Positions 1 to 64,000 of a stretch of DNA of 64,000 nucleotides are shown here, one piece after another. The position numbers and the translations under genes were made by a program. Under the pieces are notes generated by a model, which saw only the letters and a list, made by a program, of their open reading frames with translations, did not search any database and was not told the origin of the DNA. The stretch is from Bacteroidota bacterium. Its GTDB lineage: Bacteria > Bacteroidota > Bacteroidia > 2-12-FULL-35-15. The DNA is taken from the NCBI GenBank assembly GCA_023251835.1, contig JAHEXZ010000018.1:1383-65382 (forward strand). The letters run 5' to 3'. How positions within the stretch are numbered: the first letter of the stretch is position 1; the number at the start of each line of letters is the position of its first letter.

Positions 1-1347
1 GTATAAGTAGGATGAGCATGGCATATACGTGCTATGTCTTCAGCGCTGGCACGGTATTCCATTGCTACTACCGCTTCAGCAATAATGTCGGCAGCACGCG
101 GGCCTATCATGTGTACACCTAATATCTCATCTGTTGTTTCATCAGCAAGCACTTTTATAAAGCCTTCTGTATCCATGGAAGCACGGGCTCTTCCACTTGC
201 TTTAAAAGGAAAACTGCCGGCCCTGTATTTTCTACCTTGCTCTTTTAATTGTTCTTCAGTAAAACCAACAGCAGCTACCTCCGGCCAGGTATACACCACT
301 CCCGGGATTAAATTATAACTGATGTGGGGTTTTTGTCCGGCAATTGTTTCAGCAACAAATATTCCTTCTTCTTCTGCTTTGTGTGCCAGCATTGCTCCTT
401 TGGTTACATCTCCAATTGCATATATACCAGCGATATTGGTTTGCAAGTGTTCATCCGTTTCAATTCTACCACGGTTATCTGTTTTTACTCCTGCTTTATC
501 AAGTCCTAAATTATTGGTGTATGGTCTGCGGCCAACAGCCACAAGGCAGTAGTCGCCTTTCAATTCTACTTTTTCTCCTTTTGCATTATCTGCAATTACG
601 ATAACTTCTTTTCCTTTTGAAATAGCCTCTGTAACTTTGTGATTCAGATAAAACTCAAAGCCTAATTTTTTCAGACTTTTCTGAAGTTCCTTACCAAGCC
701 CGGCATCCATCGTACTTATAATTTCTGAAGTAAATTCTATGACTGATACCTTTGCTCCCAACCGCGCATATACCGAACCCAGTTCAAGCCCGATAACACC
801 GCCTCCAATAACAATAAGGTGTTTGGGGACTTCTGTTAGCCGCAATGCCTCAGTTGAAGTAATAATGCGTTTTTTATCTAGTTGAATGCCCGGTAATGAG
901 GATGGCTTAGAGCCTGTTGCAATAATGGTTTTAGCAGTTTCTATTTGTATTTTTTTCCCGTCTTCAGAAAGAATCTCAATTGTATTTTTGCTTACAAACG
1001 AACCATGCCCTGTAAAAACGGTAATTTTATTTTTTTTCATCAAAAAGTTAATCCCGTCACAAGTTTGCTTCACCACTTCATCTTTCCGTTTTATCATTTG
1101 TTTGAGATCCACCTTTAAATCTTTCAAATCGATACCATGCTCGCTAAACGTATGGCCAGCATTATAAAAATGTTCTGAGGAATCCAGCAAGGCCTTGGAA
1201 GGAATACATCCTACATTCAAACAAGTACCGCCAAGCGTATTGTAACGCTCAACAATTGCAGTTCTCATTCCCAACTGGGCACAACGAATTGCAGCCACGT
1301 AGCCCCCCGGGCCGGAACCGATAATTGTAACGTCAAATTTTTCCATT
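1..1347 (-). CDS. lpdA: dihydrolipoyl dehydrogenase (E3 component); 3' end cut by window edge
   Basis: Minus-strand translation from the ATG at 1347 reads MEKFDVTIIGSGPGGYVAAIRCAQLG (FAD GxGxxG). It has the redox-active CLNVGCIPSK motif and a HAHPT(Y) dimer-interface motif near the window edge. The plus-strand ORFs in the track here are antisense artefacts. Confidence 0.9.
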
Positions 1348-1370
1348 GTATTTAAATCCCTTCAAAGTTA

Positions 1371-2975
1371 CTACTTTCTAATAATCTTAAAACGCAAAAG
1401 CCAGGAATATATAATCAAAACAAAAGAGAGGTACATGGCGAAACGGGCAATAAAATCACCATATCGGGTATAAAAGGTTAACTTATTATTGATGTTAATT
1501 TTTGTTTTTATAACAGCGGGAGTCCACCATGTTGTAGCTTGTTGTATTTCTCCTGTATCAGTTATAAGGCAGGAAATGCCCGTATTTGCCGACCGTGCTA
1601 TGTATCTTCTTGTTTCAATAGCTCTTAACCTGCCATATTTAAGATGCTGACGGTAACCTGGAGTATCGCCCCACCAACCGTCATTGGTAATAATTGCAAT
1701 AAAAGAGGCTCCTTTTTTTACATAATCAGAAACATATTCGCCATAAACACTTTCATAACATATTACGGGGGCTGCTTTTATCTTTTCATCTTCCGAAACA
1801 AACACCGTACGTTCATCCTGGGTTCCCAGACTTCCTGTTGTACCTCCCATATCAATTGCTAAATTCTCTATATACTTAAAAATAAAAGGGAAGGGCATTT
1901 TTTCAACACCGGGAACCAATTTTGATTTATGATAAACCTGTATTTTATTAGTGCTATCCAATTGAAGTGCTGTATTATAGGCATCGTAATAGGCATCCTG
2001 ATGCTTGAATTTACGGGCGGTTGATGACAATGGCTCATTGGGTTGATATATTCTGGCAGTAGATGCCCCTGCAATAATTTTTAGCCGGGGATATGATTTT
2101 AAAAATTGTTTTAAAATATGAATACTGCTGCTTTGCTCTATTTGTCCTTCCCAAATATCTTCTGTTAAAGCAGTTTCAGGAAATATCAGATAGTCTGTTG
2201 CGGAATCTGTTTTTTCAGAAGCCAGTTTCAACATTTTTTGCAGTTGTTCTTCATAATCTGCTACAAATTTTTCGTTATATGGGTCGATGTTGGGCTGAAC
2301 AATAACTGCATTAACAGATTCCTTTAAGTTATCAGGAAAGGCCAGGATACAGTAGGAAACTATAATAGGAAGTGTTAGTAATGCTGCCAACCCTGCTATT
2401 TTATTTCTATTAATTTTTCCAAAATTTTCTTTCTGACTAAAATCATACTTCGAAATTATATTAAAAAAAAATCCATTTACAACCAGTATCCACAGGCTGC
2501 CGGCAAAAACACCGGTGTATTCATACCATTGAATCCAGTTGGGCACCTCAGCAAAAGCATTTCCAAGAGTAAGCCAGGTCCAGGTCAAATCCCAATCGTG
2601 GTGTAAAAATTCAAATGTTATCCAAAAACTAATAAATAACAGTACACCCCATTTTTCGCCAATTCTTTTTTTTACGTTATGAAACAATAAAAAAGTAATG
2701 GTCATCAATAAAGCATTGCATGTAATAGCCATAACAGCACCACCAAGAGAAGCATTTTTTATCCACCAGGTAGTTAAAATGTTCCATAAAAGAAATACGA
2801 AATAAGTACAGGTGAAAAGAGTTAACGATTTGTATTTATGAGGGTTTTGAAATATAATATGTTCCACCATCAGTAATGGTACAAATGCAATAAAGAGTAA
2901 AGGAGTAAAACCATTGGGAAACCAACCAAAAGCCAGTAATAATGCGCTTAGGAGAGAGAGTAAAATTAGTTGCAT
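1371..2975 (-). CDS. lnt: apolipoprotein N-acyltransferase
   Basis: 534 aa with multi-TM N-terminal half (MQLILLSLLSALLLAFGW...) followed by a CN-hydrolase (nitrilase-like) domain; architecture and length are typical of Lnt. Confidence 0.8.
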   Translation of the reverse strand: MQLILLSLLSALLLAFGWFPNGFTPLLFIAFVPLLMVEHIIFQNPHKYKSLTLFTCTYFVFLLWNILTTWWIKNASLGGAVMAITCNALLMTITFLLFHNVKKRIGEKWGVLLFISFWITFEFLHHDWDLTWTWLTLGNAFAEVPNWIQWYEYTGVFAGSLWILVVNGFFFNIISKYDFSQKENFGKINRNKIAGLAALLTLPIIVSYCILAFPDNLKESVNAVIVQPNIDPYNEKFVADYEEQLQKMLKLASEKTDSATDYLIFPETALTEDIWEGQIEQSSSIHILKQFLKSYPRLKIIAGASTARIYQPNEPLSSTARKFKHQDAYYDAYNTALQLDSTNKIQVYHKSKLVPGVEKMPFPFIFKYIENLAIDMGGTTGSLGTQDERTVFVSEDEKIKAAPVICYESVYGEYVSDYVKKGASFIAIITNDGWWGDTPGYRQHLKYGRLRAIETRRYIARSANTGISCLITDTGEIQQATTWWTPAVIKTKININNKLTFYTRYGDFIARFAMYLSFVLIIYSWLLRFKIIRK

Positions 2976-3077
2976 CTACTACGAATTACGAATCTGCGAA
3001 TTTCCGCGAATAGCGAACCAAAACCAGACTGGTTCAACGATCTATGTTTAAAATTTAAAATTCCTTATTCTTTGAAT

Positions 3078-4151
3078 TTATTTTTTATTTATATCAACTT
3101 TAACAGAGAATATGTTTGAATAAAGAGCTGCCGACTGGTCGCCAATATCCGTTAATGCATAATCAATGGTGATTGATTTTATTTTCACACCTATACCGAT
3201 GTTTGGCTGAAAAGTTTTGATTTTTTTACCTATAGCATCTGTATAAGACTGATAGTTCCCCACTCCTGCTCTTAGAAACACCAGGTTCATGTAGGAGCCT
3301 TCAAGGCCAAAATGAGGATCCATGCTTAAAACATTGCTTTTAATCAGCACATTACGTTCCCCATCAAAAGTTGCATCTATATTAAACTCTGTAAGCAGCG
3401 ATATATTACGAGGAAACTCGAATTTACGTGCGCCTCCTACTAATAGTTTAGGCAAGGTGATTTCAACGGAGTTCTCAGGTATCTCATTGCCAGTAGCAGT
3501 AAATACGGCTTTGGTTTCATCAGAAAGGTTGAATGTCCATGCATTAAAGGTAGAGGTAACATCACGCGCCATTGCAGCAAATTTCCATTTTTTATAACTA
3601 TATAGTGCTCCCGCATCTAAGCCAAATCCCCATGCTCCGGCAAAGTTGCCTATTTTTCTACGAATAATTTTAGCACTGGCCCCAAGCTGCAAACCCGGAA
3701 TTTTGAGTGTTTTTACATAGGAAAGTATAAATGCATAATCAACTGCGGAAAACGTGGTAATCCTGCTATAATCTACATTACCATTTGCATTTATCAATTC
3801 TGTAGTATTGGGGATATCATCTACTCCAAAACGTATTATTGTGGCAGCCACCACACTTGAGCTATCTAAACGTGTTGCGTAAGCCCCATAGTCGTATTTG
3901 GCAATACCTGCAAAATATTCACTGTGCATTAATGCCACCTGATGCTGGTTACCAATGCCAGATAAGCCTGCCGGGTTCCAGTAACCTGCAGTAACATCAT
4001 TTGCTGAAGTGATGTAGGAATTAGACATTCCCAAAGCCCTTGCTCCCACCCCAACATTCAGAAATTCATTGCTGTATTTGGGAGCCTGTGCATAGCCATA
4101 CAGGTAAATGTTTACTATAAATGCGATTAATACAGATAATTTTTTAATCAT
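3078..4151 (-). CDS. FadL/PorV-like outer-membrane beta-barrel protein
   Basis: Signal peptide MIKKLSVLIAFIVNIYLYGYAQA. The N-terminal NEFLNVGVGARALGMSNSYITSANDVTAGYWNPAGL resembles the FadL-family hatch motif (NEF..G.GRA..G...A.D.....NPA). Ends in a C-terminal aromatic-rich beta-barrel. The track ORF extends to 4232, but the likely start is the internal MIKK. Confidence 0.55.
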   Translation of the reverse strand: MIKKLSVLIAFIVNIYLYGYAQAPKYSNEFLNVGVGARALGMSNSYITSANDVTAGYWNPAGLSGIGNQHQVALMHSEYFAGIAKYDYGAYATRLDSSSVVAATIIRFGVDDIPNTTELINANGNVDYSRITTFSAVDYAFILSYVKTLKIPGLQLGASAKIIRRKIGNFAGAWGFGLDAGALYSYKKWKFAAMARDVTSTFNAWTFNLSDETKAVFTATGNEIPENSVEITLPKLLVGGARKFEFPRNISLLTEFNIDATFDGERNVLIKSNVLSMDPHFGLEGSYMNLVFLRAGVGNYQSYTDAIGKKIKTFQPNIGIGVKIKSITIDYALTDIGDQSAALYSNIFSVKVDINKK

Positions 4152-4478
4152 AACGGACGATAAAAATAAGCTAAAATTCTCACATCTTTTCAAATTATGA
4201 GCTTTGCTCCAAGCCAGTGTCAAAAAACGCATTTTTATATTTTTTATTGCCTGATTCCTTTAAAACAGTATTTTCGTATTGTTTATTTGAAACAAGAAAA
4301 TCGTACTTTCGAAATTTGCAAGAAGACCTCACCTAAATCATCTCCAAAGGAGAGGACTTAAAGGGAGGCAAAACAAATTTATTGAAACCAAAGCCTTGCA
4401 CTGTATGGAGGAGCCCCTCTTAGAGAAAGTGTTAATCTATATGCCAGTAAGCAAGGTTTCGAAATTAATGGATGAACA

Positions 4479-5201
4479 ATGAACATTAAAAAACATATAC
4501 CAAACAGCATTACCTGCGGTAATTTATTATGTGGCTGTTTAGCCATTGTTGCTGCTTTTCAGGGAGATTTGCTTTGGAGCGCTTATTTAGTGGGTATTGC
4601 TGCTGTTCTTGATTTTTTTGATGGTTTTACAGCCCGGCTTTTAAATGTGCACTCGGAAATTGGGAAACAACTAGATTCACTGGCAGATGTGGTTACGTTT
4701 GGTGTTGTTCCGGGAGTGGTAATGTATCACTTGCTACTGTTGGCATTTGCGGGTGAGGCAATAAATAGTATTACAATTTGCAGCGTTTATACAGCCTTTT
4801 TGATTCCTATATTTTCTGCCCTGAGATTGGCTAAATTTAATATTGATACCCGTCAAAGCACCTCATTTATAGGAGTCCCTACTCCTGCAAATGCGATTTT
4901 AATCTGTTCTCTGCCCTTGATACAGTTTTTTCAACCAACAATAGGGAGTTTTAGTACCGCCACAATAATCGAAAATAAATATTTTTTATTAGGGTTAACA
5001 TTACTTATGTCCTTTCTAATGGTAGCTGAATTGCCACTATTTGCGCTCAAATTCAAAAATTTTGGCTGGACTGATAATAAAATCCGTTATACGTTTATAC
5101 TTGTTGCATTGATATTATTATTTATCTTTCACTTTATAGCAATTCCCATTATTGTATTTTTGTATATCATTTTATCGGTGGTAAATCGAGAGAAAAGTTA
5201 A
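4479..5201 (+). CDS. pssA: CDP-diacylglycerol--serine O-phosphatidyltransferase (CDP-alcohol phosphatidyltransferase family)
   Basis: 240 aa multi-TM; CDP-OH_P_transf motif DFFDGFTARLLNVHSEIGKQLDSLADVVTFGV (D-G-x2-A-R-x8-G-x3-D-x3-D). Confidence 0.8.
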   Translation: MNIKKHIPNSITCGNLLCGCLAIVAAFQGDLLWSAYLVGIAAVLDFFDGFTARLLNVHSEIGKQLDSLADVVTFGVVPGVVMYHLLLLAFAGEAINSITICSVYTAFLIPIFSALRLAKFNIDTRQSTSFIGVPTPANAILICSLPLIQFFQPTIGSFSTATIIENKYFLLGLTLLMSFLMVAELPLFALKFKNFGWTDNKIRYTFILVALILLFIFHFIAIPIIVFLYIILSVVNREKS

Positions 5202-5213
5202 TGGGTTAGTTGT

Positions 5214-5266
5214 TATACTTCATCTGAATGAATTTGCAAAAAGCAGCAAACTCATTCGCTCAGTAT
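5214..5266. repeat. 53-nt palindromic intergenic repeat, copy 1
   Basis: TATACTTCATCTGAATGAATTTGCAAAAAGCAGCAAACTCATTCGCTCAGTAT; 12-bp stem GAATGAATTTGC/GCAAACTCATTC with 8-nt loop, outer ATACT/AGTAT arms; 13 nt after pssA stop. Confidence 0.8.
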
Positions 5267-5347
5267 TGCTGAATCTAACCGCCTTTGCTATCGCAAATTC
5301 AGTAAAATTCAGTATAATAGTAATTAGGAACAAATAATTAAATATCT

Positions 5348-5599
5348 ATGAAATACAGAGCAGAAATAGATGTAATGCCTTTAAAAGCATTGTTAGATCC
5401 TCAGGGTAAAGCGGTTACAGGAAGCATGAAAAATCTTGGTTTACCAGGAATTGAGAATGTACGTATTGGTAAACATATAACGCTGGAAATTGAAGCAGCA
5501 TCAAAAGATATTGCAGCAACAAAAGTGGATGAAGCATGTAAAAAACTACTTGCCAACCAGATTATGGAATCGTATGAATTTGAGCTTTTTGAGAATTAA
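5348..5599 (+). CDS. purS: phosphoribosylformylglycinamidine synthase subunit PurS
   Basis: 83 aa, [54 protein letters not shown] is a typical PurS sequence. Confidence 0.85.
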
Positions 5600-6339
5600 C
5601 TGTTAATCTCCGACTTTTTACGCAGCTCAAAATTTTTACCCAGATACACTCTTCGTACCTGTTCATCATTAGCTAATTCTTCGGCAGTTCCGGCTTTGAG
5701 GATACTGCCTTCAAAAAGCAGGTAGGCTCTATCTGTTATTTGGAGCGTTTCCTGCACATTATGGTCTGTTATAAGGATACCAATATTTCGTTTTTTTAAT
5801 TCAGCAACAATAGTTTGGATATCTTCAACGGCAATAGGGTCAACACCGGCAAAAGGTTCATCGAGGAGAATAAATTTAGGGTCTGCCGCCAGACAACGTG
5901 CTATTTCGGTACGTCTGCGTTCACCACCAGAAAGTCTGTCGCCTGAGTTTTTACGTATATGCTGTAGGTGAAATTCGCCCAACAGTGTTTCCAGTTTTTC
6001 ATTTTGTTCCTGTTTGCTCAATTTGGTCATTTCGAGGATAGCACGAATATTATCTTCAACACTCAATTTTCTGAAAACCGATGCTTCCTGGGCCAGATAG
6101 CCAATACCCAGCTGGGCACGTTTGTACATAGGCAGATCGGTAATGTCTTTATCTTCCAGAAATATTTTACCCGAATTGGGTTGTATCATTCCAACGATCA
6201 TATAGAATGAAGTAGTTTTTCCAGCGCCATTTGGGCCTAAGAGGCCAACAATTTCACCTTGTTTTACTTCAACACTGACATTCTTAGCAACAGTGCGGTT
6301 TTTGTATTTTTTAATTAGGTTTTCGGTTCGCAGAATCAT
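5596..6339 (-). CDS. lptB: LPS export ABC transporter ATP-binding protein LptB
   Basis: 247 aa; Walker [10 protein letters not shown], signature LSGGERRR, Walker [13 protein letters not shown]; near-colinear with E. coli LptB including the C-terminal RVYLG. Confidence 0.9.
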
Positions 6340-6395
6340 TGATTAAGTCAAAAAGTTAAAAGTTAAAAGGAGCCATGGCAATTGGCTCCCGGCTG

Positions 6396-8900
6396 TTAAA
6401 AATTAAACTGCATTGTTCCTTTAATAGTAAACGGAAGCGCTTTGGGATTATCTAAGTATGATAAACGCCATACAGCATCCAGCCGAAAAATTTTAAAAAT
6501 ATTCTCAACTCCAGCAGAAGCTTCCATATAAGGTCCTTTATTTAGTGTATGCAGGAAGTCAGGGAAAATAAGTACATTTTTGTTTTTGTCACTTACTCTT
6601 CCAACCAAAGCTTTTCCTCCAACAACTTCACGCCATTTCAGTTTTCTCATCAATGGTATCCTGTCAAGAAAAAAACCATCAAAATGATGTGAAATGGTTA
6701 AGGAGGCATATTCATCGCTGACAAATTCATAGTAATTCATGGCATTAAAAGCATATATATCATAAATATAGGTTTCATTTCCGCCATGTATAGTCATAAG
6801 CGGATAGGGCAATTTGCCCCAGGTTTTCCCATATTCGACTACATAATCAAAATAGCCTATTGGATTAATGCGGATACGATCATCAATATTGAAAGTTAAT
6901 TTTTGATAGTTATAATCACTAAAGAATAAATCTTTAATGCCCAATGTATACTGCACCTGAAGTATTGGATATTTTGTTCCCAGGCTTGCTCTGGAAAATG
7001 TTCCGTCAACATATTTTTCATTGTATGCAAATCTTGTAAGAAAACGTATTTCAGAAGTAACAATATTTTCTTTAAATGCAATTGTATTGGGTGTTTTTTC
7101 ATATTCATAATGAAAATCTGCCAAAGGCTGCATGCGTCTGTTATAGAAGCTTACCCGTGAAGTAAATCCTGTGAACCACTGACGTTCAATATAAGCATGT
7201 ACCTGACGTACATTGGTTAGGTTCCGTAAAGGAGTTATTCTGAAAAGTGAAGCAAGGATATTGTCTGTAGTAAATCCGTTCTGACTTTGGCCTAATATCT
7301 CATTATCGTTTCTATAATACATACCCACCATTGTACGTGATTTCTTTTCTATAAAGGAGCGCATACCAAAGCTGTATTTGAATTTTTCATCGCGCACACC
7401 AAAAGCTACATATCCACTTAATTCATACCATTTGCTGAATTTATCGCTTGTACGTCCACCAATACGAAAACGATTGCCTTCAATAACATTATAGCTGAAT
7501 ATATTATAGTACGGTCCGTATTCAAAATTGCCAATTGTTTTGTATCCGGTAACAAAAAGCTGGATAACATCAATCCATGTGCGGTATATGGGCAATGATT
7601 GGAGCGTATCCACCATGTGATAAATTTCTTTTTCTGCTTTAGACAGCGTATCATGACGATTTTTCTTCCAAAATTCATCTGTTTTGTTAAAGGCATCATC
7701 TTTGACTTTTAAATTATCAGTAATTGAATAAAAATCGTTTTCTCTGGGTTGATTGGTTTTAAAATTTGTATAAGATGCTGTTCTTCGTCCGTATATACCA
7801 AGCATTTTCTTTTTCTTCTGGTCGATGGGGTAAGGGTTAAAATCAATCACCAGCTTTTCTTTTTTCACCATCCATCCGCCATTCACAGGGGTAAATGTTT
7901 GAACCAATGAAGTAGCATTTATAAAATTGATATTAGCATCAGGGGTAATACTCATTTCTATCTGTTTAATGGCAAATGAAGAATCTGCAGCCCACAGGTT
8001 TCCAACAAACGCAAGCTCCTGTTTACGTTTGGGTTTAAACTGCAACTGATAGCATTTATATCCATCAATTTCCATGCTGTCAATAAGGTAAAACTTATAA
8101 TAGAACAAAGCATTATCAGAGATAGGGCTGGGAAAGTTTTTTCCAAATACAATTAATGTATTATCATAAATATTTATTTTCTGGTACATATCTCCCATGA
8201 ACTGGGAAACACTGGCATTTTCAATACCTGCTACTTTGCTTGCTTTAATAACTTCGTTATGTACTTTAGGAGCTTTGCGGTAATAATAATCTGAAATTGT
8301 TTCTGTCATAAACACGGGAAGATAAGGTTTTTCCTGGGCATTACTGCTATCAATATTATCAAAAACAAAAGAGAAAGGCTGTAGTAGTTTTTTGTTTTTA
8401 TAATCATCAGTGATGTTATTGATATCAAACTCAATTTTATTGTATACTTCATATTCATAAGCGGTGAAGCGTTCCACATCATTTTTTTCTTTATTTGCAA
8501 TAATTTTTCTCAGAATCCTGTGGGCTGGATTTTCGCCTGGGGTTACTTCTACTGTCATTAATTCAACACCTTGGGTAAGTCCTATATTTACCTGTTGTTC
8601 AATACCGTATTTAATTGCCCTGGAAACACGATTATAACCGATATAAGAGATAACAAGGGAATCAGGTTTTTCTGTAGTTATAACAGAATAATGGCCATCT
8701 ATATCAGTTGTAGCACCAGAGCGTGTACCTTTTAAGATTATATTAACAAAAGGCAGGGGTTCACGTGTATTGGCATCAACCACTTTACCAGTAACTTTAG
8801 TGGTTTGAGCAAAAGCCCCTCCCCATCCCTCTCCAAAGGGGAGAGCGAAAAATAAAAGAAGAAGGTAAATACCAATGAATGAACTACAATTTTTTGTCAA
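6396..8900 (-). CDS. carboxypeptidase-regulatory-like domain / DUF5686-type large secreted protein
   Basis: 834 aa, signal peptide, N-terminal CarbopepD_reg-like segment TGKVVDANTREPLPFVNIILKGTRSGATTDIDGHYSV, long beta-rich remainder. Confidence 0.55.
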   Translation of the reverse strand: MTKNCSSFIGIYLLLLFFALPFGEGWGGAFAQTTKVTGKVVDANTREPLPFVNIILKGTRSGATTDIDGHYSVITTEKPDSLVISYIGYNRVSRAIKYGIEQQVNIGLTQGVELMTVEVTPGENPAHRILRKIIANKEKNDVERFTAYEYEVYNKIEFDINNITDDYKNKKLLQPFSFVFDNIDSSNAQEKPYLPVFMTETISDYYYRKAPKVHNEVIKASKVAGIENASVSQFMGDMYQKINIYDNTLIVFGKNFPSPISDNALFYYKFYLIDSMEIDGYKCYQLQFKPKRKQELAFVGNLWAADSSFAIKQIEMSITPDANINFINATSLVQTFTPVNGGWMVKKEKLVIDFNPYPIDQKKKKMLGIYGRRTASYTNFKTNQPRENDFYSITDNLKVKDDAFNKTDEFWKKNRHDTLSKAEKEIYHMVDTLQSLPIYRTWIDVIQLFVTGYKTIGNFEYGPYYNIFSYNVIEGNRFRIGGRTSDKFSKWYELSGYVAFGVRDEKFKYSFGMRSFIEKKSRTMVGMYYRNDNEILGQSQNGFTTDNILASLFRITPLRNLTNVRQVHAYIERQWFTGFTSRVSFYNRRMQPLADFHYEYEKTPNTIAFKENIVTSEIRFLTRFAYNEKYVDGTFSRASLGTKYPILQVQYTLGIKDLFFSDYNYQKLTFNIDDRIRINPIGYFDYVVEYGKTWGKLPYPLMTIHGGNETYIYDIYAFNAMNYYEFVSDEYASLTISHHFDGFFLDRIPLMRKLKWREVVGGKALVGRVSDKNKNVLIFPDFLHTLNKGPYMEASAGVENIFKIFRLDAVWRLSYLDNPKALPFTIKGTMQFNF

Positions 8901-8961
8901 AACTGATTCTTTTTATTTTTCGAGGCAAAAACAACAATGATGCCACCAATGATTATACAAT

Positions 8962-9759
8962 TTACTTAGATGCCAATTTTAATTGCTGTTTAATAACATA
9001 AGCAGAAACAAATATACTTGCTTCATATAAAAAATACAATGGAAAAGCCACCAGCAGTTGCGAGGTAATATCCGGAGATGGAGTAATTACGGCTGCTACA
9101 ATAAGTATCACAACAACGGCATGTTTTCGGTATTTACGCATAAACTGCGGTGTGACTATTCCGAATTTGGTTAAGAAATAAACAATAACCGGCAGTTCAA
9201 ATACCAAACCGGAAGCGAGGGTAAGAGTAGTAACGGTAGATATATAAGAATCCATTGTAAAATTATTTTCTACCATAGCGCTTACCTGGTAATTTCCCAG
9301 GAAGTTGATTGTTAACGGAACAATAATATAATAGCTAAAAAGCACCCCTATAATAAAAAGTGCGGAAGAAGCTGCGATGAAGCCTGTAGAAGCTTTTTTT
9401 TCTTTTTCGTGTAATGCCGGCCTGATGAAACGCCACAATTCCCATAGTAAATAAGGCGAACCTAGTATAAGTCCACCCAGAAAGGCAATCCACATTTGTG
9501 ATGTGAACTGGTCAGCCAGACCAAGGCTTTGGAGTTTAAATGTATAGTGACCAAAGCAGAGTTGGTCTTCTAATTCAAGCAAGTGAGAAAGTTTACAAAA
9601 CCCCCGATAAGTAAGAAAATTGTTATTCAAGGGGCCAAAAATAATTGTATCAAACAAAAACTCCGGGAAACAAAATAGCACCACAGTAAGTATCGCTACT
9701 ACAATTACAGAGCGTATAATATGTTTCCTAAGGGTTTCAATATGTCCCCAAAAGGACAT
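8962..9759 (-). CDS. tatC: twin-arginine translocase subunit TatC
   Basis: MSFWGHIETLRKHIIRSVIVVAILTVVLFCF... plus 6 TM segments typical of TatC. The track ORF starts upstream at 9855, but the TatC consensus begins at MSFWGH. Confidence 0.85.
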   Translation of the reverse strand: MSFWGHIETLRKHIIRSVIVVAILTVVLFCFPEFLFDTIIFGPLNNNFLTYRGFCKLSHLLELEDQLCFGHYTFKLQSLGLADQFTSQMWIAFLGGLILGSPYLLWELWRFIRPALHEKEKKASTGFIAASSALFIIGVLFSYYIIVPLTINFLGNYQVSAMVENNFTMDSYISTVTTLTLASGLVFELPVIVYFLTKFGIVTPQFMRKYRKHAVVVILIVAAVITPSPDITSQLLVAFPLYFLYEASIFVSAYVIKQQLKLASK

Positions 9760-9833
9760 TTCACCTATGTTATTAGTTGATTTATTAAAAAGTCCGAAAA
9801 GTGCCATAAATTGGGGTGTAAAGTTAACAGAAT

Positions 9834-11303
9834 TTGGTTCAATATGAAGGAGCAAATTACAAACTAAAAAATTACTTACCTTTGAAACTTATGAAAGAGA
9901 ATATTACCCGTTATCTGCCTTTTGCGACTATTGCAACTGTTGCAATAATGCTACTATCCCTGCATTTTGGATGGTTAAATATGTTTTCATTTGACTCCGA
10001 ATATGCAAATGTTCAGGGCATCGACTATTTTGCCGTGCCTAAATCATTTATAAATTTACTGGAAGGAAGGAGTATTTTCGATACCTGGGGAGGTACACCT
10101 TATGGCCCTCGTGCCACCTGGTACTTGGCACATCCGGCATTCAGCCTGTTTGTGGCTTCCTGGTTTTCATTTTTTCCGCCCTGGATAAGTTACTGGTTGT
10201 TTATTCTTTTTTCAGTTGCTATAATGGCTTATTGTGGACATATAATTTCAAAAACTACAACTTCTACCTTAAACAAACATCTTGCTTATTTTTTGATGCT
10301 ATGTGCTTTTCCGGTTTACTGGATGTTGTATGTAGGAAACATGCAGGCTCCATTGGTATTGGCACTTGCTTTAATAGTAGTTGCTGTGTATGAATTAACA
10401 TATTCAGAAAAGGAGTCGGATATGAAAGCAGCCAATCAAAAGCTATTGGCGGGATTACTTATTTCCTTCTTTAGCAAACCTATCGTATTACTCATGCTCC
10501 CTCTGCTACTTTTTACAAAAGAAACGCGCAGAATAACAATTATAAGTTTATTTATTTATGTTATTGTTTCATTCATTTTTATTATAGTTCCTGTACTAAA
10601 CCCCGAAGGTATTGGCTGGAATAAGCTGATGAGCATTGTGTTTGATTTTGATTTTATAAAAGAAAACATGAATATTTATAAAAATCAGTACAAACTAAAC
10701 GAGTATATGAAGGATAACAGTATCCATTGGTTAAACCTGATAGCACAATCGGAATATAAGTTTATGCACATTGATGTTTTTTCATTACCGGTTTTTATTG
10801 ACACTATCGTTGGGAAGAGCATATCTGCAGGAATATATAAAATACCAATATACATCAGTTTGTTTTTATCCGTGGGAGTTGCAGTAATAAAGGATGTAAA
10901 GATCCGCCTTGAAAGTACATTACTGCTGATTATGGCTATTTCGCTTTCTTTCTTTTTAAGTTATAATACTATATGGGAATACCAATTTACTTCTGTATTG
11001 CCCATTATTGCATTGATGCCGATGTTAAAAGAGAGGGGTGTTTTTTACAGAAAATATATATCACTAATGTGTTGGATAGGAGCACTTATTTACCTTCCCA
11101 GCTTTTATTTTTTAGTACGAGGTGGTGATTTTAGCGGCAATGCTTTAACAATAATCCGTCTTGATAGAATTATACCTGTTCTTTTATTGTTTTTAATAAT
11201 GATATTACAAGTAGGTATAGCTGTTAAAAAGCACGCTCATTTCAAGCAAATGAGCAGGTTTCGTATTCCTGAGAATTTTCCTGAAAAATTATTTTTTGAG
11301 TGA
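9834..11303 (+). CDS. multi-pass integral membrane protein, possible GT-C-fold glycosyltransferase
   Basis: 489 aa, >10 predicted TM helices, first loop FDSEYANVQGIDYF with acidic residues; first gene of the plus-strand membrane-protein block; start could be the internal MKEN at 9891. Confidence 0.45.
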   Translation: MVQYEGANYKLKNYLPLKLMKENITRYLPFATIATVAIMLLSLHFGWLNMFSFDSEYANVQGIDYFAVPKSFINLLEGRSIFDTWGGTPYGPRATWYLAHPAFSLFVASWFSFFPPWISYWLFILFSVAIMAYCGHIISKTTTSTLNKHLAYFLMLCAFPVYWMLYVGNMQAPLVLALALIVVAVYELTYSEKESDMKAANQKLLAGLLISFFSKPIVLLMLPLLLFTKETRRITIISLFIYVIVSFIFIIVPVLNPEGIGWNKLMSIVFDFDFIKENMNIYKNQYKLNEYMKDNSIHWLNLIAQSEYKFMHIDVFSLPVFIDTIVGKSISAGIYKIPIYISLFLSVGVAVIKDVKIRLESTLLLIMAISLSFFLSYNTIWEYQFTSVLPIIALMPMLKERGVFYRKYISLMCWIGALIYLPSFYFLVRGGDFSGNALTIIRLDRIIPVLLLFLIMILQVGIAVKKHAHFKQMSRFRIPENFPEKLFFE

Positions 11304-11311
11304 GCTTATAA

Positions 11312-12793
11312 ATGGTTATCAGCCGGCAACAGTTTAATAAAATTGAAACTTACCTGCTAAGTATTCTGCTGTATGGTATTGTGCTGGTGTATACATATCA
11401 ATATTTTCAATTTGCCGATAAATACGAACCATGGACTACAGATGAGCTTTTCTATTATATTGAAGCCAAAGCTATAGCAGCTCATAATATTTATCAAACA
11501 CCGGCAAGTTTGGATGGAAATACTTCTTACATAGGAGATTTTGGTTTTCACGCAGTTAGTTATGCGATAAAAGACGGGTGGTTAGCTAAACTGTTTTTTC
11601 ACACACAGGATCCTCCGCTATTATTGATCAACTTTATCACTTGTATCGGAGTATTGGTGCTTATTCTTTTGTTTAAGCAGTTTAGTTTTAATATCCGATT
11701 AAAAATAGCTCTGGTAGTAGCCACGCATTATATTTTGTACAGCTATACACTTTCTTATATGCAGGAAACCATTCAATATTTTTTTGCGGTACTTGCGTTG
11801 GAAGCCTTGTATTTATTATATCTTAGCCCTTTAAACAGAACAACCAAATATCTCGTTTATTTTCTTGTAGTTATTACAGTTGCTATTACTTTCCGTTATG
11901 GATGGTTTATGTGGGGGGCAGGCTTATTGCCTCTTTCTACCAACCTAAAGAGCTTTATTAAATGGTGTTTGGTAGCAATTGGACTATTGGTTTTTGGGGT
12001 GTTTGTAAGCCGTTATATTGTAGCTCCGTATCCCTATTATGATATGACTGGTGATAGTATTATTAACGCAGGGAATTTTTCATTGATAAATTCACTTACA
12101 ACGGCCTGGCAAAAATTCAGAAACAACTTACAATTATTCCTGATACCAGATCCAAAGCTTACCACCACGTGTATGCGTTACTTGTTGCTTATGCTATTAC
12201 TGATTAGTTCCTGGTATGCCATTTTTAAGCGGAATAAGTTTACAATAGCCTGTACTTTGGTTAGCTGGGCATATTTTGTTGCATGCTTAACTTTTTATGA
12301 AGTATATTGGTCTTATGATGAGCGTGCATTAGCCGTGCTTAACCCGATCTTAGGATTTTCATTGGTAGGAAATGCGAACTCCTTCATTTTTTATCCTGTA
12401 ATTATTTTGCAATTATGGCTTTTCCCGGATGTCGTTCGGGAGACGAAGGAGAGAAATATGGCTTCGATCCTGGTCAATGCAAATACACCGGAGCGGGTTG
12501 CAAGAAAAAACTCCTATTCAAAAATTAAAGATTTGGTCAATGACAATGAAAATACAGTAGTGGGAATTAGTATTGGGCTTGTGCGGCATGGTACCGAGGA
12601 TTACTTTATTAGTTTTCCATTAATAAATAATAAAGGGTATCCGATACACTACAGAATATACAGGAATGGCAGGGATTTGAGGAACGTTCACAAACTTCGC
12701 TATTTTTTGGATCCTTCTCCTGCCGCACTTCCTGCAAACAACCAACTCATCTATTCGGATTCATGGATGAATTTGTATAGATTTTTTAATTAA
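11312..12793 (+). CDS. GT-C-like (ArnT/PMT-like) membrane glycosyltransferase candidate with C-terminal soluble domain
   Basis: 493 aa; first extracytoplasmic loop TTDELFYYIEAKAIAAHNIY resembles the DE..Y..A motif of GT39/GT83 enzymes; ~10 TM then ~120 aa hydrophilic tail. Confidence 0.5.
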   Translation: MVISRQQFNKIETYLLSILLYGIVLVYTYQYFQFADKYEPWTTDELFYYIEAKAIAAHNIYQTPASLDGNTSYIGDFGFHAVSYAIKDGWLAKLFFHTQDPPLLLINFITCIGVLVLILLFKQFSFNIRLKIALVVATHYILYSYTLSYMQETIQYFFAVLALEALYLLYLSPLNRTTKYLVYFLVVITVAITFRYGWFMWGAGLLPLSTNLKSFIKWCLVAIGLLVFGVFVSRYIVAPYPYYDMTGDSIINAGNFSLINSLTTAWQKFRNNLQLFLIPDPKLTTTCMRYLLLMLLLISSWYAIFKRNKFTIACTLVSWAYFVACLTFYEVYWSYDERALAVLNPILGFSLVGNANSFIFYPVIILQLWLFPDVVRETKERNMASILVNANTPERVARKNSYSKIKDLVNDNENTVVGISIGLVRHGTEDYFISFPLINNKGYPIHYRIYRNGRDLRNVHKLRYFLDPSPAALPANNQLIYSDSWMNLYRFFN

Positions 12794-12800
12794 ATTATAA

Positions 12801-13247
12801 ATGAAAAACAAGGTGCTTTCAGTTACAGAATGTGTATTAACATTGGCCTTACTTGCTGTTATAGTATCGCAGCTATATGTGATGTTTAGTATTTATGAAG
12901 AGACGTTTGAAAGTCCAGTAAGATATTTTAAACAAAATTATGGGACAGATTATATAACCCAATATGGGAACCGCTATACCGAGATCAGAGAATGGCTTCC
13001 CCCGTCAACAATACTATCTTATATTGGAGAACCTAATGAGAGCTTTTCTATGGGCTGCTTTAATTATGTACTTACACAATATTATTTATCCCCCAATTTA
13101 ATCTATAGAAACAATAACGACTTTGATACTATCATTTACAATCTTTATAACTCGAAACGTGTTAGTGATGCCACTAATTTTCATTTAAATAATGGGTGGC
13201 ATATTGTTAAAGATTTTAATAACGGCTTAATTCTACTTGCCAAATGA
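12801..13247 (+). CDS. small N-terminally TM-anchored protein, cassette partner (family S4, copy A)
   Basis: 148 aa with one N-terminal TM. Its C-terminus NNGWHIVKDFNNGLILLAK is shared with the 18203 and 21704 proteins. It overlaps the downstream gene by 4 nt. Confidence 0.65.
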   Translation: MKNKVLSVTECVLTLALLAVIVSQLYVMFSIYEETFESPVRYFKQNYGTDYITQYGNRYTEIREWLPPSTILSYIGEPNESFSMGCFNYVLTQYYLSPNLIYRNNNDFDTIIYNLYNSKRVSDATNFHLNNGWHIVKDFNNGLILLAK

Positions 13248-14638
13248 TATTATTTTTTTTAATACTTGTTTCCTTCATTTTGGGATTCTCATTTTGTTTC
13301 GCACTGTTCAGGAACACAGCTTTTTATAATTTACGTATACTATTCAATCTTTCTATTCCAATAGGAATAGGTGTTTCATCTATTGTTTTTGTCTTATTAA
13401 GTATAATGGACTTCACGCCATTATTAATTTTATTCGTACAAATCATACTCATACTTTTTCTGTTCTATAACAATCTTAAATCTAAACCTTATTCTAATTA
13501 TACTATTATCAATGGGGGAATATCTAATCTAAAAAAACAGGTTCAGGAACCTATATTTTTGCTATTGATTATAATATACATATATGCCTGGATCACAAAT
13601 GCAGGGATATTCTTCTTTGATAGCGTCAAAGAACCCCATGGGTTATGGGATGCTTTTAATTACTGGAATCTGAAAGCAAAGATAATAAACCGCTCCCCCA
13701 ATAATTGGCCAGCACTATTTCATCAAATGGTTTCAGAAGATTTCCATCCGGATTATCCATTATTACAAACCGGATATATCGCATATTGCTGGACATTCCT
13801 GAAAAATGAAAGTGTTTGGGTGCCAATTACCATTTCCTTCATTTTCACTTTTTGTACAATAGGGCTATTATCAGCATCTGTTAGTTTTTTCACAAACAGA
13901 ATACGAGGCCTGATTGCAGGGTTAACGCTACTATGTACTCCGTTTTATATGACGATGGGCGACTCTCAGTATGCTGATATCACTGTTGGTTTTTTTTATC
14001 TTGCAACAGTAGTGCTGCTAACCTTGGCCCGTGATGAACCAATTATAAAACTACAATTGTTAATTGCAGCTGGCATTACAGCAAGTTTGTGTGGATGGAG
14101 TAAAAATGAAGGGCTATTATTTATTGCCTGTTTAATTATTTCACAACTAACGTTATTTCCTGTAAAGAATACCCGCGAATTAATGAATGAAATAAAATAT
14201 TTAATACTTGGGATACTTCCCGTACTGCTAATAATACTATACTACAAGATGAGAATTGCTCCCTCCAATGACATTCTGAAAGCTCAAGGTGAAAAAACGC
14301 TGACTAAACTTACTGACTGTTCCCGATATGCAACTATAGCCAAGTGGTATATCAGCACAATAGCTTCATTCGGGAAATGGATGGTTAACCCGTGGTGGTT
14401 CTTCCTTTTTGGGGTTTTATACAAGGGGATAAATATAAAGAAAATGTTTCCTGGCATGATTGCGAACTATACACTATTGGTATTGATGTTAGTTGGCTTT
14501 TTCTTTATTTATATTGTCACACCGTTAAATTTAGAATTTCATCTTTCTACCTCTTTGCACAGATTATTTTTTCAATTATTTCCAACATTTATATTTTTGT
14601 ATTTTCTTTCAATCGGAAATAGAACTTCAATAACTTAA
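13244..14638 (+). CDS. multi-pass membrane protein family M3 (copy A), putative lipid-linked-sugar glycosyltransferase/polymerase
   Basis: 464 aa. Conserved blocks DSVKEPHGLWDA, DYPLLQ, FIFTFCTIGLL, MGDSQYAD, WSKNEGLLFIACL and SLHRLFFQLFPTFIF are shared with 18757..20214 and 20226..21707. Confidence 0.7.
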   Translation: MILFFLILVSFILGFSFCFALFRNTAFYNLRILFNLSIPIGIGVSSIVFVLLSIMDFTPLLILFVQIILILFLFYNNLKSKPYSNYTIINGGISNLKKQVQEPIFLLLIIIYIYAWITNAGIFFFDSVKEPHGLWDAFNYWNLKAKIINRSPNNWPALFHQMVSEDFHPDYPLLQTGYIAYCWTFLKNESVWVPITISFIFTFCTIGLLSASVSFFTNRIRGLIAGLTLLCTPFYMTMGDSQYADITVGFFYLATVVLLTLARDEPIIKLQLLIAAGITASLCGWSKNEGLLFIACLIISQLTLFPVKNTRELMNEIKYLILGILPVLLIILYYKMRIAPSNDILKAQGEKTLTKLTDCSRYATIAKWYISTIASFGKWMVNPWWFFLFGVLYKGINIKKMFPGMIANYTLLVLMLVGFFFIYIVTPLNLEFHLSTSLHRLFFQLFPTFIFLYFLSIGNRTSIT

Positions 14639-14654
14639 TTTCTCTTTTATAGAT

Positions 14655-16163
14655 ATGAATAAACTAAAAACTATTGTAAGCAGCAACTACTTTTTTGTGG
14701 CTATTGTCCTTTATTATAGTTTATTTTATGTTTTATTTGGAGAGCAATATCCTTTTAAAGCCGGGTTTAGTACTGACGGACGAGTATATGAAAGTATTGT
14801 CTTCAGTTTTTCACAAAGCTATTATTTTGATTCCTATTATATACACCGGATACTTCCCTCACTCATTATCCGCATCTCATTTAATTTATTTTCAATAGAC
14901 ATGACTGAGGCAAATATTCTTTTTGCATTTCAGATTTTAAATATTGTCAGTCTGGTTATATCAAGCTATTTCTTAAAAAAAATATTTCTTATTTTAAAGA
15001 TTTCTCTAAAAAGTCAATTGCTTTTTTTTATAATGTTCTTATTCAACTTTGGCGTTATTAAATATCAATTCTATTTCCCTTCAATGACAGATCAACTTGC
15101 TTTAATGCTGAGCACTCTTTTGCTATATTTTTATCTGAGAAACAATGTTGCAGGTTTGGTAATTTCAACAATTGCATTAGCATTCACCTGGCCAATGGCC
15201 TATTATCTTGGTCTGATATTAATTGCCCTTCCATTTGCGGTACTACCCTATTCACAAGCCAGCAAGCTGCAAAAGAAAGCTGTCTATAGTATCTCTGTTT
15301 TATACATTCTGATACTATCAACAATAATTGTATTTATTTTGAATCTGGATATTAAAGTAGCTTTTGTCGCAAAAATCGATCGTGGGTGGCTCGCTTTACC
15401 CTTAAGCATCGCAGGAATAGCAACTATCTACTTTTTTTTCGGAAAACTATTTCTTAATAAAGCACTATTTAATGTTTTATTATTTATAAAAAAAATTGAT
15501 TATAAACGATTAGCTATATCGGGCATAGTTTTTATTACTGTTTATTTAATTATCGGAGCCCTTCATCCCAAACCTACATTTTTATATTCTATTTCACAAA
15601 CCCTTATCGATCCTGTTCTTTATTCTTTTATTAAACCTCTCATTACGATAGTTGCTGATGTCAGTTATTTTGGTGTATTAATATGCCTCCTCATATTATT
15701 CTGGAACAGCTTTTGTAAAATTGCTTCGCAAATGGGGTGGGGTATTGTAATAGCCATGGGGCTGAATTTGTTTTTATTTGGGCTGGCACCCCAAAGCAGA
15801 CATTTAATAAATTTACTCCCCTGGTTAATAGTCATACTGGCAAAAGCATTGGACAAATATTCATTTCCAAATCATTTTTATATTATTGTTGGCATATTAA
15901 GTATCATCGCATCAAAAGTATGGTTACCATTAAATATTTATGATTACTATAAAACAATGGCTCCCACGGATGAAAATGGCAATATAGGCTTTCCTGACCA
16001 GATATTATGGATGAATATCGGGCCATGGATGGATACACAGATGTATTACGTACAAGGCATAGCGGCTTTAGTAATCATGGCAATATTTTTTCTTATGCTT
16101 TATAAAATAGAAATAAACAAATCAAATCGGATACGGTTAATGAGAAAATTTCATGTAAAATAG
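14655..16163 (+). CDS. multi-pass integral membrane protein (possible GT-C / polymerase-like)
   Basis: 502 aa, ~12 TM, first loop STDGRVYESIVFSF; unique family in window. Confidence 0.5.
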   Translation: MNKLKTIVSSNYFFVAIVLYYSLFYVLFGEQYPFKAGFSTDGRVYESIVFSFSQSYYFDSYYIHRILPSLIIRISFNLFSIDMTEANILFAFQILNIVSLVISSYFLKKIFLILKISLKSQLLFFIMFLFNFGVIKYQFYFPSMTDQLALMLSTLLLYFYLRNNVAGLVISTIALAFTWPMAYYLGLILIALPFAVLPYSQASKLQKKAVYSISVLYILILSTIIVFILNLDIKVAFVAKIDRGWLALPLSIAGIATIYFFFGKLFLNKALFNVLLFIKKIDYKRLAISGIVFITVYLIIGALHPKPTFLYSISQTLIDPVLYSFIKPLITIVADVSYFGVLICLLILFWNSFCKIASQMGWGIVIAMGLNLFLFGLAPQSRHLINLLPWLIVILAKALDKYSFPNHFYIIVGILSIIASKVWLPLNIYDYYKTMAPTDENGNIGFPDQILWMNIGPWMDTQMYYVQGIAALVIMAIFFLMLYKIEINKSNRIRLMRKFHVK

Positions 16164-16189
16164 TGCATATTGTTATATACCAATCTTTG

Positions 16190-16924
16190 CTATTTCGCCT
16201 TGACGTAATATTGCGCTCCCCAAGGGCACCATTTTAAATATTTTTCTATAGCACCCAAAAAAGAAAATGCCTTAGGGAAAAATAAAACATATTTTTTATT
16301 CACTAAACTATAACCAGCCTCACTACACATTTGCATAAACAAAGAAGGTTTAATCATTTTACATCCCACATCAAATTCACAGGTTTTAAACACTTTTCTT
16401 GTTAAAGGATTCTTAGGATTATGTTCAAAAACATACAAATATCCTTTTGAAGAAAGCAACATTCTCAATTGTTTTAAAGTTTTGATATGTAGTTCCTCGG
16501 GGATATGATGAAATACATTTGCAACAAATATTATATCAAACCTTTGGTTTAATGATGCCAGTTCCTGAACATCATGAAATGTTATAAATTGAATATTGGT
16601 AAACTGCTTATTTTTTTCTTTAGCTACAGTAATTGATTTCTCTGAGATATCTACAGAACAAATTGAACAATCCGGGAAATAGCAATTAATAAACCTCTCA
16701 CTTTTTCCAACACCACAACCAAAATTCATTATTTGTATATTTTTAGTTTTGATTGTTTGGTCAGCTACATAATCATCAAATACCGTTCTTATCTTATGTT
16801 CATCAAAATATGATGCTTCGTATCCGGATGCACTTATACTTTTTTGAAGCAACTCATTATAATCATCAGCAAAGTTATCGAACTCAACTTCATTCTTTTT
16901 TCTTTCATTAGTATTTACAGCCAT
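16190..16924 (-). CDS. class I SAM-dependent methyltransferase
   Basis: 244 aa; motif I MNFGCGVGKSE, methyltransf_11/12-like spacing. Confidence 0.7.
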   Translation of the reverse strand: MAVNTNERKKNEVEFDNFADDYNELLQKSISASGYEASYFDEHKIRTVFDDYVADQTIKTKNIQIMNFGCGVGKSERFINCYFPDCSICSVDISEKSITVAKEKNKQFTNIQFITFHDVQELASLNQRFDIIFVANVFHHIPEELHIKTLKQLRMLLSSKGYLYVFEHNPKNPLTRKVFKTCEFDVGCKMIKPSLFMQMCSEAGYSLVNKKYVLFFPKAFSFLGAIEKYLKWCPWGAQYYVKAK

Positions 16925-16975
16925 AGCATTTCCTTAACAGGGTTTATATCGAATAAACTCTTAGGGTGGATTTTA

Positions 16976-18067
16976 TTATACTTTATGTTTTGTTTCTTTT
17001 TTATCAATTATTTTTTTACCTAATTTCTGAAATGGTAATTCAATGTATCTGTATGTAAATGACGAAATCAACATTGTTAAAAGGATAACGATATAAAAGC
17101 GTATTATATAATTAGCAATGTCGCTACTAAAATAGTCTGTAAAATTAAAATATAACAGCCAGTGCAATACTGCAAAATGAACAAGGTACATACTAAAGCT
17201 GATTTTACCAATGTATATGATAACCGGGTTAACAAGTAATATTGGAGAATATCGGCTTAAGGCAAGAGCAACTATAAAAAAAGCTATTGCCCAAAATAAG
17301 TAGGAGGGAAATAAATAGTCAATACCGGTAGCCAATTGAATCCAAAGTAGAAGCCCCAAAAAAAGTAAGAATTTACCGGACAGTCTGTAGTCCTGTTCAT
17401 TATTCATCACATAAAAATACAGAAGTACTCCTAATGCAAATACGGGAAGCTGGCTTGGGAAATACATAAACAGGTATTCTTCCCATAGCCTTTTGTCAGT
17501 AACAAGAGGAAAATTAGATAAAAACACATAGAGTAGTGTTTTAATAACAATGGATATTATAAAAAATAATAATGCATCATTTTTATTTTTTATTCTCAAA
17601 AATAAAAATGGCAAAATCATATAAAATGTCATTTCTACGGCAATAGACCATCCTCCCGGCACAAGACTATTGATCCAATAAGGATAAAACCCATGCATAA
17701 AAAAGAGATTGGATACTATATTAGCAACAGAAATATGATCGGCATCTCCAAGCCAATACCTTTGCCCTAATCCATCCTGAATAATATAATAGATAATTCC
17801 CAAATAGTACATCGGTGCTATCCTAAAAAAACGTCTAATAAAAAAATTTTTCACAGAACTATGTTCCTGGTTAATACGTGTTTTAAAGGACAAGAATAAG
17901 GTAAATGCACTTGCAATATAAAACAGTTGAACTCCTCTGGCACCTTGTTCAACAATATTACGTATCATAGCCGGCACATTAAAATGACCATACTGGCCGG
18001 TATGTACCATAAGAATACCCAGAACGGCAAATCCTCTTATTGCATCAATGTAATTGAGTTTTTTCAT
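16976..18067 (-). CDS. acyltransferase family 3 (OafA/YrhL-like) membrane O-acyltransferase
   Basis: 363 aa, 10 TM, N-terminal MKKLNYIDAIRGFAVLGILMVH characteristic of Acyl_transf_3. Confidence 0.75.
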   Translation of the reverse strand: MKKLNYIDAIRGFAVLGILMVHTGQYGHFNVPAMIRNIVEQGARGVQLFYIASAFTLFLSFKTRINQEHSSVKNFFIRRFFRIAPMYYLGIIYYIIQDGLGQRYWLGDADHISVANIVSNLFFMHGFYPYWINSLVPGGWSIAVEMTFYMILPFLFLRIKNKNDALLFFIISIVIKTLLYVFLSNFPLVTDKRLWEEYLFMYFPSQLPVFALGVLLYFYVMNNEQDYRLSGKFLLFLGLLLWIQLATGIDYLFPSYLFWAIAFFIVALALSRYSPILLVNPVIIYIGKISFSMYLVHFAVLHWLLYFNFTDYFSSDIANYIIRFYIVILLTMLISSFTYRYIELPFQKLGKKIIDKKETKHKV

Positions 18068-18202
18068 TAAATAAAAGCACTTAAACTATTCTAATCCACG
18101 AAACTCTGCCAGTCTGTCTGAAGGTTCCCTTTCGGAAGTTTGTCAAAAACTTTAGATTAAATGGCAAAATATTTCGACAAATTTAAGCAGTTTCTATGAC
18201 TA

Positions 18203-18760
18203 ATGTGTATATTTGATTGTTTACATTCTGACTTACATTATTTTGTAATGCATCATATCTCATATTCTTCTACAATTATAAAAAGCTCTCTTTGTTTTTT
18301 ACTTTTATGTATAATGGGATGGCAGCAATGGGTTACTTTTACAAAATATATAGATAAATTTTCTGCGCCAATCCAATATATAAGGAATACTTATGGCAAC
18401 GATGATATTTCACAATACAGTAGCAGGTTTGAAGAAGTAAAAAGAATATTTCCAGGGGAAACCCGCCTGACTTATGTTTCAGAAAGCATTGTACCAAATG
18501 CCGGTACCAGGGAAATGCACTTTGCTATTGGTCAATATAATTTAGCTCCGAATTTACTTTTCAGAAATAATCATGTCAGTGATAGTATGGTATACAATAG
18601 TGGTGCTAGCCCTGTAACTTTTTCATCAGCAATTTATGACACTGTTATTTATAACCTTTATAGCTCAGTTCATCTTGATGCTAATAATAATTATTACCTG
18701 AATAATGGCTGGCATGTAGTAAAAGATTTTAATAACGGGATAATTATACTGGCTAAATGA
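18203..18760 (+). CDS. small TM-anchored cassette partner (family S4, copy B)
   Basis: C-terminus NNGWHVVKDFNNGIIILAK; TM segment LCFLLLCIMGWQQW as in copy C; true start may be downstream of 18203; 4-nt overlap with next gene. Confidence 0.6.
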   Translation: MCIFDCLHSDLHYFVMHHISYSSTIIKSSLCFLLLCIMGWQQWVTFTKYIDKFSAPIQYIRNTYGNDDISQYSSRFEEVKRIFPGETRLTYVSESIVPNAGTREMHFAIGQYNLAPNLLFRNNHVSDSMVYNSGASPVTFSSAIYDTVIYNLYSSVHLDANNNYYLNNGWHVVKDFNNGIIILAK

Positions 18761-20214
18761 TGTTTTTTTTATCAATAATCACCTCTCTTTTACTTGGGTT
18801 TACTTTTTGCCATTTTTTTTTTAAGAAAATAAAAAGTATTAACCTGCGTTTCTTCATCAATCTTTCTATTCCTATAGGAATAGGTATTTCATCAATTGTT
18901 TTTATTTTTTTTAATCTGATTGGATTTTCTTCCTCAATAATATTTTTGATTGAAATTGTATCAATAATTTTTCTATACTTAAAATTCAGAAATTATCGTA
19001 TAAAAACCTCTCAAGAAAAATTACTATATCAATACGAGTGGTTTAATCTCAACAAACTTCTCTTAAATCCAGTTTTGCTCATTGCAACCTTAATGTATTT
19101 ATATTCATGGATAATGGATAGTGGAATTTTCTTTTTTGATAGCATTCAAAATCCTCATGGTTTATGGGATGCCTGGTCATGTTGGAATTTAATTTCACGA
19201 TTTATAAGCCGTGCGCCACATGATTGGCCGACTTTACTTCATCAAATGAATGCTATAGATTTTCACCCTGATTATCCCCTGTTACAGCGAGGATTTATTG
19301 CCAGGTGCTGGCTGCTTATTGGGGATGAAAGTGTATGGATACCCATTCTCTCCGCTTTTATTTTTACTTTTTGCACAATTGGTCTTTTATCAAGCTCCGT
19401 CAGCGTATTTACCAATAATAAAACCGAAGGGTTTATTGCTGGTTTAGTGCTTCTTTGCACACCTTTTTTTATGGTTATGGGAGATTCACAGTATGCAGAC
19501 AATACGGTGGGCTATTTTTTTCTTGCGACCATTGTATTATTAACCTTAGCCAGAAGAGGGCATTCTGTAAAACCAAATTTGTTAATTGCTGCCGGAATTT
19601 CAGCAGGATTTGCAGCCTGGAGTAAAAATGAAGGACTGCTATTTATTGCATGTTTATTTGTTTCCCAATTAACACTTTTGTTCTTTCATAAAAATCATCG
19701 TGAATTATTCACCGAATTCAAGTATTTATTTATAGGTATGCTTCCTGCCTTAATATTGGTAGCTTATTTAAAAATTTTTATTGCACCGCCTAACCAGATA
19801 ATGTCTGATCAAGGTTTTAAGACTTTTTCCAAATTAACTGATTCCAGCCGATATGCCATGGTATGGCATTGGTTTGTATATCAATTTAGTTCGTTTGGCA
19901 AGTGGGCATTTAATCCCTGGTGGTTATTCCTCCTGGGTATTCTATTTAAGGGGGGGATAAATATTAAAAACAATAATTATTCTTTTGTTTCCAACTTTAC
20001 CTGTTTTTTATTAATGTTGGTTGGATTCTTTTTTATCGAGGTAATAACGCCTCTTGGTCTGCGTTATTATCTTGCAACATCCTTGCACCGGTTGTTTTTC
20101 CAACTGTTTCCTACATTTATCTTCATGTATTTCCTTGCCATTAATGGTACTTCTTCAGACAGCAGAAAAAATAATATTGCAAGCTTAATTGGCAACCTAT
20201 TTAAGAAAAGATAA
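18757..20214 (+). CDS. multi-pass membrane protein family M3 (copy B)
   Basis: 485 aa; ~65-70% identical by eye to copies A and C across the DSIQNPHGLWDAW...MGDSQYADNTVGYFFLATIVLLTLAR...WSKNEGLLFIACL blocks. Confidence 0.7.
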   Translation: MMFFLSIITSLLLGFTFCHFFFKKIKSINLRFFINLSIPIGIGISSIVFIFFNLIGFSSSIIFLIEIVSIIFLYLKFRNYRIKTSQEKLLYQYEWFNLNKLLLNPVLLIATLMYLYSWIMDSGIFFFDSIQNPHGLWDAWSCWNLISRFISRAPHDWPTLLHQMNAIDFHPDYPLLQRGFIARCWLLIGDESVWIPILSAFIFTFCTIGLLSSSVSVFTNNKTEGFIAGLVLLCTPFFMVMGDSQYADNTVGYFFLATIVLLTLARRGHSVKPNLLIAAGISAGFAAWSKNEGLLFIACLFVSQLTLLFFHKNHRELFTEFKYLFIGMLPALILVAYLKIFIAPPNQIMSDQGFKTFSKLTDSSRYAMVWHWFVYQFSSFGKWAFNPWWLFLLGILFKGGINIKNNNYSFVSNFTCFLLMLVGFFFIEVITPLGLRYYLATSLHRLFFQLFPTFIFMYFLAINGTSSDSRKNNIASLIGNLFKKR

Positions 20215-20225
20215 TTAACCCCACA

Positions 20226-21707
20226 TTAGTCCGTTCTTTTAAAAATTTTTGAAAGTTTAAAATTTTTGAGAGTCCGCCCATTCTGTTTTCGTGTTCTCCC
20301 ATTAGGGATACTTATTACTGTAGAATTATTTTTGAGAGCAACAAAGTATATAAAAATAAAAGAAGGGAATAGCTGTGCGAAAAGCCTGTGTAAGGATGTT
20401 GAAAGATAAAACACTAAATCTAATGGTGTAATAATTTCAACTATAAAAAAACCGACCAGCATTAGTATCAACCATGTGACGTTAGCTATAAAAGAATAGC
20501 TGTACTTTTTTATACTTATTCCTCCTTTAAACAAGATGCCTAATAAAAATAACCACCAGGGGTTAAAAGCCCATTGCCCGAAGATTACAAATTGCTCCTT
20601 ATACCACGACCAGATTATTTCATACCTGGAAAAATCTTTTATTTTTATTAATGTTTGCGGGCCCTGGCCTACCACAATCTGATTAGGAGGAGATATGGCA
20701 ATTTTTTGGTAGATAATCAAAGCTAAAATTGGTAACATACCAATTATTAAATATTTAACTTCTGTAAATAATTCTTTAGGATTTTTAAAAAATAACAGAG
20801 TTAGCTGTGAAGTCAACAAACATACAATAAATAGCAGTCCTTCATTTTTACTCCAGGCTGCGAGTCCCGCGGTGAGTCCTGACGCAATTAATAAACCAGG
20901 CTTTGTAGCAGAATCCTTGCGGGCAAGGGTTAATAGCACGATGCTCGCAAGAAAAAAATAGCCCACTGTATTGTCGGCATATTGAGAGTCGCCAAGGAGC
21001 ATAAAAAAAGGTGTACAAAGTAATATCAGGCCAGCAATCAGTCCTTGTATTTTATTTGTAAAGTAACTAACTGCTGCTGACAGAAGACCTATTGCACAAA
21101 ACGTAAATATAAATGAAAAAGCTATAGGTATCCATACTGTTTCATTTTTCAGGAGTATCCAGCATCTGGCAATGTAGCCTTTTTGTAGCAGAGGGTAATC
21201 CGTATGGAAATCTTCGGAAACCAATTGATGAAAGGAATCTGGCCAATTTACAGGGTCTCGGCCTATCATTTTTGCACCCAGGTTCCAATCCGCCCATGCA
21301 TCCCATAAGCCATGCGGTTCCTTTACGCTGTCAAAATAATAAACACCAATATCTAATAGCAATGAATAAAAATAAACGATTACCAGGAGAAGCAAGAGCG
21401 GATTTTTAGCAAGAGTATTTATAGAAAAAATTTTATTTTCTAGTGTGTTCTTTATGATGCTTTTAAATGGGTTACCGTATTTATAAAACAGAAAAAGTAT
21501 AAATACTATTTCAATAAGGATTACAAATAGTGTTGAAACGCCCAGCAAATTGAAAACAATAAAAATAATTGATGAAACTCCTATGCCGATGGGGATTGAG
21601 GAGTTAACCAGAAAACGAGGAGCATAATTGGCAAATTCTTTAAAAAGAATTTTGCATAACAAAATGCCCAGCAAAAAAGAAGTTAATATGGAAATCAAAA
21701 ATATCAT
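20226..21707 (-). CDS. multi-pass membrane protein family M3 (copy C)
   Basis: 493 aa; same conserved blocks; convergent with copy B (stops 11 nt apart). Confidence 0.7.
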   Translation of the reverse strand: MIFLISILTSFLLGILLCKILFKEFANYAPRFLVNSSIPIGIGVSSIIFIVFNLLGVSTLFVILIEIVFILFLFYKYGNPFKSIIKNTLENKIFSINTLAKNPLLLLLVIVYFYSLLLDIGVYYFDSVKEPHGLWDAWADWNLGAKMIGRDPVNWPDSFHQLVSEDFHTDYPLLQKGYIARCWILLKNETVWIPIAFSFIFTFCAIGLLSAAVSYFTNKIQGLIAGLILLCTPFFMLLGDSQYADNTVGYFFLASIVLLTLARKDSATKPGLLIASGLTAGLAAWSKNEGLLFIVCLLTSQLTLLFFKNPKELFTEVKYLIIGMLPILALIIYQKIAISPPNQIVVGQGPQTLIKIKDFSRYEIIWSWYKEQFVIFGQWAFNPWWLFLLGILFKGGISIKKYSYSFIANVTWLILMLVGFFIVEIITPLDLVFYLSTSLHRLFAQLFPSFIFIYFVALKNNSTVISIPNGRTRKQNGRTLKNFKLSKIFKRTD

Positions 21708-22186
21708 CTTGCAAGCACAATTAATCCATTGTTAAAGTCCTTTACAATATGCCAGCCATTATTCAAATGATAGTTGTTTTTTGTATTTATATGTATAGAC
21801 CAGTGAAGATTATATACTATGGTATCACAATCTATTTTATCCTTAATAAATACACTTGGAGAAGCAAGGTATTGAGTAAATGAATAATTTGCAGACCATG
21901 TAGGGAAATCGTCTCCTGGTTCTCCTATGTAGCAAATATGTGAAGTGTGAGGAAACATTTTTCTAAGCCCTTCATATCTTGTAGCAAGAACAGTAGTCAT
22001 ATAATCTTTTTCATAGTATTTCTTTGTATATGCTACAGGATTGTGAAAACCTTCTTTGTATTTTTGAAAGGTTTTCCATTGTTGCCAGGCCATAAAACTA
22101 ATCAATAGCAACAACAGACCATTTTGTAAATATTTAAGGAGATGAGAATACATCGGAATCTTCAGTAAAGCAAATAATCTACTCAC
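21704..22186 (-). CDS. small TM-anchored cassette partner (family S4, copy C)
   Basis: 160 aa, C-terminus NNGWHIVKDFNNGLIVLAR; 4-nt overlap with M3 copy C. Confidence 0.65.
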   Translation of the reverse strand: MSRLFALLKIPMYSHLLKYLQNGLLLLLISFMAWQQWKTFQKYKEGFHNPVAYTKKYYEKDYMTTVLATRYEGLRKMFPHTSHICYIGEPGDDFPTWSANYSFTQYLASPSVFIKDKIDCDTIVYNLHWSIHINTKNNYHLNNGWHIVKDFNNGLIVLAR

Positions 22187-22217
22187 TGCAAATATACTAC
22201 AAACTATCTTTTGAAAT

Positions 22218-23450
22218 TTATGTTACCCTTCCATTTTGTATTCTTAGTTCTTTTACAATGTAATTAATAACCAAAGAATAAAGGAACACCCATAATGGCA
22301 GGCTAGGTAATACAAGCCTATCCCCTTCCCAAAGGGAAATTGGAATAGTAATAAATATATAATAGGTCAGAGCTACTGGGAAAACAATCAGTACCAGACG
22401 ATTGGTGTCTCTTTTTCTATATATCAAGTATAAACAAATAAGTATTAAAACACCAAATACAATATGAGTATAATAATATATACCATTTACTATTATCATA
22501 TAGTTTGCAACTTCGGGATGGGGGATTTTTTTTGGGAAAAGCATAAAACAGGGAACAGCTTTTATATTTTCTTTCATATCATGAGTATATAAATCAAAAT
22601 ATAATGCTTTGTTTTTAAAGATATAAGATAATTCCTCCGAAGTTGAGAAAACCATAGTTCTTGCTCTGGCAGTTTCCCAGCTAATATTCTCATTTTGTTG
22701 CATCCCCTGGGCAAGGAAATACCATCTAAACGTATTAGAGCTAATTTTGGAAAAGGAAAAGGTATTATATTTTATTTTCACAATAGCTATTTGAAATACT
22801 ATTGGTGTAATAACCAAAATAAGCCAACCTATTTTTTTAGGTTTTTTAATATATTTTTTAAAATAAAAAACGGGTAAAATAATACATAACATAAAAAGTA
22901 GTGGTAAGTAAAAAAGTGGTTTGACAACAGCAAGTAAAACAAGGATGAGTAAACAGCGATGAAAAAAATTTAATGTATTTACTTTGGTAAAATTGAAGGA
23001 GATAAAGCAGATGAGAACGGATATAAGAAAAATGGTTGTAGTTTCTGTCAGGGCATGAAAAGTTAATACTATATAAGTTATATTTGAAGCTATAATTATT
23101 CCTCCAGCAAAAGCCAAAATTTTACTATTAGTTATTTTTTTTATAGAAAGAAACACTAAATTAATAGAAACTATCCAGAAAAGAAATTGCATTATCCAAA
23201 GGCCATAAGAGCCAAATATATTATGAATAATTACAATAATTAATGGGTATAAAAATGGCCTGATTTCAGAATAGCCCTTTAAAGAAAGGTGATAGAATTC
23301 ATGTCCCGTTAACCAATATGTAACAGAGTCGACTGTGGAGAAAAGCTGTTTGTCGGTAATTTCAATTTTTAATGTAATAAAAATTATACAATAGGTCGCC
23401 AGTAATAAATAATTGAGTATGAAAATATCTATATACTTCTTATAGTTCAT
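22218..23450 (-). CDS. multi-pass membrane protein family M2 (copy 1), putative glycosyltransferase/ligase-like
   Basis: 410 aa; clear paralog of 37277..38515 (MNYKKYIDIFILNYLLL / MGHFKKYIDIYLLNYLLL, IRPFLYPLII, LWEGDRLVLPSLPLWVFLY / FGEGDRLIITALPVWVFLY). Confidence 0.65.
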   Translation of the reverse strand: MNYKKYIDIFILNYLLLATYCIIFITLKIEITDKQLFSTVDSVTYWLTGHEFYHLSLKGYSEIRPFLYPLIIVIIHNIFGSYGLWIMQFLFWIVSINLVFLSIKKITNSKILAFAGGIIIASNITYIVLTFHALTETTTIFLISVLICFISFNFTKVNTLNFFHRCLLILVLLAVVKPLFYLPLLFMLCIILPVFYFKKYIKKPKKIGWLILVITPIVFQIAIVKIKYNTFSFSKISSNTFRWYFLAQGMQQNENISWETARARTMVFSTSEELSYIFKNKALYFDLYTHDMKENIKAVPCFMLFPKKIPHPEVANYMIIVNGIYYYTHIVFGVLILICLYLIYRKRDTNRLVLIVFPVALTYYIFITIPISLWEGDRLVLPSLPLWVFLYSLVINYIVKELRIQNGRVT

Positions 23451-23537
23451 TATTTATTGCTGTGCGTTACTATCGCCAATCATACTAAAGCTGGAAAATC
23501 TTTATAATTAACGTTAAAACTTATAAAGTATAAAATT

Positions 23538-25874
23538 TTAATTCGGGTATTTTCTTTGAAAATCATTTGCGTTAAACCAATATCCATAATCTTTATCAAA
23601 TTTTGAGCGCCACAATGGAAATTCTGTATAAGGGAAATTGTCTGTTATTTCTTTGGCGTTTTCAACATTTTTCCGTAGTTGTTCTGAATCCATAATTTTT
23701 AAATCTAACAAATTAGCTGACGATTTAAAAAGCACCCCCCATTCGTTTAAATCATTCATAACCCTTGGAGTTTGGTCGGCTGCAGCAAAACGGTTCATAT
23801 CAATAGTAATATCATTAGGGCCGCCTATCATAAAGAATCCCGGATAGCTTGGCCCTGCATAAACAGTTGTATTAGGGAATACAACATAATATGATTTCAT
23901 AATCATTTTCACATCTGTCATCGATTCAGGTGGAATCCACATGCACATTATTCCATTTGTATTTAAGTGTTGTTTACATAATTTAAAAAAATCTGAAGTA
24001 TATAAATTTACAGTTCCCGCACTCCATAATGGTGGAGCGGGATCTATTACAATAATATCATATTTCTTTTTCTGCATTAACAAAAAATTCCTGCCATCAT
24101 CCGTATATGTATGAACACGCTTATTAGTGAGCACTTGTTCAGCATCATTGTGAAAATATTTGAAAGTTTCATACTCTTCTCCCACCAATTCAACAACATC
24201 ACAATTTATTTCTTCATGTGATATTGCAGACCTTAACGCAGTTCCCATTCCAAAGCAAATAATCAACATCTCATGCGGATCTTTGTGCATCAAAATCGGA
24301 AGATGAGACATTATTTTTGTTTCCGGAACCAAGGCGGTCATTCCTATTCCATTTATTAGAATCTGTTTATCCAAAGGATTAGTTTTAGAGCCATAAGCCG
24401 TTGCTGTTGCAACAACACCTTCTTTATGATAATAAATTTCATAATCAGGGTTTGTTGTAATTACTCTTTTAATAACAGTATAGAAAGGATCTGGTGCAGT
24501 GAAACTAAAAAAAGCTGTTAATAGAGTCAGCGACATCGCTGCAACTATTGCTGCATTTTTTACAGTTCGGCCATAACCAGTAAGTAAAACAATTAAGCCC
24601 ACACTGGAATTAATAATAGCAAGCAGAATAATTGTTCCCTGAGTTCCTAAAAACTGAATTAAAACATATCCGGAAATCAGCGATCCCAAAATACATCCCA
24701 AAGTATTTACTGAATAAAGTCTGCCAATTCCTCCTCCTATTGTTGAAGTTTTCTCGACATAAATATTTGTAACAATTGGAAATATAAATCCTAATGCAAA
24801 AGTTATGGGAAATACTACTAAAGCTGGTACTATTACTTTAGAGAAACCATAGGACACTTCATTATGCTGGGGTGTATACTGGCAGAAGATATAAATTCCA
24901 ATAATACTATATAAACCAATAAATGTTAACGCTACCCCCAGTATACCCATAGGATTTACAAGTCTTTCAAAATATTTTCCTGATAGAATGCTACCGAGCG
25001 CAGACCCCAACAGATAAATTCCGAGTACCATACTGAAGGCATATATAGATGTTCCCAATTGAAGCTGAAATAACCTGGTCCACACTATTTCAATTGCAAA
25101 TGAAGTGAAGCCTATCATAAAATATGCAAACAAAATAATCTTTCTCTCCTTAGGTATATATGTCGAAATTTTTTGCACTTTGATAGAGTTATTATCTTCC
25201 GTTTTTAATAATGATGAAATACTCAACTTCAAGTCGCTTCGTTCACCGATTACAAAAATAGCAATAGCGCCAACTATTAAATTGATACTAATACCAAGAA
25301 TAATTGTGTTCAGTTCACCAATAGATCCAATTGTAATAAAACCGCTTGCCAACACTCCCACTACAGCTCCAAGTGTATTTAATCCGTATAAGTTGCCCAT
25401 TCCTTCTGCAAAACTTGAATTGCGTTTTTTTGCCTCAGCACTTAATAAGGGTAACGTGCCTCCCATTAGGAAGGTTGGAACAACAAGTAAGATAAATACT
25501 GTAATAGATTGTAAAAATGTGTATAAAAGGGTACTATTCCCAGACAACCCATGAAAGAATTGATATACCGGTATCAGGCCATTAAACAGAAAGAATACAA
25601 CCAATGCCGTAATAGCAATTCCTATTTCCAAGAAAGCATACAACCGTATTAAATTTTTAATTTTATCGATACGCTTTCCTAAAAAGTAGCTGCCTAATGT
25701 CAGCCCTAACATAAATGCAGATAAAACTATAGAGGTTGCATAAACGGTGCTGCCAAGAATCCTTGAAAGCATCCTGAGCCATACGGTTTCATATATTAAA
25801 CCACTTATTCCTGAAAGAAAAAAAATAAAATATATAACACTATTAATACTCTGACCTTTTTTATTATTATTCAT
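23538..25874 (-). CDS. fused MFS-type membrane domain / spermidine-synthase-like (aminopropyltransferase fold) protein
   Basis: 778 aa; N-terminal 12+ TM (FFLSGISGLIYETVWLRML) and C-terminal class-I MTase-like SpeE-type domain (DIIVIDPAPPLWSAGTVNLYTSDFF); a widespread fusion architecture. Confidence 0.65.
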   Translation of the reverse strand: MNNNKKGQSINSVIYFIFFLSGISGLIYETVWLRMLSRILGSTVYATSIVLSAFMLGLTLGSYFLGKRIDKIKNLIRLYAFLEIGIAITALVVFFLFNGLIPVYQFFHGLSGNSTLLYTFLQSITVFILLVVPTFLMGGTLPLLSAEAKKRNSSFAEGMGNLYGLNTLGAVVGVLASGFITIGSIGELNTIILGISINLIVGAIAIFVIGERSDLKLSISSLLKTEDNNSIKVQKISTYIPKERKIILFAYFMIGFTSFAIEIVWTRLFQLQLGTSIYAFSMVLGIYLLGSALGSILSGKYFERLVNPMGILGVALTFIGLYSIIGIYIFCQYTPQHNEVSYGFSKVIVPALVVFPITFALGFIFPIVTNIYVEKTSTIGGGIGRLYSVNTLGCILGSLISGYVLIQFLGTQGTIILLAIINSSVGLIVLLTGYGRTVKNAAIVAAMSLTLLTAFFSFTAPDPFYTVIKRVITTNPDYEIYYHKEGVVATATAYGSKTNPLDKQILINGIGMTALVPETKIMSHLPILMHKDPHEMLIICFGMGTALRSAISHEEINCDVVELVGEEYETFKYFHNDAEQVLTNKRVHTYTDDGRNFLLMQKKKYDIIVIDPAPPLWSAGTVNLYTSDFFKLCKQHLNTNGIMCMWIPPESMTDVKMIMKSYYVVFPNTTVYAGPSYPGFFMIGGPNDITIDMNRFAAADQTPRVMNDLNEWGVLFKSSANLLDLKIMDSEQLRKNVENAKEITDNFPYTEFPLWRSKFDKDYGYWFNANDFQRKYPN

Positions 25875-26085
25875 TTACCTATATTTTTATGTTTAATTTA
25901 TAAATACAATAATTACTGCAATTAAGCAATTAATTTATACATCTTTTTAGAACAAATATGTGTTTTTGATTTTAATTTTAAGGTTTTTACACATCATTAT
26001 ATTTAGTAATGAGATATCAAATTTATTATTGTTTCTAATATCTTTAAAAATAATATTCTTATTTGATATAAAACTGTTCAGGAAT

Positions 26086-27189
26086 TTATTTTCTTAGCTT
26101 TAATAATTGTTCACATATATACCCAATATCTTCATTGGTTAATGTAGAAAACGTAGGCACACTAATAACATTTTTACTTATATCTTCACATACCGGCAAT
26201 GAATGGGGTTCATAAATTTCCAAGATACTAGAAGCATAGAAACCCGGACGAGTTTCGATTCCTACACTTTTTAACTGTTCTATAAGTTTATCACGTCCTT
26301 GCGGAAATACTTTGCTGTCAAGTTTGAGGGCGATTGCCCATATTACCGCATCAACATCACTATTGACTTTTTGCATGGTAATACCATCTTTGTCTAAAAG
26401 GTACTTTTTATATTCTTCATTTACCCTGTAACGTTCAGTCAATATAGCATCTTTTTGTTCCAACTGAGCTACTCCGATAGCTGCCTGGAAATTAGTAAGC
26501 CGAAAGTTGTGTCCCGGTAATTCGTGCCAATAAAATTTTTTACCCCTGTCCATACCATGGCTGCGATACAGCATCATTCTCTTTTTTAGTTCATCAGAGC
26601 TTGTAACCACCAAACCGCCTTCGCCAGTTGTAATCATTTTTGTAGCTTGTAAACTAAAAGTACTCAGTTCTCCAATTGTTCCGCTTTCCCGCCCTTTATA
26701 TTTTGAAAAGAGTGATTCGGCACAATCTTCAATTACGGCAATTTTATGTACTTCTGCAATTTCCATAATTTCATCCATTGCACATACATTTCCATAGGTA
26801 TGAATAGGGATAATTGCTTTCGTCTTTGTTGAAATATATTTTGGAAGTTCCTCTGCAGATAAACACCATGTGTCCGGATCTATTTCAGCAAAGACTGGCC
26901 TTAACCCCATGTGTATGGCTATATTGGCCGCAGCCATAAAGGCAAATCCCGGCACTATTACTTCATCTCCAGGTTTTAGTCCTAATCCAAGATAAGCCAG
27001 ATGAATGGCTGTAGTTCCGTTAGACACAGCAAGAACATGTTTCTGTTCAAGTAGTTTACTAAAACCGGACTCCATCCTTTCGAGATATTCGCCTCCTGAA
27101 ATCCAAGTAGATTTTAGGGCATCGGTAACATATTCTATTTCATTCCCCCAGAAGTTGGGTTTTGTCCAGGGAATAAATTTATCTTTCAT
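26086..27189 (-). CDS. DegT/DnrJ/EryC1/StrS-family PLP-dependent sugar aminotransferase
   Basis: 367 aa; VSNGTTAIHLA, DEVIVPGFAF and the lysine region SFSLQATKMIT are typical. Confidence 0.8.
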   Translation of the reverse strand: MKDKFIPWTKPNFWGNEIEYVTDALKSTWISGGEYLERMESGFSKLLEQKHVLAVSNGTTAIHLAYLGLGLKPGDEVIVPGFAFMAAANIAIHMGLRPVFAEIDPDTWCLSAEELPKYISTKTKAIIPIHTYGNVCAMDEIMEIAEVHKIAVIEDCAESLFSKYKGRESGTIGELSTFSLQATKMITTGEGGLVVTSSDELKKRMMLYRSHGMDRGKKFYWHELPGHNFRLTNFQAAIGVAQLEQKDAILTERYRVNEEYKKYLLDKDGITMQKVNSDVDAVIWAIALKLDSKVFPQGRDKLIEQLKSVGIETRPGFYASSILEIYEPHSLPVCEDISKNVISVPTFSTLTNEDIGYICEQLLKLRK

Positions 27190-27806
27190 CCGTTTAATTT
27201 GTTAATGTACATGTTCCATTTTAAATTATACATATTAAAGCTGGTACTATATTTAAAACTGTTTTTTACATAAAAGCTATTTGCTTTTTGCTTCACATCA
27301 TGTACCGTGACTTTGTATAGACAAATCCCTCTTTTTAGAAATTCTTTATTTAAGACTTCAACTATTTGTGTTCCCATACCTTTGGCTCTATAGTTGCCGT
27401 CTGTAATAATAGCAACCAACTCTGCTTTTATACCAGTATTCTGCTTTTTAACATAAAACAAAGTTTCAAAAAGTTTAGGAACTATTTGTATTGGATTAAG
27501 AAAAACCCTTGGCAGAATAATTTTAAAATATTTGAGAAATTTTCTGGTAATGATCTTAAATATCTGTTCACTGTCCACAGAAGCAAGAGCAAATCCACAA
27601 ACGGCATTATCTTTTAGAGCAAAAATAAAGAAACCCAGCTTTTCTCTTAAAATATCTGTAAATAACTCCTGTATAAAACGTCTCCCGAATAATGATAAAA
27701 AACCATTGTCCGAAAGGTGTTCCATATATAACCGGGCAGATGAATTTATTAATTCGGAATTAGAACTATCTGTAACAATAAAATCAATGTTACTTTCACA
27801 AACCAT
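27186..27806 (-). CDS. GNAT-family N-acetyltransferase (putative sugar N-acetyltransferase)
   Basis: 206 aa; acetyl-CoA motif A-like ELVAIITDGNYRAKGMGTQIVEVL; 4-nt overlap with aminotransferase. Confidence 0.5.
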   Translation of the reverse strand: MVCESNIDFIVTDSSNSELINSSARLYMEHLSDNGFLSLFGRRFIQELFTDILREKLGFFIFALKDNAVCGFALASVDSEQIFKIITRKFLKYFKIILPRVFLNPIQIVPKLFETLFYVKKQNTGIKAELVAIITDGNYRAKGMGTQIVEVLNKEFLKRGICLYKVTVHDVKQKANSFYVKNSFKYSTSFNMYNLKWNMYINKLNG

Positions 27807-27835
27807 ATTATTTAATTCTGTTGATACTATTTTTT

Positions 27836-28795
27836 TTAATTATATATTTTGTTTGTTGTCTCCCTGCTTGTTTCACTTTCTAATGCATCTTTCACAAAAT
27901 CATTTAATGGCATTTTAAGCCATTCCGAGGCTGTTTTCCAGCTATATTCTTCGCTTTGCTCATCTAATATCACACGCTGTTCTGCATCGTCAACAGTGAC
28001 TTCAAACAGAGTGACAATGTTGTGATATTTTTTGTTTGCGGGTTTTTCAAAAATGAACTCAAAGCATGCTATCTGTTTGCAGTTTTCTCCTGTTAATAAG
28101 CACTCTTCATATAATTTTCTTTTTGCTGCATCTTCTCTTCTTTCTCCATATAGAACACGCCCACCCGGAACCCACCATTCATCCTTTTGGGGTTCATTTT
28201 TTCTTTTTATAAGAAGTATTTCTCCCTTTTTATTTTTTACAAGCAGGTCAATACATGGAATAGGCAAGGATTCTAAAATAACATTATATAACTCTTTCCT
28301 GATAAAACCTTTTTCAAATGTCAAATTTTCTGCAAAAAAAAAATCAGGGTTATTAGCCTTGAAATTACCATTAAATAACTGTTTCAAAAAATCGTGTCCT
28401 ACCAATCTAATCCATTCATCAGGATGTTTCCAGGAAAAATCGCTACTCTGAGAATCCGTTCTAACGCTATCATTATCAACTTGTACCCTATAAACTGTTG
28501 TTATTGTATGCTGATAATAATTCTCCAGTTCATTCTTAATCATGTAATCGTATATACCTTGCACTGAAATCGTATCAGATACAATACCGCACTCTTCAAG
28601 AAGCAATCGTTTTACTGCATTTAGTCTACTTTCAGCAAATCTTACACGCCCACCAGGAATCCACCACTGGCCCTTTGCCGGCTCATTTGTTCTTTTAACT
28701 AATAATACCTTATTGTTTTTATTACAAACAAGCAACTCAACCGCACTTAGGGGAAAGGATCGTTTTATTTCAGTATACAGCTCCTGCGGAATCAT
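27836..28795 (-). CDS. tandem double NUDIX protein, GDP-mannose mannosyl hydrolase (Gmm/WcaH)-like x2
   Basis: 319 aa with two repeats: LLVKRTNEPAKGQWWIPGGRVRFAESRLNAVKRLLLEECG and LLIKRKNEPQKDEWWVPGGRVLYGERREDAAKRKLYEECL; each matches the Gmm-type modified Nudix box (KRTN.PA.G.W..PGGRV). Confidence 0.7.
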   Translation of the reverse strand: MIPQELYTEIKRSFPLSAVELLVCNKNNKVLLVKRTNEPAKGQWWIPGGRVRFAESRLNAVKRLLLEECGIVSDTISVQGIYDYMIKNELENYYQHTITTVYRVQVDNDSVRTDSQSSDFSWKHPDEWIRLVGHDFLKQLFNGNFKANNPDFFFAENLTFEKGFIRKELYNVILESLPIPCIDLLVKNKKGEILLIKRKNEPQKDEWWVPGGRVLYGERREDAAKRKLYEECLLTGENCKQIACFEFIFEKPANKKYHNIVTLFEVTVDDAEQRVILDEQSEEYSWKTASEWLKMPLNDFVKDALESETSRETTNKIYN

Positions 28796-28992
28796 TTTTG
28801 TTCATTCAAAATATGAAATCCAAATTCAGAATGTTTCCTCTGCATCTCAAAAAAACAGAGACCATCGTCATTAAGTTCTCCGATGAAGTTTGTAATTTTA
28901 TTTTGTACTTTTAATTCTGACAAAATGCAGAAAAAAGTGTTTTTGTGCCCTTGCATAATTACGATAGGAATTTTAAGGTATAACTTCCACAT
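28792..28992 (-). CDS. small ORF (66 aa) filling the gap between C-methyltransferase and NUDIX genes
   Basis: Only evidence is the tight fit: 4-nt overlap with NUDIX start and 20-nt overlap with upstream stop in an otherwise translationally coupled operon; no recognisable domain. Confidence 0.25.
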   Translation of the reverse strand: MWKLYLKIPIVIMQGHKNTFFCILSELKVQNKITNFIGELNDDGLCFFEMQRKHSEFGFHILNEQK

Positions 28993-30223
28993 CAGGGAGC
29001 GGTCTGATAAATTTAGTTCCGTTATTGACCAGGTTCTGCTCCCGTTTCATAAACCCATCCATAAAACTATAAGGCAGAGCCAGTAAATAATCCGGCTTTA
29101 CTGCCCGCATTTCATCTTCATTTTTGATCGGAATATCAGCACCAATAATATATTTCCCGAATTTAAACGGGTTGGAATCTGCAGCAGCTTCAATCAGATT
29201 ACTACCAATACCACAATATTGGAGAATTGTATTGCCTTTTGTTGAAGCTCCGTATATCCAAATCTTTTTTCCTTCTGCTTTTATTTTTTCACATAATTCG
29301 ATTAAGTCAGTCCTTGTTTTTTCAACACGTTTCATAAAATCGAAGTACGTGTTCGGATTATAAATTCCCATTTCCATTTCATCTTCTAAAACTTGCTGGT
29401 ACCGTTGCGTTTGAGGATACTTAGCGCATCCTTTTTTCTTGATAAATAACCTGAAGCTGCCGCCATACACATCATTCAATGTTACATCAAAAATTTCGAG
29501 ACCTGCTTTTTCCATAATCCATCGCATATGGTCAGTAGCATAATAGCCGACATGCTCGTGCACAATGTTATCGTACATATTTGTTTTAACCATTGCCGGC
29601 AGATAAGCCATCTGTATTACCCAGATACCATCATCAGCCATACATGCAGCTACGTCTTTTGAGAACTGAATCGGGTCATATAAATGATAAAACATGGCGA
29701 TACTAAATACCAATTTTGCTTTTTTTCCGGTAGCAGACTCAAATGTTTTTTGGTCAAAATAGGTATTGACGATTTTAAATTTATCCGATTTAAAAACAGG
29801 CTTAACATTTTGTGCAGCATCAATACACAATAAATCGCAATTTCTATTCTGAAGGTAAGACAGGAGTGTTCCGTCATTACCACCAATATCCAGCACTAAA
29901 TCATCTTTTGTAACATCCTTATATGCTAAAGCACTGTCTAACACATCCTTTAAAATTTTAGGCATGGAGGAGTTTGTAGAGCTGGTAAATGGGTACTCCT
30001 GATACATTTGTGTCATATCAAAAGAGTGCCCAAGCTGTAAAACACCACAGCTATTCTCATTTTTTTCACACAAAACCAAATCCAGTGCCTGCTTTGATAA
30101 ATTGCTCCTGTAATTTAAGTTTTGTGGAAATATGGAAGATAAATACTGGTTGCCCAAATCTATACAAGGAATTAAAGATGGATTACCGCAAAACCGGCAA
30201 GAGTGAATTTTTACACTATTCAT
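28973..30223 (-). CDS. NDP-hexose C-methyltransferase (TylC3/NovU-like; Zn-ribbon + class I MTase + C-terminal C-MT domain)
   Basis: 416 aa; N-terminal CRFCGN...C zinc-binding pair, MTase motif LVLDIGGNDGTLLSYL, long C-terminal domain typical of sugar C3-methyltransferases. Confidence 0.7.
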   Translation of the reverse strand: MNSVKIHSCRFCGNPSLIPCIDLGNQYLSSIFPQNLNYRSNLSKQALDLVLCEKNENSCGVLQLGHSFDMTQMYQEYPFTSSTNSSMPKILKDVLDSALAYKDVTKDDLVLDIGGNDGTLLSYLQNRNCDLLCIDAAQNVKPVFKSDKFKIVNTYFDQKTFESATGKKAKLVFSIAMFYHLYDPIQFSKDVAACMADDGIWVIQMAYLPAMVKTNMYDNIVHEHVGYYATDHMRWIMEKAGLEIFDVTLNDVYGGSFRLFIKKKGCAKYPQTQRYQQVLEDEMEMGIYNPNTYFDFMKRVEKTRTDLIELCEKIKAEGKKIWIYGASTKGNTILQYCGIGSNLIEAAADSNPFKFGKYIIGADIPIKNEDEMRAVKPDYLLALPYSFMDGFMKREQNLVNNGTKFIRPLPDVEVIP

Positions 30224-30934
30224 TTATTGAAGCAGATTAAGTTTAGTTTTCATTGAATCAAGGTATTTAAATACCTCTCTTGAATCGGGAAAAGATATAT
30301 CCGGGTTTTCAATTTCCTGCACATCAAATGGTCCGTCAAATATAACATCCGCATTCAAATGTTCTGCAATATCTTTCAAACGAAGTGCGTTTGAAGCACC
30401 TACTTCAATTACACCTGTTTTATCAAAATTAGAGGTAATATATCCGGCAACAAAATCAACACTGCAAAAGCTATAGCGACTTTCGGCATCAAGAAATATT
30501 TTATTCCCCATAAGCATATCTATTAGCACACCTTTTTTTAAGCCTTCTCCAAACATGCTGCTTAAACGCACAACCAAATGGTTGCCAAAATTGCATATAC
30601 TTTCTGCTGCAAGTTTATGACGGCCATAAACAGTATCAAGCTGGCAACGCGCTGAAACTGTACTTATCTGAATAAATTTGTCAAAAGTACAACCGTAAAA
30701 AATGTCAGCTGTTTTTTGTACCGTTTCTACGAAATCTTTTTCCGGATTATTTTTCGCCCAAAATCTTGCAGCAGGAGCTGCTGCATTTATAACAATGTTA
30801 TAGTTTTTTCCGATGTGAACAGAGTTGTTATCCCTGGTAACGGGTATGACACAGAAATTTTCTTTTGATGCTAAAGAAGAGCATACACTTTTACCTACAA
30901 AACCATTAGCACCAAATACGGCAACAGTGATCAT
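30224..30934 (-). CDS. short SDR-type NAD(P)-dependent sugar epimerase/ketoreductase
   Basis: 236 aa; Rossmann VFGANGFVGKSV; catalytic YGRHK (YxxxK). Confidence 0.6.
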   Translation of the reverse strand: MITVAVFGANGFVGKSVCSSLASKENFCVIPVTRDNNSVHIGKNYNIVINAAAPAARFWAKNNPEKDFVETVQKTADIFYGCTFDKFIQISTVSARCQLDTVYGRHKLAAESICNFGNHLVVRLSSMFGEGLKKGVLIDMLMGNKIFLDAESRYSFCSVDFVAGYITSNFDKTGVIEVGASNALRLKDIAEHLNADVIFDGPFDVQEIENPDISFPDSREVFKYLDSMKTKLNLLQ

Positions 30935-31335
30935 TTTACAAATATATCTTCTCTTATTATTGGTGTTTTACAATCATCCCAAGGCTTTGTAAGCATTGCT
31001 ACAGCTGTCAGAGGAGTAATTGCATAAACGGTATGACGCACTCCGATAGGAGTTCTGAGACAAGATCCCTTACTGACGTGGATTATCCTTTGTTTCATTT
31101 CAGGAGCATCAAGTGTAACAGCAATTCCGGAACCTTCCACAATTAAAAAATATTCGATAAACTCCGGATGGTAATGATTCCCCCGGGTTGTGCCAGGAGT
31201 AAAATAAAGCAGGTTAAACTCTTTAATAACATCCTGAGGCACCCAGGTAAATATCCCGCCACGGCCATCTTTAACAGTTTCTACATTGCAAGTAGGAAAG
31301 AATACTTCCATTCTTTCATCTGACAATTTACTCAT
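30931..31335 (-). CDS. cupin-fold sugar isomerase/epimerase (FdtA/WxcM-like)
   Basis: 134 aa; RGNHYH and GVRH histidine motifs of small cupins that sit in deoxy-aminosugar clusters; size fits 3,4-ketoisomerases. Confidence 0.5.
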   Translation of the reverse strand: MSKLSDERMEVFFPTCNVETVKDGRGGIFTWVPQDVIKEFNLLYFTPGTTRGNHYHPEFIEYFLIVEGSGIAVTLDAPEMKQRIIHVSKGSCLRTPIGVRHTVYAITPLTAVAMLTKPWDDCKTPIIREDIFVK

Positions 31336-31353
31336 AAGAATATCGATTTGTTG

Positions 31354-32055
31354 TTATAAATTTTTTAATCTTAAAATAAACGTTTCTTTTGTATATCTAA
31401 TGATTCTGAGCAAAAGTGCTTTATTTCCAACCCCTATATTCCTTTCCCCAAATATAGCAGGAATTTGCAATATTGTATAATTTTTTTTCTGCAAATAAAA
31501 CATTAACCGTATAAAATAATCACCAAACCCCCAAAAGATATCATCAAAGTTTAGCTGCTGAATAACTGTTTTCTTTATTGCATAAAAGCCAAATAAATTC
31601 TCCGTAACTTTTGAGAACAGAATTATTCGAATAAACAGGTTAAAAAACCAACTGGATACAATTCGCGAAATGCTCTCATGTTTTTCGAGAGGCAAATACA
31701 AGAACCTGGAAGCAATCACACAGTCATAATATTTTAAGTTATCTATTAGTATTGGTATATACTTTGGCATATGATTAAAATCGGAATCCATTACCACTAT
31801 TATATCACCTGAGGCCTTTTCGATACCACATCGGATAGACTTAGCGAACCCTCTGTCTGTAGTTCTTAAAACAGGTACAACGTAATCATAATTTTTTTCT
31901 TTAATTGAGTTGTATGTTCCATCAGGGCTGTTGTCATCTACCACCAAAATTTCATGTTCGTAATCCTTTAAAACATCATGGATAAAGGGAACTAATGCCT
32001 GTATATTTTCTTTTTCATTGTAACAGGGGAGTATCACGGATATTCTATTAGCCAT
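31354..32055 (-). CDS. GT2 polyprenyl-phosphate sugar synthase (ArnC/DPM1/GtrB-like)
   Basis: 233 aa; ISVILPCYNE, VVDDNSPDGT, VVMDSDFNH (DxD) characteristic of GT2 dolichyl/undecaprenyl-P glycosyltransferases. Confidence 0.75.
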   Translation of the reverse strand: MANRISVILPCYNEKENIQALVPFIHDVLKDYEHEILVVDDNSPDGTYNSIKEKNYDYVVPVLRTTDRGFAKSIRCGIEKASGDIIVVMDSDFNHMPKYIPILIDNLKYYDCVIASRFLYLPLEKHESISRIVSSWFFNLFIRIILFSKVTENLFGFYAIKKTVIQQLNFDDIFWGFGDYFIRLMFYLQKKNYTILQIPAIFGERNIGVGNKALLLRIIRYTKETFILRLKNL

Positions 32056-32163
32056 AATTAATTAGTTATCTTAATCAAAGCGTAATGTACAAAAAAATGT
32101 AAAACTAAGGAGTGATTTTAGATAATTGAGAAAAGAATTATGAATGCAATCATAAGATTATTT

Positions 32164-33678
32164 TTATTTCAATTTAAAGACTTCCATAATCTTTTCACCA
32201 TTAACATCAATTTTATGTACAGGTGTGCCGATATTATAATCTTTAGGGTGCCATCTGAAATTGGTTATAAAGTAATTAGCAGATTTAATGTCAAAAGTAT
32301 ATTCTAACCGACCTCTTTCTTTAACAGGCATTATACTGAAATTTAACATGGGGGTTAAATCCATATCATTATGATCTGAAGTAATAAATATTTTCGGGGA
32401 CGAATCGTTCGTCAAAATGTATTCTAATCCTTGTTTGTAGGATAATCCCCAATAATCAAGATCGTATTTCTCCCGGATATTGCTTCCCGCCAACAGATTG
32501 AAATATACATTCTGATGCGGGTGGTTCCTAACCATAAAAAATACAGTGAAAATAATGGAAAGGAAAGTTAAAGTGAGGGTAGAATTAATTATAATAACCT
32601 TTTTAATTGTTTGAAGCAATTGAATAAAACCATACACAGCAATAAGTACGAAAAAAGGATACACAAAATAAACATGTCTCCATGAATCATATACTGTGGA
32701 ATGTAGTACAATAACTGCTATAATTGGAGAGGCAAATACGAATAAAAATAGCTGGACAGGGATAGTGCTTCTAAAATTTTTCAATGTGTTTTTCACTATG
32801 TAGGCTATTCCCATAACAAAAATAAATATATAATATAGGGGAGTGGTTATACAAATCCATACGGGCAGATAATGCCATGGAACATTTTGTATCGGAACAA
32901 AATTGCCCATATATAGTGTAGTGCCATTACCGGGGTATTTGCTCATCTGCTTAAGTGCTTCCATAAAATGATACCAAGGGGCTAACCAAAATACAGGCCA
33001 GAAAACAATAACAAACACCACCAGATAAATCAAGAACATAATAAGAGGAATTGTTCTTTTTTTTTTTTGAAAAAAATAAAAATAAATGGTTGCGATTGGT
33101 ATCAATATACCCATAACTCTTATATCTATTGTAAATCCACAGAATATTGAGTGAATAAGAGCGGATAAAACAGTTTGCCTCTCAACAAATAAAAACATGG
33201 TGTAGGTAGAAATAATGCAGAAACAAAGCATCATCAAATCCTTCGAATTATAAAAACCTTCAGCAAATATTCTGGGAGAAACAACCAGCATAACCACACA
33301 GAGTAAAGCTGCAAAATGATATTTAAAAATTTTCAACGCGAGAAAATAAAAAAACAGGGAAGCGATAAAGAATGTTAAAAAAGTAAGTAAATGACGTAAT
33401 AAATAAACGCTCCTTTCATCTGTTACATTGAACATCTTTTCTGCCCCATACAATAAAAGTTCAAACGCTGGTCCATGGTATTTCCCGTCATTTGCAAGCA
33501 AAGCCCGAGAGTTATGGTTCTTTATAAAATTATAGTTAGCCTCTCCAATAACATATCTCTGCACTTCTTCATCTGTCGATATTCCATAATCCGAATAAAT
33601 AAAACAGCCCGTCAGAAAAAAAGTTATAAAAAACACATAAGCAATTTTTTTAAATATGCTGTTGTTTGTATAAATCAT
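32164..33678 (-). CDS. GT-C (ArnT/PMT-like, GT39/83-type) membrane glycosyltransferase family GTC-1 (copy 1)
   Basis: 504 aa; first-loop motif SDYGISTDEEVQRY; 11-12 TM then C-terminal soluble domain; paralog of 38560..40065 (LLRHLLTFLTFFIA / MLRHGICFLTFFIA, YNSKDLMMLCFCIIS / YNSKDLSMLCFCIIS). Confidence 0.7.
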   Translation of the reverse strand: MIYTNNSIFKKIAYVFFITFFLTGCFIYSDYGISTDEEVQRYVIGEANYNFIKNHNSRALLANDGKYHGPAFELLLYGAEKMFNVTDERSVYLLRHLLTFLTFFIASLFFYFLALKIFKYHFAALLCVVMLVVSPRIFAEGFYNSKDLMMLCFCIISTYTMFLFVERQTVLSALIHSIFCGFTIDIRVMGILIPIATIYFYFFQKKKRTIPLIMFLIYLVVFVIVFWPVFWLAPWYHFMEALKQMSKYPGNGTTLYMGNFVPIQNVPWHYLPVWICITTPLYYIFIFVMGIAYIVKNTLKNFRSTIPVQLFLFVFASPIIAVIVLHSTVYDSWRHVYFVYPFFVLIAVYGFIQLLQTIKKVIIINSTLTLTFLSIIFTVFFMVRNHPHQNVYFNLLAGSNIREKYDLDYWGLSYKQGLEYILTNDSSPKIFITSDHNDMDLTPMLNFSIMPVKERGRLEYTFDIKSANYFITNFRWHPKDYNIGTPVHKIDVNGEKIMEVFKLK

Positions 33679-33685
33679 GAAACCT

Positions 33686-34786
33686 CTAATAATTATTTAA
33701 AACCTCTATGACTTTATTCACTTCCTCATCGGTAAGTTCTGCATACATAGGCAAACTCAAACAATGTTCTGCAAGGTATTCCGCATTGGGACAATCTCCT
33801 TTTTTGTAACCCAAATTCTGATATGCTTTTTGCAAATGGCAAGGCACAGGGTAATGCAAAGCCGGATATATGTTATTCTGATTTAAATAACTCATTAGCT
33901 CCTGCCGTTTTTCAGCGGTGATTACAAACAAGTGATAAATAGAATCTGCCCACTCAGGCTGTGCCTGCATTTTAATTTTAGGATTGACTATTTCATTTTG
34001 ATATTGTCTGGCAATATCTTTCCTGCGCTGGTTCCAGCCTTCAAGATATTTCAGCTTAATTTTAAGTGAGGCGCCTTCCAAACCACCCATACGGTAATTA
34101 TAACCAATTTCATCATGAAAATACCTTACCTGAGAGCCGTGATTCCTCAGGCTTTGCAGGTGTTTATAATATTCTTCGTTATTGGTTGTAACTCCTCCCG
34201 CCTCTCCACACGCCCCCAGGTTTTTCCCCGGATAAAAGCTAAAGCAGGCCATTTCGCCAAAACCTCCAACCATACCCCCTTTATATCTTGTTCCCTGGGC
34301 TTGTGCAGCATCTTCTATTAAATACAAACCATTCTTTTTAGCTATGGCTACAACTCCGTCAATATCAAAGGGCTGTCCGTAAAGATGAACTCCTATTATT
34401 GCTTTTGTTCTGGAAGTAATTTCCCGCTCTATTTTAGCAATATCTATCTGCCAGGTATCAGGAGTACAATCCACAAAAACAGGGGTTGCACGGGTGTATG
34501 AAACACCCCATGCCGTGGCAATAAATGTATTAGCAGGCAGTATCACCTCGTCTCCTGCTCCAATTTCTAAAGCCAGCATCGCTATATGAAGGGCGCTTGT
34601 GCCATTGTTTAAGCCTACCGCATATTTTGTTCCGCAAAACGCAGCAAAATCCTTCTCAAACATTTCCACAAAAGGCCCTCCTGAAAAAGCTGTATTTTCA
34701 TACACTTTTTCAAATGCTTCAAAAATCTCTTTCTTGACTTGTTGATGCTGCCCTTTTAAATCCAGACAGTTAATTTTTTCAGACAT
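33686..34786 (-). CDS. DegT-family aminotransferase, WbpE/WlbC-like (UDP-3-keto sugar aminotransferase)
   Basis: 366 aa; LNNGTSALHIAMLAL, DEVILPANTF, FYPGKNLGACGEAG lysine region. Confidence 0.8.
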   Translation of the reverse strand: MSEKINCLDLKGQHQQVKKEIFEAFEKVYENTAFSGGPFVEMFEKDFAAFCGTKYAVGLNNGTSALHIAMLALEIGAGDEVILPANTFIATAWGVSYTRATPVFVDCTPDTWQIDIAKIEREITSRTKAIIGVHLYGQPFDIDGVVAIAKKNGLYLIEDAAQAQGTRYKGGMVGGFGEMACFSFYPGKNLGACGEAGGVTTNNEEYYKHLQSLRNHGSQVRYFHDEIGYNYRMGGLEGASLKIKLKYLEGWNQRRKDIARQYQNEIVNPKIKMQAQPEWADSIYHLFVITAEKRQELMSYLNQNNIYPALHYPVPCHLQKAYQNLGYKKGDCPNAEYLAEHCLSLPMYAELTDEEVNKVIEVLNNY

Positions 34787-34794
34787 TTAATTTT

Positions 34795-35280
34795 TTATTT
34801 TTTTATCGCCCTCGCAGGGTTACCGGCAACAATTGAATTTGCAGGCACATCCTTTGTTACTACTGCCCCGGCACCTACCAATGAATTTTCACCAATAGTA
34901 ATCCCGCATAGTATGGTAGCATTGCTGCCAATAGATGATCCTTTTTTCACATACGTTTCTATCAGTTTCCAGTCTGCATCTGTTTGAACAGAGCCATCCG
35001 GATTAGTGGCTCTCGGGAACAAATCATTTGTGAACATTACACCGTGTCCAATAAAACAGTTATCCTCTATATGTACACCTTCACAAATAAACGTATGGCT
35101 GGAAATCTTACAATTTTTTCCAATTGATGCACCTTTTTGTATCTCAACGAAAGCCCCCACCTTTGAGTTATCGTCAATAGAACAACCATAAGCATTCACA
35201 AAGTTGAAAATTTTTACATTGTTTCCAATCTTTACATTGTTTAATGACTGTTTATCATTTGTTACAGTAATTACTTCCAT
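34795..35280 (-). CDS. left-handed beta-helix (hexapeptide) N-acetyltransferase, WbpD/WlbB-like
   Basis: 161 aa; hexapeptide repeats [31 protein letters not shown] ... [25 protein letters not shown]. Confidence 0.75.
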
Positions 35281-35288
35281 GATCAGAG

Positions 35289-36290
35289 CTACAATAGAAT
35301 TTCTTTTCCTTTTTGTTTAATTGATTGTTGTGCACCTTCCAGAATTTTAACAACCTCGAGTCCCAGGTTAAAATCGGATACTGGCTTTGTGTTTTTGGTA
35401 ACAGCGCAGATAAAGTCTGAAGCCATATACGACAGTGCCTCATTATTCTGTATTTTAGGAATATATATATCTCCCACACGATAATCAACTAGTATACGAT
35501 GTTTCTCTTCATCTGTTTTCACCATATAACCAGTATCGTATACTTTTAGTTTTTCCGTAGGTTCCATATCATTAAATACGATCATCTTTTTATCACCACC
35601 AACTAAAGTCATACGTATTTTCACCGGAGAAGCCCAAGAACAGTTAAAATGCGCAATCATACCGGATTCGAAGTTAACTGTCATGTATGCTATATTTTCT
35701 ATCCCATTATTGGTATGCGATATTCCTGTAGCATTTATACTGTATGGTTTTTCAGGAATCAAATGGGCGAGTATGGAAATATCGTGCGGGGCTAAATCCC
35801 ACAGCACATTTACATCCTGCTGAAAAAGGCCAAGATTGATACGTGTAGAATCAAAGTAGTTTACTTTTCCTATATCTCCATTACTTACAAGTTGCTTCAT
35901 CTTTTGAATAGCACCTGTATAAAGGAAAGTATGGTCTACCATTAATACTTTATTTTTAGCATTTGCTATTTCAATTAATTTTTCAGCTTCAGCACCCGAA
36001 GCGGTCATAGGTTTTTCAATTAACACATGCTTATTACTGACAAGTGCTTTATAGGCAAGCTCGTAATGTGAAAATACAGGTGTAGCAATAACAACGGCAC
36101 TAATAGTGGCATCATTAAAAATATCATCTGCATTGGTTGTGGTTTTTACAAATGAATAATTTTTTTTAATACTATTCAACCGTTCTGGTCTATAATCGGC
36201 CACAACTTCCACTTTACAGTTATCAAAAGCCGAAAAATTTCTCAGAAGATTAGGTCCCCAGTAACCAAAGCCAACTATGCCAATTTTCAT
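35289..36290 (-). CDS. Gfo/Idh/MocA-family NAD-dependent oxidoreductase, WbpB-like (UDP-sugar 3-dehydrogenase)
   Basis: 333 aa; [14 protein letters not shown] Rossmann start, family-typical EKP motif (LIEKPMT). Confidence 0.75.
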
Positions 36291-36428
36291 TTCAAAAATA
36301 AAATATCAAAAACGTACAAAAATAAGCAAATAACCTCCTTCTCAAAATATTATTTTAAGGCAACCCGTTATGTTTTATTTTAAAGAGTTGTCGGTTAAAT
36401 ACTGTTCTGATATCTGTATCCTGTAGTT

Positions 36429-36481
36429 TATACTTCGGCTGAATGAGTTTGCAAAAACCAGCAAACTCGTTCGCTCAGTAT
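36429..36481. repeat. 53-nt palindromic intergenic repeat, copy 2
   Basis: TATACTTCGGCTGAATGAGTTTGCAAAAACCAGCAAACTCGTTCGCTCAGTAT in the divergent region between the WbpB-like operon and the plus-strand GT2 gene. Confidence 0.8.
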
Positions 36482-36553
36482 ATAAATTGTTTTGACTTTA
36501 TATTGTTATAAAATAATGAAACTTCAATATTGAATTTTCTTTATATTTAGCAT

Positions 36554-37273
36554 ATGCAAAGCTGGTCGATTATTATCTTTTGTTATAATGAAAAGGGGAA
36601 TGTGGCTCATGTGATACGTGATTGTGTATCCGTTATACGGGCTATTGGAAGCAAGGAAAGGGAAATCATAATTGTTGATGACGGAAGTACCGATGGTTCA
36701 GTTAATGAGATAGAGAATGAAATCATAAAATTTCCCGGGGAAGCTTTTAAGCTGATAAAACATTCTACGAACCTTGGTATAGGTATGGCACTGCGCAGTG
36801 GGTATCAAAATGCGGTATATGAGAATGTGTGTGCAGTTCCTGCCGATAGGCAATTTAATGTTACGGAGTTGCTCCCTTTTTCTGAAATTGAGCAGGAAAC
36901 TTTTGTTTGTTTCTATAGAAAAGAAAACCAAAGTTATTCCCTGCTGCGTAATATCCTTTCTTTATTTAACAAACAATTCAATAAGTTGCTGCTTGGAATA
37001 TCCTTTAAGGATATAAACTGGGTAAAGATATATAAATCTGCTTCTTTGAAAAAACTTGATTTAAAACTGGAAAGTTCACTTATTGAAACTGAGATATGTG
37101 CCAAACTTGTTGCCATTGGAAACAGATTTATGGAGATGCCGTCTATCTATTTACCCCGGAATAATGGAGTTAGTAAAGGTGCTTCCTGGAAAATCGTAAG
37201 AAAAGCGATAACAGAAATGCTTAAAGTATACTTTGCGGTCAGAGTATTTAAATCAAAAATTAAAAAACACTAA
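36554..37273 (+). CDS. second GT2 polyprenyl-phosphate sugar synthase (ArnC/DPM1-like)
   Basis: 239 aa; IIIFCYNEKGN, IIVDDGSTDGS, and an Asp in AVPADRQFN in place of the canonical DxD; divergent from the long minus operon. Confidence 0.7.
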   Translation: MQSWSIIIFCYNEKGNVAHVIRDCVSVIRAIGSKEREIIIVDDGSTDGSVNEIENEIIKFPGEAFKLIKHSTNLGIGMALRSGYQNAVYENVCAVPADRQFNVTELLPFSEIEQETFVCFYRKENQSYSLLRNILSLFNKQFNKLLLGISFKDINWVKIYKSASLKKLDLKLESSLIETEICAKLVAIGNRFMEMPSIYLPRNNGVSKGASWKIVRKAITEMLKVYFAVRVFKSKIKKH

Positions 37274-37276
37274 AAT

Positions 37277-38515
37277 TTATATTACTTCCCTGCCGGTTTT
37301 GACCTTAAAATAATTCAGAAAATAACTAAAGGTTAATGCATACAGAAACACCCACACAGGAAGAGCTGTAATAATCAGTCTGTCACCTTCACCAAAAGAA
37401 ACTGGACTTGTAAGAAAGATATAATAAGCCAGTATGTAGCAGAAAATAGTCAATATAAAGTAAGACATTTCTCTTTGCTTGTAAAGCAGAAACAATATGA
37501 CTATAAGTGGTAAAATAAAAATAAGATGCAGCCAATAATAAAACGTGTTAAGAATATCCATATAACGAACATATTGAGGATATATAAATTGCCTTGTTCC
37601 AAGTAGAAAACCTGGAAAAGCATTCATATTTGTTTTTAAATTCTGCAGGTAAATATCAATATACACAGACTTGTTTGCAATCAGGTATTCCCTCACTTCC
37701 GAGGTGGAAAAATTAATTGTTTTTTTTCTTGCTTCCTCCAGGCTGCTATTTTCAATTTGTATTACTCCCTGTGCAAGGATATAATTTCTATATGTTTCCG
37801 TACTAATGCTGGATATGGAAAAAGTATTGTATTTAATTTTCATTAATGTTATTTGGAATAGTAGGGGAATTATAACAAACACAAGTATTACAATACTTTT
37901 GGGAGTTTGAAAATATTTCTTCAGATAAAAAAAAGGTAATATAATAAAGAGCATCAATATAAGAGGAAGTATGAATACCGGCTTTAGAACAGTTAATAAT
38001 ACCAAGATAAACAAAGAGCCATGAAAAAATTTTAGCCCCGATGCATCTTTGAAATTATGTGTTATAAAATAAACAAGAACTGACATAAATAACAGTGCTG
38101 TAACTTCAGTAAGGCATTGCATGGTCAACCCAAAGTATGAAAAGTTAAGCGCCATCAGTAGCCCGGAAACATAACTTAGTGCCCTATTCCGGGTTACCCG
38201 TTTTACCGAAAAAAAAATCAGGTTGATAGAAATAAGCCAAAAGAGTAGTTGCATCATCCATAGGGCAGTAGCACCAAAAGATTTATAAACCAACAGAATA
38301 ATCAAAGGGTATAAGAAAGGACGTATATACGAATAGCCTGTTTCGGAAAATTTGTAAAACTCATCACTGGTATTCAGATATGTAATAGAATCTATTGTAG
38401 TGAATAGTATTCCTCCGTTAATATTAATATGAAGGCTGGAGAAAAAAACAAAATAGATAATAAGCAATAAATAATTGAGCAGATAAATATCAATGTATTT
38501 TTTAAAATGCCCCAT
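37277..38515 (-). CDS. multi-pass membrane protein family M2 (copy 2)
   Basis: 412 aa; paralog of 22218..23450 along the full length. Confidence 0.65.
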   Translation of the reverse strand: MGHFKKYIDIYLLNYLLLIIYFVFFSSLHININGGILFTTIDSITYLNTSDEFYKFSETGYSYIRPFLYPLIILLVYKSFGATALWMMQLLFWLISINLIFFSVKRVTRNRALSYVSGLLMALNFSYFGLTMQCLTEVTALLFMSVLVYFITHNFKDASGLKFFHGSLFILVLLTVLKPVFILPLILMLFIILPFFYLKKYFQTPKSIVILVFVIIPLLFQITLMKIKYNTFSISSISTETYRNYILAQGVIQIENSSLEEARKKTINFSTSEVREYLIANKSVYIDIYLQNLKTNMNAFPGFLLGTRQFIYPQYVRYMDILNTFYYWLHLIFILPLIVILFLLYKQREMSYFILTIFCYILAYYIFLTSPVSFGEGDRLIITALPVWVFLYALTFSYFLNYFKVKTGREVI

Positions 38516-38559
38516 AAATATTCAATTGCTGCTTTTATTCCTATAAGTTTAAAATTAAC

Positions 38560-40065
38560 TTATCGTAGTTTAAATGCTTCCATGATTTTTTCTCCCCTTA
38601 CTTGTATCTGAAATACCGAATTTGGAATATCGTAATCCTGGGGATGGTTCCTGAAATTTGTAATAAAATAGTTGCCCGAATTAATGTCTTTATCTTTTAC
38701 CAGACGCATCCTGTCTTCTGCCGGTATACAATAAAAATTCAGATAACCAGGCAGATTTGCAGCCGTTATGTGTATCTGGTCAGATTTATCATGCGCTAAT
38801 ATATATTCCAGTGCCTGTTTATAAGATAGTCCCCAATATTCCATTTCAAATCTTTGCCGGAGATTATTTCCGGCAAGAACGTTAAAATAGACATTCTGAA
38901 ATGGATGTATGCCAATCATTACTATTATGGTATATGCCATTGATAATACTGTTATTACAACAATAAGTTTTTTAATCATCATGTTTTTTATAATCTGAAA
39001 AACCTGACTAAAGCCATATACAGCAATAATTAGAAAAAAAGGATAAATAAAAAACACATGCCGCCATCCATCATAAAGAGAAGAATTTAAAACTATTATG
39101 GCAACAACGGGAGTAAAAAGCATAAATAAAACAGAATGGAGCATAAAGGTGCTTTTAAAACTTGCAAAAGAATTTTTTATAACAAAAAACAAACCTGTTA
39201 TAAATAGCACAGAGTATACCACAGGCGTTGTTATGCCAATCCATGCCGGTATATAATGCCAGGGCAAATCTGCTGCAGGGACACTTTGTCCAAAATATAA
39301 ATTTGTAGAGCCTTTCACCGGATAGTTGCTCATTTGTTTAAAGGCTTCAATAAAATTTTGTACCGGGTCGAGCCAAAGTACTGGCCAGAAAGCCATGATA
39401 AAAAACAGCGAGTAAGCAATAAACACCAACAACGGAATTATTTTTCTCTCTTTTTGTAAAAAGAAAAAATATACAGTTGCGATCGGCAATAAAATAGCCA
39501 TTATTCTTATATCAACTGCAAAACCACAAAGCAAAGCATGGATAAAAGCACTGAAGATGGTTTGTTTTTCAATAAATAAATACATAGTATATGCTGAAAT
39601 AATACAAAAGCACAGCATAGATAAGTCTTTTGAATTATAAAAGCTGTCAGCAAATATTCGCGGTGATAAAACAAGCATCAGGCAGCCTAATAAGGAAAGA
39701 GCATGCCTCTTAAAAATTTTTAAACATAAAAAATAAAAACACAGAACGGCTATAAAGAAGGTTAAAAAGCATATTCCATGACGCAGCATAAAAATATGCC
39801 GGGCATCTGTTAAATCAAAAAGTTTTTCAGCAGCAAATAAAACAATTTCATAAGAGGGGCCATAATATCTGTGAAAATTTGAAAGTAACTCGGCTGAGTT
39901 TCCTGTTCTTATATAATTATAATTTAAGGCTCCTATTTGTGTCCATTGCACCCCTTCATCCCAATAGATTCCATAATCTGTAAAAATAAAACAAGCAACA
40001 GTAAACAAACAAATGAAAAAAATGAGAGCAGCGCGCTTAAAAAAAAGTTCTTCTTTGTTAAACAT
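38560..40065 (-). CDS. GT-C (ArnT/PMT-like) membrane glycosyltransferase family GTC-1 (copy 2)
   Basis: 501 aa; TDYGIYWDEGVQW first-loop motif; paralog of 32164..33678 including C-terminal domain (EKIMEAFKLR / EKIMEVFKLK). Confidence 0.7.
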   Translation of the reverse strand: MFNKEELFFKRAALIFFICLFTVACFIFTDYGIYWDEGVQWTQIGALNYNYIRTGNSAELLSNFHRYYGPSYEIVLFAAEKLFDLTDARHIFMLRHGICFLTFFIAVLCFYFLCLKIFKRHALSLLGCLMLVLSPRIFADSFYNSKDLSMLCFCIISAYTMYLFIEKQTIFSAFIHALLCGFAVDIRIMAILLPIATVYFFFLQKERKIIPLLVFIAYSLFFIMAFWPVLWLDPVQNFIEAFKQMSNYPVKGSTNLYFGQSVPAADLPWHYIPAWIGITTPVVYSVLFITGLFFVIKNSFASFKSTFMLHSVLFMLFTPVVAIIVLNSSLYDGWRHVFFIYPFFLIIAVYGFSQVFQIIKNMMIKKLIVVITVLSMAYTIIVMIGIHPFQNVYFNVLAGNNLRQRFEMEYWGLSYKQALEYILAHDKSDQIHITAANLPGYLNFYCIPAEDRMRLVKDKDINSGNYFITNFRNHPQDYDIPNSVFQIQVRGEKIMEAFKLR

Positions 40066-40236
40066 TATTTCATTTACATTATCTTAAAGACTAACCATCC
40101 CCAAAATTGATTATTTATACGACCAAGGGTACAAAAATATTTAATTTGATTGCAGGGCTAAAGTCCAATGTTTTTTTCGCTTTTAATTCAACCCAGAGTT
40201 CTCATTATTTACCGAAACAATTTCTATTGAAAAATT

Positions 40237-40262
40237 AAATCCCGAAGGTTTCTTCGGGATTT
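40237..40262 (-). terminator. intrinsic terminator-like hairpin (11-bp perfect stem, 4-nt loop) followed by TTTTT on the minus strand
   Basis: AAATCCCGAAG-GTTT-CTTCGGGATTT. The minus-strand downstream sequence is AATTTTTCAATA. It sits between the TPR gene stop (40387) and the start of the GTC-1 gene (40065). Confidence 0.55.
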
Positions 40263-40386
40263 AACAGTACAGCCAGACTAAACAGGCTTACATACAAATG
40301 AGTTCATTGGCTTAGCGTCTTTACTTTGGCAAATCTGCCAAAATTTAAGATAATATCTTTTATACTTGTTGAAAACTGAAACAAAG

Positions 40387-41337
40387 TTATTTCTTTTCCG
40401 GTTTGGCAATCTTTTCAGATGCACTTTTCTGAGCCATTTCATCAGCCTTTTTCTTTTCTCCTTCCGCCCAAGCTAAATTATTTTTTGCCAACTGATCATT
40501 TGGATTATTATCTACTGCTTTTTTAAAAGCATCAATTGCTTTGTCATAATCTGGCATAGACATATAGGTAACTCCTTTATTAATCAAAGCTACTGCATTT
40601 TTAGGTTCCATCGTTAACATTTTATTCCAAACCTCAATGCTTTTATCATACTCCTGAAGTTTTAAAAACTGAAGCCCATAAAGTGTATAAAAAGCAATAT
40701 CTTTTTTATCTTCAGGAGTTTTTTCCATTTGTTCTAAAGCTGTAAGTAGTTTTTTCTGCTCACTTTTAGCCCAATTCAAATTATTTTTAGCTAACTGGAA
40801 AGTGCTGTCAAGTTCAACAGCCTTTTCGCCATAAGCAATTCCTTCTTTATATTGTTGAATTATGGTATAAGCAAAACCAAGGTTACTATAAGCCGCAGCA
40901 TTATTAGGACTAAGTTCAATCGCCTTTTTTAAAGGTTCAATAGCCTTCCCAGCCATTCCTGAATTAATATATGCGTTTGAAAGGTTAAGCAAATTAGAAA
41001 AATTCGGATTTGCCCTTGCTGTATTTTCATACGCAGCAACATCTATCTGTTGCGCCTGATTAACGACTTGCTCCTGCTCTGTTTTACTACCCATAGTTTT
41101 ATAAATAATATAAACTACAGGAAGCAACAATAAGGCAACAATAATGATTGTTTTAATATTTAATCCTGGTTTTCCTCCACCAGATGCCGTATTTTCATTT
41201 TTATCTTCCTGCCCGATATCAATATCCAAGCGTTCTTCTCCATTAAATGGCTCTTTTTCATTCTTCTCCTGAGTAACATCAGCATTTTGATTTGTATCTA
41301 CTGTTATACTTTCGTTTTTTTCTTCTGGATTGATCAT
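40387..41337 (-). CDS. tetratricopeptide-repeat protein with acidic N-terminus and one TM helix
   Basis: 316 aa; repeated TPR-like units (AIEPLKKAIELSPNNAAAYSNLGFAY ..., AIDAFKKAVDNNPNDQLAKNNLAWA); IIIVALLLLPVVYIIY TM. Confidence 0.7.
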   Translation of the reverse strand: MINPEEKNESITVDTNQNADVTQEKNEKEPFNGEERLDIDIGQEDKNENTASGGGKPGLNIKTIIIVALLLLPVVYIIYKTMGSKTEQEQVVNQAQQIDVAAYENTARANPNFSNLLNLSNAYINSGMAGKAIEPLKKAIELSPNNAAAYSNLGFAYTIIQQYKEGIAYGEKAVELDSTFQLAKNNLNWAKSEQKKLLTALEQMEKTPEDKKDIAFYTLYGLQFLKLQEYDKSIEVWNKMLTMEPKNAVALINKGVTYMSMPDYDKAIDAFKKAVDNNPNDQLAKNNLAWAEGEKKKADEMAQKSASEKIAKPEKK

Positions 41338-41809
41338 AACCTGTTTAAATGTTAAATTTCAATGTTATTCTACTATCGACTATCGATAAACCTGTTTTTT
41401 TGTGGCACAAAAATATACAAAATTAATCAATTGAACAAAAGATATTTCAAACACAAGATTTGTTATCAAAATACTTTTGTTAATTTCCCCAAACTTTAGT
41501 CACTTCGGTATAATTATTATATCACGGTATTTTTGACGACTAAATATATCTACCCATTCAACCACCTGTAATGTTATAAAGTGTAGTTTATCTTGTTCTT
41601 TAATTTGGTAATCGGTTGGCATTCTTATTCAAATATACAACTATTTTATAGTTGACTTTATCATATACTAAAATCTGAAGTGCTGTATGTCAGGCCGAAG
41701 GCCTTGTTAAAGAAGGCGTAGCCGAAGACGCTACGCCCAACTGTGTTGTTTTTATTTTTCTGACATGCTACGCTTAACGGGGGGCTTACATCATTTTTTG
41801 TATTGTAGT

Positions 41810-42913
41810 TTAAAATTTAACAGGCAAGTTATATTGAACGGAAACTGAGCGTCCGTTTTGTTTTCCGGCACTCCATTTAGGCATTGCTTTTACTACCTGC
41901 AATGCAACTTTATCATAGCCAGGTCCTCCGGAAACACTTCTTAATACTTTTGAATCAGTTACATTTCCTTCTTTATCAATCACAAAAGTTACGTAACATG
42001 TACCCGAAATCCCAGCTTCTTTTTCCATCTGTGGATAACCAATAGATTCAATTTTATCCTTGATCCATTCCATCATTGCGGCTGCCCCGCCCGGAAACTC
42101 AGGCATTTCTTCTACAATTGTATATACTTCGCCTGTTGATTCATTCAATGAGTTGTTTGGCTTAGTTGATTCTTCGGTGTTCTCTTTGTATAAATCCAAC
42201 TCTTCATTATATGTGTTTTCTGGAATATAAGTTAATGTACTTAATTCTATATGGAACCAGTCAGAATATTTTGCTGCACATAATTCATTTGAACTGTTTT
42301 TAAGTTTTACAACAAGGACTTCTATATTTTCATCGTAAACTATTTGAAATATAGTCCATATATCTTTTTGATTAATAATTTCTTTATGTTGAATAAGATT
42401 ATATAGGATAAAAAAGTTATTGGTTAAATAACATTTTTTGTTTAGCAAATTTTTCTTAATCTTTTCGAAATAGCCAATTGTAATTACCTCTTCTGGAAAT
42501 TGATTGTTTTGCCAATAAAGGATGTCACCATTGTCTTTTCTTTTTAATTCCAAAAAAGATTTCTCGCGTAAAATATCACCTTTGTTTATTACTTTATAAC
42601 CAATTATTTCAAGTGTCCTTCCTACGAGGGATTCCTTTGGCGTGTCTTGGTATTCACTTTGCGTTAAGTAATGCTTTTTTCCATCCGGTTTTGTATAAAA
42701 ACTACGATAACCTGCATTTGCTTCTAATGTTTTTAAAGGTAATACAAAGAACGATTGTCCTATTAAATTCTGAAGAGCCGGGATGTTTAAAGTGCTGTCA
42801 TATTCAATTTTGAATGGTTTTTCAGTTGAAACTGACTCTATTTCAATTTGTGCTTTCAAGGTGTTTGTCAAGAAAGTTATTAATAATGTTTGTAAAATGT
42901 ATTTGTACTTCAT
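41810..42913 (-). CDS. TonB C-terminal-domain protein with signal peptide and unknown N-terminal domain
   Basis: 367 aa; C-terminal ~90 aa (PEFPGG...GISGTCYVTFVIDKEGNV...VQYNLPVKF) matches the TonB_C fold. The N-terminal ~250 aa is unassigned. Confidence 0.6.
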   Translation of the reverse strand: MKYKYILQTLLITFLTNTLKAQIEIESVSTEKPFKIEYDSTLNIPALQNLIGQSFFVLPLKTLEANAGYRSFYTKPDGKKHYLTQSEYQDTPKESLVGRTLEIIGYKVINKGDILREKSFLELKRKDNGDILYWQNNQFPEEVITIGYFEKIKKNLLNKKCYLTNNFFILYNLIQHKEIINQKDIWTIFQIVYDENIEVLVVKLKNSSNELCAAKYSDWFHIELSTLTYIPENTYNEELDLYKENTEESTKPNNSLNESTGEVYTIVEEMPEFPGGAAAMMEWIKDKIESIGYPQMEKEAGISGTCYVTFVIDKEGNVTDSKVLRSVSGGPGYDKVALQVVKAMPKWSAGKQNGRSVSVQYNLPVKF

Positions 42914-42954
42914 TTTTTAAGCTTTTACCATTAAATAGGCTCTTTTCGCATTGG

Positions 42955-44151
42955 CTATATGTTAGTAGTTAGCCATAATGGTTCTAAATTTAGGATTTCA
43001 CCAATGGTTTGCCCTGTCTGTTTTGTTATTTGTCCTGCTTTAACAGAATAATGCGTCAAATTAAATAATTCAAAATTCGCTGCATTGTCAGAAAAAGGAT
43101 GTTTCGCAAACCAATACGATGCTGTGGGTATATTATACTCCCTAACTTTTGTCACAAGAACCCCGCTAACATTTTTGCACCTTGGTCCATTTTTTCCTAA
43201 AAATATTCCATCGTTACCTCTTCCCCATCTTTCATTTCTATTATTTGGGTTTGTTGACCAAGTCCATGCCAGTGAACCCCAAATTGCATTTTCCACATCA
43301 AAGTCTCCATCTCCTAGTATTCCAATGGCGTTAATGCAGATGAAATAAGGTTTATCAAGTTCCCCGTATTTTTTAGCCTTCTTTGTGAATGAATCTTTAA
43401 TAGATTCTTCCATCCCTCCCCAAAATGATTCCATTGGAAACATTCCAATTGCTCTTCCTTTATCAATTGTTCTTGCCGAAGGAATCTTAGGAATTAGTGA
43501 AACAATTAATTTTAAGTTGTCATCATCGTGAATGATTTTTGTAACATTTTCTAAACCGATTTTATTTAGTTCCGCAGCTATTTTATCGGGGTCGTATTTT
43601 GAAGCTTCTCTTTCAATTTTATCTATTGCTTTTTTTATTGACGGTTGGTTTGTTGATTTTATTATTAACTCATCTATTTTTAGTAAAAAATTGGGAGATT
43701 TAATTTTGTCAAGTGAATCATAGAGTTGATTAGTTCTTTTTTCGAACGCTTCTTCTGCTTCTGTTTTGGCTCTTGCTTCTTTAGCTTCTACATAAAACTC
43801 ATAATTATTTTTTTTTAACAGGAAGTCAGGTCGTTTATTACTATTTGGAATTTCAGGATGTATTGTTATTTCAAATCCCTGATGTTTAAATAATGTATAA
43901 ATAAAAAGTTCATAAAATGCACTTGAGAATGTTTTTTTGAATCTCTTCTTTAACTCTAATTGTTCAGATTTGGGATAGTTTAAAAGCCATTCATTCAGTA
44001 GTTGCCGGATTTTAGAAACGTCTTCCCTTGCTGAACGGTCGTAATAATCAAAAATATTCTCATTGTGATGAGACGGATCTAAATCAATTCTATTCTTGTG
44101 ATCAAAAAGGGTTATTCCTGCTTTGATTGTCATTCCAGTCGTATATGTCAT
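42955..44151 (-). CDS. hypothetical protein with N-terminal PD-(D/E)xK nuclease-like motif
   Basis: 398 aa; FYELFIYTLF...RPDFLLKKNNYEFYVEAKEA fits E...PD...(D/E)xK spacing of restriction-endonuclease-fold proteins; rest unassigned. Confidence 0.45.
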   Translation of the reverse strand: MTYTTGMTIKAGITLFDHKNRIDLDPSHHNENIFDYYDRSAREDVSKIRQLLNEWLLNYPKSEQLELKKRFKKTFSSAFYELFIYTLFKHQGFEITIHPEIPNSNKRPDFLLKKNNYEFYVEAKEARAKTEAEEAFEKRTNQLYDSLDKIKSPNFLLKIDELIIKSTNQPSIKKAIDKIEREASKYDPDKIAAELNKIGLENVTKIIHDDDNLKLIVSLIPKIPSARTIDKGRAIGMFPMESFWGGMEESIKDSFTKKAKKYGELDKPYFICINAIGILGDGDFDVENAIWGSLAWTWSTNPNNRNERWGRGNDGIFLGKNGPRCKNVSGVLVTKVREYNIPTASYWFAKHPFSDNAANFELFNLTHYSVKAGQITKQTGQTIGEILNLEPLWLTTNI

Positions 44152-44280
44152 TTTTTAAATGAGGGTCAAATTGTCGATAAGCGCAGAAAATAAAGTACGA
44201 TTCCTTCCCTAAACCTGCCACCAACGAATAAACAAACTCCACCAACTCCATCAATCGCTCCCATTTATAACTACCCTAAA

Positions 44281-45837
44281 CTATATCGTAAAATTAATCC
44301 CCTGTGCCAATGGCAATGAAGAACCATAATTAATGGTATTCGTTTGTCTGCGCATATATCCTTTCCAGGCATCTGAACCCGACTCACGGCCACCGCCTGT
44401 TTCTTTTTCCCCTCCAAAAGCACCGCCAATTTCAGCACCGGATGTACCAATATTTATATTTGCAATACCACAATCAGAACCGGCATGAGAAAGGAACAAT
44501 TCCATTTCACGCATATTGTTCGTAAATATAGATGATGATAAACCCTGAGGAACAGCATTCTGCATAGCAATAGCTTCTTCAACGGTTGAATATTTCATTA
44601 CATAAAGTATTGGAGCAAATGTTTCTTCCTGAACAATGTGATATTCGTTTTTTGCTTCAATAATACAAGGCTTTACATAACACCCGCTTTCATAGCCTTC
44701 ACCGGACAGTATTCCTCCTTCCACAATTATCTTAGCCCCTTCCTGCTTTGCCTTTTCAATGGCATTCAGATAATCTTTGGTAGCATTTTTATCAATCAAT
44801 GGCCCCACATGGTTGTTAGGGTCTAAAGGGTTGCCAATGTGTAACTGTTCGTATGCTTTTTGTAAAACACGTATAGTTTTTTCATACACACTCTCATGTA
44901 CAATTAACCTGCGTGTAGAAGTACAACGCTGCCCGGCTGTTCCAACAGCACCAAACACAGCACCCACCAATACCATTCCCAAATCAGCGTGTTCGGAAAC
45001 AATAATAGCATTATTACCGCCTAACTCTAATATTGTTTTTCCAAAGCGTTCGGCAACAGTTTTAGATACATGGCGACCAATACGTGTTGAACCTGTAAAA
45101 GATACCAACGGTATTCGTTTATCATTATTAATCAAATCTCCTGCTTCATTACCAATAACCAAGCAGCTCACACCTTCCGGAACGTTATTCCGTTTTAAAA
45201 CATCCCCGATAATATTCTGACAAGCTATTGCACACAATGGCGTTTTTGAGCTCGGCTTCCACACACACACATCCCCACAAACCCATGCTAAAGCAGCATT
45301 CCAGCTCCATACAGCTACAGGGAAATTAAATGCTGAAATAATTCCTACAATTCCAAGCGGATGCCATTGCTCATACATACGGTGCATCGGGCGCTCGCTA
45401 TGCATGGTTAAACCATATAATTGGCGGGACAAACCTACTGCAAAATCACAGATATCAATCATTTCCTGTACTTCACCCAAGCCTTCCTGCAAGCTTTTTC
45501 CCATTTCATAGGAAACAAGTTTCCCCAATGGCTCCTTGTATTTGCGAAACTGTTCACCTATCTGACGTATAATCTCACCGCGTTTGGGGGCAGGTATCAA
45601 ACGCCAGGTTTTAAAAGCATTTTCGGCTGTTTGTATAATAGTTTGATAATCTCCGGCTGTTGCAGCATTCACACTCCCAATTAGCTGCCCATCAACAGGC
45701 GAAAAAGAATCTATCTTTTTCCCTTTTGTGGTAATATGTTCAAGTCCGGTAGAAGCACCATAATTGCTTCCCTGAAGTCCTAAATCTTTTAGAATATTTT
45801 CTATTCCGAAACTTTTTGCTGTTAATAGTTCTGACAT
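44281..45837 (-). CDS. aldehyde dehydrogenase family 7 (alpha-aminoadipic/piperideine-6-carboxylate semialdehyde dehydrogenase-like)
   Basis: 518 aa; ALDH glutamate/cysteine active-site regions (LELGGNNA, catalytic Cys in GTAGQRCTSTRR), overall similarity to antiquitin-type ALDH7. Confidence 0.8.
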   Translation of the reverse strand: MSELLTAKSFGIENILKDLGLQGSNYGASTGLEHITTKGKKIDSFSPVDGQLIGSVNAATAGDYQTIIQTAENAFKTWRLIPAPKRGEIIRQIGEQFRKYKEPLGKLVSYEMGKSLQEGLGEVQEMIDICDFAVGLSRQLYGLTMHSERPMHRMYEQWHPLGIVGIISAFNFPVAVWSWNAALAWVCGDVCVWKPSSKTPLCAIACQNIIGDVLKRNNVPEGVSCLVIGNEAGDLINNDKRIPLVSFTGSTRIGRHVSKTVAERFGKTILELGGNNAIIVSEHADLGMVLVGAVFGAVGTAGQRCTSTRRLIVHESVYEKTIRVLQKAYEQLHIGNPLDPNNHVGPLIDKNATKDYLNAIEKAKQEGAKIIVEGGILSGEGYESGCYVKPCIIEAKNEYHIVQEETFAPILYVMKYSTVEEAIAMQNAVPQGLSSSIFTNNMREMELFLSHAGSDCGIANINIGTSGAEIGGAFGGEKETGGGRESGSDAWKGYMRRQTNTINYGSSLPLAQGINFTI

Positions 45838-46254
45838 GTTTTCTCGTTTTTTTGTTGATAAACAAAGTTAATCAAAAAATAGAATTCAGAGAAGAGCATT
45901 TATTGAGGCACAATAAAAGTTTTTTAAGTCCTTTAAAAACGATAATATCAAAAAATGGGTGCGGCTGACGTCCACGAAAAGTGCGAACTGCAAGTTGCTC
46001 AGCATTGACGCGTTGGCTGGTGCGAAAGAGCAAGCTTGCGGTTGGTTGGAGTTCATCCTGAGCGAAGTCGAAGGATGGTGTCTTTTTCTTTGTTTCTTTC
46101 TGGAGCCTGCCCTGAGTTTTGACGAAGGGGACAAGCAAAAGAAAGAAAAATGCTCAATTACAAAAAATCACTTTCTATAAATGGTATGCAGTTTGCTTAA
46201 AGCATACTATTCTAAAATAAAAAATACTATTTTTACCTCAATAAATTTTTTTTT

Positions 46255-47451
46255 ATGAAAACCCACTCTATCTTTTTCATGCAAAGATTAATTGCTTGTA
46301 TTATTACAATAAGTTTCATCACAGCTTGCTCAAACTCAGCTAAACTTATGCGCAGCGGAAATTACGATGCCGCAATCCAAAAATCTGTTCGGAAATTAAC
46401 GCGTAAAAAACAAAACGATAAAGAGATAATTACCTTAGAACAGGCCTACCAGAAAGCGAATGACCGGGATAAAGAAAGAATACTTTTCTTAAAGAAAGAA
46501 GGAAAGCCGGAAAACTGGGACCAGATATTCAGCACCTATGCCTGGATAAGCCAGCGTCAGCAGAATATAAAACCATTGCTACCATTGCATATTAGCAGCC
46601 AGGGTCGTGATGCACATTTTGAATTTATAAATTATGATGAAGAAATTATACAAGCGAAAAAAAATGCTACAGAATACTTTTACGCTCATGCCCTGTCTCT
46701 GCTTGACAGAAATAACCAGTCTGATGCAAGACAAGCATACAATGAGCTGTTAAAAGTGAAAAGTTTTACGAATAACTACAAAGACTTAGATAAGGAACTT
46801 AACCGTGCCAAAGACATTGGAACCAGCTATGTTCTTTTTAAAATGAAAAACACAACCGGAGTTCCCTTACCGCCAACATTTGAAGATGAATTAACAAAAA
46901 TAAGTTTAACGGAACTAAATGGTGAATGGATAAAGTATTACACCCATGAAGTAAAAGGGATGAACTATGATTACACTATCCTTGTTAACATGAAAAATAT
47001 TAATGTGTCGCCTGAAGGGGTCAAGGAAACAGCTTTTACCGAATCAAAAACAATCCCCGATGGCTTTGATTATGTTTTGGATTCCAAGGGTAATGTGAAA
47101 AAAGATTCCCTTGGAAATGATATTAAAATACCAAAAACAAAAACCATTACCTGCAATATAATTGAGACCTACCAAACCAAAAAAGCCATTATTGCAGGCA
47201 GCCTGGATTATATTAATAACACTACAGGACAGCTTATAAAAACTGACCCCATTGCGAGTGAGAATTTTTTTGAAAACCGTTCTTATGCTGCTATCGGAGA
47301 CCTCAATGCCTTAAAACCGGAAACCAAGGCCAAACTCGGAAATCGACCTGTTCCTTTTCCTCCCAATTTTGATATGCTTTTACAGGCAGGTGTTGTATTA
47401 AAGGATATGGTAAAAAATATAATTAACAGCAATAAGGGGCTTATTTATTAG
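46255..47451 (+). CDS. hypothetical lipoprotein
   Basis: 398 aa; lipobox ISFITAC-S after signal peptide; no recognisable domain. Confidence 0.6.
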   Translation: MKTHSIFFMQRLIACIITISFITACSNSAKLMRSGNYDAAIQKSVRKLTRKKQNDKEIITLEQAYQKANDRDKERILFLKKEGKPENWDQIFSTYAWISQRQQNIKPLLPLHISSQGRDAHFEFINYDEEIIQAKKNATEYFYAHALSLLDRNNQSDARQAYNELLKVKSFTNNYKDLDKELNRAKDIGTSYVLFKMKNTTGVPLPPTFEDELTKISLTELNGEWIKYYTHEVKGMNYDYTILVNMKNINVSPEGVKETAFTESKTIPDGFDYVLDSKGNVKKDSLGNDIKIPKTKTITCNIIETYQTKKAIIAGSLDYINNTTGQLIKTDPIASENFFENRSYAAIGDLNALKPETKAKLGNRPVPFPPNFDMLLQAGVVLKDMVKNIINSNKGLIY

Positions 47452-47482
47452 AGCAGTAACACATTATCTCTAATTTTAAAAA

Positions 47483-49414
47483 ATGCTACAACCAATAGAA
47501 CGCCTGCAACTGCTTCAAAAATTACTGAAGATTGAGCGTGACGAGGATTTTAATCAATACAAAGAATATTTTTCACGAAACAATATCAATTACCGCAAAC
47601 AAAATGGTGTTACCTGGTATCCTGTAATTATTACCAATACAGAGATTGGCCTGGGCGAATACCTTACCCTTGATATAGAACGAACAACCAATCACAATGA
47701 GCCACACCAGTTCACAGGCGGTAAGAATGCAGCTCTCTTTTCCAACACACATGAAGACGCACAACCTGTTAATGGAATTATTAAAGTAATTAATCCCAAT
47801 AAAATAAGGCTGTCACTAAACATAGATGAATTACCCGACTGGTGCGATGATGGCAAACTGGGAATCAATTTATTGTTTGATGAAAACAGCTACCGCGAAA
47901 TGAATATTGCTCTGGAAAAGGTAATAAATGCTTCGAATAACCGTTTAGCAACGCTTCGTGATATAATGTATGGTATAATTCCGCCAACGTTTAACCGGAT
48001 TGATAATCCTGTATTTATTGACAGATTGAATAAATCGCAAAACGAAGCAGTGCAAAAAATAATTGCAGCCCAAGCCATTGCCATTATCCATGGCCCACCT
48101 GGTACTGGAAAAACAACCACATTAGTACAGGCCATACGCCAAACTTTAAAAACTGAAAAACAGATATTAGTTTGCAGTTCCAGTAACACTGCTGTTGACC
48201 TGTTAACAGAAAAGTTGCATCGCGAAGGGATTAATGTTTTGCGTTTAGGGAATCCGGCACGTATTTCGGAAGAAGTATTGATGAATACTTTGGATGCTAA
48301 AATGGCTGCACATGAATCATATAAAGAATTAAAAAAATACCGTAAAACGGCCGAAGAATACTTCCGCATGGCCGGTAAATACAAACGTACATTTGGCCGT
48401 GAAGAACGCGAACAACGGCAGCTATTGTATGCTGAAGGACGTAAAATACTTAATGACGCACGCGCATTGGAAGATTACATTTTCGATGATCAGTTTGACA
48501 AAGCACAGGTAATTGCCTGCACTCCGGTAGTATCGGCCGGCAAAATGATGCGTAACAAACATTTTAGCACTGTATTTATAGATGAAGCGGCACAGGCATT
48601 AGAGCCAATGTGCTGGATACCCGTTACAAGAAGCGACCGTGTGATATTTGCCGGAGATCATTTTCAGCTACCACCTACTGTTAAATCCAGACAGGCAGAA
48701 ACAGAGGGGTTAAGCATTACACTGTTTGAGCAATGTATGCGGCTTCAAAACATTTCAATAATGCTGAATATACAGTACAGAATGAATGAATTGATTATGA
48801 ACTTTTCCAATAAAAAGTTTTACAAAAATGAACTGATTGCTGATATTTCTGTAAAAGATCATGTTTTAAGCTATAATGCCGATGAATACATTTTGAATGC
48901 CCCTATTGATTTTATTGACACTGCTGGCTGCGGATACAATGAAATAACAAATCCGGAAAGTCTTAGTATTGCCAATCCTGAAGAAGCGCAACTACTAATC
49001 AAACATTTAAAACTACTGCTGGAACAATATGTTCAGGGCAATAAAACAGGACATGAAATCACAATAGGCATTATTTCTCCATATAAAGAACAGGTACAAT
49101 ACATTACCACAAAAATTGATGAAGATGAAGAACTAAAAAGATTCCGCTCATGTATCGCTATAAAAACAGTTGACGGATTTCAGGGGCAGGAAAGAGATGT
49201 AATATATATCAGCCTTGTAAGAAGTAATGATTTAAGAGAAATTGGTTTTTTAAATGATATACGCAGAATGAATGTGGCCCTTACACGTGCAAGAAAAAAG
49301 CTGGTTGTAATTGGCGACAGTGCAACACTTGCGAATCACCCTTTTTATAAGGATTTTCTTGATTATATTGAAAGCATTAATGCCTATAAATCTGCCTGGG
49401 AGTTTATGGGTTAA
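47483..49414 (+). CDS. SF1 helicase, Upf1/DNA2-like (AAA_11/AAA_12)
   Basis: 643 aa; Walker A GPPGTGKTTT, Walker B FIDEAAQ, motif VDGFQGQERDVIYISLVRSN. Confidence 0.75.
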   Translation: MLQPIERLQLLQKLLKIERDEDFNQYKEYFSRNNINYRKQNGVTWYPVIITNTEIGLGEYLTLDIERTTNHNEPHQFTGGKNAALFSNTHEDAQPVNGIIKVINPNKIRLSLNIDELPDWCDDGKLGINLLFDENSYREMNIALEKVINASNNRLATLRDIMYGIIPPTFNRIDNPVFIDRLNKSQNEAVQKIIAAQAIAIIHGPPGTGKTTTLVQAIRQTLKTEKQILVCSSSNTAVDLLTEKLHREGINVLRLGNPARISEEVLMNTLDAKMAAHESYKELKKYRKTAEEYFRMAGKYKRTFGREEREQRQLLYAEGRKILNDARALEDYIFDDQFDKAQVIACTPVVSAGKMMRNKHFSTVFIDEAAQALEPMCWIPVTRSDRVIFAGDHFQLPPTVKSRQAETEGLSITLFEQCMRLQNISIMLNIQYRMNELIMNFSNKKFYKNELIADISVKDHVLSYNADEYILNAPIDFIDTAGCGYNEITNPESLSIANPEEAQLLIKHLKLLLEQYVQGNKTGHEITIGIISPYKEQVQYITTKIDEDEELKRFRSCIAIKTVDGFQGQERDVIYISLVRSNDLREIGFLNDIRRMNVALTRARKKLVVIGDSATLANHPFYKDFLDYIESINAYKSAWEFMG

Positions 49415-49682
49415 AAAATTTAAACGCAATTGGTATTATTAACAGATGGTCTAACTCAATCAAACTCATCAAAAAATTCATAACCACTCAGGAATAACCA
49501 TCAGGAAAAATCTGTGAATCTCTGGCCAACAATTTTTAAATAGATATAAACACACCCCAACAGTAAAACGTTTTTTTTATATTTTAGCCCACCTTATAGT
49601 AAACGCTATTTTTCTTAAAAAGATTTATACCCAAACCCTTTTGCAGGTCGTGATTTTGTTGTCCTATAAAATTATTTAGTTA

Positions 49683-51917
49683 ATGGCTAAGAAAAAATTT
49701 CCTCACATACGCCAGCTCGATTTTATGGATTGCGGTCCTACAACATTAAGGATGATTGCAAAATACTATGGCAAAAACATACCCATAGAATTTTTGAGGG
49801 AAAGCTGTTTCATTGGTAAAGAGGGTTCATCACTTGCAGGAATAGGGTCGGCAGCAGAACGGATCGGATTAAGGAGTACCGCTGTAGAAGCACATTATAA
49901 AGCGCTCTGTGAAGAGGCTCCCTTACCCGTTATTGCATTTTGGAGACAAAATCACTTTGTCGTTGTCTATCAGATAATCAAAGGTAAAAAAGGGAAAAAA
50001 GATACTATAGTTGTCGGAGACCCTGCTCATGATGAATTAATAAAATATGACGAGGACGAATTCAAAAAATTCTGGATTTCAGGTAAAAGTGATGGAGAAG
50101 ATGTTGGAATACTTATGTTGCTGGAACCTACACCTGCATTTTATGAGTTCGATGAATACAGCAGCGAAGTTAATCCAAAAGGAAAATTAAATCGTGTAAG
50201 CTTACGATATCTCTTCAAATATTTAATCCCTTACAAACGTTATATTATTCAGCTTGTCCTGGGCTTAATAGCAGGTAGTGCTATTTCTCTTATACTTCCA
50301 TTTCTTACACAATCACTGGTAGATTTTGGAGTTAATAACCAGGATATTGGCTTTGTATATGCTATTCTTTTTGCACAACTGAGTCTTTTTGTTGGAACAG
50401 CATTTATTGAAGTTATCCGAAGGTGGATTTTACTTTTGCTTTCTATACGAATCAATATCACACTGGTTTCCGATTACCTTGCTAAACTCATGCGCCTGCC
50501 GCTTGGATATTTTGATTCCAAAAATACAGGAGACATCATTCAGCGTATCCGTGACCATGACCGGATTGAAGAATTCCTGACTTCATCGTCATTTGACGTG
50601 TTATTTTCCATGTTTAATATTATAATTTTCGGACTGGTTTTAGCCATTTATGATATACGTATCATGCTGGTATTTCTGTTTGGCACTTTTGTATATGTAC
50701 TATGGATATTATTTTTCCTTAAAAAACGCAGACAAGTTGATTTTAAGCTGTTCAATCAGACCTCTAATAATAAAACAACAGAAATTGAGCTTGTGCAGGG
50801 GATGCAGGAGATTAAACTCAATAATTGTGAGCAGGAAAAACGCTGGCAATGGGAAAGTGTTCAGGCAGAAATGTTCAAGGTAAAACAGCAAAGCCTCGCA
50901 CTTGAAACGTATCAAACTACCGGAGCTTCGCTGATCAATCAGTTGAAAAATATTGTTATTACTTTTCTTGCTGCCAAAAGTGTTATAGATGGAGATATTA
51001 CACTGGGTATGATGCTATCTATCTCTTTCATCACCGGGCAGTTAAATGCTCCTATCCTCAATCTGATTGAAATTATAAAAAAAGCCCAGAATGCATCATT
51101 GAGCCTGGAACGTATTGGTGAAGTACATAATGCATCTGATGAAAATGAAGGTTTGAATGAATCATTCGTAATTTCTGAAAACGATAATATCGAAATAAAA
51201 AACCTGAGTTTCAGATATGGTAACCCGCATAAACCATGGGTGCTTGAAAACCTTAGTCTTATTATTCCCCGTGGAAAAACAACAGCCATAGTGGGCCCCA
51301 GTGGCAGTGGAAAAACCACATTGGTTAAATTGTTACTAAAATTTTACAAACCTGAAAACGGCAGTATACAAATCGGCAACACTCCCCTGGACACTATCAA
51401 CGGGATGGTGTGGCGCAACCGCTGTGGAGCAGTAATGCAGGATGGCTATATTTTTGCAGATACCATTGCACGCAATATAGCTGTAGCCGGCCACATTGAT
51501 AAAAAACGTATGGTAAATGCAGCCCAAATGGCATGTATACGTGATTTTATTGAATACCTGCCCATGAACTATAATACAACGATAGGGATGAAGGGCATAG
51601 GCATGAGCGGTGGTCAAAGACAACGTATCCTTATAGCCAGAGCTATTTATAAAAATCCTGATTTTATATTTTTTGATGAAGCTACCAGTGCCCTGGATGC
51701 TGAAAATGAAATGACTATTACAAGGAACCTTTCTGAATTTAATAAAGACAGAACTACCGTGGTTATAGCACACCGGCTAAGTACTGTTAAAAATGCAGAT
51801 CAGATAATTGTGCTCGATAGAGGTAAAATTATTGAAAAAGGCACCCATACTGAGCTGACTGCAAAAAGAGGAATGTATTATCAGCTTGTTAAAAACCAAC
51901 TTGAACTGGGAGAATAA
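49683..51917 (+). CDS. peptidase C39-domain ABC transporter (bacteriocin/peptide-processing exporter, PCAT)
   Basis: 744 aa; N-terminal C39 domain with catalytic Cys in QLDFMDCGPTTLRMIAKYYG, 6-TM ABC domain, NBD with GPSGSGKTT / LSGGQRQR / IFFDEATSALD. Confidence 0.85.
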   Translation: MAKKKFPHIRQLDFMDCGPTTLRMIAKYYGKNIPIEFLRESCFIGKEGSSLAGIGSAAERIGLRSTAVEAHYKALCEEAPLPVIAFWRQNHFVVVYQIIKGKKGKKDTIVVGDPAHDELIKYDEDEFKKFWISGKSDGEDVGILMLLEPTPAFYEFDEYSSEVNPKGKLNRVSLRYLFKYLIPYKRYIIQLVLGLIAGSAISLILPFLTQSLVDFGVNNQDIGFVYAILFAQLSLFVGTAFIEVIRRWILLLLSIRINITLVSDYLAKLMRLPLGYFDSKNTGDIIQRIRDHDRIEEFLTSSSFDVLFSMFNIIIFGLVLAIYDIRIMLVFLFGTFVYVLWILFFLKKRRQVDFKLFNQTSNNKTTEIELVQGMQEIKLNNCEQEKRWQWESVQAEMFKVKQQSLALETYQTTGASLINQLKNIVITFLAAKSVIDGDITLGMMLSISFITGQLNAPILNLIEIIKKAQNASLSLERIGEVHNASDENEGLNESFVISENDNIEIKNLSFRYGNPHKPWVLENLSLIIPRGKTTAIVGPSGSGKTTLVKLLLKFYKPENGSIQIGNTPLDTINGMVWRNRCGAVMQDGYIFADTIARNIAVAGHIDKKRMVNAAQMACIRDFIEYLPMNYNTTIGMKGIGMSGGQRQRILIARAIYKNPDFIFFDEATSALDAENEMTITRNLSEFNKDRTTVVIAHRLSTVKNADQIIVLDRGKIIEKGTHTELTAKRGMYYQLVKNQLELGE

Positions 51918-51926
51918 GAATAAGTA

Positions 51927-53234
51927 ATGAAATTAGAACCAGAAAATATAGATTTAAGAAGTGACCGGGTAAACGAACTTCTTGGACAGGTGCCACATTG
52001 GATTATTCGCTTTGGGAACGTCATCTTACTTTTTGTTGTTTTGTTATTACTCTCAATCGCTTATTTTATTAAATATCCTGATGTTGTTGTGGCTCGTATT
52101 ACAGTTACAAACAGCTCTCTTCCTCATGAAATTAAAATTAACCCTCAAAGTTACAGCAGCGAATTATCTTACTTAATGGTAAACGATAAACAATTGGTAA
52201 AAAAAGGAGAGGTACTGGCTGTAGCCAAAAATTTAGCGGTATATGAAGATATATTATGTGCACATGAAGAGTTAAAAAATACCCAAAAAGCATTTGCCGA
52301 AGGTCGATTTGATACTCTAAGCCAGTTGTTTTCAAATGGCTTGCAATTGGGAGAATTTCAGCCAGCTTATTCACTTTTGCTTAATGCTATTGAAGATTAC
52401 CGAATCTATAACGACTATAAGTTTCACAAATTTAGCATGGAAGAAATTACCAAACAGATTGACACCTATAAAAAGTTAAAATCTGCACTTCTTAAAGAAC
52501 TAACAATTGCCAACGAACAATTTGCATTAAGCCGGAACAATTATTTAAGAGATTCAACACTTTTTGTACAACAAGTTATCCCTGCTTCTGAGTTTGAAAT
52601 ACTTAAAAAGAAATACCTCGAAGAAAAACTCAAAATTGAAAATATAAAAATTCAAGTTATTGGCTACGACCTCAATATCCAACAAAAAGAAGAAGCCATG
52701 CTGCTTATTTCACAAGATTCCATTAAAGCATTGACGAATCTTTATAGTGGTCTTAATAATGCCATTATGGAATTTGACAGCAAATTACGAAGCTGGGAAG
52801 AAACCTATTTACTCTACTCCCCCATCGATGGTCGTATATCCTTCAACCAACCTCTTAAAGCAGGTAAATATTTGCAAGCTGATAAAACATTAATGATGGT
52901 TTTACCTGATGATACTGCACTTTTTGCATATACTTATTTACCATCAGCAGGAAGCGGCAAAGTGGCTGTTGGACAGGAAACAAAGATTCGTTTTGATGGA
53001 TTTCCGTTTCAGGAGTATGGTGTTGTTAAAGGCAAGGTGCATTCCATTTCAAAGGCAGCAACAGAAGGCCTTTATTATGTGCAAATTAAAATTCCGGCTG
53101 CACTTGAAACAAATTTTCATAAAAAACTGGAGTTTTCATCAAATATGCAGGGAGATGTGCATATTATTACAGAAGACCTGCGGTATATCGAGCGGATATT
53201 TTATCAGTTCAAGAGTGCTTTTACAAAGGATTAG
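51927..53234 (+). CDS. HlyD-family membrane fusion/secretion protein
   Basis: 435 aa; N-terminal TM, long coiled-coil, C-terminal beta domain; immediately downstream of the PCAT. Confidence 0.75.
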   Translation: MKLEPENIDLRSDRVNELLGQVPHWIIRFGNVILLFVVLLLLSIAYFIKYPDVVVARITVTNSSLPHEIKINPQSYSSELSYLMVNDKQLVKKGEVLAVAKNLAVYEDILCAHEELKNTQKAFAEGRFDTLSQLFSNGLQLGEFQPAYSLLLNAIEDYRIYNDYKFHKFSMEEITKQIDTYKKLKSALLKELTIANEQFALSRNNYLRDSTLFVQQVIPASEFEILKKKYLEEKLKIENIKIQVIGYDLNIQQKEEAMLLISQDSIKALTNLYSGLNNAIMEFDSKLRSWEETYLLYSPIDGRISFNQPLKAGKYLQADKTLMMVLPDDTALFAYTYLPSAGSGKVAVGQETKIRFDGFPFQEYGVVKGKVHSISKAATEGLYYVQIKIPAALETNFHKKLEFSSNMQGDVHIITEDLRYIERIFYQFKSAFTKD

Positions 53235-53254
53235 TGGTAAAATAGAAATAAGAA

Positions 53255-53298
53255 AAGGCTGGCAAAAACCAATATTGCCAACCTTTTTCTTGTTTTAT
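53255..53298. terminator. probable bidirectional intrinsic terminator between HlyD and the convergent peptide gene
   Basis: AAGGCTGGCAA-(9 nt)-TTGCCAACCTT (one mismatch) followed by TTTCTTGTTTT on the plus strand and TTTTCTTATTTCTATTTT on the minus strand. Confidence 0.5.
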
Positions 53299-53360
53299 AA
53301 TATCCCGATCCTTATGATGGAACAAAGGATCTGAGCTTGCCCAGGGATTCATACCTGTGA

Positions 53361-53504
53361 TTACATCCAACAGCCATATGGATATTCATTGTCATAATGT
53401 GTTAACCAGTATGCAAAACCGCCACCAGTTATTGTTTTTGAGTTGTCTGTAGTTAATGTTTTCATGGCCTTATTAGTTTTAAGTTTTATTTGTTCTCTGT
53501 TCAT
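53361..53504 (-). CDS. double-glycine-leader peptide (bacteriocin-like / PCAT substrate precursor)
   Basis: Minus-strand peptide M-NREQIKLKTNKAMKTLTTDNSKTIT-GG | GFAYWLTHYDNEYPYGCWM. The leader ends I-T-G-G with I at -4 and L at -12. The core is Trp/Tyr-rich with one Cys. The gene is convergent with, and directly adjacent to, the C39 exporter and HlyD genes. An alternative start is at 53465 (MKTL), and the track ORF extends to 53549. Confidence 0.55.
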   Translation of the reverse strand: MNREQIKLKTNKAMKTLTTDNSKTITGGGFAYWLTHYDNEYPYGCWM

Positions 53505-53730
53505 TTCCGGAACAGACTCGGATTTATGGTTACAAAGATATATCTGCAAAAAAGTGAAAAAGCGGTAAACTAAAATCCGGTAAGAGTCAACTTAAATTTG
53601 GTAGCTTATGAGATAAGTTTGGTATTAATTATGACAACAGTTCATTTTATAGGCTTCATCCGCAATATTATAAACGAGGCTTTTAATTGTTTTTATTTCT
53701 ATTTTTACAAATAGATACTCTTCTGATAAT

Positions 53731-54564
53731 ATGCAAAATGGCAAAAAACCAATAGGAATATTTGATTCCGGTTATGGAGGACTTACGGTTTTAAGAGAAA
53801 TTGTAAAAGAATTGCCTCAATATGATTATATATATCTGGGAGATAATGCCCGTGCTCCTTATGGTACACGCTCGTTTGAAACAGTGTATGAGTATGCCCT
53901 GGAATGTGTAGAACAGTTGTTTTCAATGGGGTGTGAACTTATAATATTGGCATGCAATACCGCTTCAGCAAAAGCATTGCGAACTATACAACAAAAAGAC
54001 CTGCCTCGAATTGCCCCGGAGAAAAGAGTTTTGGGCGTAATTCGACCCACCACAGAAATAATAGGAAAATATACCAAAACTAAACATGTAGGGGTATTGG
54101 GGACTACCGGAACAATTAGCTCTGATTCTTATCCGATTGAAATTAAAAAATTATATCCCGAATTTGTAATACAACAGGAAGCCTGCCCTATGTGGGTTCC
54201 ATTGGTAGAAAACAATGAATTTGAAAGTGCAGGTGCTGATTTTTTTATTCAGAAAAATTTAAACTCACTTTTGTCAAAAGATAACCAGATTGATACTATT
54301 ATTCTTGGATGTACACATTACCCTTTATTATTAAATAAAATAAAAAAACATGTACCTCCGTATATTACACTTATATCACAAGGAGAAATAGTGGCTAAAA
54401 GTCTCGCAGATTATCTGAAACGGCATACTGAAATAGAACAAAAATGCAGCAAGGGTAGTAATATCGGGTTTTATACAACGGACTCTCCTGATAATTTTAA
54501 TAAAGCAGCAAGCATTTTCTTTGGAGGAGCCGTAAAATCGAAACATCTGGATATGAATCATTAG
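53731..54564 (+). CDS. murI: glutamate racemase
   Basis: 277 aa; IGIFDSGYGGLTV, ACNTAS, GCTHYP catalytic-cysteine motifs. Confidence 0.85.
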   Translation: MQNGKKPIGIFDSGYGGLTVLREIVKELPQYDYIYLGDNARAPYGTRSFETVYEYALECVEQLFSMGCELIILACNTASAKALRTIQQKDLPRIAPEKRVLGVIRPTTEIIGKYTKTKHVGVLGTTGTISSDSYPIEIKKLYPEFVIQQEACPMWVPLVENNEFESAGADFFIQKNLNSLLSKDNQIDTIILGCTHYPLLLNKIKKHVPPYITLISQGEIVAKSLADYLKRHTEIEQKCSKGSNIGFYTTDSPDNFNKAASIFFGGAVKSKHLDMNH

Positions 54565-54651
54565 ATAAAAACTCATCAATAATCTTCTACAAGTATTTTA
54601 TTTCTAACTTTGGAAAGGATACTCAAAAATTTATCATTTAATATCTTATAC

Positions 54652-56322
54652 ATGAAAAAAACTCTGTCAGCACTATTCATACTAACTAATAGTATTCTTA
54701 GCTTTAGCCAAATAGCTGAACTTACACAGGAAGTGAGTTCACCCGTTCAATCGGCTATTGTTTATCTATATGGTGCAGAAGTTTCACACACGAAACAGGT
54801 TAATTTAAATGCCGGTAAAAATAAAATAGTCTTCACCGGCTTATCACCAAAGCTCACTGCTAAAAGTATTCAGGTTAATGTTGCTGGCGATATAACCATT
54901 TTGGCTATTTCAGATGCCATTAATTATATGGAAAATCAAAAAGAAAATGACCGGATTAAACTGTTAAAAGATTCTGTTACTATTTTAAATGATGCAATTG
55001 TTAACATAAACAACGATAAAGATGCCTATACAACTGAAAAAAATATGCTGCTGAAAAATATTTCTATTGGCGGTAATGAGAAAGGTGTAGCAATTGCTGA
55101 ACTTAAATTAGCTGCTGATTTTTACAGAAGCAGGATAAAAGAAATCAATGGCGAAATATTTAAATTAGACCAAAAACTCAGCCAGTTAAATACATCAGTT
55201 AATAAAATAAATCAACAGTTAACGGAATTAAACGCTAAAAACAATCAACCCTCAGCTGAAATAACCATTTTACTTTCTTCTCCGGCAAAGATTACTACCA
55301 CAATCAGTTTAAAATATATTGTTACCGATGCTGGATGGGCACCAAGCTATGATTTGAGAGCTGAAGATATTAACCAGCCTATAGAATTGAAATATCGTGC
55401 TAAAGTATTTAACAATACCGGAGTAGACTGGAACGATATTAAAATTAAACTTTCTACTGCCGACCCTTCGCAAAGTGCTTCCAAACCAATCTTATCAACC
55501 TGGAACCTGGATTACAATCCTGGGATTATATACAAAAAGGGAGGTTACGGTTATTCTAATTCTCCTGTCTCTCAATCGGCAGAAGGATATGTTCAAAATG
55601 CTGTTTCAACAATGGAACAATCTATTATGCCTGCACAAAAAAATGCCATACTTCCAATTAAATTTGAAGAAATACAGGTATCAGAGTTGAGCGCAGAATT
55701 TGACATTAAAAATAGTTATTCTATTCCATCCGATTCTAAACCCTATATAGTAGATGTTACTGAATACAAACTGCCCGCAACATTTCAACATTTTAGTGCT
55801 CCTAAAGTAGTTCGTGATGCATTTTTACTTGCACGTATTACCGGATGGGAAGATTTAGACCTGGTAGAAGGCCCTGCCAATGTCTATTATGGTGGAACAT
55901 ACGTTGGACAATCCTACATATACACACGGAGTGCCGATGACACCTTAGACTTGTCGCTTGGAAGAGATAACAAAGTACTGGTAACACGCAGTAAAATAAA
56001 AGAATATTGCAGTAAAAAAATGTTTGGTGGTGCTGTAAAAGAAACATTTGCTTACGAGATGGTGCTAAAAAATAACAGGAAAACCCCTGTTCAGATGGAG
56101 CTTCAAGACCAGTTACCTCTTTCCACGCAAAGTGATATACTTGTTGAAGCTATTGAAACATCAAAAGCCGAATATGATCCCAAAACCGGTAAATTAACCT
56201 GGTCATGCGTATTGCAACCGGGAGAAGTAAAAAAGATCGGCCTTTCTTTTTCAGTAAAATACCCTAAAAATACAAATCTTAATATACAAAAAACGGAAAC
56301 CCGCATGCGTGCAACTTTTTAG
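54652..56322 (+). CDS. DUF4139/DUF4140-family protein (mucoidy-inhibitor-like beta-rich secreted protein)
   Basis: Signal peptide MKKTLSALFILTNSILSFSQ, central coiled-coil, C-terminal beta-rich domain; track ORF begins at 54610 but MKKT at 54652 is the likely start. Confidence 0.55.
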   Translation: MKKTLSALFILTNSILSFSQIAELTQEVSSPVQSAIVYLYGAEVSHTKQVNLNAGKNKIVFTGLSPKLTAKSIQVNVAGDITILAISDAINYMENQKENDRIKLLKDSVTILNDAIVNINNDKDAYTTEKNMLLKNISIGGNEKGVAIAELKLAADFYRSRIKEINGEIFKLDQKLSQLNTSVNKINQQLTELNAKNNQPSAEITILLSSPAKITTTISLKYIVTDAGWAPSYDLRAEDINQPIELKYRAKVFNNTGVDWNDIKIKLSTADPSQSASKPILSTWNLDYNPGIIYKKGGYGYSNSPVSQSAEGYVQNAVSTMEQSIMPAQKNAILPIKFEEIQVSELSAEFDIKNSYSIPSDSKPYIVDVTEYKLPATFQHFSAPKVVRDAFLLARITGWEDLDLVEGPANVYYGGTYVGQSYIYTRSADDTLDLSLGRDNKVLVTRSKIKEYCSKKMFGGAVKETFAYEMVLKNNRKTPVQMELQDQLPLSTQSDILVEAIETSKAEYDPKTGKLTWSCVLQPGEVKKIGLSFSVKYPKNTNLNIQKTETRMRATF

Positions 56323-56359
56323 CCGGAAAATGGTTCTTATTTGTGAAACAGGGTGCTAA

Positions 56360-57325
56360 ATGCAACAAAAAAATTATTACATATTGCTCGGAGTAAACAG
56401 TACTGTTAGTTATGAAGAACTGAAAATAGCATATCGCAATCTGGCTAAGAAATACCACCCCGATAAAAACCCCGGAAATAAAATTGCAGAAGAGTATTTT
56501 AAAGACATACAACAGGCTTACACCATTTTATCTGATCCGGAAAAACGCAGAGTGTACGATTTAAAATTATCAAGTACCGGAACAAATACACAAAAAACTT
56601 ATACTCAATACGGTGGAAATGCATACCAATATGCTCAACAACAAGCTCAGCAAAAAAATCAATTCCATAAAAGAAAACAGCAAACAAAAAAAAACGATAA
56701 AGTTGAAAGCTATCAGATTCTTATCAGTGTTGCAGTTGCTTTTATTTTACTTTATTTTATAATTTCTTATTCTACCAACAATAAATCTGCAGATTCTATT
56801 CATCAGACAATAGAGAGCTCTTATTCCGAAGCAGCTAAAAAAGCAGAAATTAAGCAGGCCTCAAAATCTCCAATGATCAGTCCTTATGCATCACCTTATA
56901 CTGTTTTTTTTGGTGAAGAAGTTATTGATGAAAACAACAAAAACAGCATTTTAATCCATAACAGCAATGAGTCTGAAGTAGTAGTATGCCTCGTTGAAAA
57001 CAGAAAACAAGGTAAAACAATTCGTAACCAGTATATGAATATGGGTACGTCATTTAAAATGAACAATATTCCTGACGGAGAATATTTCTTAAAAATATAT
57101 TATGGTACCAATTGGGATACAGTAAAAACGTTTGTAAATAATACTGTAAAAGGTGGCTTTATAAATGAAATTGGCTTTGTTCAACTAAATACAGGAAAAA
57201 ATATTTTAAAAATGCAACAAAATCAAACTACTACAAGTATATCATACTCCTCTTACGAAATAGGTATAAACCCCTACCAGAAAAAAGACGTAACAATAAT
57301 CACTGCAGAACAATTTTTTAAATAA
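56360..57325 (+). CDS. DnaJ (J-domain) protein with TM segment and C-terminal domain
   Basis: J-domain [35 protein letters not shown]...; Q-rich linker; [20 protein letters not shown]. Confidence 0.7.
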
Positions 57326-57345
57326 TCTTTTCCATCCTTCGTTTT

Positions 57346-57397
57346 ATACTGAGCGAATGGGTTTGCTGGTTTTTGCAAATTCATTCGGCCGAAGTAT
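57346..57397. repeat. 53-nt palindromic intergenic repeat, copy 3 (inverted orientation)
   Basis: Reverse complement reads ATACTTCGGCCGAATGAATTTGCAAAAACCAGCAAACCCATTCGCTCAGTAT; starts 21 nt after the DnaJ-domain gene stop. Confidence 0.8.
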
Positions 57398-57593
57398 CTC
57401 TTCTAAAGAAATGTTAAAAATGTTTAAATCCATTTTTTAATCTTATAAAAATTAAACCTTTTAACCCAGCCCATCGTATACAATATAGGAAAATGGCATA
57501 GGATTTGGGAATCAAAGGGTGTAAAAAGTGTTGTAGTATTCATAAAATAAAATAGTTGGTTGAGAGCTCTAACCATTAAAAAACTTATATACG

Positions 57594-58424
57594 ATGAAAA
57601 AGATTGTGATAATAGGAACAGCAGCAGTTATGGCTGGTATCGCTTGTTTATCGTTTCGAAGTAATAGCGAAGAACTGCTTCAAATAGAAAAAGATACTCC
57701 TGTAAAAGAATTACCCGTAATCAAAAATGAAGCCTTTAAGCGCGGTGAACTATTGACATTTCGTATGCACTATGGTATTGTTGATGCTGGAATAGCAACA
57801 CTTGCAGTAACAGATGAAGCAAAGGATTTAGCAGGAAGAAAAACTTTTCACATCGTAGGTTTGGGCAGAAGTCAGGGTGCATTTGACTGGTTTTTTAAGG
57901 TGCGCGACCGTTATGAAACCTATATTGATGAACAGGCGCTTGTTCCATGGTTATTTGTAAGACGCGTGAAGGAGGGTGGATATACTTGTAGTCAGGATTA
58001 TGTATTCAATCATTTTAGTGAAAAAGTAAATGTAGGTGAAAATGAATTATATGACATAGGTCCAAATATGCAGGATATGCTTTCCGCTTTTTATCATGCC
58101 CGTACAATGGACCTTTCAGAGGCCAAACCTGGAGATGTCTATTCGATGGAGACCTTTGTGGACAAAGAAATATTTCCGGTAAAAATAAAATTTATCGCCC
58201 GAGAAACAATTACTACTGATTTGGGAACTTTTAAGTGTTTAAAATTTCGTCCGATTATTCAAAAAGGGCGGGTATTCAAAAACGAAGAAGACCTAAACAT
58301 ATGGATTACTGATGATAAAAATCATATCCCTATATTGGGTCAAGCGGATGTATTAGTCGGTTCCATTAAGGCAGAATTGATTAGTTATGCAGGTCTTGCA
58401 AATCCTGTTGCAAAAATTGATTAG
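57594..58424 (+). CDS. DUF3108-family protein
   Basis: 276 aa, signal peptide, GELLTFRMHYGIVDAGIATLAV typical of DUF3108. Confidence 0.55.
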   Translation: MKKIVIIGTAAVMAGIACLSFRSNSEELLQIEKDTPVKELPVIKNEAFKRGELLTFRMHYGIVDAGIATLAVTDEAKDLAGRKTFHIVGLGRSQGAFDWFFKVRDRYETYIDEQALVPWLFVRRVKEGGYTCSQDYVFNHFSEKVNVGENELYDIGPNMQDMLSAFYHARTMDLSEAKPGDVYSMETFVDKEIFPVKIKFIARETITTDLGTFKCLKFRPIIQKGRVFKNEEDLNIWITDDKNHIPILGQADVLVGSIKAELISYAGLANPVAKID

Positions 58425-58498
58425 TATAAAAACTGAAAATTAAAAAATGGCTGCCGATAAAAGTATATTGTACAGCCCTTTTTCCTGGCAGAAAAACT

Positions 58499-59860
58499 CT
58501 AATGTTTATTTTTTACATAACTTAAAACACCCTGAAAATAAGCTTCGGCAACCTGCTGAACACGCTCGTTTTTTGTCTTATCTAATTCCTTATTTAAACG
58601 AACACATTCGCCAATATTATCCTGATATAATGTTTCCCCATAAACTAAAGGGCCATGAATATACCGTGTTAACTGAAGGTTTCGGCAATACACCCCCGGC
58701 TCATCTGTGAGTAAACAGCCCTCCATCAGATACAAAGCATCCTTAACAGTAGCCGTTTTAACATTCAGTTTTTTTTCAAAGTTCTTGATTACAGCAGAAC
58801 TAAGCTCAATTGATTCTTCTATATCATCACTAATTAATAACCGAAAAAATTCAAATCGTTTTTCAGGAGATGATAAATCATTTTTCATAAAAGCTCCACC
58901 AACAAATGCCATATTAAAATTTTTACCAGCAGGCTTAGTCCATCCTGTATTATTTTCATCTACATTATAATGAATAATAATTGTAAAGTCTGGTTTATAA
59001 TTGTTAATGAGTTCGGCACGCTTTGCCAGCTCAATATCTTTAAAAATTACTCTAAACTTGTCGCGTTTACTGGCCTTAGAGCTCAGGAAAAATTGTTTCT
59101 GACTTAATGACAATTTCCCTGTTTTGTACAAACTATCTACCGTTTTTATATAATCCGTTTTTAACCACTCATCAAAAGTTATCCCAAATGCACTGCTATT
59201 ATTGAATGTTCTGGTCATAAACACTTCCGCCCCTTCCCTTTCCAATTTCTCCTTTAAAAGTTGTGCCGTAGCAAACGTAATCATTCCCTCAGCAATAGCT
59301 ATAGAGTCTACTGTTCCATCAGGCCCAAAACATTTGAAAGTCAAACATTTCTTTTCGATATTCCCCATTTCCATATTGCCGGCAATGTGTCCGGGATCTA
59401 TAGCTATTCGTAATCCCTGTAAATTTTTTATAGTATTTGCTTTGGAGTTGTTAGGTATCGAAACTGAAATTTTGGAGTCGTTAATCTTTTCTTGTACAGA
59501 ATTATCATAACTTCCTCTTTTATACATATCTGCCTGTTGGGCAAAAGAAGAATTTCGTAAAAACAATTTAAACTCCTCAATTTTATTCACATTAACATAA
59601 AATTCATGCATTCCCTTTATCTTGTGTTCCGGAGATTCATATATACTGATTCCATTGTTGTCAATAGTATAGTAAGAAGATAATGATTTTTCCTTGAGAA
59701 GAAAGTTCTCCGCTTTTTCATTAAGTGCTTTAATTTTAGAGATTGTGACAGAGTCCTGAGCAAAACAATCTGCCAAAATAGATAACATGAAAATAAGGAT
59801 TGCTTTAAAAGGAAAAATCATGCAAAAGTGGGATATTGTTCTATTTGTAAATATACGCAA
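58499..59860 (-). CDS. N-acetylmuramoyl-L-alanine amidase (Amidase_3-like) with N-terminal extra domain
   Basis: 453 aa; GLRIAIDPGHIAG and DFTIIIHYN resemble Amidase_3 zinc-ligand motifs; signal peptide. Confidence 0.5.
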   Translation of the reverse strand: MRIFTNRTISHFCMIFPFKAILIFMLSILADCFAQDSVTISKIKALNEKAENFLLKEKSLSSYYTIDNNGISIYESPEHKIKGMHEFYVNVNKIEEFKLFLRNSSFAQQADMYKRGSYDNSVQEKINDSKISVSIPNNSKANTIKNLQGLRIAIDPGHIAGNMEMGNIEKKCLTFKCFGPDGTVDSIAIAEGMITFATAQLLKEKLEREGAEVFMTRTFNNSSAFGITFDEWLKTDYIKTVDSLYKTGKLSLSQKQFFLSSKASKRDKFRVIFKDIELAKRAELINNYKPDFTIIIHYNVDENNTGWTKPAGKNFNMAFVGGAFMKNDLSSPEKRFEFFRLLISDDIEESIELSSAVIKNFEKKLNVKTATVKDALYLMEGCLLTDEPGVYCRNLQLTRYIHGPLVYGETLYQDNIGECVRLNKELDKTKNERVQQVAEAYFQGVLSYVKNKH

Positions 59861-59908
59861 ATGCTTATTAATAAGGAATTATAAGTAATTTTACATTAAA
59901 CGAAACAA

Positions 59909-60313
59909 ATGAATATTAAAGAAATAAATTTTGCATCTGAACTTCATTTCAAAACCAGTCGCAGCGGTGGGGCTGGTGGGCAAAATGTAAATAAAGTTTC
60001 TACAAAAGTAGAACTTGATTTCGATATTGTAAATTCCATACTACTTTCCGAAGAACAAAAATCTGTTCTTTTGACAAAATTAAAAAACAGGATTACTAAG
60101 GAAGGTGTACTCCAAATTATAGTTCAGACGGAACGTTCACAACTGGAAAATAAAGAAATCGCGATTAAAAAACTTTATGAACTTTTTGTCAAAAGTTTTG
60201 TAAAGCCTAAGAAACGTAGGCCAACCAACCCTTCTAAATCATCGAAAGAAAAAAGACTAAAAGCCAAGAAAATGAAGTCGGATATTAAAAAAATACGTAG
60301 AGCAGACTGGTAG
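59909..60313 (+). CDS. arfB: alternative ribosome-rescue factor ArfB (peptidyl-tRNA hydrolase, GGQ class)
   Basis: 134 aa; SRSGGAGGQNVNKVSTKVEL GGQ motif; basic C-terminal tail KPKKRRPTNPSKSSKEKRLKAKK. Confidence 0.8.
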   Translation: MNIKEINFASELHFKTSRSGGAGGQNVNKVSTKVELDFDIVNSILLSEEQKSVLLTKLKNRITKEGVLQIIVQTERSQLENKEIAIKKLYELFVKSFVKPKKRRPTNPSKSSKEKRLKAKKMKSDIKKIRRADW

Positions 60314-60338
60314 GGTCTGGTTAATTTTTATGGTTATT

Positions 60339-61028
60339 CTAACCACTAATCATTTTTAAAAATTCATTCCAAAGCACCTCATTAGGTGGTGGGGCAATAA
60401 TAATAACAGGCTCTTTTTTTACGGGATGTATAAATTCTACTTTTCTGGCATGAAGATGTATCGAAGCATCTTTATTACTCCTGTTGAAACCATATTTTAA
60501 ATCTCCTTTTATTGGGCAACCAATTTTCGAAAGCTGTACCCTTATCTGGTGATGACGCCCTGTATGAGGTTTTATTTCCAATAAATAATAATTGTCAGAA
60601 CTGGCAATTAATTTATAATCCAATTCTGCACGAAGCGCACCTTTCATTTCCTTATCAAACGCTTTTGATATGTTTTTTGCCTCATTCTTTATTAGGTAGT
60701 GAATTAGTTTACCACTCGAAGATTGAGGTTTGTTTTTAACAACCGCCCAATACGTTTTTTGGATTTCCTTCCCCTGGAACATCTGATTGAGACGCGTCAA
60801 TGCTTTACTGGTTTTTGCAAAAAGCACTATTCCGCTTACAGGTCTGTCAATACGATGAACAGTGCCTATAAATACATCTCCGGGCTTTTTGTATTTCTGT
60901 TTTATATACTGCTTTACAAAATCACTTAAAGGAGTATCGCCAGTTTTGTCTCCCTGAACAATATCAGATGGCTTTTTATTGATAGCTATTATGTGATTGT
61001 CTTCGTAAAGAATTTCCAATTTATTCAT
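60339..61028 (-). CDS. RluA-family pseudouridine synthase
   Basis: 229 aa; catalytic Asp motif HRIDRPVSGIVLFAKT. Confidence 0.8.
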   Translation of the reverse strand: MNKLEILYEDNHIIAINKKPSDIVQGDKTGDTPLSDFVKQYIKQKYKKPGDVFIGTVHRIDRPVSGIVLFAKTSKALTRLNQMFQGKEIQKTYWAVVKNKPQSSSGKLIHYLIKNEAKNISKAFDKEMKGALRAELDYKLIASSDNYYLLEIKPHTGRHHQIRVQLSKIGCPIKGDLKYGFNRSNKDASIHLHARKVEFIHPVKKEPVIIIAPPPNEVLWNEFLKMISG

Positions 61029-61149
61029 AGTTGTTTTGTAAAGTTTACTAATAGAGCAAGTTTCAAATTGCTTATCAGTAAATAGTTTAACACCTTTCCG
61101 GCATAATCAGTAATTCGTATCTTTCGTAAAAGATTCGTAATTAGTTGGA

Positions 61150-61992
61150 TTAATACTGCTCATTTGCATTCGGAAAATCTCTCGATTTTACATCTTTGAT
61201 ATACTGCCCTACGGCACTTTTTATATCATCATATAAACTCAAATAACGCCTAAGAAAACGAGGGCTGAATTCATGAGTTAACCCCACCATATCATGGAAA
61301 ACAAGTACTTGTCCATCTACTCCACCACCAGCTCCAATGCCGATTACCGGTATAGTCAACTCTTTTGCAACGTTTTCAGCTAATTTGGCCGGAATTTTCT
61401 CTAACACCAATGCAAAACATCCTACCTTTTCTAATATTTTAGCATCTTCTATTAAACATTTTGCTTCATCTTCTTCTTTGGCTCTTACACTATACGTTCC
61501 AAATTTATAAATACTTTGAGGAGTAAGTCCCAAATGCCCCATCACAGGAATACCAGCTGTTAAAATACGCTCTATAGATTCTTTCACTTCACTGCCCCCT
61601 TCTAATTTAACAGCATGGGCGCCACTCTCTTTCATTATTCTTATAGCAGAATTTAATGCCTCTTTTGAATTTCCCTGGTAGGAACCAAAAGGCAGGTCTA
61701 CTACTATTAAAGCACGATCCACGGCACGTACCACAGAGGATGCATGGTAAATCATTTGATCAAGTGTAATAGGTAAAGTAGTTTCATGGCCAGCCATCAC
61801 ATTTGATGCAGAGTCCCCTACAAGTATAACATCAATACCCGCATGGTCAACAATTTTTGCCATGGTATAATCATAAGCTGTTAGCATAGATATTTTTTCA
61901 CCGTGGTGTTTCATCTCCAACAATACATGGGTAGTGACTTTTTTAACTTCCTTATGAACTGACATTTTGTACCTGTTTTTAAATTTCGACAA
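61150..61992 (-). CDS. panB: 3-methyl-2-oxobutanoate hydroxymethyltransferase
   Basis: [40 protein letters not shown] is a PanB hallmark; start may be the internal MSVHK (61962). Confidence 0.85.
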
Positions 61993-62187
61993 ATCTACAA
62001 ATTGTTTTCTAATGGCTTTTTGTTTAACTCATTCTTTGAAAAGATTATCACGGCTTTCTTATAAAAACTACCAACAATAAGATGTTGATTTAAAGAATGT
62101 TATTAAAGTAATTGAGCTGCTTTAGCATATTAGTTTTGTTTTGGACCCAAAAACTATACATAGCATGAGTACCTCAATTACAGCACA

Positions 62188-62496
62188 ATGTACAACTTTT
62201 TACGAACTAATAAAGGATATAGTCCTTTAAAAAAGGACTACAAAAATTTAGAACAACAGTCTTCCGAAAAGGGTAAAGCATTTAAAGATGTTCATGTTCA
62301 CATTATGAATTTAAAAGGATGGCTTAGAGGGATACATCATCATTCGAGTAAAGAAAGATTGCAAGGGTATTTTGATGAATACCATTTTAGGTATAACAGA
62401 TGAAATAATATGGGGACAATATTCAATATACTCCTTAGACGAATGGTTATGAATGAACCAAAGCGAATATTAGCAAACAGTTCAAAAGAGACTTAA
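62188..62496 (+). pseudogene. IS1595-family transposase remnant (C-terminal fragment, frameshifted)
   Basis: The 71-aa ORF ends GWLRGIHHHSSKERLQGYFDEYHFRYNR, the conserved C-terminus of IS1595/ISXO2-like DDE transposases. The next segment (MGTIFNILLRRMV...) continues in another frame. No N-terminal DDE region lies upstream, where panB is located. Confidence 0.5.
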
Positions 62497-62597
62497 ACGA
62501 TTATAGCTATAAATCAAATTTAATCAAAAGAAGTAAGCCGGTTTATCAGCGAGTCAAAGTTAAAAGTGATCAGTATTTGCTTTTTAGGATATGAGTC

Positions 62598-63107
62598 TTA
62601 GTTTGCGTGGAATGCTTGTAAATTCTTTTTACGCAGTATTGCACTGGCAGCTAATGACATCAGCAAACCGATAATTAATGTTGACATAAACACGCGAAAT
62701 GAACCAAAATAACTGATAACAAGCTCTATATTTTTAGGAATATCCCCCTCCTTTACTTTACTTTCAATCATTGACTTTTTAGCTTCACTCACAAAAAAAC
62801 TAATTGCATCAGGAACAATAAATTTGTAATAAGTATAGCTAAAAAGAGCAATGCTAAATGAAAGCACAATGGAGTATAATACTCCACATTTTAGTGCATC
62901 TTTAAATTCAATAAAACCATTGTTGTGTTTACGTTCATAAAAGATAGAAACAGGGATACCAATCAACAATAATAATAAGGTTACATAGTAACGATATTGC
63001 TCCACATTAAATGAGTAATAATTCAATGAGCGTGCAATAATATACCAGGCAATACAATTAATTAATCCTGCTGCTATTGCTAATTTTACGTTTATGCCAA
63101 TTTTCAT
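62598..63107 (-). CDS. DUF4199-family small membrane protein
   Basis: 169 aa, 4 TM, common Bacteroidota family located upstream of rho. Confidence 0.55.
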   Translation of the reverse strand: MKIGINVKLAIAAGLINCIAWYIIARSLNYYSFNVEQYRYYVTLLLLLIGIPVSIFYERKHNNGFIEFKDALKCGVLYSIVLSFSIALFSYTYYKFIVPDAISFFVSEAKKSMIESKVKEGDIPKNIELVISYFGSFRVFMSTLIIGLLMSLAASAILRKKNLQAFHAN

Positions 63108-63158
63108 TCTATGAATTATCCCTTCAACTGCGCTCAGGGTGACTTTGAGTTTACTGAA

Positions 63159-64000
63159 CTATCCGTTCATCGAAATCAGAAACTCTTCATTTGTTTGGGT
63201 GTTTTTCATACGGTCTTTCATAAACTCCATTGCTTCTACAGGGTTCATGTCCGACAGGTGTTTACGTAAAATCCAAACACGTTGTAATGTTTCTTTATCT
63301 ACCAATAAGTCATCTCTTCGAGTACTTGAGGCAACAATGTCAATAGCAGGATAAACCCGTTTATTAGACAGTTTTCGGTCGAGCTGAATTTCAGAGTTGC
63401 CGGTTCCTTTGAACTCTTCAAAGATTACTTCATCCATTTTAGAGCCTGTTTCAGTTAATGCAGTAGCAATGATGGTAAGTGATCCGCCACCTTCAATTTT
63501 ACGGGCTGCACCAAAGAAACGTTTTGGTTTGTGTAATGCGTTAGCATCAACACCACCACTCAATACCTTGCCTGATGCCGGTTGTACGGTGTTATAAGCA
63601 CGTGCCAGACGTGTAATGGAATCCAGTAAAATACATACATCATGTCCACATTCCACCATACGTTTTGCTTTTTCCAGTACAATATTTGCAATTTTAACAT
63701 GGCGTTCTGCAGGTTCATCAAATGTAGATGCAATTACTTCTGCTTTTACGCTTCGTGCCATATCAGTTACCTCTTCCGGGCGTTCATCAATCAACAGAAT
63801 AATAAGATATGTTTCAGGATGGTTGGCAGCAATAGCATTTGCAATGTCTTTTAGTAAAACTGTTTTACCGGTTTTAGGCTGAGCAACAATCAGTGCACGT
63901 TGCCCTTTACCAATAGGAGTAATCAGGTCAACAATACGTGATGATAAGTTTTGTTGTGGATGGCCTGTTAAATGAAATTTTTCATATGGGAAAAGCGGTG
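63159..64000 (-). CDS. rho: transcription termination factor Rho; 5' end beyond window
   Basis: Minus-strand translation reads ...[60 protein letters not shown]...[14 protein letters not shown] and continues to the window edge. The track ORF at 63159..63794 is only the part after an internal Met. Confidence 0.9.

Follow-up and report, generated by a model that had tools for sequence, protein, structure and literature searches.

The window, as the whole 64-kb stretch of DNA analysed is called here, comes from an uncultured Bacteroidota genome and carries what we take, with a probability of roughly 0.6, to be a dedicated cleave-and-export module, in which a C39-peptidase ABC transporter (PCAT) and a HlyD-type adaptor would process and release a secreted peptide that is probably unmodified and, as a best guess, bacteriocin- or microcin-like. 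The precursor gene is tiny, previously unannotated and absent from gene-caller output, and lies convergent to the adaptor gene, the two stop codons being 126 nt apart; the neighbours in this part of the contig are a lipoprotein, an SF1 helicase, HlyD and MurI. The original prediction had located a PCAT, a HlyD and a convergent minus-strand reading frame here, correctly so for all three (Table 1), and its central proposal, namely a PCAT and HlyD with a cognate double-glycine (GG) leader peptide unlike class IIa/IIb bacteriocins, is supported, every testable part of it having held.

Table 1. Positions in the window of the genes and signals of the putative peptide export module
Feature	Position	Strand	Basis
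PCAT, 744 aa: C39 peptidase, six-helix membrane and ATPase domains	49683..51917	+	Pfam domains, alignment with PCAT1
HlyD/AprE-type periplasmic adaptor (membrane fusion protein), 435 aa	51927..53234	+	HlyD_3, TIGR01843
G+C-rich hairpin between the HlyD and precursor genes	53250..53291		RNA fold
Precursor peptide gene from the conserved start, 34 aa, MKTLTTDNSKTITGG followed by GFAYWLTHYDNEYPYGCWM	53361..53465	-	Sequence and positional homologue in L089
Optional 13-codon N-terminal extension MNREQIKLKTNKA, beginning at the originally predicted start	53466..53504	-	Open in the window strain only
TATCTTTG, match to the Bacteroidetes -7 consensus TAnnTTTG	53533..53540	-	Read from sequence

The transporter has the PCAT/AMS layout, with an N-terminal C39 peptidase (Pfam Peptidase_C39, PF03412, residues 5-131, E 2.6e-28) fused to an exporter membrane domain (ABC_membrane, PF00664, residues 191-457) and an ATPase domain (ABC_tran, PF00005, residues 521-669), and it aligns over its full length with the PCAT1 structure 4ry2 (E 9e-105). 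In the C39 domain, Q11, C17, H91 and D113 line up with the catalytic residues of PCAT1, LahT150 and ComA: Gln11 occupies the position of the oxyanion Gln in the alignment, His91 and Asp113 those of the catalytic His and Asp, and C17, the Cys of FMDCGPTT, that of the PCAT1 catalytic Cys, which is Ala in entry 7n87, in agreement with the intact Cys originally claimed. By this alignment the PCAT is intact and has the catalytic triad and the oxyanion Gln, unlike the inactive C39-like domains of HlyB-type exporters. The ATPase motifs are also readable in the translation (Walker A GPSGSGKTT, signature MSGGQRQR, Walker B FIFFDEATSALD, H-loop AHRL). The adaptor gene starts 9 nt past the PCAT stop, and its product matches HlyD_3 (E 4.5e-14) and TIGR01843 (E 6e-29), with PF26002 (Beta-barrel_AprE) among its precomputed annotations. 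To describe the export unit as complete is an overstatement for a diderm, because the 64-kb window contains no TolC-like outer-membrane component.

The minus-strand frame proposed at 53361..53504 is present and reads MNREQIKLKTNKAMKTLTTDNSKTITGG followed by GFAYWLTHYDNEYPYGCWM (53549 is merely an upstream TTG of the same frame), although the start that is conserved between strains is an internal one, the ATG at 53465, and not that at 53504, because in a second strain (L089/L090) the equivalent Met is preceded by an in-frame stop, a TAA four codons 5′ of the ATG in L089. The region of L089 that matches the N-terminal extension has no ATG and contains a stop, so that the extension is not conserved. 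Read from the conserved start, the precursor consists of a 15-aa leader (53421-53465) and a 19-aa core (53364-53420), followed by the stop codon (53361-53363); the core is W/Y-rich, 37% aromatic, contains one Cys and has a side-chain charge of -2. Leaders of the GG type are N-terminal, measure about 15-30 aa and end in GG, GA or GS. They are hydrophobic at three or four of the positions -4, -7, -12 and -15, the -7 residue being one of four recognition positions (PMC7018657), and here three of the four are hydrophobic in both the window and the L089 alleles (I/V at -4, L at -12, M at -15), including the Ile -4 and Leu -12 predicted for the I-x-G-G leader, while -7 is a polar S/T. The usual pair of acidic -8 and hydrophobic -7 is lacking. 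The leader is atypical in its polar -7 and in matching no curated leader model.

The comparison with the second strain, whose HlyD is 91% identical (dS about 0.5) and whose flanking genes show a dS of 0.36-0.53, is that of the only two distinct precursor alleles in the available data. A convergent small ORF next to HlyD is also kept in L089/L090, which is the opposite of the finding named in the original prediction as a refutation, that no small ORF would be conserved beside an orthologous pair. The positional homologue in L089, MKTLTTESTQQVAGG followed by YCDWMTQSATQLFYVYYCLTDGNIH, has 40 aa with a core of 25 aa, and the leader pattern common to both alleles is MKTLTT[DE]....[IV].GG in a 15-residue frame; over leader codons 1-7 the window and L089 differ by two synonymous changes and one D>E, and the GGT GGC codons are identical. 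Although this stretch has several indels between the strains, the ORF, its start, the leader length, the GG codons and MKTLTT are still retained. The cores differ, yet W/Y enrichment (P 0.001 and 0.02) is common to the two, as is a side-chain charge of -2. Their divergence is close to the neutral rate (dS 0.36-0.53) and the two are not significantly alignable (shuffle p 0.2), so that constraint on the core rests solely on the open frame and the composition. Diversifying selection on the core cannot be claimed, since its divergence equals the neutral rate. An apparent shared core motif, [FY]xxW[LM]T[HQ]...YxYxC, was discarded as not significant against composition-preserving shuffles (p 0.2). 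A replaced core behind a kept leader is as expected of a secreted peptide acting on other cells.

The gene is flanked by a strong terminator on the minus strand and a conserved -7 box. The segment 53236-53365(-) folds as GGUUGGCAA...UUGCCAGCC, then UUUUCUUAUUUCUAUUUU, at -37.4 kcal/mol (z -3.4; 0 of 200 shuffles equally stable), and with a U-tract on the minus transcript and a T-run on the plus strand, the hairpin looks like a bidirectional intrinsic terminator; a simple terminator scan overlooked it and called a smaller hairpin at 53331-53344(-). On the other side, a box matching TAnnTTTG, which we take, from Bacteroides promoters, to be the Bacteroidetes -7 consensus, lies 28 nt 5′ of ATG 53504 and 67 nt 5′ of ATG 53465. 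The sequence surrounding this box, ATATATCTTTGTAACCATAAA, is identical in L089/L090, and the upstream intergenic region is 84% identical to theirs, as against 62-71% at synonymous sites of the flanking genes. There is no -33 TTTG at the canonical spacing to the -7 box, no 5′-UTR structure was found, no Rfam family reaches threshold in the spacer, the segment has no compositional anomaly, and the window contains no tRNA genes.

The pairing of PCAT and GG peptide is described as common in Bacteroidales (PMC10352776). One genome scan gave 440 confirmed PCAT/HlyD relatives; the PCAT lies directly upstream of HlyD on the same strand in 42 of 63 related loci, and recognisable GG-leader peptides are encoded within 6 kb of a related HlyD/PCAT pair in at least about 18 of the 80 loci. 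Among the peptides of these related loci are matches to the pinensin-type NF038180 and the TIGR04149 rSAM-target leaders; the window peptide has no match to the NF038180, NF038153 or TIGR04149 leader models, and ranks third, with 3.4 bits only, against a pinensin-leader HMM. The 28-aa leader of the long form had resembled the pinensin-type KLKLxxLKxxSFVT by eye, a likeness given up when NF038180 gave no match. Further alleles did not come to light: a HlyD relative of 55% identity (L081) has just 48 bp of downstream sequence, a JGI metagenome scan for further alleles gave relatives at 25-27% identity only, and beside MurI relatives at 81-82% identity the module is absent altogether.

If these elements belong together, the minus-strand gene would be transcribed from its own promoter towards the HlyD end, halting at the shared hairpin, and the leader of its product would be bound by the C39 domain of the adjacent PCAT and cut after Gly15. 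The core, acidic, Trp/Tyr-rich and probably unmodified, would then leave the cell through the transporter and the HlyD-type adaptor, an outer-membrane channel encoded elsewhere completing the path. As to its role, the best guess is that of a narrow-spectrum bacteriocin- or microcin-like peptide that, like the bacteroidetocins, has no dedicated immunity gene. As originally stated for the vicinity, neither an immunity gene nor a maturase (radical-SAM, LanB/C/M, YcaO, P450 or other) is found within 64 kb; neither flanking spacer holds a conserved small ORF that could be an immunity candidate, and the only such candidate, ORF 53598-53714, was rejected, lying in sequence largely deleted in L090.

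The same export could instead serve a cell-to-cell signal, a GG pheromone like ComC/CSP or BlpC with strain-specific pherotypes, which we consider unlikely on the whole. Pherotype polymorphism is known from comC, blpC and agrD, and the conserved leader and strain-variable core beside transporters whose adaptors are 91% identical resemble it; at 19 and 25 aa the mature peptides are short, they are non-cationic and probably unmodified, no immunity gene accompanies them, and Gram-positive PCATs export quorum signals (PMC7018657). However, pherotype systems keep receptor and peptide linked, and the 47 larger ORFs scanned in the window include no HisKA/HATPase or response-regulator domains, nor has the window any other receptor candidate; moreover, GG-type peptide signalling in Bacteroidota was not found described in the literature searched, and such a signal would have an outer membrane to cross on the receiving side too. 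It is distinctly doubtful that the locus goes further still and represents a strain-specific signal with an unlinked receptor or, less radically, a short anionic unmodified toxin with a new target, from a family in no database. A different objection concerns the product, which might be a RiPP precursor whose aromatic core is cross-linked or otherwise modified, ahead of cleavage by the PCAT, by enzymes encoded outside the window (e.g., a radical-SAM cyclophane or thioether synthase). Short Trp/Tyr-rich cores are typical of aromatic cross-linking enzymes, with darobactin, the triceptides and streptide as examples of their substrates, and related PCAT/HlyD loci often have RiPP-type precursors. 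But with no maturase in 64 kb, a leader that matches no RiPP leader model and, at 15 aa, is short for a recognition element, and two alleles offering no fixed core motif to an enzyme, such a precursor is very improbable.

A more radical doubt, that chance alone keeps this small frame open in the HlyD-murI spacer and that the real substrates of the PCAT/HlyD pair lie elsewhere in the genome, is quite improbable, even though several observations agree with it. Besides the polar -7, the neutral rate and dissimilarity of the cores and the failure of gene finders to call the ORF, most related loci have their GG peptides upstream and co-oriented, not convergent downstream, and the searches for homologues were empty: an exhaustive phmmer search of 1.84 billion representative proteins found none (the single match, P0040, is spurious, its E 5e-6 being the sum of seven weak matches to the repeats of a 582-aa tandem-repeat protein), a word-index search gave no candidates, the NCBIfam leader and bacteriocin models gave nothing at E<=10 against the 47-, 34- and 40-aa forms, tblastn against plasmids returned chance matches alone (one antisense to a B. 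fragilis plasmid gene), and HMMs built from one allele or both picked up only the two strains among about 11,000 small ORFs from 93 loci. On the other hand, when the 496-bp intergenic region is shuffled, an M-start ORF with [ILVMF]xxGG in leader position arises in 0.6-1.7% of the shuffles, and 257 real tiles of the window yield 6 with such an ORF, the expectation by shuffling being about 1% even before conservation and PCAT adjacency are counted. The ORF is the sole intergenic GG-leader-like ORF in 64 kb and ranks first of 540 small ORFs against an ad hoc leader HMM built from GG peptides beside related transporters, weak as that match is (E 0.01-0.02, about 10-11 bits). The frame, start, 15-codon leader, GG codons and MKTLTT have been retained despite the indels and a dS of about 0.4-0.5, both cores share the same unusual composition and charge, and the ORF lies between a terminator and a conserved -7 box, all of which argues for a genuine precursor.

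In summary, the system is of an ordinary kind, with a peptide that is unfamiliar and varies between strains. Pairs of PCAT and HlyD are abundant in Bacteroidota, and most of their cargoes lack annotation, being encoded by tiny genes that evolve fast; as the present locus shows, such genes escape standard gene callers and leader HMMs. While it leaves the understanding of how PCAT/HlyD systems work unchanged, the locus adds one cargo of unusual chemistry (short, acidic, strongly aromatic, with one Cys) and a small comparison of two strains that have kept the leader and replaced the core. An active peptide would widen the known range of secreted peptides of Bacteroidota beyond the Cys-rich, basic bacteroidetocins and the RiPPs, and were it a signal, Bacteroidota would gain their first system of communication by double-glycine peptides.

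Among known systems, PCAT1 (Clostridium thermocellum; 4ry2) and LahT150 (6mpz) share with the transporter the domain order, the catalytic Gln/Cys/His/Asp and a full-length alignment, but serve as structural-reference homologues only, their substrates (CtA, lanthipeptide precursors) being unrelated; from pinensin-type or class I lanthipeptide and TIGR04149 precursors the peptide is set apart by its leader and by the lack of a maturase in 64 kb. The streptococcal and lactobacillar GG pheromones (ComC/CSP with ComAB, BlpC with BlpAB) are short, unmodified and released by a PCAT, as the window peptide probably is, and have a conserved leader and a strain-variable mature part, but they are Gram-positive, usually cationic, and in every case linked to their cognate histidine kinase and response regulator, genes that the window lacks. 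The class II microcins (ColV/CvaAB-type; PMC12219008) have the same combination of GG precursor, PCAT and membrane fusion protein, with TolC elsewhere, but they are larger and come with a small inner-membrane immunity protein encoded next to them; none adjoins the window peptide, whose leader is also shorter than and divergent from the enterobacterial signals. The bacteroidetocins (Coyne et al. 2019, PMC6671954; Matano et al. 2021, PMC8546649) are Bacteroidota peptides with a GG leader of 15-16 aa, as against 15 aa here, encoded beside a C39-peptidase ABC transporter; their production needs the PCAT, they have no immunity genes (PMC6671954), and they are unmodified, as the present peptide probably is. 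They differ in their mature length of about 42 aa, their basic charge (+2 to +6) and their 2-4 Cys in disulfides, whereas the window peptide has 19 aa, a charge of -2, one Cys and no sequence similarity to them, an anionic 19-mer unlike the known Bacteroidota toxins; and their four-gene locus includes a 5-TM protein and, usually, a thiol oxidoreductase, in place of which the present one has HlyD.

The export unit described in the original prediction at 49683-53549 is present as it was drawn: a PCAT gene, a HlyD adaptor gene, and a small minus-strand ORF whose sequence is exactly as first transcribed. The window PCAT matches PCAT1, whose structure is solved (4ry2; E 9e-105), from end to end. 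When its first 158 residues are aligned with PCAT1, LahT150 and ComA, Gln11 coincides with the oxyanion Gln, and Cys17, His91 and Asp113 with the catalytic triad, the Cys17 column being that of the residue swapped for Ala in entry 7n87. The cysteine of FMDCGPTT is thus, as had been proposed, the catalytic one, and since the Walker A, signature, Walker B and H-loop motifs are all legible in the translation, the transporter looks fully functional. The unit had also been called complete, which holds for the transporter, the adaptor and the peptide but not for the outer-membrane partner, absent from the window.

Features of the export module, its spacer and the glycosyltransferase cluster (window positions)
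Feature	Position	Strand	Remarks
GT87	9834-11303		within glycosyltransferase cluster
Five PMT_2 (ArnT-like) paralogues	13244-14638, 18757-20214, 20226-21707, 32164-33678, 38560-40065		
Predicted lipoprotein, 398 aa	46255-47451	+	signal ending ...ITAC/S; no Pfam match
Upf1/DNA2-like SF1 helicase	47483-49414	+	AAA_11 plus AAA_12
PCAT, 744 aa	49683-51917	+	Peptidase_C39, ABC_membrane, ABC_tran domains
HlyD/AprE-type adaptor, 435 aa	51927-53234	+	starts nine bases past PCAT
Hairpin	53250-53291	minus-strand transcript	GGUUGGCAA...UUGCCAGCC then U-tract; fold z -3.4
HlyD-murI spacer, 496 bp	before murI (53731-54564)		holds minus-strand ORF 53361..53504

Two more members of the HlyD protein cluster occur in Logan assemblies. 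The locus L088 is of the same strain as the window (4 SNPs in 10.6 kb, none in the spacer), although from 56779 onward, within a DnaJ-domain gene (56360-57325), it falls out of register; 320 aa are called there, against 321 aa for the window ATG-start ORF, which suggests an indel of about one codon near that point. The locus L089 belongs to a different strain, and by its 24-nt overlap with L090 the stretch HlyD-spacer-murI was rebuilt; its HlyD has 88.6% nucleotide and 91% protein identity to that of the window (dS 0.53, dN/dS 0.08), and the murI of this strain shows a dS of 0.36. The original prediction had named the absence of a similar ORF beside orthologous transporter pairs as refuting; in this second strain one is present, on the same strand and at the same position, with 40 codons, MKTLTTESTQQVAGG followed by YCDWMTQSATQLFYVYYCLTDGNIH, the latter a core of 25 aa. 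The leaders of both strains have 15 residues, Leu at -12 and identical GGT GGC codons, with I (window) or V (L089) at -4, and among codons 1-7 two differ synonymously and one by a D>E substitution; the conserved leader and promoter DNA reads ATATATCTTTGTAACCATAAA ... ATGAAAACNYTAACTACAGA. In L089 an in-frame TAA lies four codons 5' of the ATG, with no ATG upstream of that start, which places the conserved start of the window gene at ATG 53465 instead of 53504, the one first proposed; the ORF itself stands, and its 13-codon N-terminal extension, which would give a 47-aa form, is an open frame in the window strain only. The predicted precursor would be of 34 aa, with a 15-aa leader and a 19-aa core which, unmodified, would read GFAYWLTHYDNEYPYGCWM. 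Leader recognition involves four hydrophobic positions (PMC7018657), of which three are occupied in the window and L089, -7 being Ser/Thr, and to judge by these residues the leader appears atypical.

The cores of the two strains, the only distinct alleles in the reachable data, align no more strongly than shuffled sequences of the same composition (p 0.2). At the nucleotide level they are ~65% identical, with indels, and because this divergence is no greater than that at the synonymous sites of the neighbouring genes, a claim of diversifying selection was dropped. Constraint on the core rests on weaker points: the frame is open in both strains despite the indels, Trp and Tyr are enriched in both cores (P 0.001 and 0.02), and the side-chain charge is -2 in both.

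The Bacteroidetes -7 promoter consensus is TAnnTTTG, and upstream of the peptide gene, on the minus strand, stands TATCTTTG (53533-53540), which we take to fit it. This lies inside a 21-nt block identical between the two strains, and the spacer around it is 84% identical, well over the 62-71% found for synonymous sites in the genes on either side, though the divergent murI promoter shares this stretch; no -33 TTTG was seen at the canonical spacing. The hairpin beyond the peptide gene also precedes a plus-strand T-run after HlyD, and so has the look of a bidirectional terminator serving the two convergent genes. In the corresponding stretch of L089 a different hairpin, with a T-tract, can be picked out by eye. 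No Rfam family explains the spacer, and no significant fold was found in the 5'-UTR of the peptide gene.

A scan of genomes yielded 440 confirmed HlyD relatives, and the analysis covered the best 80, whose identities all fall at 29-34%. Both genes could be placed in 63 of these loci, and in 42 of them PCAT is the gene immediately upstream on the same strand. At least ~18 loci have recognisable GG-leader peptides no more than 6 kb away; most of these are rich in Cys and encoded upstream in the same orientation, and some match the leader models of pinensins (NF038180) or class I lanthipeptides (NF038153), or the TIGR04149 leader model. The tie of this transporter clade to GG peptides is well supported. 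In an Ignavibacteria MAG, in Fulvivirga imtechensis and in two Adhaeribacter species, the HlyD/PCAT homologues have as neighbours four unannotated small ORFs (L011:3066-3353(-), L014:5512-5766(-), L025:1213-1452(+), L039:1155-1424(+)) whose leaders are of the pinensin type (NF038180, E 1e-8 to 5e-13) and whose cores are Cys-rich, and other Cys-rich GG-leader ORFs occur at many loci (L007, L008, L012, L046, L054, L067, L071, L075, L076). The window peptide matches none of the three leader models, is unlike all the GG peptides of the related loci, and has zero homologues among 1.84 billion representative proteins, and would thus appear to be an orphan cargo. The single phmmer match, P0040 (582 aa, from the representative library), was rejected as a repeat-protein artefact that scored only through summed repeats; it consists of about eight near-identical ~71-aa repeats (TSFDTTDGSVTSVPGGVKYTVTSLDNSNPKEAG...).

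MurI is ~80% identical in many uncultured Bacteroidota, the relatives being MAGs named "Bacteroidota/Bacteroidia bacterium". In two of these (MurI 81-82% identical; L091:1-1818, L092:2873-8369) murI is preceded by uppS-bamA-ompH-ompH, whereas in the window (46255-53730) it is preceded by the lipoprotein, helicase, PCAT, HlyD and peptide genes, so the export module sits at a break in synteny just ahead of murI. Only one HlyD relative outside the species exceeds 35% identity, which, together with the differing murI neighbours, marks the segment from lipoprotein to peptide gene as accessory or rearranged in the lineage of the window, although its composition is not anomalous. The lipoprotein and helicase genes, directly upstream of PCAT, are kept with it in L088 and are missing from all 80 related transporter loci. 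BamA is a reported bacteroidetocin target (PMC8546649), and that the module occupies the position of bamA-ompH in relatives is a curiosity, with no evidence of a link.

The window, low-GC Bacteroidota DNA (34.6% GC), is part of a 79,910-bp contig, and its genome is present in the samples ERZ27297570, SRR14366766 and SRR22388088. None of its other scanned ORFs is tied to peptide biosynthesis: some are housekeeping genes, some match no family, and a large cluster encodes glycosyltransferases. That cluster (~30 kb, 9834-40065), rich in membrane glycosyltransferases, also holds two DegT aminotransferases, a C-methyltransferase and GT2 enzymes, and five PMT_2 paralogues in a single locus are unusual. 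A 778-aa minus-strand ORF (23538-25874) joins MFS_1 (residues 15-376) to a spermine/spermidine synthase domain (519-682).

By the standard PCAT mechanism, which we regard as the best-supported for the window peptide, the leader would bind the C39 domain of PCAT, the domain would cleave after GG, and ATP-driven export would follow via the adaptor and an unlinked outer-membrane channel. A real PCAT-processed secreted peptide, a toxin-like role included, has in our estimate a probability of about 0.6; the original interpretation is to this extent supported, with its start codon corrected, no outer-membrane partner in the window and a leader that seems atypical. Through the same export mechanism the peptide could act instead as a signal, the foremost of the alternatives, though an unlikely one: it is short, non-cationic, strain-variable and without an immunity gene, but no receptor is linked to it, and the scanned 64-kb ORFs include no histidine kinase, response regulator, maturase, immunity candidate or TolC-family protein.

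Slightly less likely still is that the small ORF arose by chance. Such GG-motif ORFs appeared in 0.6-1.7% of random sequences of the spacer's length and composition, and, when the actual window sequence was cut into 496-bp tiles, in 6 of 257. Searched from end to end with a regular expression for M-start ORFs with a leader-placed hydrophobic-x-x-GG motif, the window gave three; one overlaps a 485-aa ORF (18757-20214) and another falls inside the span of the 778-aa ORF, so that 53361..53504 is the sole intergenic candidate. A leader HMM built from GG peptides adjoining related transporters ranked it first, weakly (10-11 bits, E 0.01-0.02), among 540 window small ORFs. Least credible is a precursor modified by enzymes encoded elsewhere; that no immunity or modification gene lies nearby, as first noted, holds for all the scanned ORFs, and between the peptide gene and murI there is just one small ORF, in a stretch that L090 has largely lost.

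The secreted peptide that we favour resembles the bacteroidetocins in its 15-aa leader and in having no immunity gene; however, these are of ~42 aa, basic, with at least two Cys, and occur together with a 5-TM protein and a thiol oxidoreductase (PMC6671954), and the window peptide shares none of these features. The pairing of PCAT and GG peptides has already been described as common in Bacteroidota (PMC10352776), and what sets this locus apart is only that its cargo is unusual, unannotated and variable between strains. The export proposed for it would follow the route of the ColV-type class II microcins, which leave the cell through a PCAT with its adaptor and an unlinked outer-membrane channel (PMC12219008).
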